Below are positions 1 to 64,000 of a DNA stretch of 64,000 nt, piece by piece (position 1 is the stretch's first letter; every line of letters starts with the position of its first letter). The notes beneath the pieces are model-generated. The model was not told the origin of the DNA. It saw only the letters and a program-made list of their open reading frames with translations, and did no database searches. The stretch lies in contig DATJYS010000005.1 in assembly GCA_035499455.1 (NCBI GenBank), forward strand, positions 551,348 to 615,347, written 5' to 3'. Position numbers and translations under genes: made by a program. This DNA comes from Thermoplasmata archaeon. Lineage in GTDB: Archaea; Thermoplasmatota; Thermoplasmata; Lutacidiplasmatales; UBA184.

Positions 1-22
1 GATTATTGAAGCCTGCCGGGCG

Positions 23-2233
23 TCAGCCGGCCCGCGATCCGCCGTCGAGGGAGACGGCGACCGACGCGCCGGGGGCAAGGGGAGAGACCCGGCCGCCCAC
101 GCGGACGGTGAGATCCCCCGGGCCGGACCAGCCGACCGTCACCACCGGGGCTGCCCACCGGAGCGAGACCCGTCCCGGTCCGAGCCTCACGCCGTCGAGG
201 GCGGCCGATCTCCAGCCCGCGGGGAAGCACGGTCGCACGTCCAGGCACCGTGCGCGCGCGTCCGGGCGCAGCCCCCACAGTCGTTCGAACAGGAGCGACA
301 CGAACGGCCCGACACTAAGACCGAGGAGGAAGCAGGAGTCGAACGCCTCGGCACGATCGCCCCGGTAGCACTCGTTCGCCTGGCCACTCTCGGCCGCGAA
401 TCGCGCGGCGATCCGACCGAGGAACTCGGCGCCGAGCTCGCCGTCCCCGGCGGCGAACGCCGCGTCCGCCGCCCACGCCGTGGCGACCGGCCAGACCTGC
501 CCGTCGTGGTAGGCGTCGGGTCGGTACGTCGGGTCCTTGGTCGAAAGGGTCCGAACGCCCCACGGAGTGCTGAGGTCCTCTTCCGCGACGCGTCGGGCGA
601 GCGCCCGGGCCCGTTCCGGGGAGACCAGGCCGGCGCTGACCGCCCGGAGCGCGTTGGGCCGGAGCTTCCGGACCGGTACGGCGGCCCGGAGGGAGTCGGC
701 GAGGTACCGCTCCTCGGGCCAGTCGTACGCGGTACGGATCGTCTCGGCGAGCCGGGCGACGACCCCGGGCAGCCGGGCGCGAACGGTCGGGTCGTCGTCG
801 ATCGCGTGGAGTTCGAGGGCGGAGCGCAGCGCCGACCACCAGAGCACCTGCACGTCGATGGCGTGGTCCCGACGGTCGGTGGAGTCCCAGATCGTCGTGT
901 CGGGGGAATCGATCCCGTAGCGGATCCGGGAGATCGCTCCGGTCGCCGCGCTGATCGCCTCGGCCTCGCCGCCGTTGCGGAGCAGTCCGGTCGCCAGGTC
1001 GGTCCGGGCGAGCCCCCACGCGACGACCGCCGCGAGCACCGGGCGCCACGGGAGCGTCGCGCCTGTGTCCCCGGTGTGCCGTACCCACTGCTCCACGATC
1101 CCGGGAAAGTAGAGAGTCGTGTCCGAGGTGCCGTAGAAGAAGATCGGTCCGGGCGAGATCTGCATGGGGAGCTCCCCCGGCTCGCCGCCGAGCAGGGGGA
1201 TCGAGGAGCGGGACTGGAACCGGAAGACCGTCGCGAGGGATTGCGCCGCCCAGTCGAAGTCCCCCAGCCAGAGGACCGCCGGCAGCATCCAGGCGAGATC
1301 GCGGCACCAGATCGCCGAATACCACGGATACCCCGCGACCAGTCCGGTCATCGAGTCTCCCGGCGCACTGTACAGCCGGCGCAGCGAGGCCCGGGCCGCC
1401 TCGTACGCCCGCTCCAGCTCCGGCGCGTCGGGGAACCGCATCGTCGGCGTTCCGGCGAGCCACCGCGCCTCGGCGGCTTCGGCCGACGCGAGCCGCGGTT
1501 CGGGGTCGGCGAGCAGCGCGGCGATGTCGTCCGCCGACCGGGCGAGGTCGCGCTCGAGGCCTCCGGCGATCGCGAGGCGCAGATCGACCGGGAGGCCGGC
1601 CGTCAAACGCAGCTCGTAGTCGGCCCCGACCCGCTCGAGCGGCCCGCTGCGGTGTCCGCCGAGCCACGAGCCCCGGTCCAGGTACAGGTGCGACGGGCCG
1701 ATCGAGGAGCGGACCGCGAGCCCGAATCCCCGCTGACGGACATCCAGGCCCGCGGACGACGTCTCGGCGCGGAACGACACTGGCCGGACCCCCTCGACCA
1801 GCGTCGGGAGGAGGTACGGGCGGAACGAGCTGTGGACGACCAGGGAGACGGGCGGCCCTTCCGAGAGCGCGAAGCGCAATCGCCGGATCGCGCCGGACGG
1901 ACGGTCCGTCGGTGCGATCTCCTGATGGACCGCCAGGCGACCGATCCGGTGCTCGGTCCGCCATCGGTCTCCGACCTGCCGGCCGGAGACGAAACCGTCC
2001 GAGAGGCGGGACTGATGCTCCCCGTCCCAGAGGAAGATCCTCCATCGGCCGGTCAGACGGATCAGCTGGGCGTAGACCCCTCCCCACTCCTCGACCGCTC
2101 CCCGGCACTCCCTCGGCAGGGAGAGGTCGCCCGCGGGGTCGGTCAGGACGGCCGCGGAGAGGGAGCGCAGCAGCAGCGGCGGTGGCACGGGAGCGGACCT
2201 CCCTGGGTCGGGCCCGTTCGGCAAGCTGTTCAC
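23..2233 (-). CDS. glycogen debranching enzyme / amylo-alpha-1,6-glucosidase (GDE_N plus GDE_C six-hairpin glycosidase)
   Basis: ORF 23..2608(-). The C-terminal half carries GDE_C-type motifs (GYPWYSAIWCRDLAW, YHDGQVWP). The first ~125 codons of the long ORF are Arg/Pro/Gly low-complexity, so the start is placed at in-frame GTG 2233, whose GTGA overlaps the stop of the upstream ORF. Exact start is uncertain. Confidence 0.65.
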   Translation of the reverse strand: MNSLPNGPDPGRSAPVPPPLLLRSLSAAVLTDPAGDLSLPRECRGAVEEWGGVYAQLIRLTGRWRIFLWDGEHQSRLSDGFVSGRQVGDRWRTEHRIGRLAVHQEIAPTDRPSGAIRRLRFALSEGPPVSLVVHSSFRPYLLPTLVEGVRPVSFRAETSSAGLDVRQRGFGLAVRSSIGPSHLYLDRGSWLGGHRSGPLERVGADYELRLTAGLPVDLRLAIAGGLERDLARSADDIAALLADPEPRLASAEAAEARWLAGTPTMRFPDAPELERAYEAARASLRRLYSAPGDSMTGLVAGYPWYSAIWCRDLAWMLPAVLWLGDFDWAAQSLATVFRFQSRSSIPLLGGEPGELPMQISPGPIFFYGTSDTTLYFPGIVEQWVRHTGDTGATLPWRPVLAAVVAWGLARTDLATGLLRNGGEAEAISAATGAISRIRYGIDSPDTTIWDSTDRRDHAIDVQVLWWSALRSALELHAIDDDPTVRARLPGVVARLAETIRTAYDWPEERYLADSLRAAVPVRKLRPNALRAVSAGLVSPERARALARRVAEEDLSTPWGVRTLSTKDPTYRPDAYHDGQVWPVATAWAADAAFAAGDGELGAEFLGRIAARFAAESGQANECYRGDRAEAFDSCFLLGLSVGPFVSLLFERLWGLRPDARARCLDVRPCFPAGWRSAALDGVRLGPGRVSLRWAAPVVTVGWSGPGDLTVRVGGRVSPLAPGASVAVSLDGGSRAG

Positions 2234-2703
2234 CCGCGTCGCACGGTGTCCCGGAACTCGATCCACACGAGCGGCGGGATCGCGGGGCACTCGAGCTCGA
2301 GTCGGAGGTCGACCGACGCTCCTACCGGCGCCAGGCCCACGGCGGCCGCGACCTCGATCGGCTCCCCGGTGTGGAGCTCGATCGGGTCTCCGGGGGACAA
2401 CGACGCCGCGGTCCGCCACGAGGCCGAGCCACCGGGGCAGAGCTGGACGGCCGCCGGGTCGACCGGGACCCCGTTCCAGAGAAGCCGCACGGCCGAGAAC
2501 GCTCCCGAGCGGAGCGGCGGGTTTCCCAGGGTGAACCGGATCCCCTGGCCGTCGCCCCGTAGCGACCCGACCCGGTAGACCGACTCCTCGACCGTCTCGG
2601 CGATCCACAGGAGGGCTTCGACCGAGTGCGGGCCGTACTCGATGCCGAGCTGCAGGCCTTGGCGGGCAACGGAGAGCATCCGGCCGATGGACGCACTCCG
2701 CAC
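2230..2703 (-). CDS. hypothetical protein (157 aa), translationally coupled to the debranching enzyme
   Basis: ORF 2230..2703(-) with non-low-complexity sequence. Its TGA stop overlaps the GTG start of the GDE gene (GTGA). No recognisable family from sequence alone. Confidence 0.35.
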   Translation of the reverse strand: MRSASIGRMLSVARQGLQLGIEYGPHSVEALLWIAETVEESVYRVGSLRGDGQGIRFTLGNPPLRSGAFSAVRLLWNGVPVDPAAVQLCPGGSASWRTAASLSPGDPIELHTGEPIEVAAAVGLAPVGASVDLRLELECPAIPPLVWIEFRDTVRRG

Positions 2704-2731
2704 GGCGGGAGGAATCCGGGTACGGTCTTAA

Positions 2732-3823
2732 TCAATCCGTTCCGCGGCCCCCCACGGGCCACGGGCGTCCGTCGAGTTCGATCTCCGCTCCCGTCAGCGT
2801 CACGGTCCGGGAGAACGCCGACCCCCGGCCGCGCCGGGCGTCCGGCGCGTCGCCGACGACGAGGCTCACGGCGCCGGTCGCGAGGTCCCCGACCTCCGGT
2901 GCGCGGCGGATCGCCGGATTCAGGCCGAGGTAGATCGCACCGAGGAGGTCCCGACCGCGGCCCCCCGCTCCGTAGGCGCTCGCGAACGCCTCGCCGCCCC
3001 GGTCGAACGAGAACTCGCGCATCCGCCCCCCCACGAACCTAAACACGCCGCCGAGCTGCACCGGGCAGTCGGAGAATCGGTCGTACAGCGGCCGGTTCGA
3101 CTCCCACCGCCCTACGGCCGTGCCGGGGCGAGGAAGCAGGGCGATCCGGCCGGTCGGGACCTCGGTGGCGAAGGCCGGGGGCCGGCGGGCCGAGGTTCCG
3201 TCCTCGATCCGAAGGTGTCCGGGCACGACCTCCACCGCGAGGTCGGTCCCGTTCGCGTGGCGAACGCGAAGACGTCGCGCGCGGGCCAGCGGGCGGCTCC
3301 GGGAGCGGCCCAGGGCCGCGAGCCGTGTCGGCGCGACCGACCCCGCCCGGAGGAGCTCTTCCGCCCACGACCCGAGGTCGGCCCCGAACCGCTCCGCCGC
3401 CGCGGGCGTCGCGTCGGCGATTGCGAGTCGAGCGAACCGGGTACGGGCGCGGCGCGCCGACTCCCGCCATGCCGCGTCGTGCCGCGCGACCAGCGCGCGA
3501 ACCTCCTCGGGTCCCACCCCGCGGAGGCGGGCGAGCGCCTCGGGTCCGCCGAGGTAGACGTGGACGTCGCCGATGGCGGCGAGCGCCGCCGGGGAGACCG
3601 GCATCGCGGAGCGAGGGAGGTCGGCGACCGTTCGGAAGAACGCCTCCTCGTCCTCGACGACCAGCAGCGCCTCGGCCCCGATCCGGCGGACCTCGGCGAC
3701 CAACGTCCGGGCCCAGGGGAGTGCGTGGCTCCACGACTCGATCGTGGCGGTCTCCCCCGCCCGCAGCCCCAGGTAGGAGGCGAGCACCGTGCGGGCGAAC
3801 GTCGCTTCCGCCCGCGCGCGCAC
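2732..3823 (-). CDS. M29-family (AmpS/PepS-like, thermophilic) aminopeptidase
   Basis: 363-aa ORF. The N-terminal region resembles the M29 start (LxxYLGLRAGETATI), and C-terminal GAIYLGLNPAI resembles the M29 GEIGIGTN region. It lies 7 nt downstream of nikR. Confidence 0.5.
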   Translation of the reverse strand: MRARAEATFARTVLASYLGLRAGETATIESWSHALPWARTLVAEVRRIGAEALLVVEDEEAFFRTVADLPRSAMPVSPAALAAIGDVHVYLGGPEALARLRGVGPEEVRALVARHDAAWRESARRARTRFARLAIADATPAAAERFGADLGSWAEELLRAGSVAPTRLAALGRSRSRPLARARRLRVRHANGTDLAVEVVPGHLRIEDGTSARRPPAFATEVPTGRIALLPRPGTAVGRWESNRPLYDRFSDCPVQLGGVFRFVGGRMREFSFDRGGEAFASAYGAGGRGRDLLGAIYLGLNPAIRRAPEVGDLATGAVSLVVGDAPDARRGRGSAFSRTVTLTGAEIELDGRPWPVGGRGTD

Positions 3824-3830
3824 CGGCCCC

Positions 3831-4289
3831 CTACTCCCTATGCCGGTGTGGGTGGCGGTGGCCCGTTCGGCCGCCGGCGACCGAGGGCGTCGTGACGAAC
3901 CACCCTCCGCCCAGGATCCCCTTCACGCCGCGCAGGTCCTCGGCGGCCGCCGCGACCTCCCGTCGCTTGCCGAGCAGGACGACGACCTCCGCGCAGGCGT
4001 CGCCCTCGAGGTGGATGTGGGTCGTGGAGCGGACGTGCTCTCCCCATCGATGTTCCGCGGCGGTCAGGCGGCTCAGGACGTTCGGAGCCTCGTGACGGTA
4101 CAGGAGCGCGACGACCCCGAGCGCATCGGCCTCGGGATCGGCGAGGGTGCGGCCGGAGAGCTCGGAGCGGATGAGCGCCCGGATCGCGTCCGATCGGCTC
4201 GGGCTGTTGCGCTCCTCGACCCACCGGTCGAGGAGGGCGAGCAGGGCCGGCTCGAGGGAGACCCCGAGGCGAACGACCTTGACCGTCAC
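3831..4289 (-). CDS. nikR: nickel-responsive regulator NikR (ribbon-helix-helix plus ACT-like nickel-binding domain)
   Basis: N-terminal RHH (MTVKVVRLGVSLEPALLALLDRWVEERNSPSRSDAIRALI). C-terminal HIHLEGDAC metal-binding motif matches the E. coli NikR H-x-H...C site. His-rich tail. Confidence 0.8.
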   Translation of the reverse strand: MTVKVVRLGVSLEPALLALLDRWVEERNSPSRSDAIRALIRSELSGRTLADPEADALGVVALLYRHEAPNVLSRLTAAEHRWGEHVRSTTHIHLEGDACAEVVVLLGKRREVAAAAEDLRGVKGILGGGWFVTTPSVAGGRTGHRHPHRHRE

Positions 4290-4301
4290 GGGTGCGGGAG
4301 C

Positions 4302-5438
4302 CTATCCCCCGGAGTCCGACGCCGGCGTCGGGGGCGGTGACGGTCCGAAGCCGATCTCCTCGTAGCGCTTGTACCGATAGATCACCATCGCGACGAGCCA
4401 GCAGCCGATGAAGAGGCCGACGATCCCGAACCCGAGGGTCTCGAAGTCGAGCCCGTCGATCCACGCCCAGACCGGGCCCCTCCAGCCCAGCTCCCCCGAA
4501 AGGACCTGGAGGAGCTCCACTCCGCCGATCGCGAAGGCGACGAGGACCGAGATGATCGTGAGGGTCAGGTTGTAGTAGATCTTCCGGATCGGGCGGAGGA
4601 AGGCCCACCCGTACGCATACCGCATCGAGAATCCGTCGCTGGTGTCCGAGAGCACCATCCCGCAGGTGAACAGCAGCGGAAGGATCAGGACCGCCCACAG
4701 CGGGAACGCGCCGGTGACCGCGAGGCCGGTGGCGAGCGCGATCAGGACCACCTCGGTCGCAGTGTCGAAGCCGAGCCCGAAGAGGACGCCGATCGGGTAG
4801 ATCTGCCACGGCTCGTTGATAACCCGGAAGAGGCGCCCGAAGTACCGGTAGAGAAAGCCGCGCTTCTCCATCTGCTCGTCGAGCCCCTTCTGGTCGAGCT
4901 CCCCGTTCCGCAGTTGGCGGAAGATCCGGTACACCTCGAGCACGATGATCGCGTTGACGAGACCGATCACGAACAGGAATACGCCCGAGATCAGCGTCCC
5001 GAGCACGGCGCCGACGTTCGCGAAGTTGGCGTACTGGGCCCGGATGAAGTCGAACGCCACGACGAGGGCGACGATCATCGCGCAGACGATCGTCGAGTGG
5101 CCGAGGGAGAACCACGTGCCGACCGTCAGCGGCCGCTTCCCGTCGTTCAGCAGCTTGCGGGTGGTGTTGTCGATCGCCGCGATGTGGTCGGCGTCGAACC
5201 CGTGCCGCAGCCCAAGCACGTAGGCCGTAATCGCCAGTCCCGTGAAGATGAGCCCGCCGGGGACGACCTCGCCGGGGATCTGATGCGGCAGGTAGCGGAA
5301 CGCGGCCGCGAACGAGAGGGCGGTTACGCCGAGGATCGCGGCGTAGAGGGCCCCCATCGATAGCTTCTCGCGGGGGGTCAGCCGCAGATCGGCCGATCCG
5401 GGGCCGGCCGGGCCCCCCGCGGAGCCCGCCGAGGTCAT
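4302..5438 (-). CDS. NiCoT-family high-affinity nickel/cobalt permease (HoxN/NixA type)
   Basis: Multi-TM 378-aa ORF with the NiCoT signature GLRHGFDADHIAAIDN in TM2 and a GHSTIV motif. Confidence 0.85.
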   Translation of the reverse strand: MTSAGSAGGPAGPGSADLRLTPREKLSMGALYAAILGVTALSFAAAFRYLPHQIPGEVVPGGLIFTGLAITAYVLGLRHGFDADHIAAIDNTTRKLLNDGKRPLTVGTWFSLGHSTIVCAMIVALVVAFDFIRAQYANFANVGAVLGTLISGVFLFVIGLVNAIIVLEVYRIFRQLRNGELDQKGLDEQMEKRGFLYRYFGRLFRVINEPWQIYPIGVLFGLGFDTATEVVLIALATGLAVTGAFPLWAVLILPLLFTCGMVLSDTSDGFSMRYAYGWAFLRPIRKIYYNLTLTIISVLVAFAIGGVELLQVLSGELGWRGPVWAWIDGLDFETLGFGIVGLFIGCWLVAMVIYRYKRYEEIGFGPSPPPTPASDSGG

Positions 5439-5530
5439 AGGCCCGGGCCACGCCGGGGGCCCATATAGCGTTGTGTCGTTTTTTCAAAACGTAACAACCC
5501 TCGGACTCCGCCGAGGGCCGGTCGGACCGC

Positions 5531-6181
5531 TCACGAGAGGGCTTTCGAGAGCACCGCGGTCGCAGCGGCCATGTCGCTCCGGTCCAGGAGGAAGATCGTG
5601 TCGGTGTAGCAGCTGAGCGCCTCGACAATGTTGATCTGCTGGCTCCAGAGGACGCCGGTGAGGAGCCGGAGCAGCCCGGGCGTCTCCTCGATGCTCTCGG
5701 GGCCAGTTACGGCGACCTCGATCAGGTTCTTCCGGACCCCGACGAGCTGACCTTCCCGAAGGCGGCGGACGACCCGGGGCACGGAGTCCTCGTCGACCAG
5801 GATGACGGTCCCCCGGGAGACCTGGATCACGCGGCAGAGCAGGTTCTCGTCGAGCAGCTCTTCGACGACGTCCCCGAGCCGTTGGAGGACGTCCGCTCCC
5901 TGGCTGACGGTGATCGCCGCGACCTTCGTTCGGGTCTCGATGCGGCTCTTGCGCAGCACGCGCCGGATGCTCGCCTCCCCGAACGACTGCCCCCGGCCCC
6001 GCGGGTAGCGTCGGCACGCGGCGATCACCGCCTCGGGCTGGCGCACCTCGAGGTCCTCCGAGATGCGGCGCGCGACCGCCGAGTGGTTGGCGATCCCGGC
6101 GCGGATCGCGTCGGCGAGGACCGGATGCCCGTCGAGATACTCCCGCACCCGCCGCGCGATCGGTTCCGGCTCCTCCGGCAT
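5531..6181 (-). CDS. ACT-domain putative regulator of amino-acid metabolism (COG2150-like, archaeal)
   Basis: ORF 5531..6211(-); the likely ATG is at 6181 (MPEEPEP). N-terminal HTH-like segment followed by ACT-like repeats. Divergent from the arg/lys operon. Family assignment is from recollection only. Confidence 0.4.
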   Translation of the reverse strand: MPEEPEPIARRVREYLDGHPVLADAIRAGIANHSAVARRISEDLEVRQPEAVIAACRRYPRGRGQSFGEASIRRVLRKSRIETRTKVAAITVSQGADVLQRLGDVVEELLDENLLCRVIQVSRGTVILVDEDSVPRVVRRLREGQLVGVRKNLIEVAVTGPESIEETPGLLRLLTGVLWSQQINIVEALSCYTDTIFLLDRSDMAAATAVLSKALS

Positions 6182-6190
6182 CGATGTCCT

Positions 6191-6204
6191 GTTTTGGACA
6201 AAAC
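6191..6204. promoter_or_regulatory. inverted repeat GTTTTG-GA-CAAAAC in the divergent promoter region between the ACT regulator and argG
   Basis: Perfect 6-2-6 palindrome read directly from the sequence, 10 nt upstream of the regulator ATG (minus strand) and about 80 nt upstream of the argG start. Confidence 0.5.
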
Positions 6205-6235
6205 TGCCCAATCATGTCGAAGGACGGTCACATCC

Positions 6236-6242
6236 TATAAAT
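6236..6242 (+). promoter_or_regulatory. TATA box (TATAAAT) for the argG operon
   Basis: AT-rich heptamer in otherwise 70% GC DNA, about 45 nt upstream of the argG TTG start. Confidence 0.45.
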
Positions 6243-6283
6243 CAATACGGGGCCGTGCCCTGTTCGTCCCCGAACCCCCGATC

Positions 6284-7516
6284 TTGCGCGAGAAGGTAGT
6301 GCTGGCGTACTCGGGGGGTCTCGATACCTCCGTCGCGATCCCGTGGCTGCGGGAGAAGAAGAACCTCGATGTCGTCGCGGTGACGGTCGACGTCGGCCAG
6401 CCGGTCGACCTTGAGAAGGTCCGCCGCAAGGCCGAGGCGTCCGGAGCCGCCGGGGCGTACGTCGCCGACGCCCGCCGAGAGTTCGCGGAGGAGTTCCTCC
6501 TGCCGGCGCTCAAGGCGAACGCCCTGTACGAGGGGGTCTACCCGCTCAGCACTTCGCTCGCCCGCCCGCTGATCGCGCGCCACATGGTCGCGGTCGCCCG
6601 CCGGGAGGGAGCCACCGCGGTCGCGCACGGCTGCACGGGCAAGGGGAACGACCAGGTGCGCTTCGACCTCTCCACGACGAGCCTCGCGCCCGAGCTGCGG
6701 GTGATCGCCCCGGCCCGGGAGTGGAGGATGACGCGGGAGGAGGAGGTCGCCTACGCCCGCGCGCACGGCATCGCCGTCGAAGCGACCAAGGCGTCGCCCT
6801 ACAGCACCGACGAGAACCTCTGGGGCCGCTCCGTCGAATGCGGGATCCTCGAGGACCCCGCCGTCGAGCCGCCCGAGGAGGTCTACGGCTGGACGACCTC
6901 CCCGCTCCGCGCTCCCGAAACCCCGACGTACGTCACCGTGAGCTTCGACCGCGGGGTGCCCGTCTCGCTGAACGGCACGGCCCTCCCGTTCCACGAGCTC
7001 ATCGTCCGTCTGAACGGCATCGCCGGGGCGAACGGCGTCGGTCGGATCGACCACCTCGAGTCGCGCGTTGTCGGCATCAAGTCGCGGGAGGTCTACGAGT
7101 GCCCGGCCGCGCTCGTCCTGATCCGGGCCCACCAGGCGATCGAGGCGATGGTCCTGCCCCGCGACCTCCTCGAGGTGAAGCACGGCATCGAGCTGCGCTA
7201 CGCCCAGCTCGTCTACGACGGGCTCTGGTTCGGGCCGCTCCGCGCGGCGTTCGACGCGTTCGTCGAGTCGACCCAGGAGCGGGTGACCGGCGAGGTCTCG
7301 ATGAAGCTGTACAAGGGGTCGGCCCAGGTCTCGGGACGCCGGTCCCCGTACTCGCTCTACCAGCATACGCTCGCCACGTACTCGGCGGGCGACCAGTTCA
7401 AGCAGGAGATGGCGGAGGGATTCATCTACGTCTGGGGGCTCCCGGTCCGCACCTGGGCCGCGACGAAACCCCCAGCCGATCCCGCCGTCGTGCGGGCGGC
7501 CCGCCCTCCCCGGTGA
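6284..7516 (+). CDS. argG: argininosuccinate synthase
   Basis: REKVVLAYSGGLDTSV N-terminus (PP-loop) and full-length ArgG similarity. No ATG, so start is taken at in-frame TTG 6284 (alternative GTG 6299). Confidence 0.9.
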   Translation: MREKVVLAYSGGLDTSVAIPWLREKKNLDVVAVTVDVGQPVDLEKVRRKAEASGAAGAYVADARREFAEEFLLPALKANALYEGVYPLSTSLARPLIARHMVAVARREGATAVAHGCTGKGNDQVRFDLSTTSLAPELRVIAPAREWRMTREEEVAYARAHGIAVEATKASPYSTDENLWGRSVECGILEDPAVEPPEEVYGWTTSPLRAPETPTYVTVSFDRGVPVSLNGTALPFHELIVRLNGIAGANGVGRIDHLESRVVGIKSREVYECPAALVLIRAHQAIEAMVLPRDLLEVKHGIELRYAQLVYDGLWFGPLRAAFDAFVESTQERVTGEVSMKLYKGSAQVSGRRSPYSLYQHTLATYSAGDQFKQEMAEGFIYVWGLPVRTWAATKPPADPAVVRAARPPR

Positions 7517-7518
7517 CC

Positions 7519-8961
7519 ATGACCCCTCCCCCTTCAACGTCGAGCGGACACGCCACGCCGTCGTACGTCCGCACCTCCCAGGGGCCGTTCCTGAGCTCCC
7601 TCGCCGTCGACCGCGCCCTGCTGCCGTACGACCTCGCGGGCAGCGTCGCGCACGCCGAGATGCTCGGGCGGACCGGGATGCTCACGGCGGAGGAGGCCCG
7701 GGTCCTCGTCGGCGGCCTGCGGTCGATCGGCCGCGAGGTCGACGCGGGCTCGTTCCCGTGGAGGTCCGAGCTCGAGGACGTCCACACGAACGTGGAGATG
7801 CGCCTTACCGAGCTCGTCGGCACCGTCGGCGGGAAGCTGCACACGGCCCGCAGCCGCAACGACCAGGTCGCGCTCGACGAGCGGTTGTATCTCCGAAGCG
7901 CGGTCCGCACCCTCGGTGACCTCCTCGTCCAGCTGCTCGAGGTCCTGCTCGCCCGCGCGCTCGACGAGGCGGCGACCCCGGCCCCGGGGTACACGCACCT
8001 GCAGCGGGCCCAGCCGGTCACGGTCGGGCACACCTTACTCGCTCACTTCTGGAAGTTCGACCGGGACCTCGACCGTCTCCTCGCCACCGCGGTCCGGGCG
8101 AACGTCTCGCCGCTCGGCGCGGGGGCGCTCGCCGGCTCGACGCTCCCGATCGACCCAGAGTACGTCGCGCGCCGTCTCGGCTTCGACCGCGCCTTCGAGA
8201 ACTCGCTCGACGCCGTCAGCGACCGCGACCCGTTCGCGGAGTTGCTGTTCGACCTCGCCCTCCTCGCCGTGCACGCGAGCGGGATGGGGGAGGAGATCGT
8301 CCTCCACGCGACGAAGGAGTTCGGGTTCCTCGCACGGACGCCGGCGCTCGGCTCCGGCAGCAGCCAGATGCCCCAGAAGCGGAATCCGGACGTGGCGGAG
8401 CTGATCCGCGGCCGGACCGGCCGGGCGGTTGGAGACCTCGTCGCGCTCCTCACGGCCCTCAAGGGCCTTCCGCTCTCCTACGACCGCGACCTCCAGGAGG
8501 ACAAGGCGATCGTCTTCGACGCTGTCGTGACGGTCGGAGGGTCGCTCTCGGCGCTCACGACGGTCGTCCGCGAGATGGCGTTCGACCGCGCGCGCCTGCG
8601 CGCCGCCGCCGCCGACCCCGAGCTCCTCGCAACCGACGTCGCCGAGTGGCTGGTCGCCCGCGGCGTCCCGTTCCGCGAGGCCCACGAAGAGGTCGCGCGC
8701 CAGGCCTCGGCCGGCTCCGGCACGTTCGATCCGGCCGCCCTGCGCGCCCGCTTCCCGTCGATCGGCGGCGACGTCGCGACCGCCCTCGACCCGACGACCG
8801 CGGTCGACCGGCGCTCCTCCCCCGGCGGACCCGGGGCGGCCGCGTTCGGTCGTCAGGTCGCTCTCGCCCGCGAGCGGATCCGCTCCCGGGCCGAATCCCT
8901 CTCCTCGCTCGGCCGCCTGGTCGAGCAGATCGAGGAGCTCGTCAAGGAGGAACATCGATGA
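7519..8961 (+). CDS. argH: argininosuccinate lyase
   Basis: Fumarase/aspartase-family ORF with ArgH-like sequence (GKLHTARSRNDQV, GSSQMPQKRNPD). ATG 7519, or GTG 7513 overlapping the argG stop as GTGA. Its stop overlaps the lysW ATG as ATGA. Confidence 0.9.
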   Translation: MTPPPSTSSGHATPSYVRTSQGPFLSSLAVDRALLPYDLAGSVAHAEMLGRTGMLTAEEARVLVGGLRSIGREVDAGSFPWRSELEDVHTNVEMRLTELVGTVGGKLHTARSRNDQVALDERLYLRSAVRTLGDLLVQLLEVLLARALDEAATPAPGYTHLQRAQPVTVGHTLLAHFWKFDRDLDRLLATAVRANVSPLGAGALAGSTLPIDPEYVARRLGFDRAFENSLDAVSDRDPFAELLFDLALLAVHASGMGEEIVLHATKEFGFLARTPALGSGSSQMPQKRNPDVAELIRGRTGRAVGDLVALLTALKGLPLSYDRDLQEDKAIVFDAVVTVGGSLSALTTVVREMAFDRARLRAAAADPELLATDVAEWLVARGVPFREAHEEVARQASAGSGTFDPAALRARFPSIGGDVATALDPTTAVDRRSSPGGPGAAAFGRQVALARERIRSRAESLSSLGRLVEQIEELVKEEHR

Positions 8962-9119
8962 CCGAATGCCCCGAATGCGCTGCGAGCGTCGAGAGCCACG
9001 ACAAGATCCTGGGGGAGGTCTTCCCCTGCCCGGACTGCGGGACGGAGCTCGAAGTACAAGCGACCGACCCGTTCGCGGTCCAGCCGGCCCCGAAGGAAGC
9101 CGAGGACTGGGGTGAGTAA
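8958..9119 (+). CDS. lysW: LysW/ArgW amino-group carrier protein (53 aa)
   Basis: MTECPECAASVESHDKILGEVFPCPDCGTELEV carries a CxxC...CxxC zinc ribbon and the conserved C-terminal EDWGE tail used for gamma-glutamyl attachment. SD AGGAGG sits 7 nt upstream. Confidence 0.85.
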   Translation: MTECPECAASVESHDKILGEVFPCPDCGTELEVQATDPFAVQPAPKEAEDWGE

Positions 9120-9963
9120 CGGCTTCCGGCTCGGCGTCTTCTACACGATCATCCGCCCCGAAGAGAAGGCGATCCTTGCCGCGGCGGAGTCCCGCGGGGT
9201 CGACGTCGAGCGTTGGGACGACGGGGAGGTGACGTTCGGGCTTGACCGCCCGGAGCAGCTCCCCGACGTGGTCGTGAACCGCTCGGTGAGCCACACGCGC
9301 TCCGTCTACGCGACCCGGTGCTTCGCCCACTACGGCGTGCCGACGGTGAACGACCCGGAGGTCGTCGAGCTCGCGGGCGACAAGATCCGCACCTCGCTCC
9401 GGCTCGCGGAGCGCGGCGTCCCGACGCCCCGCACCGTCATCGCCCTCTCCGCCGAGGCGGCGATGAAGGCGATCGACCAGATCGGCTACCCGGCGGTGCT
9501 GAAGCCGGCGGTCGGCTCCTGGGGGCGCCTGATGGCGAAGGTCGACTCGCGCGAGGCGGCCGAGCAGATCCTCGAGCACAAGGAGGCGCTCGCCTCCCCC
9601 GTGCACTCCGTCTTCTACGTCCAGGAGTTCGTGCCGAAGCCGGACCGGGACCTTCGGGCGTTCGTCGTCGGGGAGACCGTCGTCGCCGCGATGTTCCGCC
9701 ACTCGAAGGACTGGCGCACGAACGCGGCCCGCGGGGCGACCTCCGAGAACGCCCCGCTGACGCCCGAGCTGACGTCGCTCGCCCTTGCGGCCGCGCACGC
9801 GGTCGGCGGCGGGGTGCTGGCGGTCGACCTGATGGAGTCGCCGTCCGGCCTGGTCGTCCACGAGGTCAACCCGACCCCCGAGTTTCGGGCGCTCGCGGCC
9901 GCCACCGGCGCCGACATCGCCGGGGCGATCGTCGACCACGCGGTCCGGATCGGCCGGAGATGA
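9112..9963 (+). CDS. lysX: LysX/ArgX RimK-type ATP-grasp ligase (amino acid--LysW ligase)
   Basis: RimK-like ATP-grasp ORF starting at GTG 9112, overlapping the lysW 3' end. Classic lysW-lysX adjacency. Confidence 0.8.
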   Translation: MSNGFRLGVFYTIIRPEEKAILAAAESRGVDVERWDDGEVTFGLDRPEQLPDVVVNRSVSHTRSVYATRCFAHYGVPTVNDPEVVELAGDKIRTSLRLAERGVPTPRTVIALSAEAAMKAIDQIGYPAVLKPAVGSWGRLMAKVDSREAAEQILEHKEALASPVHSVFYVQEFVPKPDRDLRAFVVGETVVAAMFRHSKDWRTNAARGATSENAPLTPELTSLALAAAHAVGGGVLAVDLMESPSGLVVHEVNPTPEFRALAAATGADIAGAIVDHAVRIGRR

Positions 9964-10985
9964 AGGTCGCGATCGTCGGCGGTTCGGGCTACGTCGGCGG
10001 GGAGCTCCTCCGCCTCCTGCTCGGCCACCCGGAGGCCGAGATCGCCCAGGTGATCTCGGAGTCGATGGCCGGCAAGGCGGTCGCCCGGGCCCACCCGAAC
10101 CTGCGCAAGCGGACCGACCTGCGCTTCGAACCCCGCTCCGCCCTCGCGCCGGCCGACGTCACATTCGTCGCGTCCCCGCACGGGGAGTCGATGGGAGGGA
10201 TGGGCGAGCTCCTGGCCGGGGGCGGAACGGTGATCGACCTCTCCGCCGACTTCCGTCTCAAAGACGCCCGCGCGTACCCGGAGTACTACGGGCGGGAGCA
10301 CCCGGAGCCCGCCCTGCTCGCGACGAGCGTCCTCGGGCTGCCGGAACTCCATCGGGAGGAGATCCGCACCGCCCGCCTCATCGCCGTCCCCGGATGCATC
10401 GCCACCGCGTCGATCCTCGCCCTGCGACCGATCGCGGCGCTCGACGGGGTCGACCGGCAGCACGTCGTGGTCGACGCGAAGAGCGGTTCGTCGGCGAGCG
10501 GCCGGGACGCGGGTCCGGCGGGCCAGCATGCGGAGCGCTCGGGCGTGATGAGGGCCTACGCGCCGGCCGGGCACCGGCACACGGCGGAGATTGAGCAGGA
10601 GACTGGGGCGCGGGTCGCGCTCTCCTGCCACTCGGTCGAGGCGGTGCGCGGTGTCCTCGCCACGGTCCACGTGCCGACGACCCGCCCGTTCGACGACCGG
10701 GAGCTCTGGACGACGTTCCGCGCCAGCTACGGCGCCGAACCGTTCGTCCGCATCGTCCACGACTCGGACGGGATCTTCCGGGAGCCCGAGCCGAAGATAC
10801 TCTCGGGAACGAACTACTGTGACCTCGGGTTCGCCGTCGACCGGCACGCCGACCGGATCGTGCTTCTGGCCGCGATCGACAACCTCGGGAAGGGGGCGGC
10901 GGGCAACGCGGTGCAGTGCTTCAACCTCCGCGCCGGCCTCCCCGAGACGACCGGCCTCGAGTTCGCCGGGCTGCATCCGATCTAG
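9960..10985 (+). CDS. lysY: LysY/ArgC [LysW]-glutamyl/aminoadipyl-phosphate reductase (N-acetyl-gamma-glutamyl-phosphate reductase family)
   Basis: MKVAIVGGSGYVGGELLRLL Rossmann N-terminus, catalytic Cys context (AVPGCIATASIL) and GKGAAGNAVQ C-terminus. ATG 9960 overlaps the lysX TGA (ATGA). Confidence 0.85.
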   Translation: MKVAIVGGSGYVGGELLRLLLGHPEAEIAQVISESMAGKAVARAHPNLRKRTDLRFEPRSALAPADVTFVASPHGESMGGMGELLAGGGTVIDLSADFRLKDARAYPEYYGREHPEPALLATSVLGLPELHREEIRTARLIAVPGCIATASILALRPIAALDGVDRQHVVVDAKSGSSASGRDAGPAGQHAERSGVMRAYAPAGHRHTAEIEQETGARVALSCHSVEAVRGVLATVHVPTTRPFDDRELWTTFRASYGAEPFVRIVHDSDGIFREPEPKILSGTNYCDLGFAVDRHADRIVLLAAIDNLGKGAAGNAVQCFNLRAGLPETTGLEFAGLHPI

Positions 10986-10996
10986 CGCAGGCCGCG

Positions 10997-11791
10997 ATGA
11001 CGATCGTCGTGAAGATCGGAGGCGCCTCCGGCAACCGAACGGGCTCCGTCCTCGACGAGCTCGCGAAGCACCCGGAGTACGTCCTCGTCCACGGGGGGTC
11101 GGCGGAGGTCGACCGACTGGGCGCGGGGCTCGGTCGCCCGGCCGAGTACTACACGTCGCCGAGCGGGGTCGTCTCCCGCCGGACCGACCCGGCGCACCTC
11201 GAGGTGCTCGTCTACGCGCTCGCCGGGAAGGTCCAGACCGAGCTGGTCGCCGGCCTCGGGGCCCGGGGGGTGCGCGCGGTCGGTCTCTCGGGGGTCGACG
11301 GGCGGCTGCTCCTCGCCCGACGACGGACCGGCGCCCGCGCCGTCGTCGACGGCCGGACGATCCATCTCACGGACGACCTCTCGGGAACGATCGAGCGGGT
11401 CGACGTCGCGCTGCTCGCGACGCTTCGCTCCGCCGGGATCCTGCCGGTCGTCGGGCCGCCCGCCGTGACGGAGGACGGTCAGGTCGTGAACGTCGACGCG
11501 GACCGCGCGGCGTCGTCCATCGCCGCTGCGCTCGGCGCCGAGGCGCTCGTGCTCCTCACCAACGTGCCGGGACTGCTCGAGCGGAAGGAGGACCCGACCT
11601 CCCGCATCGCCCGGATCCCCCGGGACGACGTCGAGCGGTTCCTCCCGCTCGCTGCGGGGCGGATGCGCAAGAAGCTCGTCGCGGCGCGGGACGCGGCCGC
11701 CGCCGGCGTCGGCCGCGTCGTCATCGCCCCCTCGGATCTCGCCGACCCGATCGCCCACGCCCTCGCCGGAGGGGGGACGGTGATCGCGTGA
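10997..11791 (+). CDS. lysZ: LysZ/ArgB [LysW]-amino acid kinase (acetylglutamate kinase family)
   Basis: Amino-acid kinase fold with VVKIGGA and VLVHGGS motifs. ATG at 10997. Confidence 0.85.
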   Translation: MTIVVKIGGASGNRTGSVLDELAKHPEYVLVHGGSAEVDRLGAGLGRPAEYYTSPSGVVSRRTDPAHLEVLVYALAGKVQTELVAGLGARGVRAVGLSGVDGRLLLARRRTGARAVVDGRTIHLTDDLSGTIERVDVALLATLRSAGILPVVGPPAVTEDGQVVNVDADRAASSIAAALGAEALVLLTNVPGLLERKEDPTSRIARIPRDDVERFLPLAAGRMRKKLVAARDAAAAGVGRVVIAPSDLADPIAHALAGGGTVIA

Positions 11792-12942
11792 GCGGACCAG
11801 GGCAGGAGAGGGAGTTCGCCGAAGGGAAGCGCCGCCGCCTCGCGATCGTGCGGGGCCGCGGGGCGCACCTGGTCGACGCCGCGGGCCGGACGTACGTCGA
11901 TCTCGGAGCGACCCACGGCGCCGGCAACCTCGGGAGCTCGGACCCGGAGGTGGTCCGGGCGATCCAGGCGCAGGCCGCGGAGCTGATCTACCTTGGTACC
12001 GGCTGCGCGAACCCGGTCCGCACGGCGTTCCTCGAGAAGCTCACGGGGCTGCTGCCGTCGTCGCTCGGGCGCGTGTTCCTCTCGAATTCGGGCACGGAGG
12101 CCGTCGAGGCAGCGATCAAGATCGCGCGCTCGTCGACGGGGCGCCCGAAGGTCGTCGCCGCGATGCGCGGCTTCCACGGACGGACCTACGGTTCCCTCAG
12201 CGCGACCTGGCGCAAGGAGCTGCGCGCGCCGTTCGAGCCGCTCGTCCCCGAGTTCGTCCACGTCCCGTTCAACGATGCGGCGGCGCTCGCGGCCGCGGTC
12301 GACGAACGAACGGCGCTCGTCCTTCTCGAACCGGTCCAGGGGGAGGGCGGGGTGCACGTCGGGACCCCTGACTTCCTTCGGTCCGCCCGCGAGGCCGCCG
12401 ATCGCGCCGGCGCCCTGCTCGCCTGGGACGAGGTGCAGACCGGGATCGGTCGCACGGGGCGGCTGTTCGCGTTCGAGCACGCCGGCGTCGTGCCGGATAT
12501 CCTCGTGCTGGCGAAGTCGCTGGCCGGCGGGGTGCCCATTGGAGCGACCGTGACGACCGCCGGGGTCGAAGCCCGCTTCCAGGGATCGCACCATTCGACG
12601 TTCGGCGGGAACCCGCTCGCCTGCGCCGCGGGGACCGCCGCCCTCGAGCGGACGGTCCGAGACCGGCTCCCCGAGCGGGCGGCCCGCCTCGGCGGGCGTG
12701 GGCTCGATCGGCTGGCCTCGCTTCCGCCCGAGCGGGTCCGCGAGGTCCGGGGTCTAGGCCTGATGATCGGCATCGAGCTCCGCGACCGGGTCGCGCCCGT
12801 CCTGGAGGCGCTCGAACACAAAGGGTTCCTCGCCCTGCCGGCCGGCGCGACGGTCCTCCGCCTGCTTCCGCCGCTCGTTATCGAGGAGGACGACTGGGCC
12901 GCGGGCCTCGAGGCGATCGCCGAGGTGATCGGCCGTGGATGA
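11788..12942 (+). CDS. lysJ: LysJ/ArgD class-III aminotransferase (acetylornithine/LysW-gamma-semialdehyde transaminase)
   Basis: PLP aminotransferase class III with a conserved PLP-lysine region (ILVLAKSLAGGVPIGA). GTG 11788 overlaps the lysZ TGA (GTGA). Confidence 0.85.
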   Translation: MSGPGQEREFAEGKRRRLAIVRGRGAHLVDAAGRTYVDLGATHGAGNLGSSDPEVVRAIQAQAAELIYLGTGCANPVRTAFLEKLTGLLPSSLGRVFLSNSGTEAVEAAIKIARSSTGRPKVVAAMRGFHGRTYGSLSATWRKELRAPFEPLVPEFVHVPFNDAAALAAAVDERTALVLLEPVQGEGGVHVGTPDFLRSAREAADRAGALLAWDEVQTGIGRTGRLFAFEHAGVVPDILVLAKSLAGGVPIGATVTTAGVEARFQGSHHSTFGGNPLACAAGTAALERTVRDRLPERAARLGGRGLDRLASLPPERVREVRGLGLMIGIELRDRVAPVLEALEHKGFLALPAGATVLRLLPPLVIEEDDWAAGLEAIAEVIGRG

Positions 12943-14005
12943 CGGCCGTCTGCTGGAGCGTCTCGTCGCGCGGTACAGCCCGTCCGGGGCGGAGGCCGGG
13001 GCGGTCCGCGAGTACGTGCGGGCGGCCCGCCGCCTCGGCTATCGGACCCGGATCGACGGCGCGGGGAACGGGATCGCGGTCCGCGGCGCGGGGCGACCCG
13101 AGCTGCTGTTCCTCGGGCACATCGACACGGTGGAGGGCGAACGGCCGGTCCGGCGCGTGCGCGGCCGCATCCACGGCCGCGGCGTGGTCGATGCGAAGGG
13201 GGCCCTCGTCTCCGCGCTCCTCGCCGGGCGGCGCTTCGCCGGCCCCGGGACCCTGCGCATCGTGGCGGCGGTCGGGGAGGAGACCGACAGCCGGGGTGCC
13301 CGACACCTCCTGCGAGGGGCCCGGGCGGACGCGGTGATCGCCGGGGAGCCGAGCGGATGGGACGGCGTGACGATCGGTTACAAGGGGGTATACCGGTGCA
13401 CGGCGACATTCCGCGGACGGCGGAGCCACTACTCCGGCCCTGCTCCCACGGCCGCGGACCTCGCGGTCGATTGGGTCGGCGCGGTGCGGGCCTGGGCGGC
13501 CGAGCATCGGGGGCCTTCGATGTTCCGCTCCCCGACGGTGAAGGTGATCGGTTGGTCGACCGGGCCGGCCGGAGACGCCGAGGAGGCGTCCGTGACGCTC
13601 GACCTCCGGCTACCGCCGGGAATGTCGGTCCGCTCGGTGCGGGAGGCCCTTCCGCGCGAGCCCGGCCGCCCCCTCCTGCGCGCGATCGCGCAGTGCGACC
13701 CGGTCGAGGTCCCTCCCACGAGCCCGGTGGCGAGCGCCCTCGTGAACGCGATCCGCGCCGAGGGGGCCCGTCCCACGCTCTGGCGGAAAGGGGGGACCTC
13801 CGACCTCAACCTGGTCGCGCCCGCGTGGTCGGTGCCGGGGGCGGCGTACGGCCCGGGCGACTCGCGCCTGGACCACACGGCGCGCGAGTCCCTCTCCCTG
13901 GCCGACCTCGCGCGCTCGGTGTCGGTGCTCGAGCGCGCGTTCGCCGAACTGCTCGGCGCGGGGGACCGACCGCCTACCCTTCGACAATCGGGCGGCGGTG
14001 CTTGA
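12935..14005 (+). CDS. lysK: LysK/ArgE M20-family deacylase ([LysW]-ornithine/lysine hydrolase)
   Basis: M20 peptidase motifs (LLFLGHIDTV, GRGVVDAKG, GEETDS). The GTG start overlaps the lysJ 3' end by 8 nt. Confidence 0.8.
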   Translation: MDDGRLLERLVARYSPSGAEAGAVREYVRAARRLGYRTRIDGAGNGIAVRGAGRPELLFLGHIDTVEGERPVRRVRGRIHGRGVVDAKGALVSALLAGRRFAGPGTLRIVAAVGEETDSRGARHLLRGARADAVIAGEPSGWDGVTIGYKGVYRCTATFRGRRSHYSGPAPTAADLAVDWVGAVRAWAAEHRGPSMFRSPTVKVIGWSTGPAGDAEEASVTLDLRLPPGMSVRSVREALPREPGRPLLRAIAQCDPVEVPPTSPVASALVNAIRAEGARPTLWRKGGTSDLNLVAPAWSVPGAAYGPGDSRLDHTARESLSLADLARSVSVLERAFAELLGAGDRPPTLRQSGGGA

Positions 14006-14852
14006 TGAACTCGCCCGAACGAAGCTCGCGCGCCGCGTCGGCGAGCTCGGAGCGGGTGTTCATGACGATCGGGCCGTACCAGGCGACCGGTTCGTGCAGC
14101 GGCCGTCCCGAGACGAGCAGGAACCGCCAGCCGTCCGGACCGGCGCTCGCCTCGACCCCGCCGCCCTCGCCGAACAGCACCGTCTCGCCGGACGCGACCG
14201 ACCGGGAGTCCGTGCCCGCGAACGCCCCGTGGCCTTCGATGCCGTGGGCGAAGACGGTGTGCCCGGCGTGGGGGGACCAGGAGAACCGCTCCCCCGCGGC
14301 CAGTCGGACGTCGAAGTAGCTCGGGTCGACCGGGATCCCACGGACCGGCCCTTCGAGCCGGCCGAACGACCCCGCGACGACCTTGACGGCGCCGCCGGCG
14401 TCGGTCGGCACCTCGGGAATGTCGGTCGCGCCGAGGCCCCGGTAGGCGGGAACGGACATCTTCTCGCGCGCCGGGAGGTTCACCCACAACTGGAAGCCCG
14501 CGAGGTTCGGGTTGTCGCTGCGCTTCGGCATCTCCTGGTGGACGATGCCGCTGCCCGAGTTCATCCACTGGACGTCCCCCGGGCCGATCACGCCGGCGTT
14601 GCCGAGCGTGTCGCCGTGCTCGACGCGGCCGTCGAGCACATACGTCACGGTCTCGATCCCGCGGTGCGGGTGCCACGGAAAGCCGGCCATGTACTCCTCG
14701 GGGTTGGCGGAGCCGAACCGGTCGAGGAGCAGGAACGGATCGAACAGCGGGACCTCGTTGTTCGAGAACGATCGGCGCAGGTGGACCCCGGCGCCCTCGA
14801 GAGTGGGGACCCCCGGGAATCGTCGGACGATGGAACGGAGTGGGTCGGACAT
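13974..14852 (-). CDS. pirin-family cupin protein
   Basis: 292-aa ORF with the bicupin pirin signature (HPHRGIETVTYVLDGRVEHGD). Convergent with lysK, with a 32-nt 3' overlap. Confidence 0.8.
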   Translation of the reverse strand: MSDPLRSIVRRFPGVPTLEGAGVHLRRSFSNNEVPLFDPFLLLDRFGSANPEEYMAGFPWHPHRGIETVTYVLDGRVEHGDTLGNAGVIGPGDVQWMNSGSGIVHQEMPKRSDNPNLAGFQLWVNLPAREKMSVPAYRGLGATDIPEVPTDAGGAVKVVAGSFGRLEGPVRGIPVDPSYFDVRLAAGERFSWSPHAGHTVFAHGIEGHGAFAGTDSRSVASGETVLFGEGGGVEASAGPDGWRFLLVSGRPLHEPVAWYGPIVMNTRSELADAARELRSGEFIKHRRPIVEG

Positions 14853-14853
14853 G

Positions 14854-14872
14854 GAGTTACCTCGCGTAACTC
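14854..14872. promoter_or_regulatory. inverted repeat GAGTTAC-CTCGC-GTAACTC immediately upstream of the pirin start
   Basis: Perfect 7-5-7 palindrome, 2-20 nt upstream of the pirin ATG (14852, minus strand). Confidence 0.4.
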
Positions 14873-14985
14873 AATAACCAAGGGTTACTTAAGGAGTCGG
14901 GGACCGCGGGGTGAGTTGGTGGCCCGGGCGTCGACGTCGGCTCCAAGGAATCCCTGCCGTCCGACCGCGCTCGGCGGCGAGTAAA

Positions 14986-14998
14986 TTCACTCAGTGAA
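14986..14998. promoter_or_regulatory. inverted repeat TTCACT-C-AGTGAA (plus a third GTTCACTGA half-site at 15014..15023) upstream of the ZIP transporter gene
   Basis: Perfect 6-1-6 palindrome next to a TAAATT TATA-like element, about 50-60 nt upstream of the ZIP start. The half-site recurs 20 nt downstream. Confidence 0.45.
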
Positions 14999-15047
14999 CA
15001 CTGCCGTGTAGCAAGTTCACTGACACAACGCTTAAGGCGGGCTCGGT

Positions 15048-15839
15048 GTGCTGGCCTCAGACGCAGCCATGGACGACTTCCTCGTTTTCCTCGGGTTGAC
15101 CGCCCTCATGGGACTCTCGATCTTCCTCTCCCTGCCGATCGTCTACAGCAAGCGGGCGCAGGGGCGTTGGTCCGTCGGTCTGAACGCGGCCGCGATCGGG
15201 ATCCTGATCTTCCTGCTCGGAGACATCTTCTCTGACGTCGCCCCAATCCTCTACCCGAGCGGCTACGTCGCCGACCTCGGCTACTCCGTCGCGTTCGCCG
15301 TAGCGTTCACCGCGGCGTTCCTCGCGCTGCTCGCGGTCGACAACCTGCCGCGGTCTCCCGGGGCCCCGGTCGAGAGCTCACCCCGAACGACGGCGCTCAT
15401 CGTCGCCCTCGGGATCGGTCTCCAGAACCTGACGGAGGGTCTCGTCTTCGGGGTCAGCTGGACCACCGGCGCCATCGGGGTGCTCGCCGTCGTCTTCGTC
15501 GGCTTCTTCCTGCAGAACGTCACCGAGGGATTCCCGATCGCCGCGCCGTTCCTGGGGACCTCCGCGGGTCGACGCCTCCCGGTGATGGCCGGCCTGTTCC
15601 TCGTCGGCGGACTGCCGACCATCGTGGGGGGGATCATCGGCTACCACTGGAGCAACGATCTGTTCCTCGTGGTCTTCGACGCCCTCGCCATCGGCGCGAT
15701 CGTCTACGTGATCCTGCCGATGCTCCGGCTTGCCTTCCGGCCGCTCGAGTCTCGGGAGGCTTCGATGGCTCGGAACCGGCTCGTGTACCTCGGGGTCCTC
15801 GCCGGCTTCGTCCTCGGCTTCGCGGTCAACGCACTGTGA
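15048..15839 (+). CDS. ZIP-family (ZupT-like) divalent metal transporter
   Basis: Multi-TM ORF with ZIP signature GLQNLTEGLVFG and HW/NxTEG elements. Alternative start at Met 15069. Confidence 0.75.
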   Translation: MLASDAAMDDFLVFLGLTALMGLSIFLSLPIVYSKRAQGRWSVGLNAAAIGILIFLLGDIFSDVAPILYPSGYVADLGYSVAFAVAFTAAFLALLAVDNLPRSPGAPVESSPRTTALIVALGIGLQNLTEGLVFGVSWTTGAIGVLAVVFVGFFLQNVTEGFPIAAPFLGTSAGRRLPVMAGLFLVGGLPTIVGGIIGYHWSNDLFLVVFDALAIGAIVYVILPMLRLAFRPLESREASMARNRLVYLGVLAGFVLGFAVNAL

Positions 15840-15910
15840 GGCCCCCGAGGTCCGGCCCTCGTCGGCCGCCGCCCGGGGCCGCTATGTACGCGCTCGGGTC
15901 GTAAGGATCG

Positions 15911-16702
15911 ATGCCGCGAACGGCCCCCACGCCGGTCGTCTCGGTCCAGGTGATGCAGGCCCTCGTCGCCCGCGAGCTCGTCGAAGGGTTCGGGCTCTCC
16001 GAGCGACGCGCGGCGAAGCTCCTGGGACTCGTCCCATCGTCGGTCTCGCAGTACCTCTCGGGGAAGCGCCTCGGGCCCACGCTCTCGGTCTACCTCGCGG
16101 ACGAAGCGGCCCGCCAGATCGCCCACGAGGCGGCCCAAAAGCTGGTCGACGGCGGGTCCCACGCGATCCTGGAAGCTGCGGTCGCCTTCGAGGAGCGGTT
16201 CGGCCACGCTCCCGCGGGGTCCGAGCGCAGCCGCTCTTCCGCGCTCTCTCCAGCGCTCGTCCGAAAAGTGCCGGGGTGGCTCCGAAACCGGATCGCGGGA
16301 GAGCAGAACGCGGTCGCGGAGTGCATGCGGCTCGCCCAGCGCTCCAAGGACGAGCTGACGCGCGCCCTGTTCCGCCAGATCGCGTCCGACAGCCTGCGGC
16401 ACGCCGAGATCGTCGCCTCCTTGGCCGCGAACCTCGACCGGGGGATCGCGGCAACCCCCCCGACCGGGATCACCCGCAGCGACGTCGAGCATCTGATCCA
16501 ACGCGAGCGGGATGCGGAGGCGACGAGCGAGGTCGATCTCGGTCCGGAGCTCGGGGGGATCATGCGGGTCCTCTGGGACAGCATGGAGGCGGACGAACGA
16601 AAGCACGAGATCCTGCTCGGCAAGCTCCTCGAATCGGCGGACACCCCGTCGGTCGGGCGGGCGAACGGCCGACCCCGCCGGGCGCGACCCGCCCGCCGAT
16701 GA
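15911..16702 (+). CDS. putative transcriptional regulator: N-terminal XRE-like HTH fused to a ferritin/rubrerythrin-like four-helix domain
   Basis: HTH-like region (ERRAAKLLGLVPSSVSQYLSGKR). Paired E...H motifs in the C-terminal half (SLRHAEIVASL, ADERKHEILLGKL) suggest a di-metal ferritin-like fold. Assignment is tentative. Confidence 0.35.
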   Translation: MPRTAPTPVVSVQVMQALVARELVEGFGLSERRAAKLLGLVPSSVSQYLSGKRLGPTLSVYLADEAARQIAHEAAQKLVDGGSHAILEAAVAFEERFGHAPAGSERSRSSALSPALVRKVPGWLRNRIAGEQNAVAECMRLAQRSKDELTRALFRQIASDSLRHAEIVASLAANLDRGIAATPPTGITRSDVEHLIQRERDAEATSEVDLGPELGGIMRVLWDSMEADERKHEILLGKLLESADTPSVGRANGRPRRARPARR

Positions 16703-17283
16703 GCCCCGCCGCCCGCCGCGCCTCCCGTCGTCCCGACCGCGGGGACGAGCCGGCCGAGTGGGTCGTCCTCCTGAAGGGCGGCAACACGGGAGGGAACGTG
16801 TTCCGACCCAGCCTGTTGCCGAAGGCGCTGCCGCGCCTCGGCCTCGTCAGCCTCGGGGCGGCGGGGACGTTCGTAGCGGCGTCCCGGGAGAGCCCCTCCG
16901 CGATCCGCACAGCGATCGCCCACGCACTGCCGTTCCGGTCCGCTATCATGGTGGTCCCGGCCACGGAGATCCGGCGGATGCTCCGCCTCGACCCCGCGGC
17001 CGGGCTGGACGACGCGGACGGGACCCGGAAGTTCCTCACGGTCGCCGAGCGCCCGCTCCCGGCAGGCCGGCCGCTGCCGATCGCGGCCCCGGAACGGGGC
17101 CGCTGGGCGGTGCGGATCGTCGCGACCGACGGCCCGTTCGCTGCCGGGGTCTGCCGTCGGATCGGGCCGCAGGTGATCTACCCCAACACGATCGTCGAGC
17201 GGGAGTTCGGAGTGCCGGCGACGACCCGCTGGTGGGAGACGTTCGAAGCGCTCTGCCGCCGGTTCAGGGCGTCCGATCCGTGA
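16699..17283 (+). CDS. DUF1697-family protein
   Basis: VVLLKGGNTGGNVFRPSLL resembles the DUF1697 N-terminal LLRGINVGGxNKV motif. Its ATG overlaps the stop of the upstream regulator (ATGA). Confidence 0.5.
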   Translation: MSPAARRASRRPDRGDEPAEWVVLLKGGNTGGNVFRPSLLPKALPRLGLVSLGAAGTFVAASRESPSAIRTAIAHALPFRSAIMVVPATEIRRMLRLDPAAGLDDADGTRKFLTVAERPLPAGRPLPIAAPERGRWAVRIVATDGPFAAGVCRRIGPQVIYPNTIVEREFGVPATTRWWETFEALCRRFRASDP

Positions 17284-17456
17284 ACATCCCCGCACCCTCG
17301 CCGGTCGGGAAGTTCCCGTCGCACGGGGGAGGGGACGGCGCGCCGGCCGGCGAGGCAGGCCGAGGGGGGAGCGTGGCGACCACGGACGGCCGTTCGCAGG
17401 TGTCCGGGGCGAACTCGGCGGCCCGGGGAACGACGGATGGATAACGGCGTCCGGTC

Positions 17457-17468
17457 AAGATTATGTAT
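17457..17468 (+). promoter_or_regulatory. TATA-like element AAGATTATGTAT for a leaderless transcript of the repeat protein gene
   Basis: The only AT-rich patch in the 200-nt upstream region, centred about 27 nt upstream of ATG 17490. Confidence 0.4.
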
Positions 17469-17489
17469 CGAGACACCCCTTGCGCCGGC

Positions 17490-19883
17490 ATGGCGCCCTC
17501 TCCAGCGATTCGCCTTGCCGCAGTGTTTTTGGTCCTGGTCACGGTGGGGTCATCCCTCGCCGTTTTCGCCGTCGCCCCCGCCGCGGCCTATCGGGCGCCC
17601 GCGCCCGCGTTCGTCGTTTCCACCTCGCACGGCGTGAACCTCGTCGCCGGCCCCGCCGCCCATCCGAATCCGGCCGTCTCCTATCCGATCTTCTTCTACG
17701 AAACGGGACTCCCGTCGGGCATCAACTGGCAGATCACGGTGGGCCACGCTACGTCGAACTACGTGACGGACGGGAACACCGACTCCCTCGCCTTCTCCGA
17801 CCCGAACGGCGTCTACGCGTACTCCATCCAGGACATCTCGGGATGGCACCAGTCGAACCTCTCCTACCACGGCAACGTGGTCGTCAACGGGGCGTCCGTG
17901 ACGGAACCGACGTTGTCGTACTCGCAGGTCACCTACGCGGTGCAGTTCAGCGAGATGAGCCTCCCCTCGGGAAAGACGTTCCAGGTGACCCTGGGCGGCA
18001 ACCCCTCATCGCTCGTGACGGACGGGAGCACCGACACGTTGGCGTTCAACGTCCCGAACGGCACGTACAGCTACGCGATCCTCGACATCTCGGGCTGGCA
18101 TCAGGGGACCCTCCCGTACACCGGTCATGTGACCGTCACCGGATCGGGGGTGACCGAGGCGACCCTCATCTACGTCCAGGTCACCTACTCGGTCACGTTC
18201 CAGGAGAGCGGGATCGGCTCGGGGCAGACCTGGCAGGTGACGGTCAACAGCGTCGTGAAGTCCCTGACGACGAACGGCGCGACCGACGCCCTCTCGTGGT
18301 CCGGTCTCCCCAACGGCACGTACGCCTACTCGATCCAGGACATCGCCGGCTGGCACGAGGGCACGCTCCCGTACCACGGCTCCGTGGTCGTGGCGGGGTC
18401 GTCCGTGACGGAGTCGACGCTCGTCTACTTCCCCGTCACTTATTCGGTCGTGTTCACGGAGGTCGGCCTCCCCGCGGGCGAGACGTTCCAGGTGTCGGTC
18501 GGGCGGACGGGCGAGTCCCTCCTCACCGATGGGCACGCGGACAGCCTCTACTTCACCGCCGCGAACGGCACCTACTCCTACACGGTCACGGGCATCTCGG
18601 GCTGGCACCAGTCGAACATCACCTACACGGGAAGTTTGGTGATCACCGGCGCCCCGCTCACCGAGCCCACGCTCGAATTCCTGCAGGTGAACTACTCGGT
18701 GACGTTCACCGAGAGCGGCCTCCCCGCCGCGACCGTCTGGGCGGTCACCCTGAACGGCCAGACCCTTAGCTCGAACGGGACGATGATCGCGTTCAGCGAA
18801 CCGAACGGGACGTACGGCGACCACATCGACTACGTCGCCGGCTACCAGACCACGCCGTCCTCGTCCTCGGTCGTGGTGGCGGGCGCGGACCGCGCGATCT
18901 CGGTGCCGTTCACGCAGGTGACGTACACCCTCTCGTTCTCCGAGTCGACCCTGCCGTCGGGCACGCACTGGAGCGTCACCGTCGGCGTCACGACCCACAC
19001 GTCGACCGGCACGTCGATCGCGTTCACCCTCCCCAACGGGACGTACAGCTACTCGATCGGGTTTGTCTCGGGCTACGTCCCGACCGTCCCGAGCGGATCC
19101 GCCTCGATCACCGGCGCCTCGACCGTGGTCGCGGTGAGCTTCACGCAGGTCCAGTACACCCTGACGTTCACGGCGACCGGATTCCCGGCTACGGGCCACC
19201 CGAAGGTCTGGTCGGTCTCGCTGGACGGAACCCTCCAGACGACCTCCACCAGTTCGATCTCCTTCGCCGTGGCGAACGGCACGCACACGTACCTGGTCCG
19301 CGGACCGGCGGGATGGCGGGTCTCCTCCGTGCTCCCGCCCGAGGGATCGATCGTCATCAACGGGGAGAGCGCGAGCCAGGCCGTGACGTTCGTGCGCGGC
19401 GGCACGGGCACGGTGACGTTCCACGAGGTCGGTCTCGCGGTCGCGACGCGCTGGTGCGTCACCCTGGGCTCGCTGATCTGCTCCACGACCCCGAAGATCC
19501 TCTCGAAGAACCTGACCCCGGGAGCGTACTCCTACGTGATCAACACGTTCCACGGGGTCGACACGGTCGTCACCATCCACGGGGCCTCGGTCGGCACGTC
19601 GGGCGGCGTGGCGCTCGCTCACGGGACCACGGTGAAGGTGCGGTTCGCGTACGCGGTGACGTTCACCGAGTCGGGGCTGCCGTTCTCCACGAGCTGGAAG
19701 GTCGTGGCGGGAGGTCAGACGGTCATCTCGACCACAACCACGATCACGCTGTACCTCACCAACGGGACCTACACGTTCCACGTCGGCCACATCAGCGGAT
19801 ACACGGCCGCGCCCGGGTCCGGCGGCCTGCACGTCGCGGGCTCGAACCTGGCGGTGTCGATCCGGTTCTCGGTCGCGCGGTAG
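17490..19883 (+). CDS. secreted/surface protein: signal peptide followed by ten tandem ~80-aa beta-sandwich-like repeats
   Basis: N-terminal MAPSPAIRLAAVFLVLVTVGSSLAVFAVAPAAA. The ORF track starts at 17463, but the leaderless start 17490 is preferred. Repeats share the motif V(T/Y)YxVxFxESGLPxGxxWQVT...TDxLxF..PNGTYxYxIxDISGWH and each carries an N-x-T sequon. Confidence 0.75.
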   Translation: MAPSPAIRLAAVFLVLVTVGSSLAVFAVAPAAAYRAPAPAFVVSTSHGVNLVAGPAAHPNPAVSYPIFFYETGLPSGINWQITVGHATSNYVTDGNTDSLAFSDPNGVYAYSIQDISGWHQSNLSYHGNVVVNGASVTEPTLSYSQVTYAVQFSEMSLPSGKTFQVTLGGNPSSLVTDGSTDTLAFNVPNGTYSYAILDISGWHQGTLPYTGHVTVTGSGVTEATLIYVQVTYSVTFQESGIGSGQTWQVTVNSVVKSLTTNGATDALSWSGLPNGTYAYSIQDIAGWHEGTLPYHGSVVVAGSSVTESTLVYFPVTYSVVFTEVGLPAGETFQVSVGRTGESLLTDGHADSLYFTAANGTYSYTVTGISGWHQSNITYTGSLVITGAPLTEPTLEFLQVNYSVTFTESGLPAATVWAVTLNGQTLSSNGTMIAFSEPNGTYGDHIDYVAGYQTTPSSSSVVVAGADRAISVPFTQVTYTLSFSESTLPSGTHWSVTVGVTTHTSTGTSIAFTLPNGTYSYSIGFVSGYVPTVPSGSASITGASTVVAVSFTQVQYTLTFTATGFPATGHPKVWSVSLDGTLQTTSTSSISFAVANGTHTYLVRGPAGWRVSSVLPPEGSIVINGESASQAVTFVRGGTGTVTFHEVGLAVATRWCVTLGSLICSTTPKILSKNLTPGAYSYVINTFHGVDTVVTIHGASVGTSGGVALAHGTTVKVRFAYAVTFTESGLPFSTSWKVVAGGQTVISTTTTITLYLTNGTYTFHVGHISGYTAAPGSGGLHVAGSNLAVSIRFSVAR

Positions 19884-20157
19884 GGTTCGAGGGCCGCCCC
19901 TACACGGGGGCGCGGGTTCCCGTCGCCGCGCGTCCCGCGCGCGATACGCCTACCCTGCGGGACCGCCGCCGCTCGGGCGGACCGCGCGGTCCGTCGTGCG
20001 GGACCTGCCAGTACAGGGCAGGACGGGCACGAGGGTGGCCTACCCGGCCCCGCCACCCTGCGGCAGGGGCTTCCACCGGTGGGGTTGTCCGGGAGACAGC
20101 ACCGGCCCGATCTCGCCGAAGCGGGCCTGGGAGCGACTCCGAGGCGGGGCCCCTGGA

Positions 20158-22272
20158 TCACGCCGCGAGTCGGCCCAACGGCGCGGCGGCGAGCGCCACC
20201 ATCTCGGGCCCCGCGCTGAGGGATCGGATCCCGGAGCCGCCGGGCAGTCGCCCGATCGCCCCGTGGGCACCGGCCGTGGTGAAACTGACGAGGACCAGCG
20301 GCGTCGGATGGGGCGCGGTCACGACGAACGTCCCGGACGCGGGGTGGGGGTGCAGGTAGGTGAAGTTCGAGACCCGGAACGTGTAGGTGCCGTTCACCAG
20401 GTGGAACTTGATCGTCGCGGCCGTCGTGTGGATGCTCGCGTTCATCGGCCCGGTAATGTTGACGTCCCACGGAGTGCCCCGACCGAGGCCGACCGCGCGG
20501 AACGCCACCGTCGCGGTGACGAGCTTGAACTTGACCGTCTTCGTGATCGCGTGGATCCCGACCGTAACGGTCCCGTGCCCCGGGGTGGAGCCGTAGGTCG
20601 TGGGGTTCCCCGTGACGTGGAACTTCCAGGCGCCCTGGACGACCGTGAACGCGACCGACGAGGAGGTCGTGGAGGCCGATTGCGGCGCCGGTCCACCGTG
20701 CTTCAGCGCCGACTGCAGCGAGACGCCCCACGGAGAGCTCGGCGGAAGCCCCAGCTCGTCGAAGGTGAGCGACTCGAGGTGACCGAACTTCACCGCGAGG
20801 GTCACTTTCGCCCCCGAGATGTTCGCGGAACCCTGGGTCGGCTGGAGCGGGCCGGTGACCTTCGAGACAGCATAGTCCGCCGGAGGGGTGAACGAGAAGG
20901 CGAGCACGCCGCTCGGGACGAGCACCACGATCGTTCCCTTCGCGTGCACCGTGACGTCCGAGAGGACCACGGGCGGAGCCCCGACGCTGACGGACCACAG
21001 GGTCGCCGGGGGAAGGCCCGTTGCCCGGAACGTCACCTGGGTGAGCACGAGAACGCTGACGCTTGCGGACCCCTGGTTCGCCACGTACACCGCGGTCGCG
21101 TTCACCGGGTCGACCGCGAGGGCGTCCGGCTGGTCCCCGACGGGGATCGACCCCGCGACCCGGGCCGGGGAGGTCGCGAGCACGGTCACGTTGCCCGATC
21201 CCCCGTTCGCCTCGTAGACGTAGCCGGTCGCGGAACTGTAGGTCATCGCGTCGTCCATGCCGGGGGCTTCCCCGACCGGGACCGTGGCGATCACCGTGTT
21301 GTTGACGGTCGAGATGACGCTCACGTTGTTGGAGAAGTGGTTCGCCACGAAGAGCTCCTTGGCGGCGCCGTCCACCGCAAGCCCCGTGGGGCCCGATCCG
21401 ACCGCGACCGTCGCGTTCAGGGAGCCGTTGGACCCCCAGAGGACGCTGACGTTGTCCGAACCGACATTCGCGACGTAGACCCGGCCGTTCGCCGGGTCGA
21501 ACAGCATCGCGCCGTTCGGCCCCGGGTCGGTGCCAACGGTCGTCGTCCGGATGACGGTGTTCGTGGCGCCCGAGATCACGCTCACGTTGTCCGACCCTGC
21601 CTCCGCCACGAAGACGTCGTGGGTCGTCGGGTCGAGCACGAGGGCGTCCGGATCCGGACCGACGGGTACCGTGTCGATCACCCGGGGGATCGCGGCCGCA
21701 GGGGAGATGATGCTGACCGTCCCCGACCCACCGTTCGAGACGTAGACGTCGTGGTTCGCGGGATTCACGACGATCGCGTTCGGCTCCACCCCGACCGGGA
21801 CGGACGCAACGACTGAGAGCTCGGAGATCGAGATGACGCTCACGTTGTCGGAGCCCGCATTCGAGACGTAGACCGTCCAGTTCGTGGTGTCGAGCGCGAT
21901 GCCGCCCGGTGCGGGTTGCGACCCCACGGGGATGGTCGCGATCAGTTCGTTCGTGGCGATCGCGATCGCGCTCACGTTGTTTCCGAACTGGGAGGCGACG
22001 AAGACCGTCCCGTTCGCGGGATCAACGAGCACCGAATCCGGTCCCGCACCCACCGGCACGACCGGCGGCGCTGTGGCCGGACGATCGACCGATGGGACGA
22101 TGGGGAGAGCGGCGCGCGCCGACGGCGCCGAGGGCGGCGACGAGAGGGAGGGCGGATGCACCGGCGAAGCGGCTCCACCCGCCACAACGGCGCTCGAGGT
22201 GACCACGAGGATCGCCAAGACGACGATCGCGACGGACGCAGGTCGGGCCATAGTTTCGACCCCAGAAGACAT
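20158..22272 (-). CDS. secreted YVTN-family beta-propeller protein with C-terminal repeats of the same beta-sandwich module
   Basis: Signal peptide (MARPASVAIVVLAILVVTSSAVVAGG). At least seven YVTN-type blades (VYVSNxGSDNVSVIS pattern). The C-terminal third has three or four copies of the V(T/A)FxxxGLPxxxxWxV module found in 17490..19883. Start is 22272 or 22251. Confidence 0.75.
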   Translation of the reverse strand: MSSGVETMARPASVAIVVLAILVVTSSAVVAGGAASPVHPPSLSSPPSAPSARAALPIVPSVDRPATAPPVVPVGAGPDSVLVDPANGTVFVASQFGNNVSAIAIATNELIATIPVGSQPAPGGIALDTTNWTVYVSNAGSDNVSVISISELSVVASVPVGVEPNAIVVNPANHDVYVSNGGSGTVSIISPAAAIPRVIDTVPVGPDPDALVLDPTTHDVFVAEAGSDNVSVISGATNTVIRTTTVGTDPGPNGAMLFDPANGRVYVANVGSDNVSVLWGSNGSLNATVAVGSGPTGLAVDGAAKELFVANHFSNNVSVISTVNNTVIATVPVGEAPGMDDAMTYSSATGYVYEANGGSGNVTVLATSPARVAGSIPVGDQPDALAVDPVNATAVYVANQGSASVSVLVLTQVTFRATGLPPATLWSVSVGAPPVVLSDVTVHAKGTIVVLVPSGVLAFSFTPPADYAVSKVTGPLQPTQGSANISGAKVTLAVKFGHLESLTFDELGLPPSSPWGVSLQSALKHGGPAPQSASTTSSSVAFTVVQGAWKFHVTGNPTTYGSTPGHGTVTVGIHAITKTVKFKLVTATVAFRAVGLGRGTPWDVNITGPMNASIHTTAATIKFHLVNGTYTFRVSNFTYLHPHPASGTFVVTAPHPTPLVLVSFTTAGAHGAIGRLPGGSGIRSLSAGPEMVALAAAPLGRLAA

Positions 22273-22627
22273 GGACCCACCCCTATTTCCGTCTTCCACG
22301 ACCGCCCGCCGCGAGGGCCGGGAGCCGTCCCAGACAGACCCACGGCCCCGCGGACGATGAACGATCGATTCGGCCCGACCTGCGACGGTGACCCCTTCGT
22401 GCCAGGTCACCTTGACGTCGAGGACTACGGCGCCCGAAAGGGACTCGGAGTCCGACCGCTTGGGCGGGTCCTTGGATGCTCGGCCGGCGGCCAGGGGGTG
22501 GCGATCGGACCCGGCATCGTAGAACTAGTTAGCCAAACTACCCCTCGACAGTACCCGTCGCACCGGTGAGGAGAACGACCTTCGGGACCGAGGCGGTTGC
22601 CGGTCCGCGGCCCGAGGCCGCGGGGTG

Positions 22628-22653
22628 CCCCCTCCCCGGGTCGGGGGAGGGGG
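22628..22653. other. perfect 10-bp GC hairpin (CCCCCTCCCC-GGGTC-GGGGAGGGGG) within a 465-nt noncoding gap
   Basis: Read directly from the sequence. Lies between the membrane-protein gene (ends 22738) and the YVTN gene start. Confidence 0.4.
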
Positions 22654-22737
22654 CGGGCCCCCCGGGGTCGGACGGTCGGAGCGGCCGAGGGCTCCGACCG
22701 CCTCCGGGGGGCGGTGCGTCGAGGGCGTGCTCCGCGC

Positions 22738-23493
22738 TCAGGGCGGGCTGGTCAGGTGGCCCGGGAGAATGTCTCCGATGTAGAACCACGCCGCGATCGC
22801 CGCGAGCAGCATGAACGCCGGGAACCAGACGGTCGCGAGGTAGACCCAGGCGGGGACGCGGTAGCGTCCCTTGGCGGATCCCTCGGGGGGGGCCATCGGC
22901 GGGGCCTCCTCCGTGATCGGCGTCATGCTGAGCGAGAGCGTCGGGAAGCTGGCCCCCGGGTGCTCGAGCCACCAGTCCACGACCAGAGAGGCCGGAAGGG
23001 CGAACACTCCCGCGGCGGCGTACGCTCCGTAGAGCAGGAACGTCTCGAGGGGGTCCTTGGTCAGGCCGAACGAGCCCGGCTTCACGAGGGTCGTGTACCC
23101 CCAGTAGCCGTACCACGCGGTAATGACGCCGGCGACGAACGCGAACAGGCCGGCGTACTCGAGCTTGAGCCCGAAGTACCCGACGAAGGCGTAGACGAGC
23201 ATCACGAGCGCGAAGAGGCAGATGACGTCGCCGAAGAATATGTCGTAGGAGCCGAGCCCGTCGGAGAGCAGGAACGGCCAGGTGTATTCGATGAAGATCC
23301 CGATCGCCAGCGACAACGTCCCGATCATTCCCGCGGGAACCGCGGACGCCTTGATCGCCGCCCGGACTCGGGCCGGGTCGTTCCGGAGCATGTGCCAGAA
23401 CGCCCGGATCGCGGTGTAGGTCATCACCGCGGCTCCGGCGAGGATCAGCGCAACGACGAGTCCCAGGTCATCGACAAACGCCACGAACGCCAT
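22738..23493 (-). CDS. integral membrane protein of unknown function (about 7 TM helices)
   Basis: 251-aa hydrophobic ORF. SD-like GGAGAGGG sits 8 nt upstream of the ATG, preceded by hairpin CTCGGCC-CGAA-GGCCGAG (23507..23524). Confidence 0.55.
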   Translation of the reverse strand: MAFVAFVDDLGLVVALILAGAAVMTYTAIRAFWHMLRNDPARVRAAIKASAVPAGMIGTLSLAIGIFIEYTWPFLLSDGLGSYDIFFGDVICLFALVMLVYAFVGYFGLKLEYAGLFAFVAGVITAWYGYWGYTTLVKPGSFGLTKDPLETFLLYGAYAAAGVFALPASLVVDWWLEHPGASFPTLSLSMTPITEEAPPMAPPEGSAKGRYRVPAWVYLATVWFPAFMLLAAIAAWFYIGDILPGHLTSPP

Positions 23494-23810
23494 CTTCCCT
23501 CTCCTTCTCGGCCCGAAGGCCGAGGGCTCGTATCGTAGACCCCCTTATTATCCATGAGTCAACGATTCTTGACCGCGGTCCTCTCTCGTGCCGGCGGGAA
23601 ACCGCGCCGAGGCGGAGCGCGGCTCGGGTCCCGCAGGAGATCGTTGGATGGGCCCGACCCCGGGTCCGCGTCGCGAGCCGACCGCCGCGGGCCGACAGAC
23701 GACGGAGCGCGCCCGGGGCTCCCTCGCTATCGACCGCGGAGCTGATACGCGGTGACCGGCTGGGCACCGGGGCCGGGCCAGGAAGGGGTCGACCTCCTCG
23801 CGGCGAGCGG

Positions 23811-24320
23811 ATGACGGGTCCTGAGAAACCTCGAACGCGCACGGTCGCCTGGCAGGACCCCGGCGTCTTCGCCGAGGCGATGAAGACCGCCAGCGGGATC
23901 GAGTTCCTTCGTGGATTTCTCACCGAATCCCTTCCGCCGCCGCCGTTCATGGAACTCCTGGGGGTACGGATCGCGTCGGTCGAACCGTCGGCCGTCTCGA
24001 TCGAGTTCGAGCCGGCGGAGTTCATGTACAGCCCGCTCGGGAACGTGCACGGAGGGATCGTGACCGTCCTGCTCGACACGGCGATGGGGTGCTCGTTCCA
24101 TACGACGCTCCCCGCCGGGGTCGGCTACACCACCCTCGAGCTCAAGGTCAACTTCGTCCGCCCGGTGACCGTCCGCGACGGCCCGCTGCGGGCCGAGGGG
24201 CGGGTCGTGTCCGCAGGCGCCCGCGTCGCCACGACGGAGGCCCACCTGAGGGACCGCGATCGGAAACTGTTCGCGCACGCCACCTCGACCCTGCTCGTCC
24301 TCCGACCGGAGCCGAGATAG
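23811..24320 (+). CDS. PaaI/YbgC-type hotdog-fold thioesterase
   Basis: 169-aa ORF with a hotdog thioesterase motif (GNVHGGIVTVLLDTAMG). Confidence 0.75.
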   Translation: MTGPEKPRTRTVAWQDPGVFAEAMKTASGIEFLRGFLTESLPPPPFMELLGVRIASVEPSAVSIEFEPAEFMYSPLGNVHGGIVTVLLDTAMGCSFHTTLPAGVGYTTLELKVNFVRPVTVRDGPLRAEGRVVSAGARVATTEAHLRDRDRKLFAHATSTLLVLRPEPR

Positions 24321-24470
24321 CGCGGCGTCCGTCGGCGGATCCCCCCGGGCCGAGCGGACTCTCGAGACCGAATCGAGCCTTCCTTGGGAGGGGGAGCGCG
24401 GCGACGTCGGTCGCTTCCGGCCACGCGTCCCGGGCGCGCCGGGACGGTTCGCCCTCCCAGCATAAGTCCC

Positions 24471-24543
24471 GGGCCCGAGGGGATTTGAACCCCTGATCTT
24501 GCGGTTAAGAGCCGCCTGCTCTACCGGGCTGAGCTACGGGCCC
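24471..24543 (-). tRNA. tRNA-Lys (anticodon CUU)
   Basis: Reverse complement GGGCCCGTAGCTCAGCCCGGTAGAGCAGGCGGCTCTTAACCGCAAGATCAGGGGTTCAAATCCCCTCGGGCCC folds as a cloverleaf: 7-bp acceptor stem, GTTCAAATC T-loop, anticodon loop CTCTTAA, and a G27-A43 mismatch. No encoded CCA. Confidence 0.85.
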
Positions 24544-24573
24544 GCGACGAGGGGCGCCGAGCCGGGTCGGCCG

Positions 24574-24581
24574 CATAAAGG
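24574..24581 (-). promoter_or_regulatory. TATA box (CCTTTATG on the minus strand) for tRNA-Lys
   Basis: About 33 nt upstream of the tRNA 5' end. Confidence 0.4.
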
Positions 24582-24599
24582 CTCCGAGGAGCGGCCGTC

Positions 24600-25541
24600 T
24601 CAGCGCCGGATCCGTTCGAGGGCCGCCCCGACCATGAGGGGGAGCAGGACCGTGACGTCGCCCTCGACCGTCGTATGGCGCGCCGACGCCTTCACCTTCC
24701 CCCAGGAGACCGCTTCCCGGGTGCGCGCGCCGGAGAGGCTCCCGTCCCACTCGACGGCGGTCGTCAGGTACAGGGCCGCGTCCAACCCGTCGCGGAACTG
24801 GTTCCACCAGATCGTGTGGTGCTTCGAGATCCCGCCCCCGAGCAGGATCGCCCCGGACCGCTTCGCTCCGTAGACGAGATCGGAGAGCGCCTGCTCGTCC
24901 GAGAGAAGGTCGATCGAGAGCGCCTTGTGGTCCTGCCAGAACAGCCAGAGCTGGGAGCCGACCGCTCCGTCCGTGATCCCCGGGACGAAGACGGGGACAT
25001 CCCGGTCGTAGGCGGCGCGCAGGATGCTCGACGTCGCGTTCGCCGGGAGGGCGGCGCCGATCGCCCGGGCGAGCGCCTGGGAGGAGACGGCCCGGGTCCC
25101 GTCGGCCCACAGTCGCCGAAGGATCGGCCCCATCTTGCGCTCGATGATCGCCCCGTAGTTCGCCTCGGGGATGACGAGGTTCCCGAGGCGGTAGAGGTGG
25201 CGACGGTGCAGCGCCGCGTCGTCGAGGTTCCAGGCGCCGTGGTAGTACGGCCGGAACGCGCGGGCGAGGTCGTGGTCGAGCGTTCCGCACGTCGTGACGA
25301 CCGCGTCGACGTACCCTTCCCGCACCAGGGTGGCGAGGACGCCCCGGACCCCGGTCGCGACGAGGTCGGCGGGGAACGACAGGAAGACCGTCATGTCGCG
25401 GTCGCCGAGGATCCGGGCGAGGAGGTCGACGCCGTCGGCGACCTCCTTCGCGCTGAAGCCGCCCCCCGCTTCCATGCGGCGGACCAGCGTGTCGAGGGTC
25501 GGCGCGTCGTCGATCCGCAGGTCCTCGACCTTCCGCGGCAC
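24600..25541 (-). CDS. dys: deoxyhypusine synthase
   Basis: DHS signature GGGISKHHTIWWNQF and full-length similarity. Start is placed at GTG 25541 (VPRKVEDLRIDD); further upstream the ORF is low-complexity. Confidence 0.85.
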   Translation of the reverse strand: MPRKVEDLRIDDAPTLDTLVRRMEAGGGFSAKEVADGVDLLARILGDRDMTVFLSFPADLVATGVRGVLATLVREGYVDAVVTTCGTLDHDLARAFRPYYHGAWNLDDAALHRRHLYRLGNLVIPEANYGAIIERKMGPILRRLWADGTRAVSSQALARAIGAALPANATSSILRAAYDRDVPVFVPGITDGAVGSQLWLFWQDHKALSIDLLSDEQALSDLVYGAKRSGAILLGGGISKHHTIWWNQFRDGLDAALYLTTAVEWDGSLSGARTREAVSWGKVKASARHTTVEGDVTVLLPLMVGAALERIRR

Positions 25542-25564
25542 GGCGCGGGGAGGCGGCCGGGCGG

Positions 25565-26533
25565 TTAAAGGCCCCCGGTGAGGCCGAGGGTCAACGAGTG
25601 GAAGACGAGCACGTAGGCGAGGGCGTAGCCGAGGAGGGCGCCGCCGTTGAGGAGCGGGAGGCCGGCCTGCGGGTTCCCGCCGAGGACGAGCCGCATGAGC
25701 ACGCCGTAGCCGACCAGCGAGCCGAGCATCGCCGCCCCGGCGATCAGCAGGTTCGCCCCGACCCCGAGGAGGTGCGGCGACGTCGGGAGCCAGACGAACG
25801 CCGACGCGATCAGCGCTCCGGGGATGACGATGTCCCCGAGGCCCATGAACATCGCCGCCCGCTCCTCGGTCGGCTGCCCCCGCTGCTCCTGGAGCGTCGG
25901 GGCGCTCGTGTAGTCGTACCCCGACCGGTCGGGCATCACGAGGAGGATCGGGAGCTTCATCTCGGTGACGACGTCCGCGAGGCTCACCATGTGCTTCGTG
26001 CGGTAGACGGCGATCGCGTCGTAGACCATCAGCGCCAGCAGCAGGATGAAGACGGGCAAGATGTCGAAGGAGATCCCGAGGATCGCGACGAGCGCCCCCG
26101 CCGCGATGAATCCGGTGATGTCGACGACGTACCACTGCGGCTCGACCATGAGCGAGAGGAACAGCAGGGCGGTGACGCCTCCCGCGAGGGTGAGGGCGGG
26201 GGCGTAGGTGATCTCGGCCCCGTACGGGGGGAGGAGGATGCTCGCGGGGGGGATCAGCGAGAAGGTGGCGTAGAGGGTGACGTAGAGGGAGAGGGCGATC
26301 ATGACGAGGATTCCCGCGCGCAGGCGCGCCATCGCCCCCTTCAGGCGGACGAACAGGAGGATCGCGAGGGGCGCGATCACGATGATGGCGATGAGGAACA
26401 GCGGCGAGGCCGCGCTCTGGGGGTTCGAGGTCGAGGAGAGCCCCTCGGAACGGAACGGGTCCGCGAGCGCGAGCCCCACGACCTGGGCGCCGATGTAGAG
26501 GCCGAGCAGTCCGAGCCACCGGACACTGCGCAT
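25565..26533 (-). CDS. presenilin/signal-peptide-peptidase family (A22) intramembrane aspartyl protease homologue
   Basis: 9-TM ORF with YD motif (LMVYDAIAVY) and GxGD motif (FMGLGDIVIPG) in consecutive helices. The PAL motif is degenerate (GLPLL). Confidence 0.65.
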   Translation of the reverse strand: MRSVRWLGLLGLYIGAQVVGLALADPFRSEGLSSTSNPQSAASPLFLIAIIVIAPLAILLFVRLKGAMARLRAGILVMIALSLYVTLYATFSLIPPASILLPPYGAEITYAPALTLAGGVTALLFLSLMVEPQWYVVDITGFIAAGALVAILGISFDILPVFILLLALMVYDAIAVYRTKHMVSLADVVTEMKLPILLVMPDRSGYDYTSAPTLQEQRGQPTEERAAMFMGLGDIVIPGALIASAFVWLPTSPHLLGVGANLLIAGAAMLGSLVGYGVLMRLVLGGNPQAGLPLLNGGALLGYALAYVLVFHSLTLGLTGGL

Positions 26534-26540
26534 GGCGACG

Positions 26541-27158
26541 CTACGGCTGGACGACGGCGTAGGCGTTGTTGCCCAGCACCTTCGTGATCTTCGCGTTGAT
26601 CGTGGCGCCGCGCTGGTTCGCTCCGGTCACGAAGATGACGAACCCTTCCTTCTTGGCGACGCCGTCCCCTCGTCGCCCGACGTCCTCGATAGTGAGGCGG
26701 TAGACCTCTCCGACGACGACCGGGGCGCGGGGCTTCTCGGGGGCGACGACCCGGCGGACCGTGATCGGGCGCTGCGCGCCGCACGCCTCGCAGACGAGGA
26801 GCGTGAGGCGCCCGTCCTTCTGGAGGTGGGTGTCGGGCCGCTTGCACTCCGAGCAGATCACGTACTTCGCGGTGTACTCCCGGATCCGCGTGCCGACCTG
26901 CTCCTTCGTGAGCCGGGACTTGAGGACCCCGCGGGGAAGGTCGAGGACCCCCGGGCAGCCGAACTCCTTCGCGAGGTAGCCGATCAGATGGGCCGGTTCG
27001 CGCCGCATCACGCCGGCGATCTCCTGGAGGTTGCGGATGACCGTGTTCTTCCCGTCGGACATCATGTCCGGGTCGGGGACGACGAACCGCTCGCCGGCCG
27101 CGCGGACCGGGGGCAGCTTCGCGCGGGCCCGCTCGAGCAGGACCGAGTACGGCTCCAT
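26541..27158 (-). CDS. eif2b: translation initiation factor aIF2 beta subunit with C-terminal TRAM domain
   Basis: aIF2-beta zinc ribbon (VICSECKRPDT...CEACG) followed by a TRAM-like beta-barrel (VGEVYRLTIEDVGRRGDGVAKKEGFVIFV). Confidence 0.8.
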   Translation of the reverse strand: MEPYSVLLERARAKLPPVRAAGERFVVPDPDMMSDGKNTVIRNLQEIAGVMRREPAHLIGYLAKEFGCPGVLDLPRGVLKSRLTKEQVGTRIREYTAKYVICSECKRPDTHLQKDGRLTLLVCEACGAQRPITVRRVVAPEKPRAPVVVGEVYRLTIEDVGRRGDGVAKKEGFVIFVTGANQRGATINAKITKVLGNNAYAVVQP

Positions 27159-27202
27159 GGAACGGATTACGAGCGAGCGGTCGGGGATAAGGCTTCCCGC
27201 CC

Positions 27203-27856
27203 TCACGCCGGCGGGAACCGCTCGAGGACGTCGAGAACCTTCGCGAGGTCGCGCTCCGCGACGACCGCGCTGGCGCCACGACGGACCGCCTCGTCCTCGG
27301 GGAGGAAGGCGATCCCGACGCGGCTGCGGCGGAACAGCCCGACGTCGATCTCGGAGTTCCCGACCGAGGCGGTCTCCTCCGGGCGGAACCCCAGCTGCGC
27401 CTGGAGCGCGGCGAGGACCCCTTCCTTGTCGTGGATCGGCACCCGGACGATCCCCTCGCCCGTCAGCTGACCGTGGGCGGTCACCCGGAACCCGTTCGCG
27501 AGCGCGACGTCGATGCCGAGCTCGCGGGCGATGCGGCGGGCGAGCAGGTCGATCCCTCCGCTGACGATCGCGGTCCGGACCCCGCGCCGGTGCAGTCCGT
27601 CGATCAGCGCCTTCGCGCCCGGCATCAACGGCACCGTCCCCAGGATCCGCTCGAGGTCGAAGACGGTCAGCTGCGGCGCATGCCGTCGCCAGATCACGAT
27701 GTCGGTCCGGATGAACTCCTCGTCGTCGATCTCGTTCGCGAGGAACCTCCTCAACCCCTCCGCGTTGTGCTCGCCGAAGTGCTCGTGGACGGCAGCCCAC
27801 GAGCTCGCCACGTCGACGAGCGTTCCGTCCATGTCGAGGGCGACGAACCTAAGCAC
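27203..27856 (-). CDS. HAD-family phosphatase (phosphoserine phosphatase SerB-like)
   Basis: DxD motif (FVALDMDGTLVD) and further HAD motifs (IVSGG, GNSEIDV). Start is placed at GTG 27856. Confidence 0.65.
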   Translation of the reverse strand: MLRFVALDMDGTLVDVASSWAAVHEHFGEHNAEGLRRFLANEIDDEEFIRTDIVIWRRHAPQLTVFDLERILGTVPLMPGAKALIDGLHRRGVRTAIVSGGIDLLARRIARELGIDVALANGFRVTAHGQLTGEGIVRVPIHDKEGVLAALQAQLGFRPEETASVGNSEIDVGLFRRSRVGIAFLPEDEAVRRGASAVVAERDLAKVLDVLERFPPA

Positions 27857-28838
27857 GTTCGCCCCGGGCGATCGCCTCGGCCCGGTCGAGCACCGCGTCG
27901 TCCGGCCGGGCGACCCACGCCGCGAGGTTCTCGTCGACCTGCCCCGGCCGGCTGGCGCCGAACACCGGGACCGCACCCTGGCGTCGCAGCCAGTGGAGGG
28001 CGAGGGAGGCGACGGGGAGATGGGACTCCTGCGCGAGGTCGCGCAGCGCCCGGGCCTTCGCGAGCGTCTCCTTCTCCCGTTCCGGCTCGAGGAGTCGTTC
28101 GGAGAGCCGCCGGACCCCTGCGGGGATCCGCTGGCCGTCCAGGTACCGGCCGTTCAGGAGCCCCCGCGCGAGCGGGGTGTACGCCTCGAGCAGGATCCCG
28201 TGGGTCTGGCAGTACTCGCGCACCGGGTCCCCGTCGTCCCGGTCGAGGAGGTTGTAGCGGACCTGGTTGACGGCGATCCGGGTCTCGTGAAGGTGCTTCG
28301 CCGCGGTCTCGAGATCGTCGACCGAGAAGTTCGAGACCCCGATCGCGCCGACCTTCCCTTCCTTCCAGAGCGCCTCGAGCGCGGGCATCGTCTCCTCGAG
28401 GGAGACCCGCGGGTCCGGTGCGTGGACGAGGTAGAGGTCCACGGTGCGGCGGGCGAGCCGTTCGAGGCTGTTGATGAGGCTCGCGCGGACCTGGGCCGGT
28501 CTGAGGTGCTCCCAGGAGACCTTCGTCACTACGAACGCGTCGTCCGCGCCGCCGGCCGCCCGATGCAGGACCTCGCCGAGGATCCGTTCCGAGCGCCCCC
28601 CGCCGTAGACCTCCGCGGTGTCGAACCATCGCATCCCGCGTTCGTAGGCGCGTCCGATCGTCGCCTTGGTGCGGGCCTCGTCCTCGGAGGTCCAGCGGCC
28701 GAGACCCCAGAGCCCAAGACCGAGCACGGGGTGCGGCTTCCGTCCCGCGGCGAGCGGTATCGAATCGATCGCCCCGCCGGCTGCGGGCGCCCGGGGCGCG
28801 GGGGCTCGGCGGGGTTTCGGAGCGGGGCGTTTCGTCAT
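27849..28838 (-). CDS. aldo/keto reductase
   Basis: AKR family sequence (WFDTAEVYG, LYLVHAPD). Its ATG overlaps the valS stop (ATGA). Confidence 0.8.
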   Translation of the reverse strand: MTKRPAPKPRRAPAPRAPAAGGAIDSIPLAAGRKPHPVLGLGLWGLGRWTSEDEARTKATIGRAYERGMRWFDTAEVYGGGRSERILGEVLHRAAGGADDAFVVTKVSWEHLRPAQVRASLINSLERLARRTVDLYLVHAPDPRVSLEETMPALEALWKEGKVGAIGVSNFSVDDLETAAKHLHETRIAVNQVRYNLLDRDDGDPVREYCQTHGILLEAYTPLARGLLNGRYLDGQRIPAGVRRLSERLLEPEREKETLAKARALRDLAQESHLPVASLALHWLRRQGAVPVFGASRPGQVDENLAAWVARPDDAVLDRAEAIARGERA

Positions 28839-31519
28839 GGGGTGCCGACCGATGCACGGCTCTCCTTCAACTGTTCGTCGATGCGCTGGATGCGCCCGGC
28901 GAGCTCCGCGGCCTTCTCCTCGGCCTCGCGGACGACCTCCGGCGGAGCGCGCGCGCGGAACCCCGCGTCGGCGAGGCGTCCCCGGCTCTTCTCGAGCAGC
29001 GCGGAGAGCTTCTCCCGCTCGCGCTCGAGCGTGTCGGTCGACCCGGCGGCGACCGGCGAGCGCTCGAGGAAGCACTCCCCGAACGGCGCGACGCGTCCGG
29101 CGGTGTGTCCGGGTGGAGCGACGCCGGCGTCGAGCAGCTCCGGGCCGGTGACGTGTGCGAGCCGCGCGATCGTCCCCCGCTGAGCGCCCAGGATCCGAGC
29201 GACCTCGGGCCCGGACGGGCGGATCCACGCTCGCGGCGACGTTCCGGGCGCGGGGGTCTCCTCCGCCTTCAGGTTGCGCAGCAGATGGACCGCCTCGAGG
29301 ACCGGCTCCATCTCGACCTCCGCGAGCGGGTCCGGCACGACCTCCGCGGCCGGAGGCCACGGGGCCGCGTCGAGCAGGCCGTCCGGATGCGGGAGGGCGT
29401 GCCACAATTCCTCGGTGACGTGCGGAACGAACGGGTGGAGCAGGCGCAGCGATCGCTCCACGACGAACAGGAGCACGGCCTGCGTCTCCCGTCGCAGCTC
29501 CTCGCCCCGCGTCCCTGAGAGCGCCTCCTTGGAGATCTCGACGTAGCGGTCGGCGACGTCGTGCCAGACGAACGAGTGGAGCGCGGTCGCGGCCCGGGAC
29601 GGTTCGAACGCGTCGAGCGCCCGGTCGATCTCGGCGCGGGTCCGCTCGTACCGCGCCAGGACCCAACGGTTCTCGAGGGCCGCGGACAGGCCGAGCACGG
29701 GCGCCCGATCCGGCGGGCCAGCCCCGGGCGGGACGTGGGGCAGCGTGAACCGCACGAGGTTCCAGAGCTTCGTGAGGAAGTTCCGCGCCCCCTCGAGCGC
29801 CGCCGGCCCGAACGGTCCGTCCTCGTCCGTCGGGTTCGGGAAGACGAGCGAGAACCGGAGGGCGTCGGCCCCCCGGGTCCGGATCACCTCCGCCGGGTCG
29901 GGGGAGTTCCCGAGGTGCTTCGACATCCGCCGGCCTTGCTCGTCGCGGAGCATCCCGGTGAAGTAGACGTCGGCGAACGGAGCCCGGCCGGTGAACCGGT
30001 ACCCGGCCATCATCATCCGGGCGACCCAGAAGAACATGATGTCGCGGCCGGTGACGAGCACGTTCGTCGGGTAGTACTGGTCGAGCGCTCCCGTTGCCTC
30101 GGGCCAGCCGAGCGCGGCGAACGGCCACAACCACGACGTGAACCAGGTGTCCAGCACGTCGGGGTCGTCCCGGAGCTCGCGGCCCCGGCACGCCGGGCAG
30201 GCGGTCGGCCGGTCGACCGCGGCGGTCGCCTCCCCGCACGCGGTGCAGTGGTAGACCGGGATCGGGTGGCCCCAGAGCACCTGCCGCGAGATGCACCAGT
30301 CCTGGATCTCCTCCATCCACCGGAAGAACGTCCGGCTCCAGCGCTCCGGGTGGATCCGGATCTCCCCCGCTTGAACACCGTGCACGGCCGGGGCCGCCAA
30401 CGGCGCCATCCGCACGAACCACTGGGTCGAGAGCCGTGGCTCGATCGGCACCTCGGAGCGCTCCGACCGCGCCACCGCATGGCGGTACGGGACCCGGCGC
30501 AGCAACGTGCCCGACGATTCGAGCGCCTCGATCGCCTGCTTCCGCGCCGCGTCGCGGTCGAGTCCCCGGTACGGCTCGGGTACCCAGGCGCCCGTGAGCC
30601 GGGCGGATTCGTCGAAGATCTCGACGGCGGCGAGGAGCTCCGGGTGGCGCGCCGCGATCTCCCGGTCGACCAGGTCGTGGCGTGGCGTGATCTTGAGCGC
30701 TCCGGCGCCGAACGCCGGGTCGACGGACGGGTCGGTGATGACCGGCACCACGCGGCCGGCGAGCGGCACGACGACCGCGCGGCCGACCTCGGCGGCGTGC
30801 CGGGCGTCGTCCGGGTGCACCGCGACCGCGACGTCGCCGAAGACGGTCTCCGGGCGGACGGTTGCGACCTCGATCCCTCCGGGGCTCCCGTCCGCGAACG
30901 CGTAGCGCAGGTAGAGCAGCTCGCCGTCCTCCTCCGTGTGGACGACCTCGAGGTCCGAGAGGGCGGTCTTCAGCCGCGGGTCCCAGTTCACCATCCGCTC
31001 GCCGCGGTAGATGAGCCCGGCCCGGTGGAGCGTGACGAATGCTTCCCGCGTCGCGCGCGCGCTGAGCGGGTCCATCGTGTAACGCCAACGGGGCCAATCG
31101 ACCGAGAAGCCGCCGAGCCGGATCTGCTCGCGGATCCGCCGCTCGTGCTCCTCGACCCAGCGTCCGATCTCGCGGAGCGCGTCCTCGCGGGAGAGGTCGT
31201 CGAAGCGCACCCCTTGGCGCTGAAGGCGCCGACGGACCTCGACCTGCGTCGCGAGCCCCGCGTGGTCGAGCCCCGGCACCCACAGGGTGGCGACCCCGCG
31301 CATCCGGTGGACGCGGGCGAGAACGTCCATCACCGTGTCGCCGAGCATGTGTCCGATCGTCAGCACCCCCGTGACGTTCGGCGGAGGGAGCACGAACGAG
31401 AACGTCGCTCCGGTCGGGCGCTCGGGGGCGTCGAACGCGTGGGCCTCTTCCCACGCCCGTTGCCACCGGGGCTCGATCGCCGCGGGATCGAACCGGGGCG
31501 CGAGCGGGCCGCCGCTCAC
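28835..31519 (-). CDS. valS: valine--tRNA ligase
   Basis: Class I aaRS with HIGH (TIGHMLGD) and KMSKS (RMSKHLGN) motifs, editing domain and C-terminal coiled coil. 894 aa. Confidence 0.9.
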   Translation of the reverse strand: MSGGPLAPRFDPAAIEPRWQRAWEEAHAFDAPERPTGATFSFVLPPPNVTGVLTIGHMLGDTVMDVLARVHRMRGVATLWVPGLDHAGLATQVEVRRRLQRQGVRFDDLSREDALREIGRWVEEHERRIREQIRLGGFSVDWPRWRYTMDPLSARATREAFVTLHRAGLIYRGERMVNWDPRLKTALSDLEVVHTEEDGELLYLRYAFADGSPGGIEVATVRPETVFGDVAVAVHPDDARHAAEVGRAVVVPLAGRVVPVITDPSVDPAFGAGALKITPRHDLVDREIAARHPELLAAVEIFDESARLTGAWVPEPYRGLDRDAARKQAIEALESSGTLLRRVPYRHAVARSERSEVPIEPRLSTQWFVRMAPLAAPAVHGVQAGEIRIHPERWSRTFFRWMEEIQDWCISRQVLWGHPIPVYHCTACGEATAAVDRPTACPACRGRELRDDPDVLDTWFTSWLWPFAALGWPEATGALDQYYPTNVLVTGRDIMFFWVARMMMAGYRFTGRAPFADVYFTGMLRDEQGRRMSKHLGNSPDPAEVIRTRGADALRFSLVFPNPTDEDGPFGPAALEGARNFLTKLWNLVRFTLPHVPPGAGPPDRAPVLGLSAALENRWVLARYERTRAEIDRALDAFEPSRAATALHSFVWHDVADRYVEISKEALSGTRGEELRRETQAVLLFVVERSLRLLHPFVPHVTEELWHALPHPDGLLDAAPWPPAAEVVPDPLAEVEMEPVLEAVHLLRNLKAEETPAPGTSPRAWIRPSGPEVARILGAQRGTIARLAHVTGPELLDAGVAPPGHTAGRVAPFGECFLERSPVAAGSTDTLEREREKLSALLEKSRGRLADAGFRARAPPEVVREAEEKAAELAGRIQRIDEQLKESRASVGTP

Positions 31520-33165
31520 CGTTCCGACCCTCCGAGCGCGTACGGGCTAAGGACGGCGAGCTCGCCGACGGCGACGATCGCCATGAGGGGGAGCCCCTCG
31601 AGGGCGTAGGCGACGAGCGGCGCGGCGGCGACGATCAGCCCCGGGATCGCGATCAGGAACGCGATCCACCCTCCCGAGTAGAGGTTCGCTACGGGGAATC
31701 CTTTGGCGCGCGCCCGACGGAACAGCCAGCCTAGCTCGACGAACGCGGCGGCAAGCACCGCGGGGAGCTCGGCAAGCACGAACGCGAGGAACAGGTCCGG
31801 GTCGTTGACCCGCAGGCTGGCGAGGGCGAGGACGATCGCGCTCGCGACAACGTAAATGAGGCAGATCAGCGTCGCCTTCCCGAGGACGACCGAGCGGTCC
31901 CGCAGCGGGAGCGTCCGGCCGTAGGAGTACGCCAGCACCTCGATCGCGAAAAACGCGGGGCCAAAGAAGGTTGCGAGGAGCGCGGCCGCCGTGACGGTTC
32001 CGATCGCGAGCCCCTGAGCCGCCGACGCCCGCGGGGCGTCGACGACCGTGAGCAGCCCGAGGGCGACCGCGTCCAGGATCGGCAGGAGGAGCAGGAAGGC
32101 GTAGCCGGGGGTGCGGCTGGCGATCCGCAGGTCCTTCGTCAGGACCGCCCACGCGGCGGCCTGCGGGTGCAGGCGGTGGGTCGTCGCCGGCGCGACGGCC
32201 GTCGTGCCGATCGGAACGTGGCCCAGCTCCCGAATCTCCCGGAAGAGCCACACCGCAGACCAGGCAACGAGCCCGAGGTAGAGCGCGGCGCCGAGGGCGA
32301 GGGCCAGCGCCGCGGCCGTGTCGAGACCGACGTCGCGGGTGCCGTGGGCCGCGACCCCGGTCAAGAGGGCGAACGGCACGGGATAGGTGGCGTAGATCAG
32401 GTCCCGGAGCAGCGACGCTCCGCGCTCCATCGCGACGTCCTGGAGGAGGAACAGGAACCGGAAACCGGTCGTCACGAAACCGAGGATCGCGAACGACGGG
32501 AGCAGCCAAAGGACCAGGAGCGTCCATCGGACGGCCGTCCCTCCTCCGCCGCCGCGCGCCCCCTGGATGCGGTGGACAAAGAACCGGCCGGTCACGAGAG
32601 AAAGCGCGAGGGCGAAGACGACGGACGCCACCACCCCCGGAACGATCGCGAGCCCCGCGGCCGGCCCGAGGGCGAGCCCGAGGGCGACCGGGGTGACCAG
32701 AAGCACCGTGACGATCGGGAGATCGAACAGGCGGAAGTACAGGATCGCCGCGGCGCGGCGGTAAGTCGGCCCATCGATCGGCAGCGTCTCGAGAACCGGA
32801 AGGACCGCCGAGGAGAGCAGAGTCGGCAGGACCTGGAGCCCGGTCCACCAGAGGAACGCCGCATCGAGCGTCAAGAGGCCCGTGAGGACCCCCGTGTCGA
32901 GGACCGTCGCCGGGATCACGTAGCCGAAGAGCGACGAGGAGACGCGGGCGCCGTCGTGCAGGAACGCGGCCGCTCCGATCGCCAGGAGCGCGAGGAGGGC
33001 GCTAACGATCGCCTTGCTCTGGTTGACCCGGCTCCGGCCCTTCGGAACGAGGGATTTGGAGGAGGTGACGGGAACGAGGTTCCCTTGCCGGAACGCGTAG
33101 ACCGCCTGGAAGGAGAGCTCCCCGAACGCCACGCCCCCGAGGCGCCACGCCTCGCGCCAGCCCAT
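31516..33165 (-). CDS. ABC-2-type transporter permease (multi-TM, 550 aa)
   Basis: Highly hydrophobic ORF. Its stop overlaps the valS ATG (ATGA) and its ATG 33165 lies 1 nt after the upstream ATPase stop. Confidence 0.55.
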   Translation of the reverse strand: MGWREAWRLGGVAFGELSFQAVYAFRQGNLVPVTSSKSLVPKGRSRVNQSKAIVSALLALLAIGAAAFLHDGARVSSSLFGYVIPATVLDTGVLTGLLTLDAAFLWWTGLQVLPTLLSSAVLPVLETLPIDGPTYRRAAAILYFRLFDLPIVTVLLVTPVALGLALGPAAGLAIVPGVVASVVFALALSLVTGRFFVHRIQGARGGGGGTAVRWTLLVLWLLPSFAILGFVTTGFRFLFLLQDVAMERGASLLRDLIYATYPVPFALLTGVAAHGTRDVGLDTAAALALALGAALYLGLVAWSAVWLFREIRELGHVPIGTTAVAPATTHRLHPQAAAWAVLTKDLRIASRTPGYAFLLLLPILDAVALGLLTVVDAPRASAAQGLAIGTVTAAALLATFFGPAFFAIEVLAYSYGRTLPLRDRSVVLGKATLICLIYVVASAIVLALASLRVNDPDLFLAFVLAELPAVLAAAFVELGWLFRRARAKGFPVANLYSGGWIAFLIAIPGLIVAAAPLVAYALEGLPLMAIVAVGELAVLSPYALGGSER

Positions 33166-33166
33166 C

Positions 33167-33967
33167 CTACCGCTCCCCGAGCAGGGCGACCGCGTCGGAG
33201 AGCCCTTCGTCCTCCCGCGTGAGCCGAAGGAAGATCTCCTCCAGGGAGGCGTCGCCGCTCTCGATGCGCCCCCGCAGCTCGGGGACCGTTCCTTCCCCCT
33301 GGAGGACGCCGCCGTCAAGGATGCCGACGCGGTGGCAGAGCTCCTGGGCGACCTCCATCGTGTGCGTCGAGAAGAGGACCCCTCGGCCGCTCTCCGTGAC
33401 GTACCGGCGGAGGAGGTCCTTCACGATCCGCACCGACCTCGGGTCGAGGCCGTTCAACGGCTCGTCGAGCACGAGCAGCCGGGGGGCGTGCAGGAGCGCG
33501 GCGATCAGGAGGACCTTCTGGCGCGTGCCGTTCGACAGCGCCACGATCGGCTCCTCGAACTCCGACTCGAGACGGAACGCCAGGGCGTACGTCCGCGCCC
33601 GGGCCGTCGCCGTCGACGCGTCGAGCCGCCGGACCCCAGCGACGAACTCAAGGAACTCCCTCGGCGTCAGCGAGTCGTAGAGCATCGAGGTCTCGGGGAC
33701 GTAGCCGATCTCCTCCTTCGTGCGGAGCCCCGCCTCGGTCACGTCCAGGCCGAAGACCCGGACGCGTCCCGCGTGCGGGCGCACGAGGCCGACCACGGAC
33801 TTGATCGTGCTCGATTTCCCCGCCCCGTTGGAGCCGAGCAGTCCGTAGATCTCGCCGGGGCGGACGGTGACGGTCAGACCGGAGACCGCCCGCCGCTCGC
33901 CGTACTGGACGACGAGCCCCTCGATCGCGAGGGGCGGGCCCCTCGGCGATGCGGGGTCCGTCGCCAT
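33167..33967 (-). CDS. ABC transporter ATP-binding protein
   Basis: Walker A (GSNGAGKSS), signature (LSNGTRQKV) and Walker B (LLVLDEP). Start at ATG 33967. Confidence 0.8.
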   Translation of the reverse strand: MATDPASPRGPPLAIEGLVVQYGERRAVSGLTVTVRPGEIYGLLGSNGAGKSSTIKSVVGLVRPHAGRVRVFGLDVTEAGLRTKEEIGYVPETSMLYDSLTPREFLEFVAGVRRLDASTATARARTYALAFRLESEFEEPIVALSNGTRQKVLLIAALLHAPRLLVLDEPLNGLDPRSVRIVKDLLRRYVTESGRGVLFSTHTMEVAQELCHRVGILDGGVLQGEGTVPELRGRIESGDASLEEIFLRLTREDEGLSDAVALLGER

Positions 33968-34013
33968 CGCGATTCCATCGGCGACGAGGGTCAATAAAGA
34001 GACGGGCGCTCGG

Positions 34014-35489
34014 CTACTTCGATCGCAGGAGCGGGAAGAGGAGGGCGTCCTTGATGGAGGGGAGGCCGAGGAGGGCCATGACGAGGCGGTCGACGCCGAT
34101 GCCGATCCCGGTCGTCGGCGGAAGGCCGTACCGGAGCGCCTCCACGTAGTCGAGGTCGAAAGCGTACCGGTCGTCGCCCCGTTCCCCCAGCTGCTCCCGG
34201 AACCGCTGCTCTTGCTCGTCCGGGTCGGTGAGCTCCGTGTACGCGTTGGCGAGCTCGAACCCGGGGGCGAACACCTCGAATCGTTCGACGCGGCCGGGCT
34301 TCGTCCGGTGGCGCTTCGCAAGCGGCGTGGTCACCGCCGGGTGATCGACGACGAACGTGATCCGGTCGATCGTCGGCTCCACGTAGTGCTCGAACAGCTT
34401 GTCGAGGAACGTGCCGGTGGAGGAGTTTTCCGGGACGGTCGAGCCAGCGCGTCGGGCGAGGTCCCTGAGATCGTCCCGGGACTTCGAGGCGAGGCCCGGG
34501 ATCCCGCTCGCCTGCTCGAGCGCCTCCACGAAATCGAGCGTTGCGAACGGCGGCCGGAAGCGCGCGGCGGCCCGCACGGCGTCGGCGTTGTCGGGGAGGA
34601 GTTCGACCGTTCGCTTGGCGAGCCGCTCGAACAGCGCTTCCGTGAAGCGTCGCATGTCCTGGTAGTCGGCGTACGCCCAGTACGCCTCGAGCTCGCTGAA
34701 CTCGGGGGAATGGATCGTGTCGAGGTCTTCGTTGCGGAACGACCGCCCGAGCTCGTAGACGCGCTCCATCCCCCCGACCAGGAGGCGCTTCAGGGGCAGT
34801 TCGATCGAGATCCGCAGCTGGAGCTCGGCGTCGAGGAACTTCGAGCGGGTGACGAACGGAGCGGCGGCCGCCCCGCTCGCGATCCGCAGGAGCACGGGGG
34901 TCTCCACCTCGAGGAACCCGGCGTCATCGAACGCCCGTCGGATCTCCCGGACGAGCAGGCTGCGCACCCGGAACCGCTCGCGCACCTCGCGCGAGGAGAG
35001 GAGGTCGACGTACCGACGTCGGAGGCGCTCCTCCACGTCGGTCAGCCCGTGGAATTTCTCGGGCGGTGGTGAGATCGCCTTCGCGAGAAGGGTCAGGGAG
35101 TTCGCGACGAGCGTCGGCTCTCCTTTCCGGGTAAGCGTCGGATGGCCCTCCGCGCCCAGGATGTCTCCGGGGTCGAGCTCCGAGAGCCAGCCCCGGTAGC
35201 ACTCTTCTCCGAGCTCGTCAACCCGGAACAGTAGTTGGACCGATCCGGCGAGGTCGTCCAGGTCGGCGAACGCCGTGCGCCCGTGCTGTCGGATCGTACG
35301 CAATCGGCCGGCGACGCGCAGGACCGCGACGCCCGGGTCACCCCCCGGGGTCAGAGTGGCGCACGCCAAGCGCACGGCGTCCGAACCGACCCGACCCGGA
35401 AACTCCCACGGATACGGCTCGCGCCCGCTCGCCCGGATCCGAGCGACCTTCGCGCGTCGCTCCTCTTCGAGCGGAGTCCCGTCCCCCAT
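34014..35489 (-). CDS. lysS: lysine--tRNA ligase, class II
   Basis: Class II motifs (FRNEDLDTIHSPEFSELEAY; TFVVDHPAVTTPLAKRHRTKPGRVERFEVF) and an N-terminal anticodon-binding OB fold. Confidence 0.85.
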   Translation of the reverse strand: MGDGTPLEEERRAKVARIRASGREPYPWEFPGRVGSDAVRLACATLTPGGDPGVAVLRVAGRLRTIRQHGRTAFADLDDLAGSVQLLFRVDELGEECYRGWLSELDPGDILGAEGHPTLTRKGEPTLVANSLTLLAKAISPPPEKFHGLTDVEERLRRRYVDLLSSREVRERFRVRSLLVREIRRAFDDAGFLEVETPVLLRIASGAAAAPFVTRSKFLDAELQLRISIELPLKRLLVGGMERVYELGRSFRNEDLDTIHSPEFSELEAYWAYADYQDMRRFTEALFERLAKRTVELLPDNADAVRAAARFRPPFATLDFVEALEQASGIPGLASKSRDDLRDLARRAGSTVPENSSTGTFLDKLFEHYVEPTIDRITFVVDHPAVTTPLAKRHRTKPGRVERFEVFAPGFELANAYTELTDPDEQEQRFREQLGERGDDRYAFDLDYVEALRYGLPPTTGIGIGVDRLVMALLGLPSIKDALLFPLLRSK

Positions 35490-35543
35490 CGGTCGCCGCC
35501 GGCGAGGGGTCGGCGGGTAGAAAACGGCTCGTGCGGACGGCCG

Positions 35544-35945
35544 TCAGTTCGCCGGGTTCTCGAGCGCGAGGCGCTCGACACCGCCGGGACGGAAGAGCGC
35601 GAGATGCTCCGGCACGGCCGCTTCCTTGCCGGCGGGGCGGGCGGGCTCGTGGAGCAACAGGAACGTGCCGAGGAAGAACTCCGCGGCGGCGTCCCCGCCG
35701 CCGATGCCGTAGCTGACGTAGTCGGAGAAGTAGACGTGTACCTGAGCCGACCGGGTCCGGCGGATCGCCGCGAGGAAGGCGCGAGACTCCTCGGTCCCCT
35801 TGCGCTCGATCTCGTCCATCAGGTCGCGCAGGATCGGCCGCTGGCTCAGGCCGGCGAGGCCGTCGTACGAGAGGTAGATCGCCGGACGGGGCTCGAGGGC
35901 GACGATGTCGAGCCGCAGGACGGCTTCCACCGGTTTCGTGCGCAT
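35544..35945 (-). CDS. hypothetical protein (133 aa)
   Basis: ORF with non-repetitive sequence between lysS and the thermosome gene. No family recognised. Confidence 0.35.
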   Translation of the reverse strand: MRTKPVEAVLRLDIVALEPRPAIYLSYDGLAGLSQRPILRDLMDEIERKGTEESRAFLAAIRRTRSAQVHVYFSDYVSYGIGGGDAAAEFFLGTFLLLHEPARPAGKEAAVPEHLALFRPGGVERLALENPAN

Positions 35946-36038
35946 GGTGAGCGGCCTACCCGGGGTGCATTAAGAAAGCTTCGGGCCGGCGCGCCGGGAG
36001 GCGCCGGCCCGGGAAACGGGGGTGGGCCGGGGGACGAT

Positions 36039-37667
36039 CTAGTGGTCGTGCCCGCCGCCGGCGCCGCCCGGGGGGGCAGGGCTCGACCGCTTCGAGGCGA
36101 TCACGTCATCGATCCGGAGCACCATGTTGGCGACCTCGACCGCCGAGCTCAACGCCTGGCGCTTGACGCGCAGGGGCTCGATCACGTGGAGCTTCCACAT
36201 GTCGGCCGCCTTGCCGTCCGCGAGGTTCACGCCGATGTTCTTGTTGCTGGAGGAGCCGTCGTGCGCGCTCCGCAGCTCGATGAGCGTGTTGATCGAATCG
36301 TAGCCGCCGTTCTCGGCGAGCGCCCACGGCACCGCCTCGAGCGACTGGGCGAACGCCTCGGCGGCGAGCTGCTCGCGGCCGCCGACCGACTGGGCCCACT
36401 TGCGCAGCTTGACCGCGAGCTCGATCTCGGTGGCGCCCCCGCCGGGGCAGACGACCCCGTCCTCGAGGACGCTCGCCACGACCTTGAGCGCGTCGTGCAG
36501 CGACCGCTCGACCTCCTGGGTCACGTGCTCGGTGCCGCCGCGGATGAGGATCGAGACCGACCGCGGGTTGGAGCAGCCCGTGACGAACGTCATGTCGTCG
36601 TCTCCGACCTTGCGCTCTTCGACCTTGGCCGCCTGGCCGAGGTCCGCCGGGGTCAGCTCCTTGATGCCGGTCACGATCTTGCCGCCCGTGGCGCGGGCGA
36701 GCTTCTGGAGGTCGGACTCCTTGACCTGCTTCAGGGCGTAGATGCCGTCCTTCGCCAGGTAGTGGAGGACCACGTCGTCGATCCCCTTCTGGCAGACGAT
36801 GACGTTCGCCCCGGAGGCCTTGACGGCGTCCGCCATCTTGCGGAACGTCTTGTCTTCCTCGTCAAGGAAGCTCTGGATCTGGGACGGGTTCTTGATGTTG
36901 ATCTTGCTCTCGATCTCGGTCTTCTTGACCTCGAGCGCCGAGTTGAGCAGCGCGATCTTCGCGCCGCTGACCTCGGACGGCATGCGGGGGTGTCCGCGTT
37001 CCTTGTCGAGGACGATCCCCTCGATGAGCTCGGTGTCGTGGATCGTGCCGCCGTGGCGCTTCTCGACCTTGATCTGGTCGACGTCGCAGACGGTCTTGCC
37101 GCCGCGCTGCTCCGCGATCTTCTGGACCGCCTTGACCGCGATCTGGGCAAGCTCGTCCCGCGAGCCGGCGACGCCCTTCGACCCCATGGCCGTGCGCGCG
37201 CAGTCCACTAGGATCGCCTGGTCGTCCGCCTTGACCGTCGTACCGATCTCCTCCTCGAGGAGCCGGCGCGCTTCCTGGACGGCGAGCTGGAAACCGCGAG
37301 TGATGACCGTGGGGTGGACGTCCTGCTCGAGGAGACGCTCCGAGCGCTTCAGCAGCTCGCCGGCGAGGACCACGGCCGTCGTCGTCCCGTCGCCGCACTG
37401 CTGGTCCTGGGTCTTCGCGACCTCAACGAGCATCTTCGCGGCCGGGTGCTCGACGTCGACCTCCTTGAGGATCGTCACGCCGTCGTTCGTGATCGTGATG
37501 TCGCCCATCGAATCGACCAACATCTTGTCCATGCCTCGGGGGCCGAGGGTCGTCCGAACGGTGTCGGCGACCGCCCGCGCGGCGGCGATGTTGTTCGAAG
37601 AGGCTCCCTTTCCGCGCTCGCGTTCCGTGCCTTCCTTCAGGATGAGGATCGGGGTGCCCTGCATCAT
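36039..37667 (-). CDS. ths: thermosome subunit (group II chaperonin)
   Basis: GPRGMDKML, GDGTTT and VxGGGA signature motifs. 542 aa with C-terminal GGM-like tail. Confidence 0.95.
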   Translation of the reverse strand: MMQGTPILILKEGTERERGKGASSNNIAAARAVADTVRTTLGPRGMDKMLVDSMGDITITNDGVTILKEVDVEHPAAKMLVEVAKTQDQQCGDGTTTAVVLAGELLKRSERLLEQDVHPTVITRGFQLAVQEARRLLEEEIGTTVKADDQAILVDCARTAMGSKGVAGSRDELAQIAVKAVQKIAEQRGGKTVCDVDQIKVEKRHGGTIHDTELIEGIVLDKERGHPRMPSEVSGAKIALLNSALEVKKTEIESKINIKNPSQIQSFLDEEDKTFRKMADAVKASGANVIVCQKGIDDVVLHYLAKDGIYALKQVKESDLQKLARATGGKIVTGIKELTPADLGQAAKVEERKVGDDDMTFVTGCSNPRSVSILIRGGTEHVTQEVERSLHDALKVVASVLEDGVVCPGGGATEIELAVKLRKWAQSVGGREQLAAEAFAQSLEAVPWALAENGGYDSINTLIELRSAHDGSSSNKNIGVNLADGKAADMWKLHVIEPLRVKRQALSSAVEVANMVLRIDDVIASKRSSPAPPGGAGGGHDH

Positions 37668-37696
37668 GGTCTTACCATCACGGGGAGACTTGCGCT

Positions 37697-37705
37697 TCTA
37701 TATAA
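37697..37705 (-). promoter_or_regulatory. TATA box (TTTATATAG on the minus strand) of the thermosome promoter
   Basis: A strong AT-rich box about 35 nt upstream of the thermosome ATG. Confidence 0.6.
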
Positions 37706-37775
37706 AGACAACCAACGCCCTTGCCCCCCCGGAGCGGGAGAGTCGCCATCGGGCCGACCGTTCACTTCGGCCCCG

Positions 37776-38345
37776 TCACGCCAACGGTCGGGGTCCACTG
37801 GACCGCGGAAGGAGGGACGCGAGCAGCTCCACGACTCGCTCGGCCGGCGCGGAAGCGTCGACCTCGATTCCGGCAGCGAACCGGGTGCTCTTCCGATAGA
37901 CCTCCCGGGCGGCGGACGCGCCGTGCGGGTGCTCCCGCCCGGCGTCCCGAGCGATGCACACCGAGAGCGGTGCCATGAGCGTGAAAATGTGACCGGAACA
38001 ACCCAGTCGATCCCCGAGATCCTTGAGCTGTTCCTCCCAGTAGAAGTTTCCATCGAGGATTGCGGGCCGGTCCTGCTCTAGGGGGGTGGTGGCCCTCGCC
38101 ACGGCGATCTTGTTGGCTCGCAGAAACTCCTCGAGCCCACCGTCCACCCAGAGATCGTTCTCCTCCAGGATGCCATCGATCGAAATGTACTCGGCGTGAA
38201 TCCGTCCGGCGAGAAGTCGGGCAACGGTGGTCTTCCCGACGCCTAGTGGACCACGGATCACGACGTAGTAGGCACTAGTCCGTGGGGGTGGGCTGTATGT
38301 CTGCGCGCCGACGGAATCCGGAGATACCTCTCGCGGGCGATGCAC
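37776..38345 (-). CDS. P-loop NTPase (AAA_33-like small nucleotide/substrate kinase)
   Basis: Walker A (RGPLGVGKTT) near the N-terminus of a 189-aa ORF. Confidence 0.55.
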   Translation of the reverse strand: MHRPREVSPDSVGAQTYSPPPRTSAYYVVIRGPLGVGKTTVARLLAGRIHAEYISIDGILEENDLWVDGGLEEFLRANKIAVARATTPLEQDRPAILDGNFYWEEQLKDLGDRLGCSGHIFTLMAPLSVCIARDAGREHPHGASAAREVYRKSTRFAAGIEVDASAPAERVVELLASLLPRSSGPRPLA

Positions 38346-38453
38346 GCGGGACCGAAGATCGGCCGGACTCCTTCAAGCTGCTGGGCAGTGGCTTCGGTGC
38401 TGCTCCCTCGCCGATAGGCCGCGCGGAGCGCGGACCCGAGCGGGCAGCGAAGG

Positions 38454-39392
38454 TCAGAGCCGCCCCGCGACGGCGCGGCTCAAGATTCTCTGCAGTGGGG
38501 CAATGTCGGAGATTCGACTGCGGGACCCTTCGGCCGGAGCGCCTCGGCCGACCGCGCGCTCGAACTCGATCGTCGCCCCCGCCCACTCTTCCGAGGAGGG
38601 GCCGACGACTCTCAGTACGTAATCGAACGCCGCCCGCTGGGTCGGCGGTTCGTCCGCGAACGAGACGAAGACGGAGGCGCCGAGGCCGGTGACCTCCCGA
38701 AGGAGCGTCGGGACCGTGGCCGCGTCGTAGAGCGCGATCAGTCGATGGGCGTTGGAGACCACGATGATGCCGGGAGCCGCTTCCGAGACGGTCTTGGCCA
38801 ACGCGAGCTGGATGGGCCGGGGTAGCCGTACGAACTCGGAGAGCTCGGCCATCGAGTCGCGCGGTTCATCGCGGCGGATCACCGATCGCACCGCCTCCCG
38901 CCCGATGTGGTTCGGGGCCATCTCGTCGAGGCGATTGACGATCACCAGGCGGTCCGGCGGAACGAGACCGAGATGGACCGGGTTCCTCCCGGACGGGGGC
39001 TGATGCCCGATCCGCACGTCGATCCAGGAGAACTCCGAACCGACCCAGGCGACGAGACCGTACGTCACCATGTTGACCAGGTCGCGCGACTCGCCGTGGA
39101 CCAGGACCGTCACCGGTTCTCGGGAGAGGAGCGCGGCGAGCTCGAGAGCGGAGCCGGGCTCTTCGGGAGGGCCCCCTCGACCGGCGCGCACGACGCGCGG
39201 GAGAGGTGTCGTGGGGGGGTCGACCGGCGGGCGGGCCCCGGGGCCGGCCGGGCGCTCGGGGGGGACGGTCGGTTGGCCCGCGGGTCCCTTCGCGCTCCGG
39301 GCGGGCGGTGGCGCCCGACGGCGCGGCGGACGCGCGGCGAGCTCGAACGGTCGGCTTGGGGCTTCGGGTCGGTCGACTGACGACGCATCCAT
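38454..39392 (-). CDS. hypothetical protein with Pro-rich disordered N-terminus and a C-terminal RecA/KaiC-like-fold domain lacking a Walker A motif
   Basis: 312-aa ORF. The first ~90 aa are Pro/Arg/Ala-rich. The remainder is a non-repetitive alpha/beta-like sequence. Confidence 0.35.
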   Translation of the reverse strand: MDASSVDRPEAPSRPFELAARPPRRRAPPPARSAKGPAGQPTVPPERPAGPGARPPVDPPTTPLPRVVRAGRGGPPEEPGSALELAALLSREPVTVLVHGESRDLVNMVTYGLVAWVGSEFSWIDVRIGHQPPSGRNPVHLGLVPPDRLVIVNRLDEMAPNHIGREAVRSVIRRDEPRDSMAELSEFVRLPRPIQLALAKTVSEAAPGIIVVSNAHRLIALYDAATVPTLLREVTGLGASVFVSFADEPPTQRAAFDYVLRVVGPSSEEWAGATIEFERAVGRGAPAEGSRSRISDIAPLQRILSRAVAGRL

Positions 39393-39514
39393 GGAGGGTG
39401 TTCGGTGCTCCTCGGCCTAGAACGTCGGGCCGTGAGCTTGAGCGCGCTCCGAACTCCTTCGGGCGCCCGAACGGGTTCGGGTCGCCCGAGAGCGAAAACG
39501 GACGCCCCGGACCC

Positions 39515-40240
39515 CTAGGCCGCCGCCGACGCCGAGCGCATCGCGGTCTCGAGCAGCTTCTTCTCGATGATCGCGATCGACTCGGAGATCGACGATTTGC
39601 TCCGGCCCAGCCGCTTCGCGAGATCGGTGAGGGTGATCCCGCGAGGGACGGCGAAGTAGCCGGCCGCCATGGCGTTCGAAAGAAGCTGCTGTTGGGTCTC
39701 CGTCAGGATCGGCAGGTGGCTGCGGAGCGGGCGTCGGCGGATCGAAACGATCGTCATGCCGGCGTTCGCCTCGCGCGCGTAGCGGACGATCTCGTCGAAC
39801 TCGGCACGCCGGGCGACGACCTCCCAGGTCAGGAAGCCGTCCTGGATACGGAGCGGAAACTGGATCGGGAGGCGGAGTCGACGATAAACCGCGAGGATCG
39901 GCGGATTGCGATACGTGATTCGGTAGAGGCACCCGTCGCCCACCTCGGCGAGGCTCTCGACCCGATCGACGTCCCGGTACTGCTCGATCTCGCGCGCGTA
40001 TCCGCCCGGGGGACCGCCGCTGATCCAGTAGTCCGAGACGGAGAGGTTCGGACCGACCTCCGCCCGATTGAGCACCTCCAAGCGCACTCCGGGGTGCTCC
40101 GAAGAGAACGGGCCCGTCCAGAGATTCTTCGGGATCCGAACGCGCAGCGTGGCGATGAACAGTCGCACGGGGGCCGGAGGCTCCGCGGAGCGAAGCGCCC
40201 GGAGTCGGGCGCGGTCCTCCGATGCTTCCCCTTCCGCCAC
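39515..40240 (-). CDS. HTH_10 (bacterio-opsin-activator-type) transcriptional regulator
   Basis: C-terminal LTETQQQLLSNAMAAGYFAVPRGITLTDLAKRLGRSKSSISESI matches the Bat-type HTH. Confidence 0.6.
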   Translation of the reverse strand: MAEGEASEDRARLRALRSAEPPAPVRLFIATLRVRIPKNLWTGPFSSEHPGVRLEVLNRAEVGPNLSVSDYWISGGPPGGYAREIEQYRDVDRVESLAEVGDGCLYRITYRNPPILAVYRRLRLPIQFPLRIQDGFLTWEVVARRAEFDEIVRYAREANAGMTIVSIRRRPLRSHLPILTETQQQLLSNAMAAGYFAVPRGITLTDLAKRLGRSKSSISESIAIIEKKLLETAMRSASAAA

Positions 40241-40454
40241 GGAGCGATCGCCCTCCCGGCACGATCCCGCTGTCGCCCGCCCACCTCGGCGGAGAAACCG
40301 GTACGAGCCCCGAGAGCGAGCACCGGTACCCGAGATATAAAGGTGGAAGCAGCCGCCGGTCGCCGTCCCCCCATCGTTGGGGTAGGGCGGGTCGCGGACG
40401 GCTCGGTTCGGGACCGTCGTTTATGTAGGGCCAGCCCGCATCGCGCGGCCGGCC

Positions 40455-40877
40455 GTGAACGACCCGAACCAACCTCTGCCGTACGGTCCCCCCGGCCGGG
40501 GCCCCTACGCCCCCGTCCACGCCTACCGGTGGGTGCTCCTTGCGGCGGTCGCGGTTGCGGCGATCGTCACGGTCGGCGTCGTGCTGTGGCTGGTCCTCCC
40601 CCGGTCCCACGGATACGGTGGTTACTGGTTCCCGCTCGGCGGGTTCTTCCTCGTCTTCGTCGTGATATGGGCCGCCTTCTTCGCAATACGGATGTCGTTC
40701 TGGAGCTCGCGCCGCCAGCAGTACCGCGCCGCCCGGTACGGCGGCGGCCCGTACGGGGGACCGCGCTTCGATCCCGCGATCCGGACGGCCCGTCTCCGGT
40801 ACGCTCGTGGGGAGATCACCCGTCAGCAGTACGACGAGATCGTCCGCGGGCTGCGTCCCGGCCCGCCTCCTCCCTAG
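40455..40877 (+). CDS. SHOCT-domain membrane protein
   Basis: Two TM helices followed by a C-terminal SHOCT motif (RLRYARGEITRQQYDEIVRGL). TTTATGTAG TATA-like element about 30 nt upstream. Confidence 0.55.
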   Translation: MNDPNQPLPYGPPGRGPYAPVHAYRWVLLAAVAVAAIVTVGVVLWLVLPRSHGYGGYWFPLGGFFLVFVVIWAAFFAIRMSFWSSRRQQYRAARYGGGPYGGPRFDPAIRTARLRYARGEITRQQYDEIVRGLRPGPPPP

Positions 40878-41800
40878 CGGGCCGGCGACCTTCCGCGGGC
40901 GCGAGGTCCGCCCTCACGCGCCGCGATCGCCCGCGCGAGAGCGAAGTACGCTTCGGGGGGGAGCTCTTCCGGGCGCCGACCGGCCCAATCCTCCGGCCAG
41001 GACGCCTCCCGGGCCAGCGCCGCCGCGTCCTCTCGCGAGGACGCCACCGTCGGCAGGAGGTTTGAGAGCTGCTTGCGGCGCTGACCGAAGAGGAGGCGGA
41101 CCACCCGCTCGAACTCGGGGACAGACGGAACAGGGAGCCCCCCGTCTCGGGCCACGTGCACCGCGAGGCGACTCGCGACCTCCGGCTCGGGGGTGAACGC
41201 AGACGGCGGCACGGAGCGGAAACGCTCGACGGTGCCGTAGAGCTGGGCGGCGATCGACAGCCGGCCGTACTGCTTCGAGCCGGGGCCGGCGGCGATCCGG
41301 TCGACCACCTCCTTCTGCAGCAGGAAGACGACCCGGGGATACCGGGCGGCGAGCAGCCGGAGCAGGATCGGGGTCCCAACCGAGTACGGGAGATTCCCGA
41401 CGACGCAATCCGCCCGGGGGAGGGCGATCGTGAGCGCGTCTCCCTCGAGGACGCGGATCCGGTTCCCGAAGGTCGATCGCAGGAACCCCGCCAACCGTCG
41501 ATCCCGCTCGATCACCGTAAGGGGAGCCGCTCCCCGCCGGAGCAGCGCCGCCGTGAGGACCCCGAGGCCGCCCCCGATCTCGAGCACGGGGCGACCGGGT
41601 GGAAGTTCGACGAGCGCGGCCTCCGCGTCGGCCACGAACGGGTCGGAGAGGAACGACTGCCCCAGGGCGCGGGACGGTCGGACGCGGAGCCGCTCGAGGG
41701 TGGCGTGGATCTCGCTCGACCGCTCGGGGACGAAGATCGGGGCCGGCCCCGTCGTCGGCCCCTTACGGGGCGACAAAGAGCCGGTACTTGTCGTCGGCAC
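40874..41800 (-). CDS. ksgA: 16S rRNA (adenine1518/1519-N6)-dimethyltransferase KsgA/Dim1
   Basis: SLGQSFL, EIGGGLG and NLPYSV motifs. No ATG available, so the start is GTG 41800 or TTG 41776, overlapping the 3' end of the DUF655 gene. Confidence 0.8.
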   Translation of the reverse strand: MPTTSTGSLSPRKGPTTGPAPIFVPERSSEIHATLERLRVRPSRALGQSFLSDPFVADAEAALVELPPGRPVLEIGGGLGVLTAALLRRGAAPLTVIERDRRLAGFLRSTFGNRIRVLEGDALTIALPRADCVVGNLPYSVGTPILLRLLAARYPRVVFLLQKEVVDRIAAGPGSKQYGRLSIAAQLYGTVERFRSVPPSAFTPEPEVASRLAVHVARDGGLPVPSVPEFERVVRLLFGQRRKQLSNLLPTVASSREDAAALAREASWPEDWAGRRPEELPPEAYFALARAIAAREGGPRARGRSPAR

Positions 41801-42308
41801 CGCTCAGCTCCTGCTCGATCCGCGCGACGATCAGACGTTCGGGACTCTTCAGGTGCAATCGCGTCTCGATGTCGGCGAAGCTCTGGAACGGGGCCCGCCG
41901 GCGCTCGTCGACGATCTGCTGCATCGTCTTCTTGCCGATCCCCGGAAGGAGCTCGAGCAGGTGGAACCGTCGTGAGACCGCGGGCGCGTCGTTGAACACG
42001 CGCAGGTAGCGCGCCTCGTTCCCCTTCACGATCGACTCGAGCGCGTTCGTTAACTCGGTGCGGGCCGAGACGGTGAGCTCGTCGTACCCGAGGCGGCGGC
42101 GGACGTGGTCGATCGGCGGCGGGGCCCCTTCGATCGGGACGAGGGGGATCCGCTGCCCCGCGGCGAGCACCGCGCCGGGCCGCGGCACGAGCTCGAGGAG
42201 CTTGAGCTCGTCCTCACCGAGGCCCAGGGCGAGGGGTTCGCGGTGGAAGCCGCGTTCCGTCTGCCGGCCGTTCGGCAGGTAGTCGAGAATGCGAGCGTAG
42301 TTCTCCAC
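41763..42308 (-). CDS. DUF655-family archaeal protein (S1-like plus HhH, putative RNA-binding)
   Basis: Conserved archaeal position between rpoF and ksgA. Sequence ENYARILDYLPNGR...HLLELLPGIGKKTMQQIVDER. Confidence 0.7.
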   Translation of the reverse strand: MENYARILDYLPNGRQTERGFHREPLALGLGEDELKLLELVPRPGAVLAAGQRIPLVPIEGAPPPIDHVRRRLGYDELTVSARTELTNALESIVKGNEARYLRVFNDAPAVSRRFHLLELLPGIGKKTMQQIVDERRRAPFQSFADIETRLHLKSPERLIVARIEQELSGADDKYRLFVAP

Positions 42309-42320
42309 GGGGCCTCCCGC

Positions 42321-42635
42321 TCATTTGTGCTGGGCAACGATCTCGAGCAGGCGCGTCACCTGGGCTTCGTCGAGCGCGACCCGCTCCTTCGAGAAGAGGA
42401 GGCGGATCTCTTCGGGGTACTGCGGCAGGACGTCGGCGATCTTGATCGCGAGCGCCGCGTCCACGAACGGGAGCGTCCTGAGTTCGGCGATCATCTTCGC
42501 CGTCGCCTCGGGCTCGAGGCGGACGAACAGTTCGGCGTGCTGCAGGGCGAGCGACGCTTCGCGGGGGAGCGTGCGGCGGGTCGCTTCCTCCGCGAGAAGC
42601 TCCTTCACCCGCGCGAGCGGGACCGGGTCAGGCAT
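42321..42635 (-). CDS. rpoF: DNA-directed RNA polymerase subunit F (Rpb4 homologue)
   Basis: About 104 aa in the conserved rpl21e-rpoF-DUF655-ksgA neighbourhood. Confidence 0.6.
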   Translation of the reverse strand: MPDPVPLARVKELLAEEATRRTLPREASLALQHAELFVRLEPEATAKMIAELRTLPFVDAALAIKIADVLPQYPEEIRLLFSKERVALDEAQVTRLLEIVAQHK

Positions 42636-42939
42636 CCTCGGCCTCCGGCGCCGAGGGCACGAGGTGGATCGGGAGGGCGATGAGCTCCTTCGGCTTCCCG
42701 CCGTCCACGAACTGGATGCGGTAGGCGCGCCCGGATTTCGCGACGACCGTGCAGGTGCGGCCCTGGTAGCGGGGGTGCGGCTGGCCGTGCGGGTCGGACG
42801 GTTCGAGCACGACCGTCACCTTGTCGCCGACCGCGAACTCCCGGAGGAACCGGTTGACCGGGGGCATCCCCCGTTCGCGGACCTCCTTCGTGAAGGTGCC
42901 GCGCGAGCGGGAGCGGAACCCCTTCGAACTCTTGACCAT
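42628..42939 (-). CDS. rpl21e: 50S ribosomal protein L21e
   Basis: MVKSSKGFRSRSRGTFTK...DKVTVVLEP matches L21e. Confidence 0.85.
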   Translation of the reverse strand: MVKSSKGFRSRSRGTFTKEVRERGMPPVNRFLREFAVGDKVTVVLEPSDPHGQPHPRYQGRTCTVVAKSGRAYRIQFVDGGKPKELIALPIHLVPSAPEAEDA

Positions 42940-44175
42940 CTATGCCTCCGGATCGTGGATCTCTAGCACGTCGAGGTACTCGACCTTTAGGGGGACTCCG
43001 ACGAGGGAGGCGAGGCTCGGGTCGGTGCGTCCCTCATCTCCTTCCACCCACTCCTTGACGTATGTTCCGGCCTCGGTCCTGACATCGAGCGTGAACCGCC
43101 CCTCCGCCCCCTCGACGAGCCGCGCCGCGACGATCCGGCGCTCTCGGACGAGGTCGGACCGGCGGTGCGCCACGCGTCGCGGGGTACGCTGGGCGATCGC
43201 TCGACCGGTCGCGAGCCGGAGAGCCTCATTAACCTTTTCCACGGCCGCCGACCCCACCACGCCGACACGGTAGCTCTTCTCCGGGGACGCCTCCTTCACG
43301 CGGACGACATCCTCGGCGAGCGCGGGCCGTAGGTCGAGGACCTCCACCCGCCCCGCCGCGTCCGGCCCGAGCGCGGCGGCGAGCCCGGCGACGTCGAGGG
43401 TCCGCACCCGCGGCCGGAGCAGTTCCAGCACGAACGGGCGGCCCCGGCCGAGCATCCGGGCGTCGATATCCTCCCGACCCATCCCGTGGAACCGCGTCCC
43501 TTCCGCCCCGGCGGCGCGGACGAACGGCGCGCCGACCAACTCCTCGACGCTCGTCGGGTACGTCTTCCCGGTTCCTCCGCACGCCGGGCAGCCGTGGCCT
43601 AGGCAACGGCGGCACGGCCAGCGGGTTTGGGGCAGCGTCCGGTCGAGCTTGCGGTAGCGGCCCTGCAGATAGAGCGGCATCACCGTGACGTCGACCCGGC
43701 CGACCGGTAGGTCGGCGAGGAAGACCATGTCCGGCCGCTCCGGCCCTCCCGCGGCCCCGGTGCGCGCCTCCAACAGCTTGCCCAGCTCCCGATTGAACGC
43801 CGAACGGGCGCTCTCGCCCCACTCCGTTCCGGTTTCACCCCAGAACGACTCCTCGACCGCCAGCCGCTCGGGGTCCCACCGGGAGCCGCACGTGAACCGG
43901 TGCCACTCGTGGCCCTCCGCGGCGCGCACGCAGCGGTCGGCCCACACCGGGATCCGGGCGAACGTGCCGCCGCACAGCGGGCACGGATCCACCGGGGCCG
44001 CGATGGCCCCCCCGAGGTCGGCCGCAAGCCGGGAAGCGCGCTCCGGGTTCGACAGTCCGTGGCCCCAGCGACCGAAGAGACGCCCGAAGCACTCCGGGCA
44101 GAACCCCCGCGGCGCGGCCCGCCGGGCCGCGGCCCGGATCGGCTCGGTGATCTCGAACGTCGCGGGCTCGGGCAC
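42940..44175 (-). CDS. pus10: tRNA pseudouridine(54/55) synthase Pus10
   Basis: Zinc-binding Cys pairs (CPECFGRL...CPLCGG; CRRCLGHGCPACGGTG), THUMP-like region and conserved C-terminal catalytic region. Confidence 0.8.
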   Translation of the reverse strand: MPEPATFEITEPIRAAARRAAPRGFCPECFGRLFGRWGHGLSNPERASRLAADLGGAIAAPVDPCPLCGGTFARIPVWADRCVRAAEGHEWHRFTCGSRWDPERLAVEESFWGETGTEWGESARSAFNRELGKLLEARTGAAGGPERPDMVFLADLPVGRVDVTVMPLYLQGRYRKLDRTLPQTRWPCRRCLGHGCPACGGTGKTYPTSVEELVGAPFVRAAGAEGTRFHGMGREDIDARMLGRGRPFVLELLRPRVRTLDVAGLAAALGPDAAGRVEVLDLRPALAEDVVRVKEASPEKSYRVGVVGSAAVEKVNEALRLATGRAIAQRTPRRVAHRRSDLVRERRIVAARLVEGAEGRFTLDVRTEAGTYVKEWVEGDEGRTDPSLASLVGVPLKVEYLDVLEIHDPEA

Positions 44176-44266
44176 GCCCGAACGACACGGTCGGACACAA
44201 TACCTCGTCGGCCGGGGCGGTCCACGGGGAAGGTTTTACTCCGGCCCGGCGTGCCCGGGAGGACGT

Positions 44267-44680
44267 ATGGCGTCGATCAACGAGCTCGAACTGACCCGGG
44301 CGATCGAGCGGACGCTCGTCGCGCACGGCAAGGTCCCCCCCGACGGGGCGCGCCCGGTCGCCCGCATGGTGCTCGGCTATTTCGGACTGGACGATACCGT
44401 ACTGGACAACAAGTTGTCGAGCGAGGACCGCGACCGGTTCTACCAGCTCGAGGAGGAGGGGTTGCTCACGAGCGAGGAGGAGGACGCGACCGTCTCCCGC
44501 GGCAAGACCTGGCGCATCCACTACTGGCTGCTCAAGAAGGCCCGGATCCGGGACGTCGGGCAGAGCGGCGACGCCCCCCGCTCGGCGGACGAGGGCGAGG
44601 TCTACAAGTCGATGGACGAGGCCGGCTGGCGTCGCAAGAGCGAGGCGACCTCCGCCGCCGGGAGCCGTCGGCCGACCTAG
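44267..44680 (+). CDS. hypothetical protein (137 aa, acidic)
   Basis: ATG 44267 with a TTTTAC element about 26 nt upstream, suggesting a leaderless transcript. Confidence 0.4.
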   Translation: MASINELELTRAIERTLVAHGKVPPDGARPVARMVLGYFGLDDTVLDNKLSSEDRDRFYQLEEEGLLTSEEEDATVSRGKTWRIHYWLLKKARIRDVGQSGDAPRSADEGEVYKSMDEAGWRRKSEATSAAGSRRPT

Positions 44681-45516
44681 CGCTTCGGCGGGATCACCCG
44701 CCGGGGGGCGAAGCTCGTGCGGGGTCCGCCGAGCGCCGGGTAGTCCGCGTGCTGGATCACCGTGCGGACGTGCTCGATGGCGCCGAACGCGAACGCCATC
44801 GCTGCGACCAGCGCGAAGACCGACGCGAGGTCCACCGCGACCCCCCCGATGTGGAACACCGCGAGCAGCACGGTGAGCGACGCGAGGGCGTTGAACGACG
44901 CGTGCATGGCGACGGCGAGCAGATAGTACGCCCCGGTCCCCGGACTGCGCTTCGTGAACTTGGCGCGGGCGAAGCCGTGCCCGAGCATCCCCGTGGAGCT
45001 CCCGTGCAGCAGGACGCTCGAGAGGCTGCGGACCAGGATCAGCGCGAGGCCGGCGACCAGGCCCCCGACCACGAACGCGCCGATCCCGTACAGGAACGTC
45101 TCGAAGAAGCCGAACCCGAGGCCGACGGAAGCGCCGAAGACGGCCCCGTCCGACGGCTGCCGGATGCGATCGCCGTAGGAGAGGACCCCCGACCCCTTGA
45201 GCGCCTCCTCGACGAACGGCGCGATGACGAGGACCAGGAAGAACGCCCCGGCGGTGGAGTTCCTGTTCAGGAAGACGAACTCCGGGCCCGGGTACCGTTG
45301 CGTGATGGACGTGCCGAGCGCCACGATCACTGCCTCGAGAATGCCGGCGGTGATCGTGGCGAACAGGGCGCCGTAGGCGAACGCTCCGAGGACCGAGCTC
45401 CACCCTTCGCCGTGGTACCGCTCGGCGCGACGGACCCAGACGAGGTAGATGAGCGCGGGCAGTAGCGCGACCAGGGCGAGGATCGCCAGCGACTCCGCGG
45501 AGTTCATGGACGTCAT
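44677..45516 (-). CDS. PrsW-family intramembrane metalloprotease
   Basis: EExxK (FVEEALKG), FxxxH (LLHGSSTGMLGHGF) and HxxxN (HASFN) motifs in a multi-TM ORF. Confidence 0.7.
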   Translation of the reverse strand: MTSMNSAESLAILALVALLPALIYLVWVRRAERYHGEGWSSVLGAFAYGALFATITAGILEAVIVALGTSITQRYPGPEFVFLNRNSTAGAFFLVLVIAPFVEEALKGSGVLSYGDRIRQPSDGAVFGASVGLGFGFFETFLYGIGAFVVGGLVAGLALILVRSLSSVLLHGSSTGMLGHGFARAKFTKRSPGTGAYYLLAVAMHASFNALASLTVLLAVFHIGGVAVDLASVFALVAAMAFAFGAIEHVRTVIQHADYPALGGPRTSFAPRRVIPPKR

Positions 45517-46424
45517 ACTTCGGGGCCCTTCGGCGGGTAGGGGTAGAACCCCTCGCCGGTCTTGCGGCCGAGCTTCTTCGCCGCGACCATCGTACGGAGC
45601 AGCGGGCAGGCCCGGTAGCGGGGGTCGCGGAAGCCGTCCCAGAGGACGTCGAGGATCGCGAGGGCCGTGTCGAGGCCCACGAGATCGACGAGCTCGAACG
45701 GCCCCATCGGATGGTGGAATCCGAGCCTGTAGGCGGCGTCGATGTCGTCCCGGGTCGCGACGCCCTCGTAGAGCATCCAGGCAGCCTCGTTGACGAGGAC
45801 CGCGAGCGCGCGGGTGGTGACGAACCCGGGGGTGTCGGCGCTCCGGACGATCGTTTTGCCGAGGCCCCGGGCGAACCGTTCGGCCCGCTCGACGACCTCC
45901 GGCCGCGTCCGGTGCCCGGGGATCAGCTCGACGAGGCCCATCTGCAGCACGGGGTTGAAGAAGTGGATCCCCACGAGGCGCCCCGGGTCCTTGAGCTCCT
46001 GGGCGATCGAGGTGATCGGCAGCGAGGAGGTGTTCGACGCGAGGATCGCCTCGCCGCTCGCCGACGCCTCGATCTCGGCGAACAGGCGTCGCTTGATCGC
46101 CAGGTCCTCGGGCGCGGCCTCGATCACGATCTCGGCCGAGCTCGCGCGCCGAAGTCCGATCGCAACATCGATGCGGGCCATCGCGGCGTCGCGGTCCGCC
46201 GCGGTGATCTTCGAGCGGCCGACCGCGTGGTCGAGCGCCCGGCGGGCGCTCTCCACGCCACGGCGGGCGAACTCCTCGGAGACGTCCTCGATCGTGACCC
46301 GGTGCCCGGCAAGGGCGCACTGGGCCGCGATCCCGCTGCCCATGATGCCAGCGCCGACGACGAAGACGCGGCTGACGACCGACTCCCTCGGGTCGCTGTC
46401 GACCGGCGGGGACGCTTCGCTCAC
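45513..46424 (-). CDS. 3-hydroxyacyl-CoA (3-hydroxybutyryl-CoA) dehydrogenase
   Basis: NAD-binding VFVVGAGIMGSGIA and a C-terminal 3HCDH domain. Start is placed at GTG 46424, which overlaps the upstream TGA (GTGA); the ORF extends to 46475. Confidence 0.75.
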   Translation of the reverse strand: MSEASPPVDSDPRESVVSRVFVVGAGIMGSGIAAQCALAGHRVTIEDVSEEFARRGVESARRALDHAVGRSKITAADRDAAMARIDVAIGLRRASSAEIVIEAAPEDLAIKRRLFAEIEASASGEAILASNTSSLPITSIAQELKDPGRLVGIHFFNPVLQMGLVELIPGHRTRPEVVERAERFARGLGKTIVRSADTPGFVTTRALAVLVNEAAWMLYEGVATRDDIDAAYRLGFHHPMGPFELVDLVGLDTALAILDVLWDGFRDPRYRACPLLRTMVAAKKLGRKTGEGFYPYPPKGPEV

Positions 46425-47344
46425 GGCGCCTCCGGGGTCACGATGGTGAGCTTCTGGAACTCGCATCCCCGGCACAGGGGGCCGCTAGCGAGTTCCCCGC
46501 AGATCCGACAGCGCGACGGCGCGACTCCGGCGTCGCCTCCGAGCAGCTCCGCCAGTCGCTCGTGGGTTCTCAGCAGGGCCTGCCGGGTACCGGGGTGATC
46601 CTCCTCGAGCTGCCAGACGACGGCTCGGAACCGGTTCCGGGCGGCCCGGCCGGCGTGGGGGCACTCGGCGTGGTCGAACGGCAGCCCGCGCAGCCGCGCG
46701 TACAGGAACACCTCTCGCTCGGGGACCTGGGCGAGCGGAGCGATGCGCGGAACGAGCCCGGGCTGACGCCCCCGGTGGGGGGCCATCCGGACCAGGCGAT
46801 CGACATCGCCGCGAGCGACGTTCATCAGGACGGTCTGGGCGAGGTCGTCGAGGTTGAACCCCAGGACCAGGGCGTCCGCCTCGGCCGACCGGGCGGCCGC
46901 GTTGAGGAGCCCGCGTCGCCACACCCCGCAGAACGAGCAGGGAGGGGTTCCCGGGAGCTCCCGGGCCGTCCGGTCGGTCGTCGTCCCCAGCTCCTCCTCG
47001 GCCCGGACGATCCGATGCTCGACGCCGAGCGATCGGGCAAGCTCCGCCGCGGCCCGAAGCGTCGCCGTCCGATACGCCGGGATCCCCTCATCCACGCTGA
47101 CCGCGAGGAGCCGGACCGGGATGCGGCCGGCGAAGTACTGATGGGTGAGCCACAGGGCGACGGCCGAATCCTTCCCGCCCGAGATCGCGACGGCGACGGT
47201 CCCGTTTCGGAATCGCGGCAGTTGGCGCCGCATTTCGCGACGGAACCGGTCCTCGACGGACGCCGCGAGATGGTCGGCGCAGGCGTGCCTTCCCCGATAC
47301 GGCTGGTCGACCACCGCGGGAGCGGAACACGCCGAGCAGCGCAC
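46421..47344 (-). CDS. TtuA/NcsA-family tRNA 2-thiolation PP-loop ATPase
   Basis: SGGKDS PP-loop flanked by N-terminal (CSAC...C..H) and C-terminal (CRIC...CRGC) zinc fingers. Confidence 0.7.
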   Translation of the reverse strand: MRCSACSAPAVVDQPYRGRHACADHLAASVEDRFRREMRRQLPRFRNGTVAVAISGGKDSAVALWLTHQYFAGRIPVRLLAVSVDEGIPAYRTATLRAAAELARSLGVEHRIVRAEEELGTTTDRTARELPGTPPCSFCGVWRRGLLNAAARSAEADALVLGFNLDDLAQTVLMNVARGDVDRLVRMAPHRGRQPGLVPRIAPLAQVPEREVFLYARLRGLPFDHAECPHAGRAARNRFRAVVWQLEEDHPGTRQALLRTHERLAELLGGDAGVAPSRCRICGELASGPLCRGCEFQKLTIVTPEAP

Positions 47345-47444
47345 GGATCCGGGGACGGAGAGGGGCTATTTGAGACCGGAGCGGCGAGCCGCCCTTCCAC
47401 TGCGTCCATACGATTATTAGGCGAAGGCCGGCCAGCGAGCGTCC

Positions 47445-48359
47445 ATGGCGTCGTCGGCGCCGGAGGCACACGGTTCGTCCGTCGGCCGCCGGCCGAAGTG
47501 GCCGACGAACGCCGAACCGGCCGCGCCGTCGTTCAGCGTGACCGACCTGGTCGACCGATTCCAGCGACTGCTCCAGTCGCAGGAGCGCAGCCCCTGCACG
47601 GTGAAGCAGTACGGGCACATCGCCCGCACCTTTCTGGCGTACACCCAGAAGCCCCTCGAGCAGGTGACGATGCGGGACCTGGAAGCGTTCCGCGAGTACC
47701 TCGTGCTGCAGCGTCGCTACTCGAAGAACTCCCTCTACACCACCATCCGGGGGCTCGCGTGCCTCTTCCGCAGCTTCGGGCTCGAGACCGCGGACACGAT
47801 GCAGCCGCCGCGCCGCCCGGAACGCCTCCCGCGCTACCTCACGGAGGAGGAGATGCACCGGCTGTTCGAGGCGGTCAAGGAGTCGGCGCGGGACAGCGCG
47901 ATCGTCCATGTGCTGGCGTTCGGCGGCCTGCGGGTCGGAGAGCTCTGCCACCTGAAGACCGAGGACCTCGAGTTCGAGCGGAACGTCCTCCACGTGCGCT
48001 CCGGCAAGGGCGACAAGGACCGGGAGGTCGTCCTCGAGGAGAGGACCCGAGCCGCGATCGACCGCTACCTCACGGACCGGACCCTCTCGGGGGTCTCCTC
48101 CTCGCGGCTGTTCCCCGTCGGGCCCGTCACGGTCGAGCGGATCGTTCGACGGTCCGCCCAGGCGGCCGGGATCCCCCGGCGCGTGACGCCCCACGTCCTA
48201 CGTCACACGCTCGCGACCGCCCTCCTGTCGCGGGGCTGCGACATCCGCTACATCCAGAAGCTGCTGGGGCACGCTTCCGTGGCGACAACCCAGATCTACA
48301 CGCACGTCGATACGCAGGCGCTGCGGGAAGCGTACCAGCGCGCGAAGCCTGTCTATTAA
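47445..48359 (+). CDS. xerA: tyrosine recombinase XerA-like (phage integrase family)
   Basis: C-terminal catalytic R...HxLRH...Y region (HVLRHTLATALLSRGCDIRYIQKLLGHASVATTQIYTHV). About 300 aa with an N-terminal SAM-like domain. Confidence 0.75.
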   Translation: MASSAPEAHGSSVGRRPKWPTNAEPAAPSFSVTDLVDRFQRLLQSQERSPCTVKQYGHIARTFLAYTQKPLEQVTMRDLEAFREYLVLQRRYSKNSLYTTIRGLACLFRSFGLETADTMQPPRRPERLPRYLTEEEMHRLFEAVKESARDSAIVHVLAFGGLRVGELCHLKTEDLEFERNVLHVRSGKGDKDREVVLEERTRAAIDRYLTDRTLSGVSSSRLFPVGPVTVERIVRRSAQAAGIPRRVTPHVLRHTLATALLSRGCDIRYIQKLLGHASVATTQIYTHVDTQALREAYQRAKPVY

Positions 48360-48386
48360 CCCGACGCGCCCTCGGGCGTCTTCGCG

Positions 48387-49580
48387 ATGTCCGACCGACA
48401 GGAGATCCTCGTCCTCGGGGCGGGGATCGCCGGGGCCGCGGCCGCCCATCATCTCGCGCGGAGGTCCCTCGGGCCGCTGACCGTGTACGACCCGCGGACA
48501 CCGTCCGCCGGGGCGACGGGACGCGCCGCGGGAATCGTGACCGAGCAGATGTGGGACCGCTGGGACTTCGAGGTCGTGCGCGAGAGCCGGGCGGAGTACG
48601 CTCGCCTGGCCGCGGAGCGCGACCCTTCCGCCTACCGGGAGAACGGGTTCGCCCGTTGGACGGCTCGGACGGACATCGCGGCGGCGCTCGGGGAAGCGGG
48701 GGAGCGCCTCCGTGCCTGGGGCGCGAACGTCCGGCGCATCCCCTCGGCGGAGCTGAACTCGTTCCTCCCTGCGATGAAGACCGAGGGGATCCTCGACGCC
48801 TGGTTCGATCCGGACGACGGGGTCGTCACGCCGAGCCGCCTGACCGAGATCTATCTCGAGTCGGCGCGGGCCGCGGGAGCGGAGATCCTCCTCGGCGAAC
48901 CGTTCGGCGGACTCCGACGGGAGGGAGGGGACTGGACGGTGTCGATCGGACGCCGGACCGTCCGGAGCCACCGGGTGCTCGTCGCGGCCGGCGCCTGGTC
49001 GAAGCGACTGCTCGCGTCGGCCGGAGCTCCCCTACCGCTCGCGCCTTACCGCACGCAGGCCGCCCTGCTCCTGCCTACCCTGGCTCAGACCGCGGAGTTT
49101 CCCTCGGCGCACGACCTCGATCTTGACGTCTACCTCCGCCCCGAATCGAACGGCCGGATCCTCGCCGGGGACGGGACGCAACTGGTGGAGGTCGACCCCG
49201 AAACGGCGCCCTGGGGCAGCGATGCGGCGTTCGTCGAGCACCTCGCCGAAAGCGTCGGAGCGAGATTCCCCGGGTGGGCGGACGCGGATCTCGTCCGGGC
49301 CTGGGCGGGGGTCTGCGTGTCGACCCCGGACCGGAAGCCTCTCATAGGACCCGTCCCGGGCGCGGAGGGGCTCTACGCGCTCTGTGGGTTCAACGGGTTT
49401 GGGGTGATGCGGGCCGGCGGAGCGGCCCGTCGTCTCGCAGAAGCGATCTTGGCCGAGGGCTCGGCCCAGGCCGAGGAGGCGATCCGCCCGGTGCTCCCGT
49501 CGCGCTTTCCCGCGGAGCTTCCGTCGTTCGCGCCTCGTCCGGGGTTCACGCTCGAAGGCGGCCTCGACCCGCGATTCTAG
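48387..49580 (+). CDS. FAD-dependent oxidoreductase (DAO family, glycine/D-amino-acid/sarcosine oxidase-like)
   Basis: N-terminal GAGIAGAAAA FAD-binding motif in a 397-aa ORF. Confidence 0.7.
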   Translation: MSDRQEILVLGAGIAGAAAAHHLARRSLGPLTVYDPRTPSAGATGRAAGIVTEQMWDRWDFEVVRESRAEYARLAAERDPSAYRENGFARWTARTDIAAALGEAGERLRAWGANVRRIPSAELNSFLPAMKTEGILDAWFDPDDGVVTPSRLTEIYLESARAAGAEILLGEPFGGLRREGGDWTVSIGRRTVRSHRVLVAAGAWSKRLLASAGAPLPLAPYRTQAALLLPTLAQTAEFPSAHDLDLDVYLRPESNGRILAGDGTQLVEVDPETAPWGSDAAFVEHLAESVGARFPGWADADLVRAWAGVCVSTPDRKPLIGPVPGAEGLYALCGFNGFGVMRAGGAARRLAEAILAEGSAQAEEAIRPVLPSRFPAELPSFAPRPGFTLEGGLDPRF

Positions 49581-49598
49581 CGCACCGACGGACCCCGA

Positions 49599-50513
49599 CT
49601 ACGGGGCCCCCGGCGCTCCGCCGGACGGGTCGTCGGCGCGCAGCCGGGCGAGCTTTTCGAGGAACTCGACCCCTTCCCCCGTCGTCATCGGTGTGCCGTC
49701 CTCGCGGGTCAGGGCCAGGCCGGCGCGGGCGCAGGCGCTCTCGGGGGACTGTCCGTCGAGGAGCGCGCGTACGGCGGTCCGTTCCCGCTGCGTGAGGACG
49801 AGGCCCCGGATCTCAAACTCCTCGAACGCCTCGAACGCGATCGGGGCGACCAGGCGGCCCAGCCGGGCCAGCTCGGCCGCGTAGACGCGGATCTCCTCCT
49901 GCGCGTGGAGGTCGAGGCGCAGCGATAGGAAATGGAAGAGATTCCAGAGATTCGTCTTCCAGTACCACTGCGTGTAGTACGAGACCGGGAGGACCAGCCG
50001 GGCGACCTCGCGTGCGACGCCCGCGTTCAGGGCCTTCTCGTACGCCGCGTAAGCGTCCCGCGAGATCCGGTCGAGGTCGTCGCGGAACCGCGCCACGGTC
50101 TCGGGAGGCAGCGGGTCCCCCCGGCCCTGGCGGTTGCGGGTCGACTGGCGGCGGATCGCCTCCGCCGGCAGCAGCTCGTACTCGTCGGGGACGATCGAGT
50201 AGCGCGCGCTCGCCTCGTTGAACGAGCCGGTCCGGTGCCGGATGAACTGGCGCGCGACGAAGATCGGGAGCCGGACGAGGAACTTCAGCTCCACCATCTC
50301 GAACGGAGTCGTGTGGCGGTGGCGCATCAGGTACCGAACGAGCCCGCGGTCGTCGCGGACCGTCTTCGTGCCGCGCCCGTAGGAGACCCGGGCCGCCTGG
50401 ACGATCGCCGCATCGTCCCCCATGTAGTCGACCAGGGCGACGAACCCGTGGGAGAGGACCGGGTGGCGGACCCCGATCTCCCGGTCCGCCGCGGGGGTCG
50501 ACGGGCGAACCAT
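49599..50513 (-). CDS. thyX: FAD-dependent thymidylate synthase ThyX
   Basis: ThyX motif RHRTGSFNEASARY. Start is placed at ATG 50513, with TTTTAT about 45 nt upstream. Confidence 0.8.
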   Translation of the reverse strand: MVRPSTPAADREIGVRHPVLSHGFVALVDYMGDDAAIVQAARVSYGRGTKTVRDDRGLVRYLMRHRHTTPFEMVELKFLVRLPIFVARQFIRHRTGSFNEASARYSIVPDEYELLPAEAIRRQSTRNRQGRGDPLPPETVARFRDDLDRISRDAYAAYEKALNAGVAREVARLVLPVSYYTQWYWKTNLWNLFHFLSLRLDLHAQEEIRVYAAELARLGRLVAPIAFEAFEEFEIRGLVLTQRERTAVRALLDGQSPESACARAGLALTREDGTPMTTGEGVEFLEKLARLRADDPSGGAPGAP

Positions 50514-50622
50514 CGGGGCGTCGGCGTCGGGCACGGGCCCGGAGCGGAGCCCGGTCATAAAACGGCGCGCTCGGCGGCGGGAAAGCGTATAGACCGCCGC
50601 TCGGTCGCACGCGGGGGATCGG

Positions 50623-52884
50623 ATGGCCCGCATCTTCGTCGGGATCGCCTGGCCGTACGCCAACGGTCCGTTCCACATCGGCCAGCTCGCCGGCGCGTTC
50701 CTCCCGGGCGACATCTTCGCCCGGTACCACCGGCTGCGCGGCAGCGAGGTCCTGATGGTCTCGGGCTCCGACATGCACGGGACCCCGGCGCTGGTCACGG
50801 CGGAGCGCGAGGGGGTCTCCCCGGCGGTCGTCACCGAACGGTTCCACGCGGTGAACAAGCGCTCGTTCGAGCGGCTCGGGTTCACGTTCGACCTCTACAC
50901 CCACACGCACACCCCGACGCACGAGCGGACGGTGCAGGAGACGTTCCTCGCCCTCCTCGAGCACGGGTTCGTCCGTCGTCGGACGGAGGAAGGGGCGTTC
51001 TGCCCGAAGCACGCTCGGTTCCTCCCGGACCGCTACCTGCTCGGCACCTGTCCGCACTGCGGCTTCGAGAACGCCCGCGGCGACGAGTGCGACCGATGCG
51101 GCCGCCCGGTCGAGCCCCGTCTCCTCGGGAACGCGCGCTGCTCGCTCTGCGGCACGCCCGCGGAGTTCCGCCCCTCGGAGCACTTCTATCTGGAGCTCGA
51201 CCAGCTCCAGACGCGGCTCGCCGAGTACGTGGCGGCCCAGGGGCACTGGCGAGCCCCGACCCGTCACGTGGCCGAGAACTTCCTCGCGGAGGGGCTTCAC
51301 CCGACCCCGATCACGCGTGACCTCGACTGGGGGGTCCCGATCCCGCTCGAGGGGTACGCGACGAAGCGGTTCTACGTCTGGTTCGACGCCGTCATCGGCT
51401 ACCTTTCCGCCTCGAAGGAGTGGGCGGCGAACGCCGGCCGCCCCGACGCCTGGCGCCGGTTCTGGGACGAGGGCGAATCGGTGCGGTCGTACTACTTCAT
51501 CGGGAAGGACAACCGGTTCTTCCACACGATCATCTGGCCGGGGATCCTCCTCGGCACGACCGGGCTCCAGCTGCCGTACGACGTCCCGGCGAACGAATGG
51601 CTGCTCGTGGGGGGCGGCAAGGTCTCCAAATCGCGCACCGCCGACGCGCAGGCGTTCCTCCCGGCGCTCCTCGACCGGTATCCTCCCGACGTGATCCGGT
51701 TCTACGCGGCCCTGCTCGCGCCCCAGAACCGCGACACCGAGCTCGATTGGACGGAGTTCGACCAGCTGTGGGAGGACTGGCTCGCCAATCAGTACGGGAA
51801 CCTGGTCCAACGCACGCTCGTGCTCGCGCGCGAGCGGTACGGGGGGAAGATTCCGGCCCCGCCCCCGGGCTGGGTGCCGGACGACTCGGCGGGCGTCGGC
51901 GAGCGCCTGCGGGCGGCGCACGCCCGCATCGGCGCCGAGTATGAGGCGGTCCACCTGAAGGAGGCCCTCGACCTCGCGCTCGCGGAGGTCCGGGAGGCGA
52001 ACCGTCGGTTCCACGACGCGAAGCCGTGGGACACCGAGGAGCCGGAGCGGGCGAGGGTCGTCTACGAGACCCTCTGGCGGCTGAAGGCGATCGCGCTCTG
52101 GCTCGCTCCGGTGATCCCGTTCTCCTCGGCCGAGGTGTTCCGCATGCTCGGCTACTCGGGAGTTCCTCCGGACGGGCACTGGGGCGACGCGCTCGTGCCA
52201 CCCCATCCTGGGCAGCCCCTGGGGGAGATCCGGCCGCTGTTCCCGAAGTCGCCCCGAGCCGCGGCGGCTACCCCGAGCCCGCCGACCCCGACGACCGCCG
52301 ATCCCGCGTCCGTTCCGCTCGCGGGCCGCGCCGGGGTCGTGCGGAGCGTCGCGGTCCACCCCTCCGCGGACAAGCTGTACGTGCTGGAGATCGACGTCGG
52401 TGAGGCGTCCCCCCGCACGGTCGTGGCGGGGCTCCGCCCATCGTACGCGCCCGAGGAGCTGACCGGCCGGGGAGTGGTCCTGCTCTCCAATCTCGCGCCG
52501 AGAACGATCCGGCGGATGACCTCGCAGGGGATGGTGCTCGCGGCCGAGGCGGGGGACCGCTCGTCGATCCTCGTACCGCCGGACGGGACCGCGCCCGGAA
52601 CGTACCTGGCCGGGGCCGGATCCGCCGACCGGACGATCTCCTACGAGGAGTTCGCATCGGTCCCGCTGCACATCGGCCGCGTCGTGGGGCCGGACCTGTC
52701 GGGCGGGAGCGAGATCGACCTCGGCGATCGACGGGTCTCGGCGCCCGGGGCCTGGCCGGCCGGAACGCTCTGCGTGGTGCGCCGTCCCGGACCGACGTCC
52801 GACCGGGGAGAGGTGGTCGCGTTCGGCCCGGGCCTCGCCGTGCGACCCCTCGCGGACGTCCCCCCCGGGGCGAAGGTCCGATGA
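50623..52884 (+). CDS. metG: methionine--tRNA ligase with C-terminal tRNA-binding (EMAP/Trbp111-like) domain and additional C-terminal extension
   Basis: Four zinc-knuckle Cys (CPHCG...CDRCG), KMSKS-like KVSKS, and the anticodon-binding and tRNA-binding domains. 753 aa. Confidence 0.9.
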   Translation: MARIFVGIAWPYANGPFHIGQLAGAFLPGDIFARYHRLRGSEVLMVSGSDMHGTPALVTAEREGVSPAVVTERFHAVNKRSFERLGFTFDLYTHTHTPTHERTVQETFLALLEHGFVRRRTEEGAFCPKHARFLPDRYLLGTCPHCGFENARGDECDRCGRPVEPRLLGNARCSLCGTPAEFRPSEHFYLELDQLQTRLAEYVAAQGHWRAPTRHVAENFLAEGLHPTPITRDLDWGVPIPLEGYATKRFYVWFDAVIGYLSASKEWAANAGRPDAWRRFWDEGESVRSYYFIGKDNRFFHTIIWPGILLGTTGLQLPYDVPANEWLLVGGGKVSKSRTADAQAFLPALLDRYPPDVIRFYAALLAPQNRDTELDWTEFDQLWEDWLANQYGNLVQRTLVLARERYGGKIPAPPPGWVPDDSAGVGERLRAAHARIGAEYEAVHLKEALDLALAEVREANRRFHDAKPWDTEEPERARVVYETLWRLKAIALWLAPVIPFSSAEVFRMLGYSGVPPDGHWGDALVPPHPGQPLGEIRPLFPKSPRAAAATPSPPTPTTADPASVPLAGRAGVVRSVAVHPSADKLYVLEIDVGEASPRTVVAGLRPSYAPEELTGRGVVLLSNLAPRTIRRMTSQGMVLAAEAGDRSSILVPPDGTAPGTYLAGAGSADRTISYEEFASVPLHIGRVVGPDLSGGSEIDLGDRRVSAPGAWPAGTLCVVRRPGPTSDRGEVVAFGPGLAVRPLADVPPGAKVR

Positions 52885-53561
52885 CGGCGGAGTTCCGTCT
52901 CGACCTCCACGTCCACAGCGACCGATCTCCCGACTCTCGCCTCTCTCTCGACGCGATCGCCGCCCGCGTCCGTACCCTGGGCCTGAACGGGTTCGCGCTC
53001 ACCGATCATAATACGATCGACGGTTTTCCGGGGTTGCGGGATCTTCAGTCCCGGCACCCCGACCTCGTCGTCGTCCCGGGCGTGGAGGTGTCGACCCACG
53101 AAGGCCACCTCCTGGCCTACGGGGTCGCCTCGCTCCCGCCGATCCGACGGCCGCTCGAGGAGACCGTGCGCTGGATCCGGGACCACGGGGGAGAGGCGGT
53201 GCTCCCCCACCCGTTCCGTTTTTTCCATGGCGTCGGCGAGCGGGCCTCGCAACGGGTCGACATTCGGGCGATCGAGACCCTCAACGGGCAGACCTCCGCC
53301 CACGCGAACCGGGCCGCGGCCGCCGTCGCAGCCCGTCGCCGTTTGGCGGGAACGGGGGGGAGCGACGGCCACACCCTCGCCGGGGTCGGCCGGGCGTACA
53401 CTACGTTTGACCCGGTACCCGCGTCCGCCGAAGACGTGCTCGAGTCGATTCGCCGGGCGACCACGCGGGCAGACGGGGCGTCCCTGGGTGTGGGGGGGCG
53501 ACTCCGGTGGCTGCTCCGCAACGCGGCGCTCCGCAGCGCTCGGGGGTTCCGAGCGATCTAG
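52881..53561 (+). CDS. PHP-domain metal-dependent phosphoesterase
   Basis: HVHSDRSPDS and TDHN histidine motifs. Its ATG overlaps the metG stop (ATGA). Confidence 0.7.
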   Translation: MTAEFRLDLHVHSDRSPDSRLSLDAIAARVRTLGLNGFALTDHNTIDGFPGLRDLQSRHPDLVVVPGVEVSTHEGHLLAYGVASLPPIRRPLEETVRWIRDHGGEAVLPHPFRFFHGVGERASQRVDIRAIETLNGQTSAHANRAAAAVAARRRLAGTGGSDGHTLAGVGRAYTTFDPVPASAEDVLESIRRATTRADGASLGVGGRLRWLLRNAALRSARGFRAI

Positions 53562-53624
53562 TGGGAGCTCCCGCGAACGGGTCAAAAACGGGGCAGGCCC
53601 GCCCGGGCCTGCCCCGACGCGGGC

Positions 53625-54071
53625 CTACAGCCCGAGCTGGAACCCGCCGGAGCCTCCCGCCGAGAAGAGACCCTGGATCGAGTTCCCGAGGGCGGTGAGT
53701 CCGGTCGCCGAAGCGAACGCGGAAAGGGTGCTCGAGACTCCGGGCACTCCCGCGTACGCGGCGGCCGCCACCGAGGCGATCCCCAGGGCGACCCCGAGGG
53801 CCGCCTTGACCGCGATGCTCGCCGTCCATCCGGCCGCGAGCGTACCGCTCCCGGCCGAGGCCGCGAGCGACGTGCCGGCCGCTCCCGCGGCCGACGCCGT
53901 CGCGGCACCGGACGCCGAGCCCGGTGCTCCGGCGGTGCCGCTCGGGGACGGGATCGTCAGCGACCCAGAACCCGACCCGGCGACTGACCCGCTCGCTGCT
54001 CCGGTGCTCCCTCCGGCCGTAGTGCTCGCTCCTGCCATCGCGCTTAGGCTGCTGCTTTCTGTCGCCATCAT
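53625..54071 (-). CDS. possible small Gly/Ala/Ser-rich protein with one hydrophobic helix (very uncertain)
   Basis: 148-aa low-complexity ORF. It may be spurious. Confidence 0.2.
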   Translation of the reverse strand: MMATESSSLSAMAGASTTAGGSTGAASGSVAGSGSGSLTIPSPSGTAGAPGSASGAATASAAGAAGTSLAASAGSGTLAAGWTASIAVKAALGVALGIASVAAAAYAGVPGVSSTLSAFASATGLTALGNSIQGLFSAGGSGGFQLGL

Positions 54072-54195
54072 GGGCGTCTCAGTTCCCCTGGGCGGTCGGG
54101 GCTAGAAGTAATCCGGTACCGTTCCGCCTTCCTCCGGTTGGACATTTCGCCGCGCGGCTGACGGACGGTGCGGCGCCCTTGCCCCCTCTGGAGCG

Positions 54196-54202
54196 CTTTA
54201 AA
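54196..54202 (+). promoter_or_regulatory. TATA box (CTTTAAA) for tRNA-Cys
   Basis: About 28 nt upstream of the tRNA 5' end. Confidence 0.5.
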
Positions 54203-54226
54203 CCCCGTTCGGCTGGGACCCCTCGC

Positions 54227-54299
54227 GCCGAGGTGGCAGAATGGTTAATGCGACAGACTGCAGATCTGTTTCCTGGGGGTTCGATTCCCTCCCTCGGCT
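54227..54299 (+). tRNA. tRNA-Cys (anticodon GCA)
   Basis: GCCGAGGTGGCAGAATGGTTAATGCGACAGACTGCAGATCTGTTTCCTGGGGGTTCGATTCCCTCCCTCGGCT folds with a 7-bp acceptor stem, anticodon stem ACAGA/TCTGT, loop CTGCAGA and T-loop TTCGATT. Confidence 0.85.
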
Positions 54300-54326
54300 G
54301 GATTTTCAGGGCGAGTCCGTGCCAGA

Positions 54327-54596
54327 TTATCGGAAGCGCTGATAGAATCCTGCCCGCGGTCCGAAGGTCAGGAAGTCGCAGCGACCTCGCCCGTCGAAGC
54401 GGAAGACCGCCCGGTATTCTCCCACGGCAAGCCGGTGGAGCGACCTCGAGCCCCGGATCGCGACAATGTCGAGGTCGCGAATCGGAAGAGTTCGAGCCGC
54501 ATCGAGCCGGGAAAGCGCGCCCAGGAAAGTGCGACGAATCCTTTCCGGCAGGAGCTCCAGCTCGCGCTGAGCCGCCTCCCGGACCGTGACTTCCAT
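54327..54596 (-). CDS. RelE/ParE-family type II toxin
   Basis: 89-aa ORF with RelE/ParE C-terminal signature (YRAVFRFDGRGRCDFLTFGPRAGFY). Confidence 0.7.
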   Translation of the reverse strand: MEVTVREAAQRELELLPERIRRTFLGALSRLDAARTLPIRDLDIVAIRGSRSLHRLAVGEYRAVFRFDGRGRCDFLTFGPRAGFYQRFR

Positions 54597-54826
54597 CAGG
54601 CTTTGGCGCGACGCGCAGCCAACCTTCGCCGCACTTCGGTGAGTTCCAGCGGGGGCGACTCACGGAGCCGGCGCTCCATCTCCTTGAGAAACGACTCCGG
54701 GGGGAACTGCTCGACGAACTCTTCGATCACGTTCTCGTAGGTTTGGCCGGGCCGCTTGTACAACTCCAAGACTCGACGAGTCGACTCGTGGACTTGGATC
54801 GAGGTCAGCGCATCGGTTCCGGACAC
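54596..54826 (-). CDS. cognate antitoxin (76 aa)
   Basis: Overlaps the toxin start by 1 nt. GTG start at 54826, directly downstream of a palindromic operator. Confidence 0.5.
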   Translation of the reverse strand: MSGTDALTSIQVHESTRRVLELYKRPGQTYENVIEEFVEQFPPESFLKEMERRLRESPPLELTEVRRRLAARRAKA

Positions 54827-54832
54827 ACGACT

Positions 54833-54849
54833 TCTATGGTATCCATAGA
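54833..54849. promoter_or_regulatory. perfect palindrome TCTATGG-TAT-CCATAGA: putative autoregulatory operator/promoter of the toxin-antitoxin operon
   Basis: 7-3-7 inverted repeat 7 nt upstream of the antitoxin start, overlapping an AT-rich TATA-like stretch (GATATCTAT on the minus strand). Confidence 0.5.
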
Positions 54850-55077
54850 TATCACCGTTTCGCAGCGCGGCTCTTGGTCAATGGCCTGTCCTCCCCGGCT
54901 GCCTCCCCGGTGGCCAGCGAACTACCCCAGTCAGAAATCGCCGCGCGGCGTCATGCCCCCATCTATCGGACCGCACCTGCCCCCTAAGGACTCGAATGGA
55001 TCGACGAGTCGAACTACGCCCAAGACTCCAAGAGCCCGCCTTGGTTAGATTCAAGGCACACTACAGGTCTCATCAAC

Positions 55078-55581
55078 ATGGACGCCCAACAGACCTCCAC
55101 TAACGGAAAAATCCGGGCCTCCATGACCGAGGTACGTGTTCGGCTCGGAGCATTCGGCTGCGCGCTGGGGGCGGTCATGTCCGCGCTCTTTGTGCGGGTG
55201 TTTTACCCGTCGTTCTCTCCGTCCGTCTGGGGTCTGATCGCGTCTGGCTGGATAGGGACGATCCTGGGATGCTGGCTTTTACAACGTGACATTGCAGCGT
55301 ACGTCGAAGTCAGCGAGGCCGGCGTGACACTCGGATCTCCACGCCCCCGACCGGGCAGGGCGAATCATGTCCTCATTCCTTGGAAGGGCTTCAGGATGCT
55401 CGGCGCAAACAAACTGAATGTTCGGCTTGGAATCTTTCCATTCATCACCTCGGACCCATACCTGCCAGTGAATCTGACATACAGGCAGGCGAGAGCGGTC
55501 ATGAGTCACCCTTTGTTCCCGATCAAGGAGCGACCACCCTGGCTAGTTGCTCGACTCGGTCTACGGGGGCCGACCTACTGA
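55078..55581 (+). CDS. membrane protein with two TM helices and a bacterial PH-like (bPH_2/DUF304-like) domain
   Basis: 167-aa ORF in the lower-GC island. Family assignment is tentative. Confidence 0.4.
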   Translation: MDAQQTSTNGKIRASMTEVRVRLGAFGCALGAVMSALFVRVFYPSFSPSVWGLIASGWIGTILGCWLLQRDIAAYVEVSEAGVTLGSPRPRPGRANHVLIPWKGFRMLGANKLNVRLGIFPFITSDPYLPVNLTYRQARAVMSHPLFPIKERPPWLVARLGLRGPTY

Positions 55582-55923
55582 AGGTTCAACAACCAAGTCC
55601 GTCCGGGATTGAGATCTTCGCTCACGTGAGGGTCCTATCCTGAGTTGCATCTACGTCCTTCGGTTCATCGGTGAGCACGGTCGTATCCCCGCGGGGCAGA
55701 ACGGCTACGGGCAAGTTGCACTTTGTGTTGGCTGCTGTGCCGGTCCGGAGGCAATTGAATCCCGAGGTGAACTGCTACTACGGGATTGACCTGGAGGCGA
55801 AGCGACCCCGAGAGTGCCAGCGAATCCCGACCCTTCCTTACAGAGGCCAAGTTTAGAATGCCGCCACTCCCGAGCGTCTTTTGAATGGGGCTGCCCCAGC
55901 AGCATCGGAACCGAACTTTCCGA

Positions 55924-55944
55924 CGATACCCTCCCTCGGCTGGA
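55924..55944 (+). repeat. direct repeat copy 2 of the tRNA-Cys 3' end (att-like)
   Basis: CGATACCCTCCCTCGGCTGGA against tRNA CGATTCCCTCCCTCGGCTGGA. One mismatch over 21 nt. Confidence 0.7.
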
Positions 55945-56449
55945 ATTCATCAACGCGTCGCCGCGGCGGGATGCTCGAGCCTTCCGAAGGAGCAGCGAAC
56001 GACGCACGGTCCTCGCGACCGCCCTAGGGCGCGATCGCGTACGATTGACCCCATCGACCGGACGCTGCGTCCGAAAGGGGATGGGTCTCCAGCGTGCTCT
56101 CGTGGAGCGGCCCATACGTCCTCTGGCCCAGCCGCTCCGCTACCTACCGCATCCCGGTCCAGGTGCGCCGGTTGCCAGGCGCTCGGAGATTCCGTCAACG
56201 AACGTCCTTCCCATTGCTGGGCTTTGACGGTCAGATCTCCCTCGATCGTCGCCGCTTCTCGGTACGCTTCCGCGAGTGTCTCGGGAACTCGGCTTCTTCG
56301 AACGCTCGATGGCGCCTCCGCCGAACCCGTCTCACCCCGTCTCAAGAAGGACGAATGGCCCGAACCCCGGAAGCTCGAGCCGCGAGTCGGCGCGCTTGGA
56401 GCACAATCGAAATGTAGTGATGGCTAATTATTAGGACGACCTATTTATA

Positions 56450-56902
56450 ATGCCCGGCCGTGGGGGGCGCATGGAGCCGCTCCAGAAGCTGACCCGTCGA
56501 CAAGTCGAGACCCTGCAAAGCATTCGGCTCCTCGAAACACCGGAGCGGGGCGCACCGCTGAAGCGGATCGCGGCATCGATGCATGTCAGCGCCCCGTCGG
56601 CGTTGGGCCACGTTACTCCGCTCGAGGGGCTCGGACTGGTCGAACGATATCGGGGGAAAAGTCGCCTCACGGCCCGGGGGCGCGGGACGCTTCTCGAGTA
56701 TCAACGACATCACCGCGTCGCAGAGAGCATGTTCGGTCGTCTCGGGCTCCCTCCTTCCGAGACCTGCGCCGCGGCGCGCGAGATCGATCTCGCGATCTCC
56801 CACCGCACCGTCGAGGACGTGTGCCGGGCGCAGGCCCACCCGACGACGTGTCCTCACGGTGAGCCGATTCCAGCGTGTTCTAGCGACCAGGGAGGTCACT
56901 GA
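56450..56902 (+). CDS. DtxR/MntR-family metal-dependent transcriptional repressor
   Basis: N-terminal winged HTH (LTRRQVETLQSIRLL...LKRIAASMHVSAPSALGHV) followed by a dimerisation/metal-binding domain. Confidence 0.65.
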   Translation: MPGRGGRMEPLQKLTRRQVETLQSIRLLETPERGAPLKRIAASMHVSAPSALGHVTPLEGLGLVERYRGKSRLTARGRGTLLEYQRHHRVAESMFGRLGLPPSETCAAAREIDLAISHRTVEDVCRAQAHPTTCPHGEPIPACSSDQGGH

Positions 56903-56904
56903 CG

Positions 56905-58116
56905 ATGGCGGCCAACACCCCTCCCCCGGGAGAACTCGACCCGGCGTCGTCCGCGCCCTTCGGAGGGAGTCCGCCGGGCACGACATCCCCGGGCGCCGGC
57001 GCTCGCCGAAAGTCCGGCCGAAAGGCCATGTCGACGATGACGATTGTCGGGATCGTGGCGGTCATCGCCATCCTCGTCGGGAGCGCGACCGCGTACGAAC
57101 TTTTGACCAGCAAGGCCCCCGGCAACCCCTGCGCCGCCTTCACGCCCCAGCAGCTCGGCGCGGACCCCACGGCGGGTCAAGTCTCGGGCAACACGACCCC
57201 GAACTACGCGATCGCGACCACCCTCACGAACGGGCCCCTCCAAACGGTGCCCAATGGCACAACGATCCAAGTGGTCGCGGGGGAGAACTTCTGGGGGAGT
57301 CTCATCAGTCAGCTGGGCGGGAACCTGACGACGGTGCTCAGCATTGTGAGCGACCCGAACGCCGACCCGCATGACTACGAGGCGAACCCCGCGGATGCGG
57401 CCGCGATTGCCCACGCGAATCTCGTGGTCGTCAACGGGGTCGGCTATGACGATTGGGCGCTCCAGCTGATCTCGTCGTCGGACAGTGCGGGGCAGGAAGT
57501 ATTGAACGTCGGCCACCTGAACGGCGTCTATGTCACGGGTGGAATCGTCACGGGCAATGAACACCAGTGGTACAACCCGCTCTACGTGAACCACACGCTG
57601 CTGGCGATGTACTACGATCTCGTCGCCCTCCAACCGGAGTCGAAGGCGATTTTCCAGCACAACTTCGCCAACCTCAACACCTCCGCGGGCGCCGGTGGAG
57701 GGGTCTCGATCGACCAGCTCTACGCCCGCGCCCACCAGATCAAAGAGGAGTTCGCCGGCACGGCCGTGGTCTCCACCGAGAGCATCTTCGTCTACCTTGC
57801 CAACTACACCGGACTCGACCTGATTTCTCCCCCGGAGTTCATGGAGGCGATCGCGGAAGGGAACGATCCGCCCGCGGCCAGCGTTGCGTTGTTCGAGTGT
57901 CAGATCGAGGGCGGGTACGTGCATGTGCTCGTGTACAACATCCAGACGGTGACCCCGATCACGACCATCCTCGAGGGGCTCGCGGGAGAGCACAACGTGA
58001 CGAGCACTTACGTGAGCGAGACGATCCAGCCCCCCGACACGAGCTTCCAGGACTGGATGTACGGGGAGTACAACAGCCTCTACAACGCGCTCAACGCGAG
58101 ACAGTTGGGAATGTGA
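56905..58116 (+). CDS. metal (Mn/Zn/Fe) ABC transporter substrate-binding protein, TroA/ZnuA cluster A-I type, with N-terminal membrane anchor
   Basis: DPHDYEANPADA matches the DPHxWxxP motif of ZnuA/TroA. N-terminal TM segment MSTMTIVGIVAVIAILVG. Many N-x-S/T sequons. Confidence 0.75.
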   Translation: MAANTPPPGELDPASSAPFGGSPPGTTSPGAGARRKSGRKAMSTMTIVGIVAVIAILVGSATAYELLTSKAPGNPCAAFTPQQLGADPTAGQVSGNTTPNYAIATTLTNGPLQTVPNGTTIQVVAGENFWGSLISQLGGNLTTVLSIVSDPNADPHDYEANPADAAAIAHANLVVVNGVGYDDWALQLISSSDSAGQEVLNVGHLNGVYVTGGIVTGNEHQWYNPLYVNHTLLAMYYDLVALQPESKAIFQHNFANLNTSAGAGGGVSIDQLYARAHQIKEEFAGTAVVSTESIFVYLANYTGLDLISPPEFMEAIAEGNDPPAASVALFECQIEGGYVHVLVYNIQTVTPITTILEGLAGEHNVTSTYVSETIQPPDTSFQDWMYGEYNSLYNALNARQLGM

Positions 58117-58122
58117 CCGCGA

Positions 58123-59010
58123 GTGGACGCTGAGTTTCCCCTCCACCCTCCGGTCTACCGATCGCCGGAGGGTGGCCCCGCCGTGGGCGGCCCGACCTCG
58201 ATCAGCGCGGAGCGCGTGGAGGTGCGGTATCGGAACAAGCTCGTATGGAAGGATGCGACGTTCGACATCCGACCCGGCGAGTTCGTCGCGGTCATCGGCC
58301 CGAACGGAGCGGGGAAGACAACGCTCTTCCGGATGCTGCTCGGGCTCCACTGGCCGTCGAGCGGCGCGCTGACGGTCTTCGGCGCCCGCCCCCGCCGCGG
58401 GAACTATCGCATCGGCTATGTCCCGCAACGGCACACGCTCGACAAGGAGACCCACCTCGAGTGCGACAAGCTCGTGCGCCTGGCCTATCCGGGGACCCGG
58501 TGGGGTCCGGGGAAACGCTGGCGGCCCTTGCAGTGGGGTCCCCGATTCAACCTGGCGGCGGAACGCGACGCGGCCGCGCAGGCGCTCGAGGACGTCGGGG
58601 CGCCCGACCTCGGGACCAAAGCGCTGGGCGCGCTCTCCGGCGGAGAGCTTCAGCGGATCTTCCTCGCCGAAGCGTTGGTGGGCAACCCGGACATGCTCCT
58701 GTTGGACGAGCCACTTTCTAACCTGGACCTGCGCCGGAGCCGGGAACTGGTCGAGACGATCCACGGGGTGGTCCGCTCCCGCGGGGTGACGACCCTCCTC
58801 GTCGCGCACGACATCAACCCGATGATCAAGTGTCTGAACAAAGTGATCTACATCGCCAACGGCAAGGTCGCCGTGGGGACCCCGGACGACGTCCTCACCT
58901 CGGCGCGACTGTCGGAACTGTACGGGGTCCCCGTGGAAGTGCTCCACGATTCCCGGGGCAACATCGTGATCGTCGGCGGAGAGGACGATCGCGGCGAGGA
59001 GGGCGCATGA
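58123..59010 (+). CDS. metal ABC transporter ATP-binding protein (ZnuC/TroB-like)
   Basis: Walker A (GPNGAGKTT), signature (LSGGELQR), Walker B (LLLDEP). Confidence 0.8.
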   Translation: MDAEFPLHPPVYRSPEGGPAVGGPTSISAERVEVRYRNKLVWKDATFDIRPGEFVAVIGPNGAGKTTLFRMLLGLHWPSSGALTVFGARPRRGNYRIGYVPQRHTLDKETHLECDKLVRLAYPGTRWGPGKRWRPLQWGPRFNLAAERDAAAQALEDVGAPDLGTKALGALSGGELQRIFLAEALVGNPDMLLLDEPLSNLDLRRSRELVETIHGVVRSRGVTTLLVAHDINPMIKCLNKVIYIANGKVAVGTPDDVLTSARLSELYGVPVEVLHDSRGNIVIVGGEDDRGEEGA

Positions 59011-60497
59011 GCGGCGGGGGATGGAGTGGGATTCCCTGGAGTTGGAACCTGTTCACCGACATTCGGCTCCTCTGGTCGTACGAATTCATGCGCAATGCGA
59101 TCGAGGCCGGGACGATCATCGCGATCCTCGCCGGCATCATCGGCTACTTTGTGGTCCTCCGCCGTTCGGCCTTTGCCAGCCACGCGCTGGGCCATACCGG
59201 ATTCTCGGGGGCTGCGGCCGCGGTCCTCGTGGGGGTCCAGCCGGTGTACGGTCTGCTGATCTTTACGATGGCGACCGGGAGCGGGATGGCCGTCCTGGGA
59301 AACCGAGCGTCGAGTAGAGATGTCGAGATCGGCACGGTGCTCGCCTTCGCCCTGGGACTCGGACTGCTGTTCCTCAGCCTCTACCGCGGGTACGCCCAGG
59401 AGGCGTACTCGATCCTCTTCGGGGAGGTGCTGGGCATCAGCACCGCCCAGGTCGCCTTCACGTTCTGGTCGAGCCTCTTGGTCCTGGCGCTCCTGACGCT
59501 CATCTACCGCCCGCTCCTGTTCTCCTCGCTGGACGAAGATGTCGCGGAGGCGAAGGGAATGCCCCTGTTGCTCCTCAACCTCGCGTTCATGCTCGTCCTC
59601 GCCGTGGCGATCTCCTTTGCCGTCCAGATCATCGGCGTCCTGCTGATCTTTGCGTTGATGGTGACGCCCGCGGCCATCGCCGTGCGGTTGACCTCGCGAT
59701 CCCTCTGGGCCGTGATCGTCTCCGTGTTCGTGGCCGTCACCGCCGTCTGGGCAGGACTGTTCGTCGCGCTGTGGACGAACTACCCGGCGAGCTTCTTCAT
59801 CGTGGGCATCATCTTCGTGGAGTACGTGTGCGTCCGGGGCGTGGGCTCCCTGCGGGAGACGGCCCTCCTGCAGGGGGTCGAAGCCCCCGAAGGCGACGGG
59901 GTGCGATCGCTCCGGAACGCGTCCCTCATCGCCTCGGTCTCCCAGGTCTTGTTCGTCGTTGGGGCCGCCCTACTGACCCTGGCGCTCCTCGCGCATCCGG
60001 GGGGGGCCTGGGACCCCGGTCAGCTCTACGCGCGAGCGTCGTGGGCGATCCTCGCTCTCGCGTCGGCGGGGATCCTCGGAGCGGCCGCCTCCCTCCTGTA
60101 CTTCTCCGGCTTTCGGAAGATGTCCACGGCCTCGCGGGAGTTCATCAACCCGGCGTTCCTCACGCTCGTAGGCCTTCTCGGGATCGCCCTCACCGCCGGG
60201 GGGCTCGGCCTCTTCCTCTCGGGAGTGGCCCTCGCCGCCTCCGCCTACGGGCTCGCTCCCGTGGCCGAGCTGTTCGGCGTTCCGCTGGTCTTCCTGGGGG
60301 CGATTCTTTCCGTGGTCGGCCTCGTCGGCCAGGCCGTGGGAAGCTGGCGGATGGGACTGCGATACCAGGAGCGCGCGCTCCGGACCGGCGCGGTCCTCAT
60401 GGTCCTCCCGCTCGTGGGCTACGGGGTGACGTACCTCGGCTATCGACGGGCGCTCGCGCGCGGTCCGGCCCCCCCGCAGTCGGGCCCGCTCGAGTAG
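59007..60497 (+). CDS. metal ABC transporter permease (ABC-3/ZnuB-TroC family) with about 200-aa additional C-terminal membrane domain
   Basis: Its ATG overlaps the ATPase TGA (ATGA). The first ~290 aa resemble ABC-3 permeases. The remainder adds at least five predicted TM helices. Confidence 0.7.
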   Translation: MSGGGWSGIPWSWNLFTDIRLLWSYEFMRNAIEAGTIIAILAGIIGYFVVLRRSAFASHALGHTGFSGAAAAVLVGVQPVYGLLIFTMATGSGMAVLGNRASSRDVEIGTVLAFALGLGLLFLSLYRGYAQEAYSILFGEVLGISTAQVAFTFWSSLLVLALLTLIYRPLLFSSLDEDVAEAKGMPLLLLNLAFMLVLAVAISFAVQIIGVLLIFALMVTPAAIAVRLTSRSLWAVIVSVFVAVTAVWAGLFVALWTNYPASFFIVGIIFVEYVCVRGVGSLRETALLQGVEAPEGDGVRSLRNASLIASVSQVLFVVGAALLTLALLAHPGGAWDPGQLYARASWAILALASAGILGAAASLLYFSGFRKMSTASREFINPAFLTLVGLLGIALTAGGLGLFLSGVALAASAYGLAPVAELFGVPLVFLGAILSVVGLVGQAVGSWRMGLRYQERALRTGAVLMVLPLVGYGVTYLGYRRALARGPAPPQSGPLE

Positions 60498-60670
60498 CGG
60501 CTCGGACGTGCCCCGGTGCCGCGCCGCGCGGCATGCACGGTCGGAGCCAACCGCGGGTCGAATCGCAGAAGAGCCGTGGGTCGCCTATCGAGAGGGCCCC
60601 CCGGCTCGACCGAAATCGCGGCGGCCCAATGCGGGACGCTCGGGGCCGTGTTCGGAGACGAACGTTTCGA

Positions 60671-60690
60671 CGATTCCCTCCCTCGGCTGG
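60671..60690 (+). repeat. direct repeat copy 3 of the tRNA-Cys 3' end (att-like)
   Basis: Exact 20-nt match to 54282..54301. Confidence 0.75.
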
Positions 60691-60818
60691 TGTTTCTCCC
60701 CGGATTCTGGAGAGCCCACGCCGCAGCGTTCCCGCGGCGGTCCGGGTGCTCCCGCTTCCTCCCCAAAGCTCGCATGGGGGCAGGGCTCCCGGAACCGGGT
60801 GGGAGTCCGGAACGGAGA

Positions 60819-61223
60819 TCAGCCCGCCGTAGAATGAGCTCTCAACTCCAGCACCGCTCCCACGCTCCCGAGTACGACCAGAGTTCCGAGCGTGATGTAG
60901 AGGACCGAGACCCAGAGGGGAAGACCACCTCCTACCTCGAGACTCGGCCGAGCGCTCACGACGATCCGAAGCCCCACGCCCACGACCCCCAACGCCGCGG
61001 CGCCGGCAAACCCCCAGACGCTGCGTCGCCAGCAGAGGACGAGGCACGTCACGATCAGAACGACGATCGGCGCGACCACGACCACCGCGAGGAGCCGAAC
61101 CGGCGGGAGCGTTTCGGCGACGGTGATCGCGAGGGCCGTGATCACGGCCGCTAAGTACAGGCCGAGGAGCACGAACGCCGCACGCATGCGCGAGGAGAGT
61201 GGCTCGACGGGTCCCATGGGCAC
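60819..61223 (-). CDS. small membrane protein (about 4 TM), hypothetical
   Basis: 134-aa hydrophobic ORF. Confidence 0.35.
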   Translation of the reverse strand: MPMGPVEPLSSRMRAAFVLLGLYLAAVITALAITVAETLPPVRLLAVVVVAPIVVLIVTCLVLCWRRSVWGFAGAAALGVVGVGLRIVVSARPSLEVGGGLPLWVSVLYITLGTLVVLGSVGAVLELRAHSTAG

Positions 61224-61393
61224 AGAACCAGCCCACCCACCTGCGTACCTTAACGAGCATCGGTCCGGACGGAGGCCGGGGCGGTCGGTCGTGCCGACGG
61301 TCTTCTGGGGTCGAGGAGGAGCCGGGGGAGCCGCCGGCGCGCCAGTGTCGCGCGGGGCCCCGATGCGAAACTATGGCGGGAGAGGAGTGCGCG

Positions 61394-61801
61394 TCAGACG
61401 CGCTGGCCGAATCTCCACCCCTTCTTGTCGATGACGTCGAAGAGATTGCCGTCGGGGTCGCTCAGTGTGACAAAGTCGTGCGCTTCGTCCGCCGGTCGCT
61501 TCACCGTCGCTCCGATACGGAGGAGGCGCTGGACCTCAGCGTCGGGATCGGACGAGTAGAGGTCCAGGTGGATCCGGTAGTCGTCCAACGGCCCCTCTGT
61601 GGTCCGGGAGAGGGAGAGATTGGGTCCCTGGCCCTCGGGGTCTTTGAGGACGACGCCGTCCGCTTCGGGCGGATCCCGGGGGACGTAGTGAAGCGCCTCC
61701 TGCCAAAAGGCGATCATACGGGGAAGATCGGTGCAGTCCACGACGATCGAGCCGACCCAGATTCGACCGGTCTCCCCCGACGAGGATCGCGCGCTCGACA
61801 T
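61394..61801 (-). CDS. VOC/glyoxalase-family protein
   Basis: GSIVVDCTDLPRMIAFWQEAL and DPDGNLFDV are typical VOC beta-alpha-beta-beta-beta elements. Start is placed at Met 61801. Confidence 0.55.
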   Translation of the reverse strand: MSSARSSSGETGRIWVGSIVVDCTDLPRMIAFWQEALHYVPRDPPEADGVVLKDPEGQGPNLSLSRTTEGPLDDYRIHLDLYSSDPDAEVQRLLRIGATVKRPADEAHDFVTLSDPDGNLFDVIDKKGWRFGQRV

Positions 61802-62077
61802 CGCTCCGTCCTGCGAGCGGCCGACACGTGCCACCTAGAAGAGCGCCTCGCAGAGAGGGCCCGAAGGGAAGGGGTCGTGTACCCGCTCGAAGGTTCCGCA
61901 AGAACGCCCGATCTCGTTACTGGAGGCTAGGCGTCGTTCACGGCCGCGAATCCGAAGGAGTCCGTCGTGGCCGATCCGCCCTGGGCCGGCAGCTCTCGGC
62001 GAAGCGTGCTCAGCCATGGGCGGGAGCGTCAGATACTCCGTCCCCTCGCATCCAGGGCCACGGCCCTTTGAATGAGT

Positions 62078-62353
62078 TCACGAACTGCGGGGGGAGCCGG
62101 CGTGGGCGACGCTCGTGATCTTCACGTGGCGCAGGGACTTCCCGGTGCCCTCCACGATGGAGAAGGACCGGGCGAGCTCCGCCCCTCGCCAAAGTCCGAG
62201 ATTGAGGTGGTCCGAATAGACCATCAAGCAGAAGACAAGGTTGCGCCCTCGCCAGTTGGGAGCGTTCCACTTCACGCACTCCTCGAGGTCCGGCGCGAGC
62301 GTATGGATCGCCCGCGGGAGCGCGCGGGCGATTCGTTGCATTTCGGCGGGCAT
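62078..62353 (-). CDS. DUF1801 (YdhG-like) domain protein, short
   Basis: VKWNAPNW...NLVFCLMVYSDHLNLGLWRG resembles DUF1801. Start is placed at Met 62353. Confidence 0.35.
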   Translation of the reverse strand: MPAEMQRIARALPRAIHTLAPDLEECVKWNAPNWRGRNLVFCLMVYSDHLNLGLWRGAELARSFSIVEGTGKSLRHVKITSVAHAGSPRSS

Positions 62354-62527
62354 CCCGCCGATGATCGAGTCCACTCCGGAGTCCCTGTTGCCGGAACGCG
62401 ACACGGACTCCGAACCGCACCCCCTCACTTCATGCCGGGGAGACGCCGGACTCGAACGCGGCGCGCTGAGATCCACTCGACGAGATCAACCTGAAGACGT
62501 TTTCATGGAAGCGAGCTCGGGTGGGCC

Positions 62528-63574
62528 GTGGCCGAGAGCCAGCCGCCGGACACGGTCATCGATGCCCAGGACCTCCGCATGGTCTACCCGCCCGCCAAGT
62601 CGGGGGGAACCGGAACGGTCGCCGTCGATGGCGTGAGCTTTCAGGTGCACCGGGGCGAGATCTTCGGGCTCCTGGGGCCGAACGGCGCGGGCAAGACGAC
62701 GACGATATCGATCCTGACCACGCTCATCAAGGCGACCGCCGGGCACGCTCGCATCGAGGGGATCGACGTGCTCGAACGTCCCCACGATGTGCGGCGGAAG
62801 ATCGGTCTCGTCTTCCAGAAGTCGACGGCCGACGAGGAGCTCACGGGTCGGGAGAATCTGAGCATCGAAGCCGGACTCTACGGGCTCTCCGGGGCCGGGA
62901 TCGCGTCGCACGCGACCGAGCTGCTGAACCAGATGGACCTCGGCTCGTTCGCGGACCGCCTGGTGAAGACGTACTCCGGGGGGATGCGCCGCCGGCTCGA
63001 GCTCGCCGTCGGGATCGTCCACAATCCCCGCCTGCTCTTCTTGGATGAGCCCACGCTCGGGCTGGACCCGCAGGGCCGCGCGGGGTTCTGGCGGTACATC
63101 CGCTCCCTCCGGGAGGGCAAGGGGCTGACCGTGCTGATGACGACGCACTACCTGGACGAGGCGGACCAGCTCTGCGACCGGATCGCCGTCGTCGACCACG
63201 GCAAGATCATCGCGCTCGGAGCCCCGAAGGAGCTCAAGGAGAGCCTCGGAGGGGACACGCTCGAGCTCTCGGTGGGGGCCGGGGCCGCGGATCCCACGCC
63301 GGTGTTGAAGGCCCTCCCGGGCGTGACGACCGTTGCGCGCAAGGGGGACACCTACCGGGTGAAGTGCTCCAACGGACAGTCGCTCGTCCCCAAGGCGGTG
63401 ATGGCCGCCGCCCAGGCCGGAGTGGACATCACCGGGGCGACCGTGATCACGCCGACGTTGGACGAGGTGTTCCTGGAGCTCACCGGACGCTCCTATCGGG
63501 AAGAGGGAGACGTACCGGATCGGGAGGACGGTTCCGAAAGCGAGCCGGCTCCGGCGACCGGAGGGGCGGCATGA
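62528..63574 (+). CDS. ABC transporter ATP-binding protein (ABC-2/DrrA-like)
   Basis: Walker A (GPNGAGKTT), signature (YSGGMRRR), Walker B (LFLDEP). GTG start at 62528. Confidence 0.8.
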   Translation: MAESQPPDTVIDAQDLRMVYPPAKSGGTGTVAVDGVSFQVHRGEIFGLLGPNGAGKTTTISILTTLIKATAGHARIEGIDVLERPHDVRRKIGLVFQKSTADEELTGRENLSIEAGLYGLSGAGIASHATELLNQMDLGSFADRLVKTYSGGMRRRLELAVGIVHNPRLLFLDEPTLGLDPQGRAGFWRYIRSLREGKGLTVLMTTHYLDEADQLCDRIAVVDHGKIIALGAPKELKESLGGDTLELSVGAGAADPTPVLKALPGVTTVARKGDTYRVKCSNGQSLVPKAVMAAAQAGVDITGATVITPTLDEVFLELTGRSYREEGDVPDREDGSESEPAPATGGAA

Positions 63575-64000
63575 TGCTGCCCGCCTTCTCCCTCATCCGA
63601 CGCGAGTACCTGCGGTGGATCCGGGCCCCGACCTGGGTGATCTCCGGGCTCATGAGCCCGATCCTGTATCTCCTTCTGTTCGGCCAGGCGTTCGACCTCG
63701 GGAAGCTGCTCCCGGCTGGAACGCCGCCGGGTGTTCTGGCGCAGGTGCTGTCCGGCGCCCCGAACTACTTCTCGTACTTCGCGGTCGGGATGGTGGCGTT
63801 CGCGAGCGTCACCGCGGCGATGTTCTCCGGGACCGGGATCATCTTCGACAAGCAGCTCGGGATCCTCCAGCGCATCCTCTCCACGCCGATCTCGCGCCGC
63901 TCCGTCTTCCTCTCTTCCCTGGTGTTCCGGGGGATGCTGACGCTCATCCCCGCCTTCCTCGTCGTGGGGTTCGCCTTCCTGCTCGTCCACGTGCCGGGGG
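63571..64000 (+). CDS. ABC-2-type transporter permease (partial, runs off the window end)
   Basis: Its ATG overlaps the upstream TGA (ATGA). Hydrophobic N-terminus. Confidence 0.6.
   Translation, partial: MMLPAFSLIRREYLRWIRAPTWVISGLMSPILYLLLFGQAFDLGKLLPAGTPPGVLAQVLSGAPNYFSYFAVGMVAFASVTAAMFSGTGIIFDKQLGILQRILSTPISRRSVFLSSLVFRGMLTLIPAFLVVGFAFLLVHVPG

Follow-up and report, generated by a model that had tools for sequence, protein, structure and literature searches.

The window, that is the whole 64,000-nt stretch of DNA that was analysed, carries the two genes considered here, A and B (Table 1). An earlier note on this DNA had described them as converging over 274 nt and as coding for giant proteins. 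Their coordinates and their convergence were confirmed by the ORFs and by public gene calls, which have identical starts; "giant" overstates the size of products of 797 and 704 aa.

The TATA-like box AAGATTATGTAT lies 22–33 nt 5′ of the ATG at 17490, in a genome of 71% GC. The ATG of the longest ORF of gene A (17463) falls inside this box. Because of the position of the box, gene A presumably starts at 17490 with a short or absent leader, and both gene calls and ortholog N-termini concur with this start. Orthologs of B begin at the position of M8 (22251), as judged by their alignment. The spacer between the two genes contains a perfect 16-bp palindrome (19978–19993) and imperfect hairpins. A structured RNA or other element in this spacer was rejected since it gave no Rfam match and held palindromes only. 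No oligo-T terminator was found there in an intrinsic-terminator scan, which is uninformative for an archaeon.

Table 1. Features of the A–B locus, with positions numbered from the first nucleotide of the window.
Feature	Coordinates	Strand	Description
TATA-like AT-rich box AAGATTATGTAT	17457..17468	+	5′ of gene A; read from sequence
Gene A	17490..19883	+	797 aa; opens with a signal-like segment and a short linker rich in Ala and Pro, followed by nine β-sandwich repeats in tandem and no tail
A residues 1–33	17490..17588	+	MAPSPAIR, ~20–25-residue hydrophobic core, APAAA; Sec signal peptide or uncleaved signal anchor
A repeats 1–4	17676..18686	+	aa 63–146, 147–230, 231–315, 316–399; 84–85-aa subtype; TDGxTD and DISGWHQ..LPY.G motifs
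A repeats 5–9	18687..19880	+	aa 400–476, 477–553, 554–636, 637–718, 719–797; 77–83-aa subtype
Spacer between the two stop codons	19884..20157	.	274 nt, GC-rich
Gene B	20158..22272	-	704 aa; begins with a helix and a Pro/Ser/Ala linker, continues with an eight-bladed YVTN propeller and three repeat domains, and ends in a disordered tail
B residues 666–704	20161..20277	-	Tail: disordered, poorly conserved, without transmembrane segment
B residues 411–665	20278..21042	-	Three divergent copies of the A repeat (411–498, 499–583, 584–665)
B residues 71–410	21043..22062	-	Eight-bladed YVTN β-propeller; TIGR02276, AF2, Foldseek
B residues 1–70	22063..22272	-	Hydrophobic helix ~aa 12–33, then ~40-aa disordered Pro/Ser/Ala-rich linker; AF2, ortholog alignment

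As had been proposed, a single ~80-aa module is repeated in tandem along protein A. With an HMM derived from the units of A itself, each of them gave iE 1e-28 to 1e-37, and with one derived from the repeats of 120 homologs, iE 5e-12 to 2e-27. Nine units of 77–85 aa were counted in this way, instead of the ten announced in the earlier note, and orthologs of A (48–69% identity) have the same nine. Pairwise local scores are 196–250 among repeats 1–4 and 45–180 for the other pairs. Repeat 8 is aberrant, and both of its cysteines (C656 and C664) are kept without exception in 25 orthologs. No DNA-level tandem repeat was found, so the copies, 22–56% identical to one another, are old and diverged; a recent tandem duplication at the DNA level was rejected as their source.

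In protein B, the module follows a propeller. The YVTN model TIGR02276, which has no match in A, matched B over 8 stretches (E 4.9e-49, 164 bits for a cut-off of 27.85), and B also scored above the Pfam cut-offs for Lactonase and YNCE. The AF2 prediction has 32 strands within aa 71–410, corresponding to eight blades of four strands, with pLDDT > 90. The "at least seven" blades of the earlier reading are thus eight. Foldseek matched this propeller to 1L0Q (best PDB entry, E 8e-23), to hydrazine synthase beta and to YncE. Module copies had been put at "three or four" in B: copies are indeed present, very divergent, and they are three and not four. With the family HMM, the three copies gave iE values of 1.4e-11, 2.3e-11 and 5.7e-15. 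The corresponding residues are all-β in the AF2 model (block pLDDT 74–97, mostly > 85), and the three domains are kept in 4 translated orthologs. A one-to-one pairing of B copies with the last three repeats of A, as a shared C-terminal docking module, was rejected: the scores of B1–B3 with the A repeats all lie within 44–92 and single out no partner. No PKD family was found in B at E ≤ 1 (Pfam). The whole AF2 model, with its propeller and three β domains, has a pLDDT of 85. Its N-terminus shows a helix at 15–25 and pLDDT < 50 over 1–14 and 24–65. The tail (pLDDT < 50 for 669–704, Kyte-Doolittle 1.24) varies or is missing in orthologs.

No model in Pfam or NCBIfam matched the repeat domain above threshold. 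Structure prediction of a single repeat, a check proposed in the earlier note, gave a defined fold: the AF2 model of A repeat 2 (pLDDT 97.9) is an eight-strand β-sandwich without helix. The best Foldseek matches of this model were Gram-positive adhesin B-repeats and pilin domains, the transthyretin-like domain of carboxypeptidase D and CBM20 (TM 0.5–0.63, E ≥ 4e-3). Searched against PDB sequences, the repeat profile gave as best match a SpaA-like prealbumin domain (E 0.027) over a common LPNG.Y...GY motif. Individual repeats matched NOMO1-like_1st, SpaA, SpaA_2 and DUF5979 weakly in Pfam, all under curated cut-offs. SpaA (PF17802) was matched by 1 of 102 repeats at E 0.038 and SpaA_2 (PF19403) by 1 of 102 at E 0.035; none reached a cut-off, that of Cna_B included. 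PKD_6 was weakly matched by 1 of the 102 (E 0.033), and one cluster member carries the NCBI name "DUF5979 domain-containing". The repeat is thus linked to the CarboxypepD_reg/NOMO1-like/DUF5979 domains by weak Pfam matches and by the carboxypeptidase D fold match, and is set apart from them by a strongly conserved N-terminal motif that is peculiar to the family, Y.VTF.E.GLP.GT.W.V. The models thus suggest an uncurated domain of the prealbumin/CnaB-like class, whose likeness to CnaB, SpaA and transthyretin-like domains is remote.

The Gram-positive MSCRAMM and pilin B-repeats (SdrD B1–B5, UafA B, TIE, SpaA-like) provided the best fold and profile matches. They are also tandem β-sandwich stalk units of ~80–110 aa projecting a binding head, and have the "LPNG.Y ... 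GY" hairpin motif in common with the archaeal repeat. One could therefore expect CnaB/SpaA-type domains which owe their stability to isopeptide bonds and which a sortase-like enzyme polymerises or anchors. However, the matches are weak (E ≥ 4e-3, identity 12–23%), and none of the 80 profile columns, built from 872 repeats, has a conserved Lys, this residue staying within a few percent in every column. Neither LPXTG, PGF-CTERM nor another C-terminal sorting signal was found. This explanation was already disfavoured, and we regard it as highly improbable. In contrast to the Gram-positive B-repeats, the archaeal family showed no Ca-binding EF-like loops, is rich in sequons and has paralogs anchored by a C-terminal TM helix.

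The Y.VTF start of the repeat, together with precomputed PF18998 matches in paralogs, first raised the suspicion of an InlB B-repeat. A divergent form of this repeat (PF18998, Flg_new_2) was rejected, as its matches in P0427, P0388 and P0416 (801–868, 356–419 and 597–663, respectively) all fall in gaps between repeat units. PF18998 is not among the best 25 of the 44 families matched by 102 repeats.

The family comprises 8,406 clusters at 50% identity, with up to 44 units per protein. Its paralogs are typically built of a signal, a propeller, thermopsin (PF05317) or phosphoesterase (PF04185) domain, repeats, a Ser-rich linker, a TM segment and a basic tail. Thermopsin PF05317 gave no Pfam match in A or B. 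It was found in repeat-bearing paralogs (P0044, P0077 and the gene downstream of the A–B pair in locus L003), indicating that the repeat is a partner of thermopsin and not a part of it. The kind of protein is ordinary, since surface proteins with tandem β-sandwiches or YVTN propellers are familiar; the novelty is the domain family itself.

Related loci were gathered with an ortholog alignment, and taxonomic breadth beyond close relatives was sampled through protein searches only. All confirmed homologs with a taxon name belong to Thermoplasmata/Thermoplasmatota, except one from a Micrarchaeaceae MAG (P0419), which also differs in its N-terminus. Cuniculiplasma is represented by P0427. The related loci include AcS isolates, a naming series of acid-soil Lutacidiplasmatales MAGs, with a GC content of ~69% compared to 71% in the window. 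A locus labelled "bacterium" (L031) is a true family member; as it has 68% GC, its label is probably a labelling matter. A Bacteroidetes locus (L046), considered as a bacterial member, was a false positive (32% GC, no HMM match).

A and B each have one TM-grade hydrophobic segment, which is N-terminal (Kyte-Doolittle 19-residue mean 2.46 in A, next best 1.47; 2.66 in B). In A, this segment is conserved in orthologs, has a long h-region and precedes a plausible AxA-type site, APAAA↓Y, before Y34, as read from the sequence. The single segment and the architecture of the paralogs support the extracellular location proposed earlier, and we infer that both proteins are exported through it. The lack of a C-terminal anchor, also claimed earlier, was borne out by sequence, orthologs and hydropathy. 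No C-terminal anchor or sorting signal, LPXTG and PGF-CTERM included, was found in A, B or orthologs, the best Kyte-Doolittle 15-residue mean in the last 40 residues of A and B being 1.2; a hidden one was thus rejected. A stops at its last repeat and the tail of B is disordered and variable. Most paralogs end with a Ser-rich linker, a TM segment and an RRR tail, without a PGF motif, whereas A, B and their orthologs lack such ends.

The fate of A and B after export can be envisaged in more than one way. The two could be type II membrane proteins, with the uncleaved N-terminal helix as a tether and the Pro/Ser/Ala linker as a stalk, in place of the C-terminal anchor of the paralogs. Their hydrophobic cores are long, with ~20–25 uncharged residues; the helix of B is followed by a disordered linker which mirrors the Ser-rich linker preceding the C-terminal TM of the paralogs, and no other anchor is seen. 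However, in A and many orthologs the core gives way to a helix-breaking Pro and small residues (APAAA↓Y, APIAAA↓H, APASA↓G), as is usual for signal-peptidase sites, and long signal peptides are frequent in archaea. We therefore consider a type II topology possible but rather unlikely. Another view is that A and B are freely released and bind a substrate, polysaccharide or mineral for a scavenging heterotroph, outside any coat. The missing C-terminal anchor would fit with this, as would the fusion of the repeat to secreted acid peptidases and phosphoesterases and the weak fold matches to carbohydrate-binding modules (CBM20 and the AMPK glycogen-binding domain, Foldseek E 0.05–0.1). Lutacidiplasmatales have also been predicted to be peptide and carbohydrate scavengers (PMC9287336). 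Nevertheless, most family members are membrane-anchored, the likeness to carbohydrate-binding modules is no better than that to adhesin stalk domains, and a shallow look revealed no conserved aromatic binding platform. Free release thus seems unlikely.

The earlier note had pointed to an N-x-S/T sequon in nearly every repeat or blade. Every A repeat does carry at least one, and N-V-[ST] was read in 6 of the 8 blade motifs of B; the conserved NGT position, though, has a sequon in 7 of the 9 A repeats (NGV in repeat 1, PGA in repeat 8) and the middle repeat copy of B has none at all. Sequons are enriched in B (17 compared to 6.1 in shuffles, p < 2e-4) and weakly in A (12 compared to 7.0, p = 0.03). 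Among 120 homologs, 3299 were observed for 1402 ± 31 expected, and 56% of all Asn lie in sequons. Across 872 repeats, the conserved N-G-[ST] site has N in 92%, G in 96% and T or S in 96%, and is kept as a whole in ~90%.

This conservation is in part structural, because N44-G45 of the repeat model forms the two-residue turn of a tight β-hairpin (strands 36–42 and 45–51) and because a SpaA-like domain from bacteria reads "LPNGDY" where the two align. One could go further and regard the sequons as a by-product of the fold, with its type I′ N-G turn, and of a Ser/Thr-rich composition, carrying no glycosylation signal. Other repeat positions are indeed more than 80% Ser/Thr in a domain which is 26–35% Ser/Thr, and the excess in A is weak. 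Against this, no residue other than T or S exceeds 1% at the third position of the site, and the excess over expectation is family-wide. Moreover, the blades of B carry Asn, giving N-V-S in 6 of 8, where the YVTN consensus (TIGR02276) normally has Thr or Ser. A passage of PMC12448462, citing Vinogradov 2012, describes surface proteins of Thermoplasmatales as N-glycosylated. We judge a mere by-product to be improbable; the enrichment and the restriction of the third position to T or S suggest that A and B may be N-glycosylated, and they are most likely sugar-coated cell-surface proteins.

In 10 distinct genomes, A and B are neighbours; the two genes converge in 6 of these and share a strand in the other 4. 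In one of the 10 (L005), the pair is kept amid unrelated flanks. Of the proposal that the facing pair is a functional module, the linkage stands and the facing orientation does not: since the pair lies on one strand in 4/10 genomes, it is adjacency that is kept, not convergence, and since the orientation of B flips, the two do not form an obligate operon. This adjacency could partly be inherited synteny, as orthologs share 47–72% identity. Going by gene order, it also suggests that A and B act jointly as two parts of one surface-coat assembly. The S-layer, adhesin or scaffold functions put forward in the earlier note are speculative.

Taken together, these results lead us to favour, with reasonable though limited confidence, a model in which an uncultured, high-GC archaeon of the Thermoplasmata from acid soil, probably belonging to the order Lutacidiplasmatales or close to it, exports A and B to its cell envelope, where they jointly form a surface coat, both being built from a lineage-wide, uncurated ~80-residue β-sandwich domain that acts as a stalk. 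Following Sec-dependent export through the single N-terminal segment, the tandem domains would form an extended, beads-on-a-string rod, with nine units in A and three plus the eight-bladed head in B; one unit and the fold of B were modelled, and the extended shape is a supposition. The domain would thus be a rigid spacer keeping heads (propellers, thermopsin, phosphoesterase) off the membrane. AglB-type N-glycosylation may occur at the exposed hairpin N-G-[ST] and at other sequons. To stay at the surface, A and B would rely either on the N-terminal helix, left uncleaved, or on contacts with one another or with anchored paralogs.

Known envelope proteins offer several comparisons. The top structural match to B is a surface-layer protein fragment from Methanosarcina mazei (1L0Q, 26% identity). 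In this exported archaeal protein too, small β-sandwich domains come after a YVTN propeller. These are PKD domains in 1L0Q and the uncurated repeat in B, and the propeller of 1L0Q is seven-bladed, compared to eight blades in the B model. SlaA and SlaB of Sulfolobales are encoded by two adjacent genes and are heavily N-glycosylated, β-sandwich-rich envelope proteins assembling together. They resemble the A–B pair by functional analogy only, and SlaB has a C-terminal TM anchor while A and B have none. By description, B is also like the predicted S-layer proteins (COG3391 YVTN) of Picrophilus torridus and AMD plasmas, exported Thermoplasmata proteins with YVTN propellers. Such COG3391 proteins have been put forward, on genomic grounds, as putative surface-layer parts (PMC3750248, PMC5155288), and Cuniculiplasma has genes of this kind yet no S-layer. 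Cryo-tomography has shown an unordered glycoprotein "exterior protein layer" on two S-layer-less Thermoplasmatales, Cuniculiplasma divulgatum and Oxyplasma meridianum. S-layers are mostly missing in Thermoplasmata, and it has yet to be established which proteins make up their glycoprotein coat (PMC12448462). As a speculative extension, to which we give little weight, the repeat family might be the main material of this exterior layer. The anchor-less A–B pair would then dock non-covalently, by homotypic domain contacts, on membrane-anchored paralogs, in functional analogy to SlaA/SlaB but with a different, lineage-specific domain.

What is new is a strongly conserved ~80-aa module, outside Pfam and NCBIfam, which is the hallmark of thousands of envelope proteins in Thermoplasmata and to which the extracellular acid peptidases, phosphoesterases and propellers of this lineage are joined. 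A curated model of this domain would allow better annotation of archaeal MAGs from soil and peat, in which such genes are now "hypothetical", and would provide a concrete list of candidate coat proteins, including P0427 of Cuniculiplasma, for proteomics and tomography.

Genes A and B are long ORFs lying where the earlier note had placed them, and identical products (797 and 704 aa) are present in the gene calls of two public contigs with identical sequence. The genes converge, with the 274-nt spacer already described (19884..20157) between their stop codons. For A, the position of a TATA-like box and the N-termini of orthologs, which align to 17490, indicate this start and not the longer ORF start at 17463. 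B orthologs begin at the equivalent of B Met8, and the true B start may therefore be 22251, which would alter nothing of substance. The 14-bp core of the spacer palindrome, GGACCGCGCGGTCC, occurs once in the window versus 0 expected. Together with the neighbouring hairpins, the palindrome may represent the 3′-end structures of both transcripts or a protein-binding site.

Features of the A-B locus and its surroundings
Feature	Coordinates	Strand	Description
Three upstream genes	15048-17283		ZIP-like transporter (weak Pfam match); 263-aa HTH + rubrerythrin-like protein; 194-aa protein without family
TATA-like AT-rich box	17457-17468		AAGATTATGTAT, 22-33 nt upstream of ATG 17490
Gene A	17490..19883	+	Long ORF, 797-aa product
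A repeats 1-4	17676-18686		T-D-G-x-T-D loop motif
A repeat 8	19398-19643		Most aberrant unit
Palindrome	19978-19993		Perfect, 16 bp, CGGACCGCGCGGTCCG, middle of 274-nt spacer
Imperfect hairpin	19991-20035		Same A-B spacer
Imperfect hairpin	20032-20059		Same A-B spacer
Gene B	20158..22272	-	Long ORF, 704-aa product
tRNA gene	24470-24543	-	Between thioesterase and deoxyhypusine synthase genes
Low-GC stretch	54001-58000		GC 0.61-0.65 vs ~0.71 elsewhere
tRNA gene	54227-54299		In low-GC stretch

The three genes that precede A are syntenic in loci L001-L004, the closest relatives, but neither in L005 nor in L006. The upstream side of the locus also has a LysW/LysX-type amino-acid biosynthesis cluster. 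Further away, an integrated element or island beside a tRNA may account for the low-GC stretch.

An HMM built from the units of A itself detected nine repeats in A (starts at aa 63, 147, 231, 316, 400, 477, 554, 637 and 719, iE 1e-28 to 1e-37 each) and three in B. A second HMM, trained on 872 repeats from 120 homologs, recovered the same nine and three (iE 5e-12 to 2e-27 for A and 6e-15 to 2e-11 for B) and found no further carriers within the 64-kb window. The ten copies first counted in A are therefore nine, and of the ‘three or four’ in B, three are retained. Since no tandem repeat was found at the DNA level in the A array and units share 22-56% identity with the reference unit, the array is old. 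Repeats 1-4 of A make up one subtype (84-85 aa) and repeats 5, 6 and 9 another (77-79 aa), and repeats 7 and 8 each stand alone; the three B copies are equidistant from all A repeats. Alignment of 25 orthologs shows invariant residues particular to every one of the nine A positions, thus the array is not of variable number and its nine-domain layout is a conserved design. Repeat 8 has no NGT site (the conserved N-G-[ST] position of the repeat) and a different C-terminal half, and carries two Cys (aa 656 and 664) invariant in the 25 orthologs, which suggests a putative disulfide or metal site specific to that position. The T-D-G-x-T-D loop, (nearly) invariant in repeats 1, 2 and 4 of all orthologs and TNGATD in repeat 3, could be a Ca2+-binding loop; this pattern was used to retrieve related loci.

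No Pfam or NCBIfam family covers the repeat, whole-protein scans of A and B giving sub-threshold noise only. Scans of 102 single repeats gave scattered weak matches (NOMO1-like first beta-sandwich in 4 of 102; SpaA, SpaA_2, PKD_6 and Big_13 in one each). An AlphaFold2 model of repeat 2, computed from an alignment of these 102 diverse repeats, is all-beta with eight strands (pLDDT 97.9), which agrees with the beta-sandwich anticipated in the earlier note. Foldseek against the PDB returned no match below E 1e-3; the best (E 4e-3 to 0.1, TM 0.5-0.63) include B-repeat and pilin domains of Gram-positive adhesins (UafA, SdrD, TIE, GBS52, Spy0125), the transthyretin-like domain of carboxypeptidase D and CBM20-type modules. 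The best match in a PDB-sequence profile search was a SpaA-like prealbumin-fold protein (E 0.027), over a common ‘LPNG.Y ... GY’ hairpin. Given the model and these matches, the repeat is a predicted beta-sandwich, probably of the prealbumin/CnaB-like class and possibly a very distant relative, but outside every curated family. It differs from CnaB in having no conserved Lys in any profile column and no sortase-type signal.

A link to the divergent InlB B-repeat (PF18998) was suspected because several paralogs carry this Pfam match and NCBI names one Cuniculiplasma protein so. The repeat is distinct from it, as PF18998 stretches lie exactly within gaps between repeat units; in these paralogs PF18998 is a separate inserted domain, with one genuine copy per low-GC paralog (aa 801-868 in P0427, 356-419 in P0388 and 597-663 in P0416). 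P0427 owes its name ‘InlB B-repeat-containing protein’ to this one insert, the other 11 of its 12 domains being of the uncurated family.

Searching 1.84 billion cluster representatives with the repeat profile retrieved 8,406 proteins at E <= 1e-3, of which 3,980 reached E <= 1e-30, with up to 44 units per protein. All confirmed, taxon-named members are from Thermoplasmata or Thermoplasmatota, with the sole exception of P0419 from a Micrarchaeaceae MAG. Locus L031 (DAIDCO010000039.1, labelled ‘bacterium’) encodes a true member with four repeats at 68% GC, and therefore probably comes from an unclassified bin. A Bacteroidetes hit (PHDH01000001.1, 31% identity by tblastn) was rejected as a Ser/Thr-rich false positive because of its 32% GC and lack of HMM match. 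The relatives belong to MAGs from soil, peat and acid soil, and the related loci include AcS isolates. AcS is a naming series of Lutacidiplasmatales MAGs from acid soils with GC of ~69% (PMC9287336); the composition of the window (GC ~71%) agrees with this, and the window probably belongs in or near this order.

Family members usually share one layout, in which the N-terminal signal and an optional head precede 6-15 repeats, followed by a Ser-rich linker, a TM helix and a tail rich in Arg/Lys. Among the heads are YVTN/NHL propellers, thermopsin PF05317, phosphoesterase PF04185 (confirmed in P0117, E 2e-58) and several unannotated domains. Such a layout is characteristic of type I cell-surface proteins, with the repeat serving as stalk. 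In B, the head is a YVTN propeller, as the earlier note had recognised from at least seven blades: TIGR02276 matches eight stretches (E 4.9e-49), and an AF2 model based on a 40-ortholog alignment (pLDDT 85.3) shows an N-terminal helix, a disordered Pro/Ser/Ala linker of ~40 residues, 32 strands forming eight four-stranded blades (aa 71-410), then three beta domains (aa 411-665) and a disordered tail. Among PDB entries B is matched best by 1L0Q, which is also its closest characterised architecture, a Methanosarcina surface-layer protein fragment with tandem YVTN propeller and PKD (E 8e-23, 26% identity).

Neither protein has an obvious C-terminal anchor, as had been noted, and this extends to the orthologs of each: A terminates at its last repeat and the B tail is variable, disordered and non-hydrophobic. 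The sole TM-grade segment of either protein is N-terminal. A Pro followed by small residues (APAAA/Y, putative cut before Y) argues for a cleaved signal peptide, while the long hydrophobic core and, in B, the linker following it argue for an uncleaved signal anchor. Tails, where present, end with an Arg placed 3-5 residues before the C-terminus (…VRLG, …LRLV, …VRLL, …GRPDA, …VRPDE), as seen in A orthologs P0008, P0009, P0021, P0022, P0027, P0029, P0032 and P0046, in B orthologs P0121-P0135 and in B itself (…GRLAA, 20161-20200). In some A orthologs an amphipathic W-L-x-R-x-x-x-x-x-R-L helix precedes it. This Arg tail may be a docking or processing motif.

Among genomes with a full-length A ortholog and enough flank, a B ortholog lies directly downstream in all 10 distinct ones, window included. 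The pair is convergent in the window, L004/L007, L005, L006/L010, L012 and L039, and on the same strand in L003/L022, L008, L013 and L027; it is kept in L005, where neighbours on both sides are completely different. No B ortholog adjoins the paralogs of these genomes (L009, L011, L016, L017 and others), and downstream of the L014 paralog there is only a distantly related YVTN protein (27-31% identity). It is thus adjacency, and not orientation, that has been conserved, which suggests functional coupling of A and B without obligate co-transcription. In L003 (MAG MFD00144 bin23) the pair is followed downstream, at 11209-14427, by another large exported protein, of 1877 aa with a thermopsin domain (PF05317).

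Sequons (N-x-S/T) exceed shuffle expectation in A (12 vs 7.0, p = 0.03), B (17 vs 6.1, p < 2e-4) and the 120 homologs (3299 vs 1402 +/- 31, with 56% of all Asn inside sequons). Among cytoplasmic or membrane neighbours six have none and two others one and two. Over 872 repeats, the ‘PNGT’ site is N in 92%, G in 96% and T or S in 96%, no other residue exceeding 1% at this third position, a profile that favours selection for a sequon. The N-G pair forms a two-residue hairpin turn in the AF2 model and aligns by profile with LPNGDY of a bacterial SpaA-like domain, and is so at least partly structural. Surface proteins and filaments of Thermoplasmatales are known to carry heavy N-glycosylation (PMC12448462); glycosylation of the repeat proteins is predicted and likely.

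In Picrophilus and AMD plasmas, candidate S-layer genes encode COG3391 (YVTN) proteins, assigned from genomics alone, yet Cuniculiplasma has such genes and no S-layer (PMC3750248, PMC5155288). Cryo-tomography of C. divulgatum and O. meridianum revealed an ‘exterior protein layer’ that is dense, lacks order and probably consists of glycoprotein, its identity being explicitly given as unknown (PMC12448462). With its abundance, its anchors, its many sequons and its occurrence in a Cuniculiplasma MAG (P0427, 11 repeat units and a C-terminal TM anchor), the repeat family is, as judged from sequence, a reasonable candidate constituent of this layer. The functional surface module first proposed stands in outline (exported, beta-sandwich, surface), though not in its repeat counts. 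A and B belong to an ordinary kind of protein; the domain they are built from is uncurated and lineage-wide, and the pairing of the two genes is conserved. Their main value lies in the definition of this domain family and in a list of candidates for the cell coat of Thermoplasmata.

Follow-up and report, generated by a model that had tools for sequence, protein, structure and literature searches.

A window of 64,000 nt (the whole stretch of DNA that was analysed) from a soil Thermoplasmata archaeon (GCA_035499455.1) carries an array of three integrase-less cassettes behind its tRNA-Cys gene. We consider it somewhat probable that these cassettes accreted at the 3' end of the tRNA by site-specific recombination, through a recombinase encoded elsewhere, most likely a tyrosine recombinase. 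Related archaea show the same arrangement with other genes. An earlier, sequence-only reading of the locus, as two lower-GC islands inserted in tandem at this tRNA gene, is partly supported.

A repeated site at the tRNA-Cys 3' end

The tRNA-Cys(GCA) gene is intact, encodes no CCA and lies at 54227-54299 on the + strand (ARAGORN; Rfam tRNA 65.1 bits). A pattern search places the 20-mer CGATTCCCTCCCTCGGCTGG exactly at 54282-54301 (+), inside the gene, where it runs from the T-loop to 2 nt beyond the tRNA 3' end as an attL-type junction (core copy 1). It recurs on the + strand at 55924-55943 (core copy 2, one mismatch, T>A at position 5) and, exactly, at 60671-60690 (core copy 3). Only 0.03 matches are expected by chance against the three copies observed, and three matches were reached in 0 of 100 dinucleotide shuffles. 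The sequence-only reading had reported these two recurrences, held them not to be due to chance and read the repeats as att-type junctions, left where site-specific recombination acted on the 3' end of tRNA-Cys; the first claim is confirmed at the same coordinates and on the same strand, the second agrees with the shuffles and the third is supported. As in the Islander-type definition (PMC4383910), an intact tRNA gene stands at one end of the locus and a displaced 3' fragment of the same tRNA, in direct repeat, at the other; the definition also places an integrase inside the island, and the window array holds none.

Copies 2 and 3 share 19 nt more upstream, absent from tRNA-Cys, giving 39 nt at 87% identity. 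Indeed, each core copy outside the tRNA is preceded by a conserved arm, tCGGAAyCGAAC..TTCGA. Site 2 (55905-55943, +) consists of a proximal arm at 55905-55923, TCGGAACCGAACTTTCCGA, and core copy 2, CGATACCCTCCCTCGGCTGG, with an nhmmer E of 3e-16 against the site profile. Site 3 (60504-60690, +) joins a long arm (60504-60670; arm profile nhmmer E 1e-22), conserved over about 150 nt, to core copy 3, and is the last recognisable att junction in the window, nhmmer finding no arm+core site beyond 60690. Its arm can be aligned with three arms of locus L009 and with those of L015 and L018, all beside unrelated cargo; these long arms, of about 150 nt, show pairwise identities of 42-71% and profile E values of 1e-22 to 1e-42. 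Arms are typically about 25 nt long and reach about 150 nt in this one subfamily, while cores span 20-29 nt across cassettes and repeat the tRNA sequence without change, starting in the T-loop and running slightly beyond the 3' end.

The first ~60 nt after copy 2 (AATTCATCAACGCGTCGCCGCGGCGGGATGCTCGAGCC...) are conserved as well and P'-like. This left end of cassette 3 resembles the DNA following the L009 tRNA, L009 site 3 and L015 site a, so that it is common to four cassettes; only some cassettes begin with one. Together, arm, core and left end make an attP-sized footprint of roughly 240 bp. The packing is tight, with the arm beginning 6 nt past the stop codon of the Znu permease gene in the window and 16 nt past that of a hemerythrin-like gene elsewhere. 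Arm and core (with the left end) are one conserved site type, common to cassettes of unrelated cargo in several species, which argues against a simple random decay of two islands.

The only inverted arms read from the site sequences are of 7 bp (GGAAYCG/CGATTCC), 10 bp apart. When nine sites were folded on either strand, z-scores stayed between -1.6 and +1.4, with no attC-like signal and no excess folding energy; hence the imperfect palindromes folding as single-stranded hairpins that define attC are not seen in them. RNAalifold consensus folds are weak, with a covariation term that is not favourable (+2.8 and +0.12 kcal/mol), and no Rfam family matches the arm+core site.

Three cassettes and the DNA beyond them

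The cargo of cassette 1 is a pair of small genes on the - strand (54327-54826), which overlap by one base at 54596: an 89-aa RelE-like toxin gene (54327-54596), named from PDB similarity, and a 76-aa putative antitoxin gene (54596-54826) with a weak, sub-threshold match to DUF7557 (E 0.0014). In the PDB the 89-aa protein matches three archaeal RelE toxins best (1wmi, 3bpq, 9g12), over the full length but at E values of only 0.05-0.4, and Pfam, NCBIfam and PADLOC give it no match; the resemblance of the pair to a toxin-antitoxin (TA) module is thus weakly suggested. The sister species L006/L018 have orthologs of both genes at the same place (79% and 89% aa identity). Given that the nucleotide identity of the TA cassette to these loci (75.7%) is close to that of the housekeeping flank (77.5%), the cassette was probably inherited vertically, and at least cassette 1 would have been immobile since the species split.

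Behind the TA pair lies a vestigial terminal site (54968-55007, +), in which the arm is kept (GGACCGCACC...AAGGACTCGAATGGATCGACGA) and the tRNA-like core is lost. This arm is orthologous to the site closing the same TA cassette in L006/L018; in pairwise alignment the homology with L006 (5150-5245) ends exactly at the arm/core boundary, and nhmmer also gives a weak match at 54981-55010 (E 0.1-0.6). Since the TA pair thus has a terminal arm of its own, the window holds three cassettes (TA pair; 167-aa gene; MntR/DtxR-ZnuABC) and the two inserted elements of the sequence-only reading have to be replaced by three. The tRNA-proximal TA pair is the oldest of them and may stabilise the array.

Cassette 2 carries a single open reading frame (55078-55581, +; ORF list, no gene call in the source annotation) for a 167-aa predicted membrane protein to which no function was assigned. 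Its seven distant homologues, found among 1.84 billion representatives searched, are of 159-187 aa (E 5e-17 to 3e-4); Pfam, NCBIfam and PADLOC searches gave no match, and the gene has a GC of 59% and a GC3 of 67%.

Cassette 3 starts with a non-coding left end (55944-56449) without a Pfam match in six frames, closed by a TATA-like AT-rich box, TTTATAA, read at 56444-56450. Its cargo is a metal-uptake operon of four genes on the + strand (56450-60497; Pfam, NCBIfam and called genes): an MntR/DtxR-like repressor (from 56450 or, more likely, 56471 to 56902), a ZnuA-type binding protein (56905-58116), an ABC ATPase (58183-59010) and an ABC-3 permease with a C-terminal DUF973 domain (59007-60497). 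Pfam E values are 5e-32 for ZnuA, 4e-28 for the ABC ATPase, 9e-50 for ABC-3 and 3e-14 for the Fe_dep_repr-type regulator, and the NCBIfam MntR/DtxR matches of the repressor are below cut-off. The operon is hence predicted to encode a Cluster A-I (ZnuA/MntC-type) metal ABC importer with a DtxR/MntR repressor. Of the accessory genes named earlier, the metal-uptake operon with its own repressor is borne out by Pfam and NCBIfam, the TA module only weakly, by the E values given above. The four-gene operon also occurs at ~80% nucleotide identity in two other loci (L036 and L038), in unrelated contexts and with no sites, and the homology is limited to 56420-60472 of the window, that is, it stops inside the cassette ends; cargo and ends therefore have separate histories.

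The GC content is 60.3% at 54300-55923 and 66.7% at 55944-60670, compared with 71.2% for 1-54226, and both inter-repeat values are under the minimum of any equal-length window in the first 54 kb. This supports the description of the inter-repeat DNA as compositionally deviant accessory cargo; the proposed range of 57-62% holds for the first segment and parts of the second and fails for the second as a whole. Variable DNA without att copies continues over 60691-64000 (GC 67.7%), where Pfam and the called genes give a 134-aa membrane protein (-), a Glyoxalase_6 protein (-), a DUF1801/DUF5655 protein (-) and a DrrA-type ABC exporter (+), none of them matched in the related loci L002-L015, L017, L018, L021 and L040. 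In the extended locus (L016) this DNA runs past the window to about 64.4 kb. Only then, at about 64.5-65.5 kb, comes a gene whose ortholog stands in the corresponding flank of a relative; it is prenyltransferase/cyclase-like (83% aa identity to L040). The end of the element had been placed at 60690; the variable DNA goes on to about 64.5 kb.

The site in related archaea

Downstream of tRNA-Cys, at least six other Thermoplasmata species have the arm+core site, always oriented like the tRNA. It was located in L006/L018, L009/L040, L002, L007 and L011, and also on three short metagenome contigs (L013-L015) that carry no tRNA. nhmmer E values in these relatives are 1e-12 to 1e-19 where the copy is good and 1e-4 to 0.1 where it has decayed, many sites being degenerate. 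In the loci examined the sites are confined to tRNA-Cys and to a single orientation. The cassettes that they close measure 0.7-5 kb, and their genes point either way with respect to the site; among these are an arsenic-resistance operon, VapBC, a hydrolase and a hemerythrin-like gene. Even the long arms stand beside unrelated cargo: Znu in the window, the ars operon in L018, a membrane protein in L015 and, in L009, a cyclase-like gene with GNAT and PNPOx-like genes, an alpha/beta hydrolase and the hemerythrin-like gene. One L006 cassette, a TA pair plus its site, is just 0.77 kb long and leaves no room for an integrase.

In all relatives the ~10 kb upstream are strictly syntenic, and the downstream DNA differs in each, so that a locus hypervariable between relatives stands beside a conserved flank. 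The sample is a handful of genomes, with 8-20 kb of each. No presence or absence of a site-bounded cassette was seen at strain level, the arrays being identical in L018/L019/L020 and in L040/L041. Furthermore, no clean empty site, in which tRNA-Cys would be joined to the DNA past 60690, was found in the related loci; only a stretch of about 23 nt following copy 3 is similar to the L010 tRNA trailer (17 of 23 nt). The comparison of syntenic loci that had been proposed thus shows variable content and yields this trailer similarity in place of an empty-site junction.

Recombinase and origin of the array

In the window array, no recombinase was detected by Pfam in the ORFs or by tblastn with XerA, and six-frame translation of the gap at 55582-56449 against Pfam revealed no traces of an integrase, which upholds the claim that the segments encode no recombinase and gives the search for pseudogene fragments suggested for this gap a negative outcome. 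The ORFs across copies 2 and 3 have no family match and a non-coding composition, and the int(N)/int(C) halves that mark SSV-type elements at their att copies are absent. Likewise, none of the cassettes yielded an integrase or a piece of one, nor did the DNA read downstream of tRNA-Cys, whose length varied between about 3.5 kb (L017) and about 19 kb (window genome). For the arrays of the relatives, the negative result extends some 10-17 kb downstream where reading went that far. A helper element or integrase with this specificity, a circular form and an attP junction were sought in 9 genome loci, 5 metagenome loci, 4 viral-contig scans and the extended loci, and none was found: the genome and metagenome scans gave integrated copies only, and the viral-contig scans nothing relevant.

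As regards mechanism, helper and current mobility, we infer a course of events from this arrangement. Each cassette would close in an attP-derived junction, the arm followed by the tRNA-like core, and the site of an incoming circle would recombine with the tRNA copy or with an existing distal copy, restoring tRNA-Cys and adding one further core copy. The recombinase would be supplied by a helper element or another locus targeting the same site, and cassettes would ride in and remain through accretion and partial excision. Such a step would correspond to cis-mobilisation as put forward for the CIMEs of streptococci and, in a similar form, for the growth of Prochlorococcus islands beside tRNAs; elements are documented to accrete at att copies, and att-flanked elements without an integrase are on record too (PMC5704250; bioRxiv 10.1101/2020.12.28.424599; PMC8371274). 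The vertical TA cassette, the many degenerate sites and the lost core of cassette 1 are points against accretion, as are the negative search for a helper, circle or attP junction, the strain arrays that do not differ and the small sample of genomes.

A possible but less probable origin is decay, in which two or three integrase-encoding elements (plasmids or proviruses) inserted successively and later lost integrase and backbone, the islands now being fixed and the arms reflecting shared attP ancestry. Archaeal elements are reported to integrate in tandem and to lose the integrase after integration (PMC8371274), and the vertical TA cassette, the degenerate sites and the lost core speak for decay, together with the variable DNA past 60690 devoid of remaining att copies and the lack of any sign of present mobility. 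However, decay needs an independent clean loss of the integrase in more than 10 cassettes of at least 6 species with both ends kept, while no pseudogene fragment occurs in any gap examined. It also fits poorly with compact cassettes whose arms abut the stop codons of the cargo, with the 0.77-kb TA cassette of L006, and with the cargo of cassette 3, which is a lineage-typical chromosomal operon and not an element backbone.

The nearest tyrosine recombinase had been named as a XerA-like gene 6 kb upstream. Its identity is confirmed (47445-48359, +; NCBIfam recomb_XerA_Arch 242 bits, cut-off 220), and we judge it to lie outside the element. That this chromosomal enzyme inserts and excises the cassettes, in the manner of IMEX or integrons with tRNA-Cys as attI, is quite unlikely, even though no other tyrosine recombinase lies near the array, the distance and order between XerA and tRNA-Cys are kept in all the relatives examined, archaeal XerA can carry out integration in vitro without partners (PMC8371274), and arrays with TA modules resemble chromosomal integrons. 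Indeed, XerA lies in the same conserved housekeeping block in all relatives, including the array-less L017, L021 and L024-L035, and four housekeeping genes, about 6 kb, separate it from tRNA-Cys. A dif site has two ~11-bp inverted arms around a 6-bp spacer (PMC2958812) and IMEX integrate at dif through an attP mimicking it, whereas here the target is a tRNA gene and the site shows only the short inverted arms described above. Given the conserved block in array-less relatives and a site without the 11-6-11 architecture, XerA is a housekeeping enzyme with nothing tying it to the site. The absence of an attC-like fold signal and cassette genes on both strands with their own regulators also speak against an integron-like role.

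It is very improbable that the copies are no footprint of mobile elements and represent a local repeat (a signal for RNA processing or termination, or a small RNA with a structure of its own) or leftovers of tRNA duplication: the arm does hold the reverse complement of a T-loop (GGAAyCGAAC), small hairpins can be drawn and the core takes in the T-rich tRNA trailer, but the folding and Rfam results above offer no support, the cargo is encoded in either direction with respect to the site, the arm shows no relation to the first two-thirds (5' part) of tRNA-Cys, and the copies match the borders of compositionally deviant, strain-variable DNA.

CIMEs and tandem accretion at tRNA genes were reportedly described in streptococci by Pavlovic in 2004 and Bellanger in 2011. 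Like the window array, CIMEs are tandem segments between attL/attR-type copies of a tRNA 3' end without recombination or transfer genes; newcomers can use the distal att copy, and mobilisation needs an integrase-bearing neighbour (PMC5704250). The window cassettes are likewise att-flanked and lack integration and transfer genes. However, CIMEs are decay products of identifiable ICEs/IMEs with a known cognate element, whereas the window array has no known parent or helper, an archaeal host, very small cassettes (0.7-5 kb) and a family recognisable by its ends alone. The tycheposon islands of Prochlorococcus (bioRxiv 10.1101/2020.12.28.424599, afterwards published in Cell) share with it a hypervariable island starting from a tRNA gene, scattered partial tRNA repeats, nutrient-uptake cargo including metal homeostasis, and a conserved flank reached only after an att-free stretch. 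Those islands are material left by transient integrase-bearing elements, of which hundreds of copies are found in Prochlorococcus and none was found for the window array; moreover, the oldest shared cassette is tRNA-proximal here (L006/window comparison), the domain of life is another and the recombinase would differ as well. Archaeal integrated plasmids and proviruses (SSV-type 'suicidal' and pTN3/SNJ2-type) also integrate at tRNA 3' ends with direct repeats, and tandem integrations and integrase-less elements have been noted among them (PMC8371274, PMC7253208), but the window has neither int(N)/int(C) halves nor an integrase, no replication or virion genes, and the cassettes carry ordinary operons for metabolism or resistance.

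Integrons, bacterial and archaeal (Ghaly et al. 2022, PMC9668308), likewise gather small recombinase-less cassettes, each with a terminal conserved site, at one fixed chromosomal position, and their arrays include TA cassettes. One may wonder whether the array belongs to a dedicated gene-capture system in a clade of soil Thermoplasmata, with the tRNA-Cys 3' end as fixed docking site and cassettes defined only by their ends of about 50-240 bp, which would be inserted, shuffled and excised by a recombinase never carried in a cassette (host XerA or an unseen specialised enzyme). Such an archaeal, tRNA-anchored analogue of integrons, independent of IntI/attC, is a doubtful proposition at present. 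In contrast to integrons, no IntI-type integrase adjoins the insertion point at tRNA-Cys (XerA scores 150.9 against an integron-integrase cut-off of 265), attC-type hairpins are absent, insertion is at the end of a tRNA gene, and the cassettes contain multi-gene operons with their own regulators, on both strands.

Repeats of the tRNA-Cys 3' end and the conserved site around them

The intact tRNA-Cys(GCA) gene of the window, delimited with ARAGORN and Rfam at 54227-54299, contains the first of three plus-strand copies of the 20-mer CGATTCCCTCCCTCGGCTGG, which spans from the T-loop to 2 nt beyond the end of the tRNA. This core is found at 54282-54301 inside the gene, at 55924-55943 with one mismatch and at 60671-60690 as an exact copy. 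The repeats described in the sequence-only reading are therefore real, given that 0.03 matches were expected by chance and that none of 100 shuffles gave three. Its report of a lower GC content between the repeats holds as well, with 60.3% (54300-55923) and 66.7% (55944-60670) compared to 71.2% in the upstream DNA, both values being under that of the lowest equally long window within the first 54 kb. The host is high-GC (70.4%), and the loci closest to the window come from soil and peat Thermoplasmata MAGs. For the other tRNA of the window, a tRNA-Lys (CTT, 24469-24544, minus strand), neither a repeat of the 3' end in the window nor a local GC dip was observed; since its 3' end is unrepeated, a second array at this gene was ruled out.

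Copies 2 and 3 have 19 extra nucleotides in common upstream of the core, TCGGARMCGAACKTTYCGA, which are absent from tRNA-Cys, and their similarity amounts to 39 nt at 87%. Hence, the tRNA-like repeats belong to a larger conserved site, formed by the core and a preceding arm. A 20-mer scan of one genome per species led to eight Thermoplasmata loci and a metagenome scan for arm followed by core to five further ones; the loci were oriented by their tRNA and a site profile was then used to find more copies, which always lie on the tRNA strand and 3' of tRNA-Cys. Two good sites and a weak one were found in the sister-species loci L006/L018, three in L009/L040, two in L002, one in L007 and one to two in L011/L012, as well as sites on the short metagenome contigs L013, L014 and L015, the last of which has two, 2.8 kb apart. 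In more distant relatives the tRNA-Cys is present and no arm+core sites occur. Furthermore, window copy 3, three L009 sites, one L015 site and one L018 site constitute a long-arm subfamily with ~ 150 conserved nt (pairwise identity 42-71%, profile E 1e-22 to 1e-42), and a left end of ~ 60 nt after the core is common to window copy 2, the L009 tRNA, L009 site 3 and L015 site a. In total length, arm, core and left end are comparable to a complex attP.

The proximal arm reads GGAAyCGAAC, the reverse complement of a tRNA T-loop/T-stem, GTTCGrTTCC (window 55905-55930 and all related sites), so that arm and core make a 7-bp inverted repeat, GGAAYCG...CGATTCC, with the two halves ~ 10 bp apart. GGAATCG-like arm-type motifs display only a modest excess (11 vs 4.2), which stems chiefly from one conserved position, and were dropped as a signal. 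A structured RNA or attC-like hairpin was rejected: no Rfam family matches the arm, folding z-scores from -1.6 to +1.4 on both strands show no excess structure, and RNAalifold gave weak consensus folds in which no covariation term was favourable (+2.8 and +0.12 kcal/mol).

Flanks of the array and extent of the variable DNA

Upstream of the array, the gene order is L21e, Pus10, DUF6015, PrsW, 3HCDH, TtuA-like, XerA, DAO, ThyX, MetRS, PHP and tRNA-Cys. This block is syntenic in all relatives, while the DNA past the tRNA is different in each. The tRNA-Cys is a sharp boundary: ~ 11 upstream genes (42881-54226) are syntenic in L017, L018, L021, L030 and L040, even though MetRS is only 58-79% identical to that of the window, and nothing downstream is common. 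In L024-L029, from one related species, the ThyX of this block reaches 606-785 aa (e.g. L024 5326-7608) and, judging from weak Intein_splicing and HNH Pfam matches, may contain an intein; the window ThyX (49599-50885; called 319 aa) does not.

Past copy 3 lie genes for a 134-aa membrane protein, Glyoxalase_6, DUF1801 and a DrrAB-type exporter, which have no matches in the loci compared (L002-L015, L017, L018, L021, L040). Going downstream, an ortholog in the corresponding flank of a relative first appears for a cyclase-like gene at ~ 64.5-65.5 kb, which has 83% amino acid identity to the gene after the L009/L040 array, and in L004 the orthologs of the genes at ~ 71-73 kb sit 1.1 kb from the tRNA. 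Hence, position 60690, at which the inserted DNA had been proposed to end, is the last recognisable junction and the variable DNA continues beyond it. The ~ 23 nt following copy 3 are similar to the tRNA trailer in the related locus L010 (17/23), a likeness which fits copy 3 as a putative terminal attR but is weak evidence for an empty site.

Cargo of the cassettes

The cargo bounded by the sites shows no relationship from one case to another. In segment 1 of the window, between copies 1 and 2, two small genes overlap each other on the minus strand. The 89-aa protein has archaeal RelE toxins as its top three PDB matches, full-length but with E values of only 0.05-0.4, and its 76-aa partner has a sub-threshold DUF7557 match; in an index of 5.8 billion proteins, the search for homologues of the 89-aa toxin returned nothing but the query. 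For the region of this RelE-like toxin-antitoxin (TA) pair, the alignment with L006 begins upstream of the tRNA and reaches window position 54871, with 75.7% nucleotide identity, which is close to the 77.5% of the housekeeping flank over 4.4 kb; therefore, the common ancestor probably already had this cassette. In L006 it ends in an exact site. The orthologous arm is kept in the window at 54968-55007, and the homology to L006 breaks off exactly where arm meets core. This vestigial arm gives the order tRNA, TA cassette, 167-aa cassette, site 2, Znu cassette and site 3, the numbered sites being arm plus core at copies 2 and 3. The 167-aa membrane-protein ORF (55078-55581), also in segment 1, was not called by the source pipeline and is probably real, as a search of 1.84 billion representatives gave seven distant homologues of about its length.

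Segment 2, between copies 2 and 3, encodes an MntR/DtxR-like repressor, a ZnuA-type binding protein, an ABC ATPase and an ABC-3 permease with a DUF973 fusion. This four-gene operon recurs in two other Thermoplasmata contigs (~ 80% nucleotide identity, ZnuA 80-86% amino acid identity), in unrelated neighbourhoods without sites. The homology is limited to window 56420-60472, that is the cargo minus the cassette ends, and thus cargo and ends differ in history. The long arm starts 6 nt past the permease stop. The MntR/DtxR-like gene was likewise uncalled by the source pipeline; a TATA-like TTTATAA box (56444-56450) overlaps its first ATG at 56450, a second ATG follows 21 nt further at 56471, and the homologues in the related loci L036 and L038 have 143 aa, which points to 56471 as the probable start, with a leaderless transcript. 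The C-terminal DUF973 domain of the permease (59007-60497) measures ~ 190 aa, and the same fusion is seen in the homologous Thermoplasmata operons of L036 (12088-13587) and L038 (12234-13721).

In L018 the same RelE-like pair is followed by a 5.1-kb arsenic-resistance operon (ArsR-type HTH, methyltransferase, LMW phosphatase, ACR3/SBF). L009/L040 carry prenyltransferase/cyclase-like, GNAT and PNPOx-like genes, then an alpha/beta hydrolase and then a hemerythrin-like gene, with 16 nt between the stop of the latter and the long arm. An AbrB/PIN-type (VapBC-like) pair, recognised from translations only, is found in L007, another small gene pair in L013, and a guanylate-cyclase/TPR gene in L002 and L011.

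Recombinase search and origin of the array

No ORF of segments 1 and 2 has a recombinase match, and the gap at 55582-56449, suggested earlier as a place for integrase pseudogene fragments, was blank both in a six-frame Pfam scan and in tblastn with XerA; the lack of a recombinase between the repeats was thereby borne out and a pseudogene in this gap rejected. The non-coding stretches of L009 and L015 gave no integrase fragments either, the former proving to carry the GNAT and PNPOx-like genes. No integrase is present in any cassette of the arrays examined, nor in the ~ 3.5 kb (L017) to ~ 19 kb (window genome) of DNA 3' of tRNA-Cys, the stretches read being those of the window genome, L018, L040, L021, L024-L031 and L017. 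A bacterial promoter/terminator scan was uninformative, the host being an archaeon.

We favour helper-dependent cassettes, which would arrive and stay behind by means of a recombinase-bearing element or another locus of the same specificity, because ends of one family bound unrelated cargo, the cassettes are compact, and recombinase genes or fragments are consistently missing from many cassettes in several species. These three features are not expected if a few classical islands had decayed at random. Precedents are the streptococcal CIMEs (PMC5704250) and the way genomic islands grow next to tRNAs in Prochlorococcus (bioRxiv 10.1101/2020.12.28.424599). The evidence is indirect, however, and a serious rival is repeated integrase loss from integrated elements, which is assumed for other archaeal integrated elements (PMC8371274) and agrees with the old appearance of the TA cassette and the degeneracy of many sites. 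Moreover, the IMG/VR scans, loci and strain sets examined yielded neither a helper nor a circle nor a polymorphic junction: four pattern scans of IMG/VR for a helper element gave none, or one chance match within a coding region of the related locus L039; L018, L019 and L020 are identical across the array at strain level, as are L040 and L041; and an indel among strains carrying P0079 is unconnected with any site.

We consider an analogue of integrons possible but unlikely. XerA (47445-48359), the nearest tyrosine recombinase, is over the NCBIfam XerA equivalog cut-off and is a housekeeping equivalog; a role at the array has no specific support and XerA/dif mimicry was rejected, since its conserved block also occurs in array-less genomes, XerA being conserved whether or not an array is present, and the site has no dif-like 11-6-11 dyad. 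An SSV-type integrase split across the att copies was rejected for want of coding signal or family match and because the cassettes are too small.

Little is understood of gene flow among uncultured soil archaea, and to our knowledge few mobile elements are known in Thermoplasmata. Tandem islands linked to a tRNA and att-flanked segments devoid of an integrase are already known kinds; a limited literature search revealed neither a family of very small archaeal cassettes that spans several species and is known solely by a conserved arm+core(+left end), nor the stacking of such cassettes at a single tRNA gene without a cognate integrase. The locus illustrates a site-specific route, recurring in several species, for stacking accessory genes at a single tRNA gene, among them genes for metal uptake, arsenic resistance and TA pairs, in units with recombination ends and no recombinase. 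If still mobile, these units would form a helper-dependent cassette system in archaea and imply an undiscovered integrase or helper element; if relics, the arm+core motif would still be a precise marker for mapping tRNA-adjacent island growth in the lineage. The conserved ends offer a concrete substrate for biochemistry.

The guanylate-cyclase/TPR gene is recurrent in tRNA-Cys arrays (L002 4957-6969, L011 6282-8243), with a truncated remnant directly after the tRNA in L017 (~ 11500-12100), and in L036 (14689-16206) it adjoins the Znu operon, two small genes and a DDE transposase. In L003, a TnpB/IS605 OrfB-like gene (Cas12f1-like_TNB, OrfB_IS605; 4576-6105, tRNA-oriented) lies ~ 0.7-2.3 kb 3' of tRNA-Cys and adjoins a homologue of the 76-aa antitoxin-like gene, itself directly after the tRNA; therefore, another kind of mobile element uses the same tRNA-Cys hotspot.
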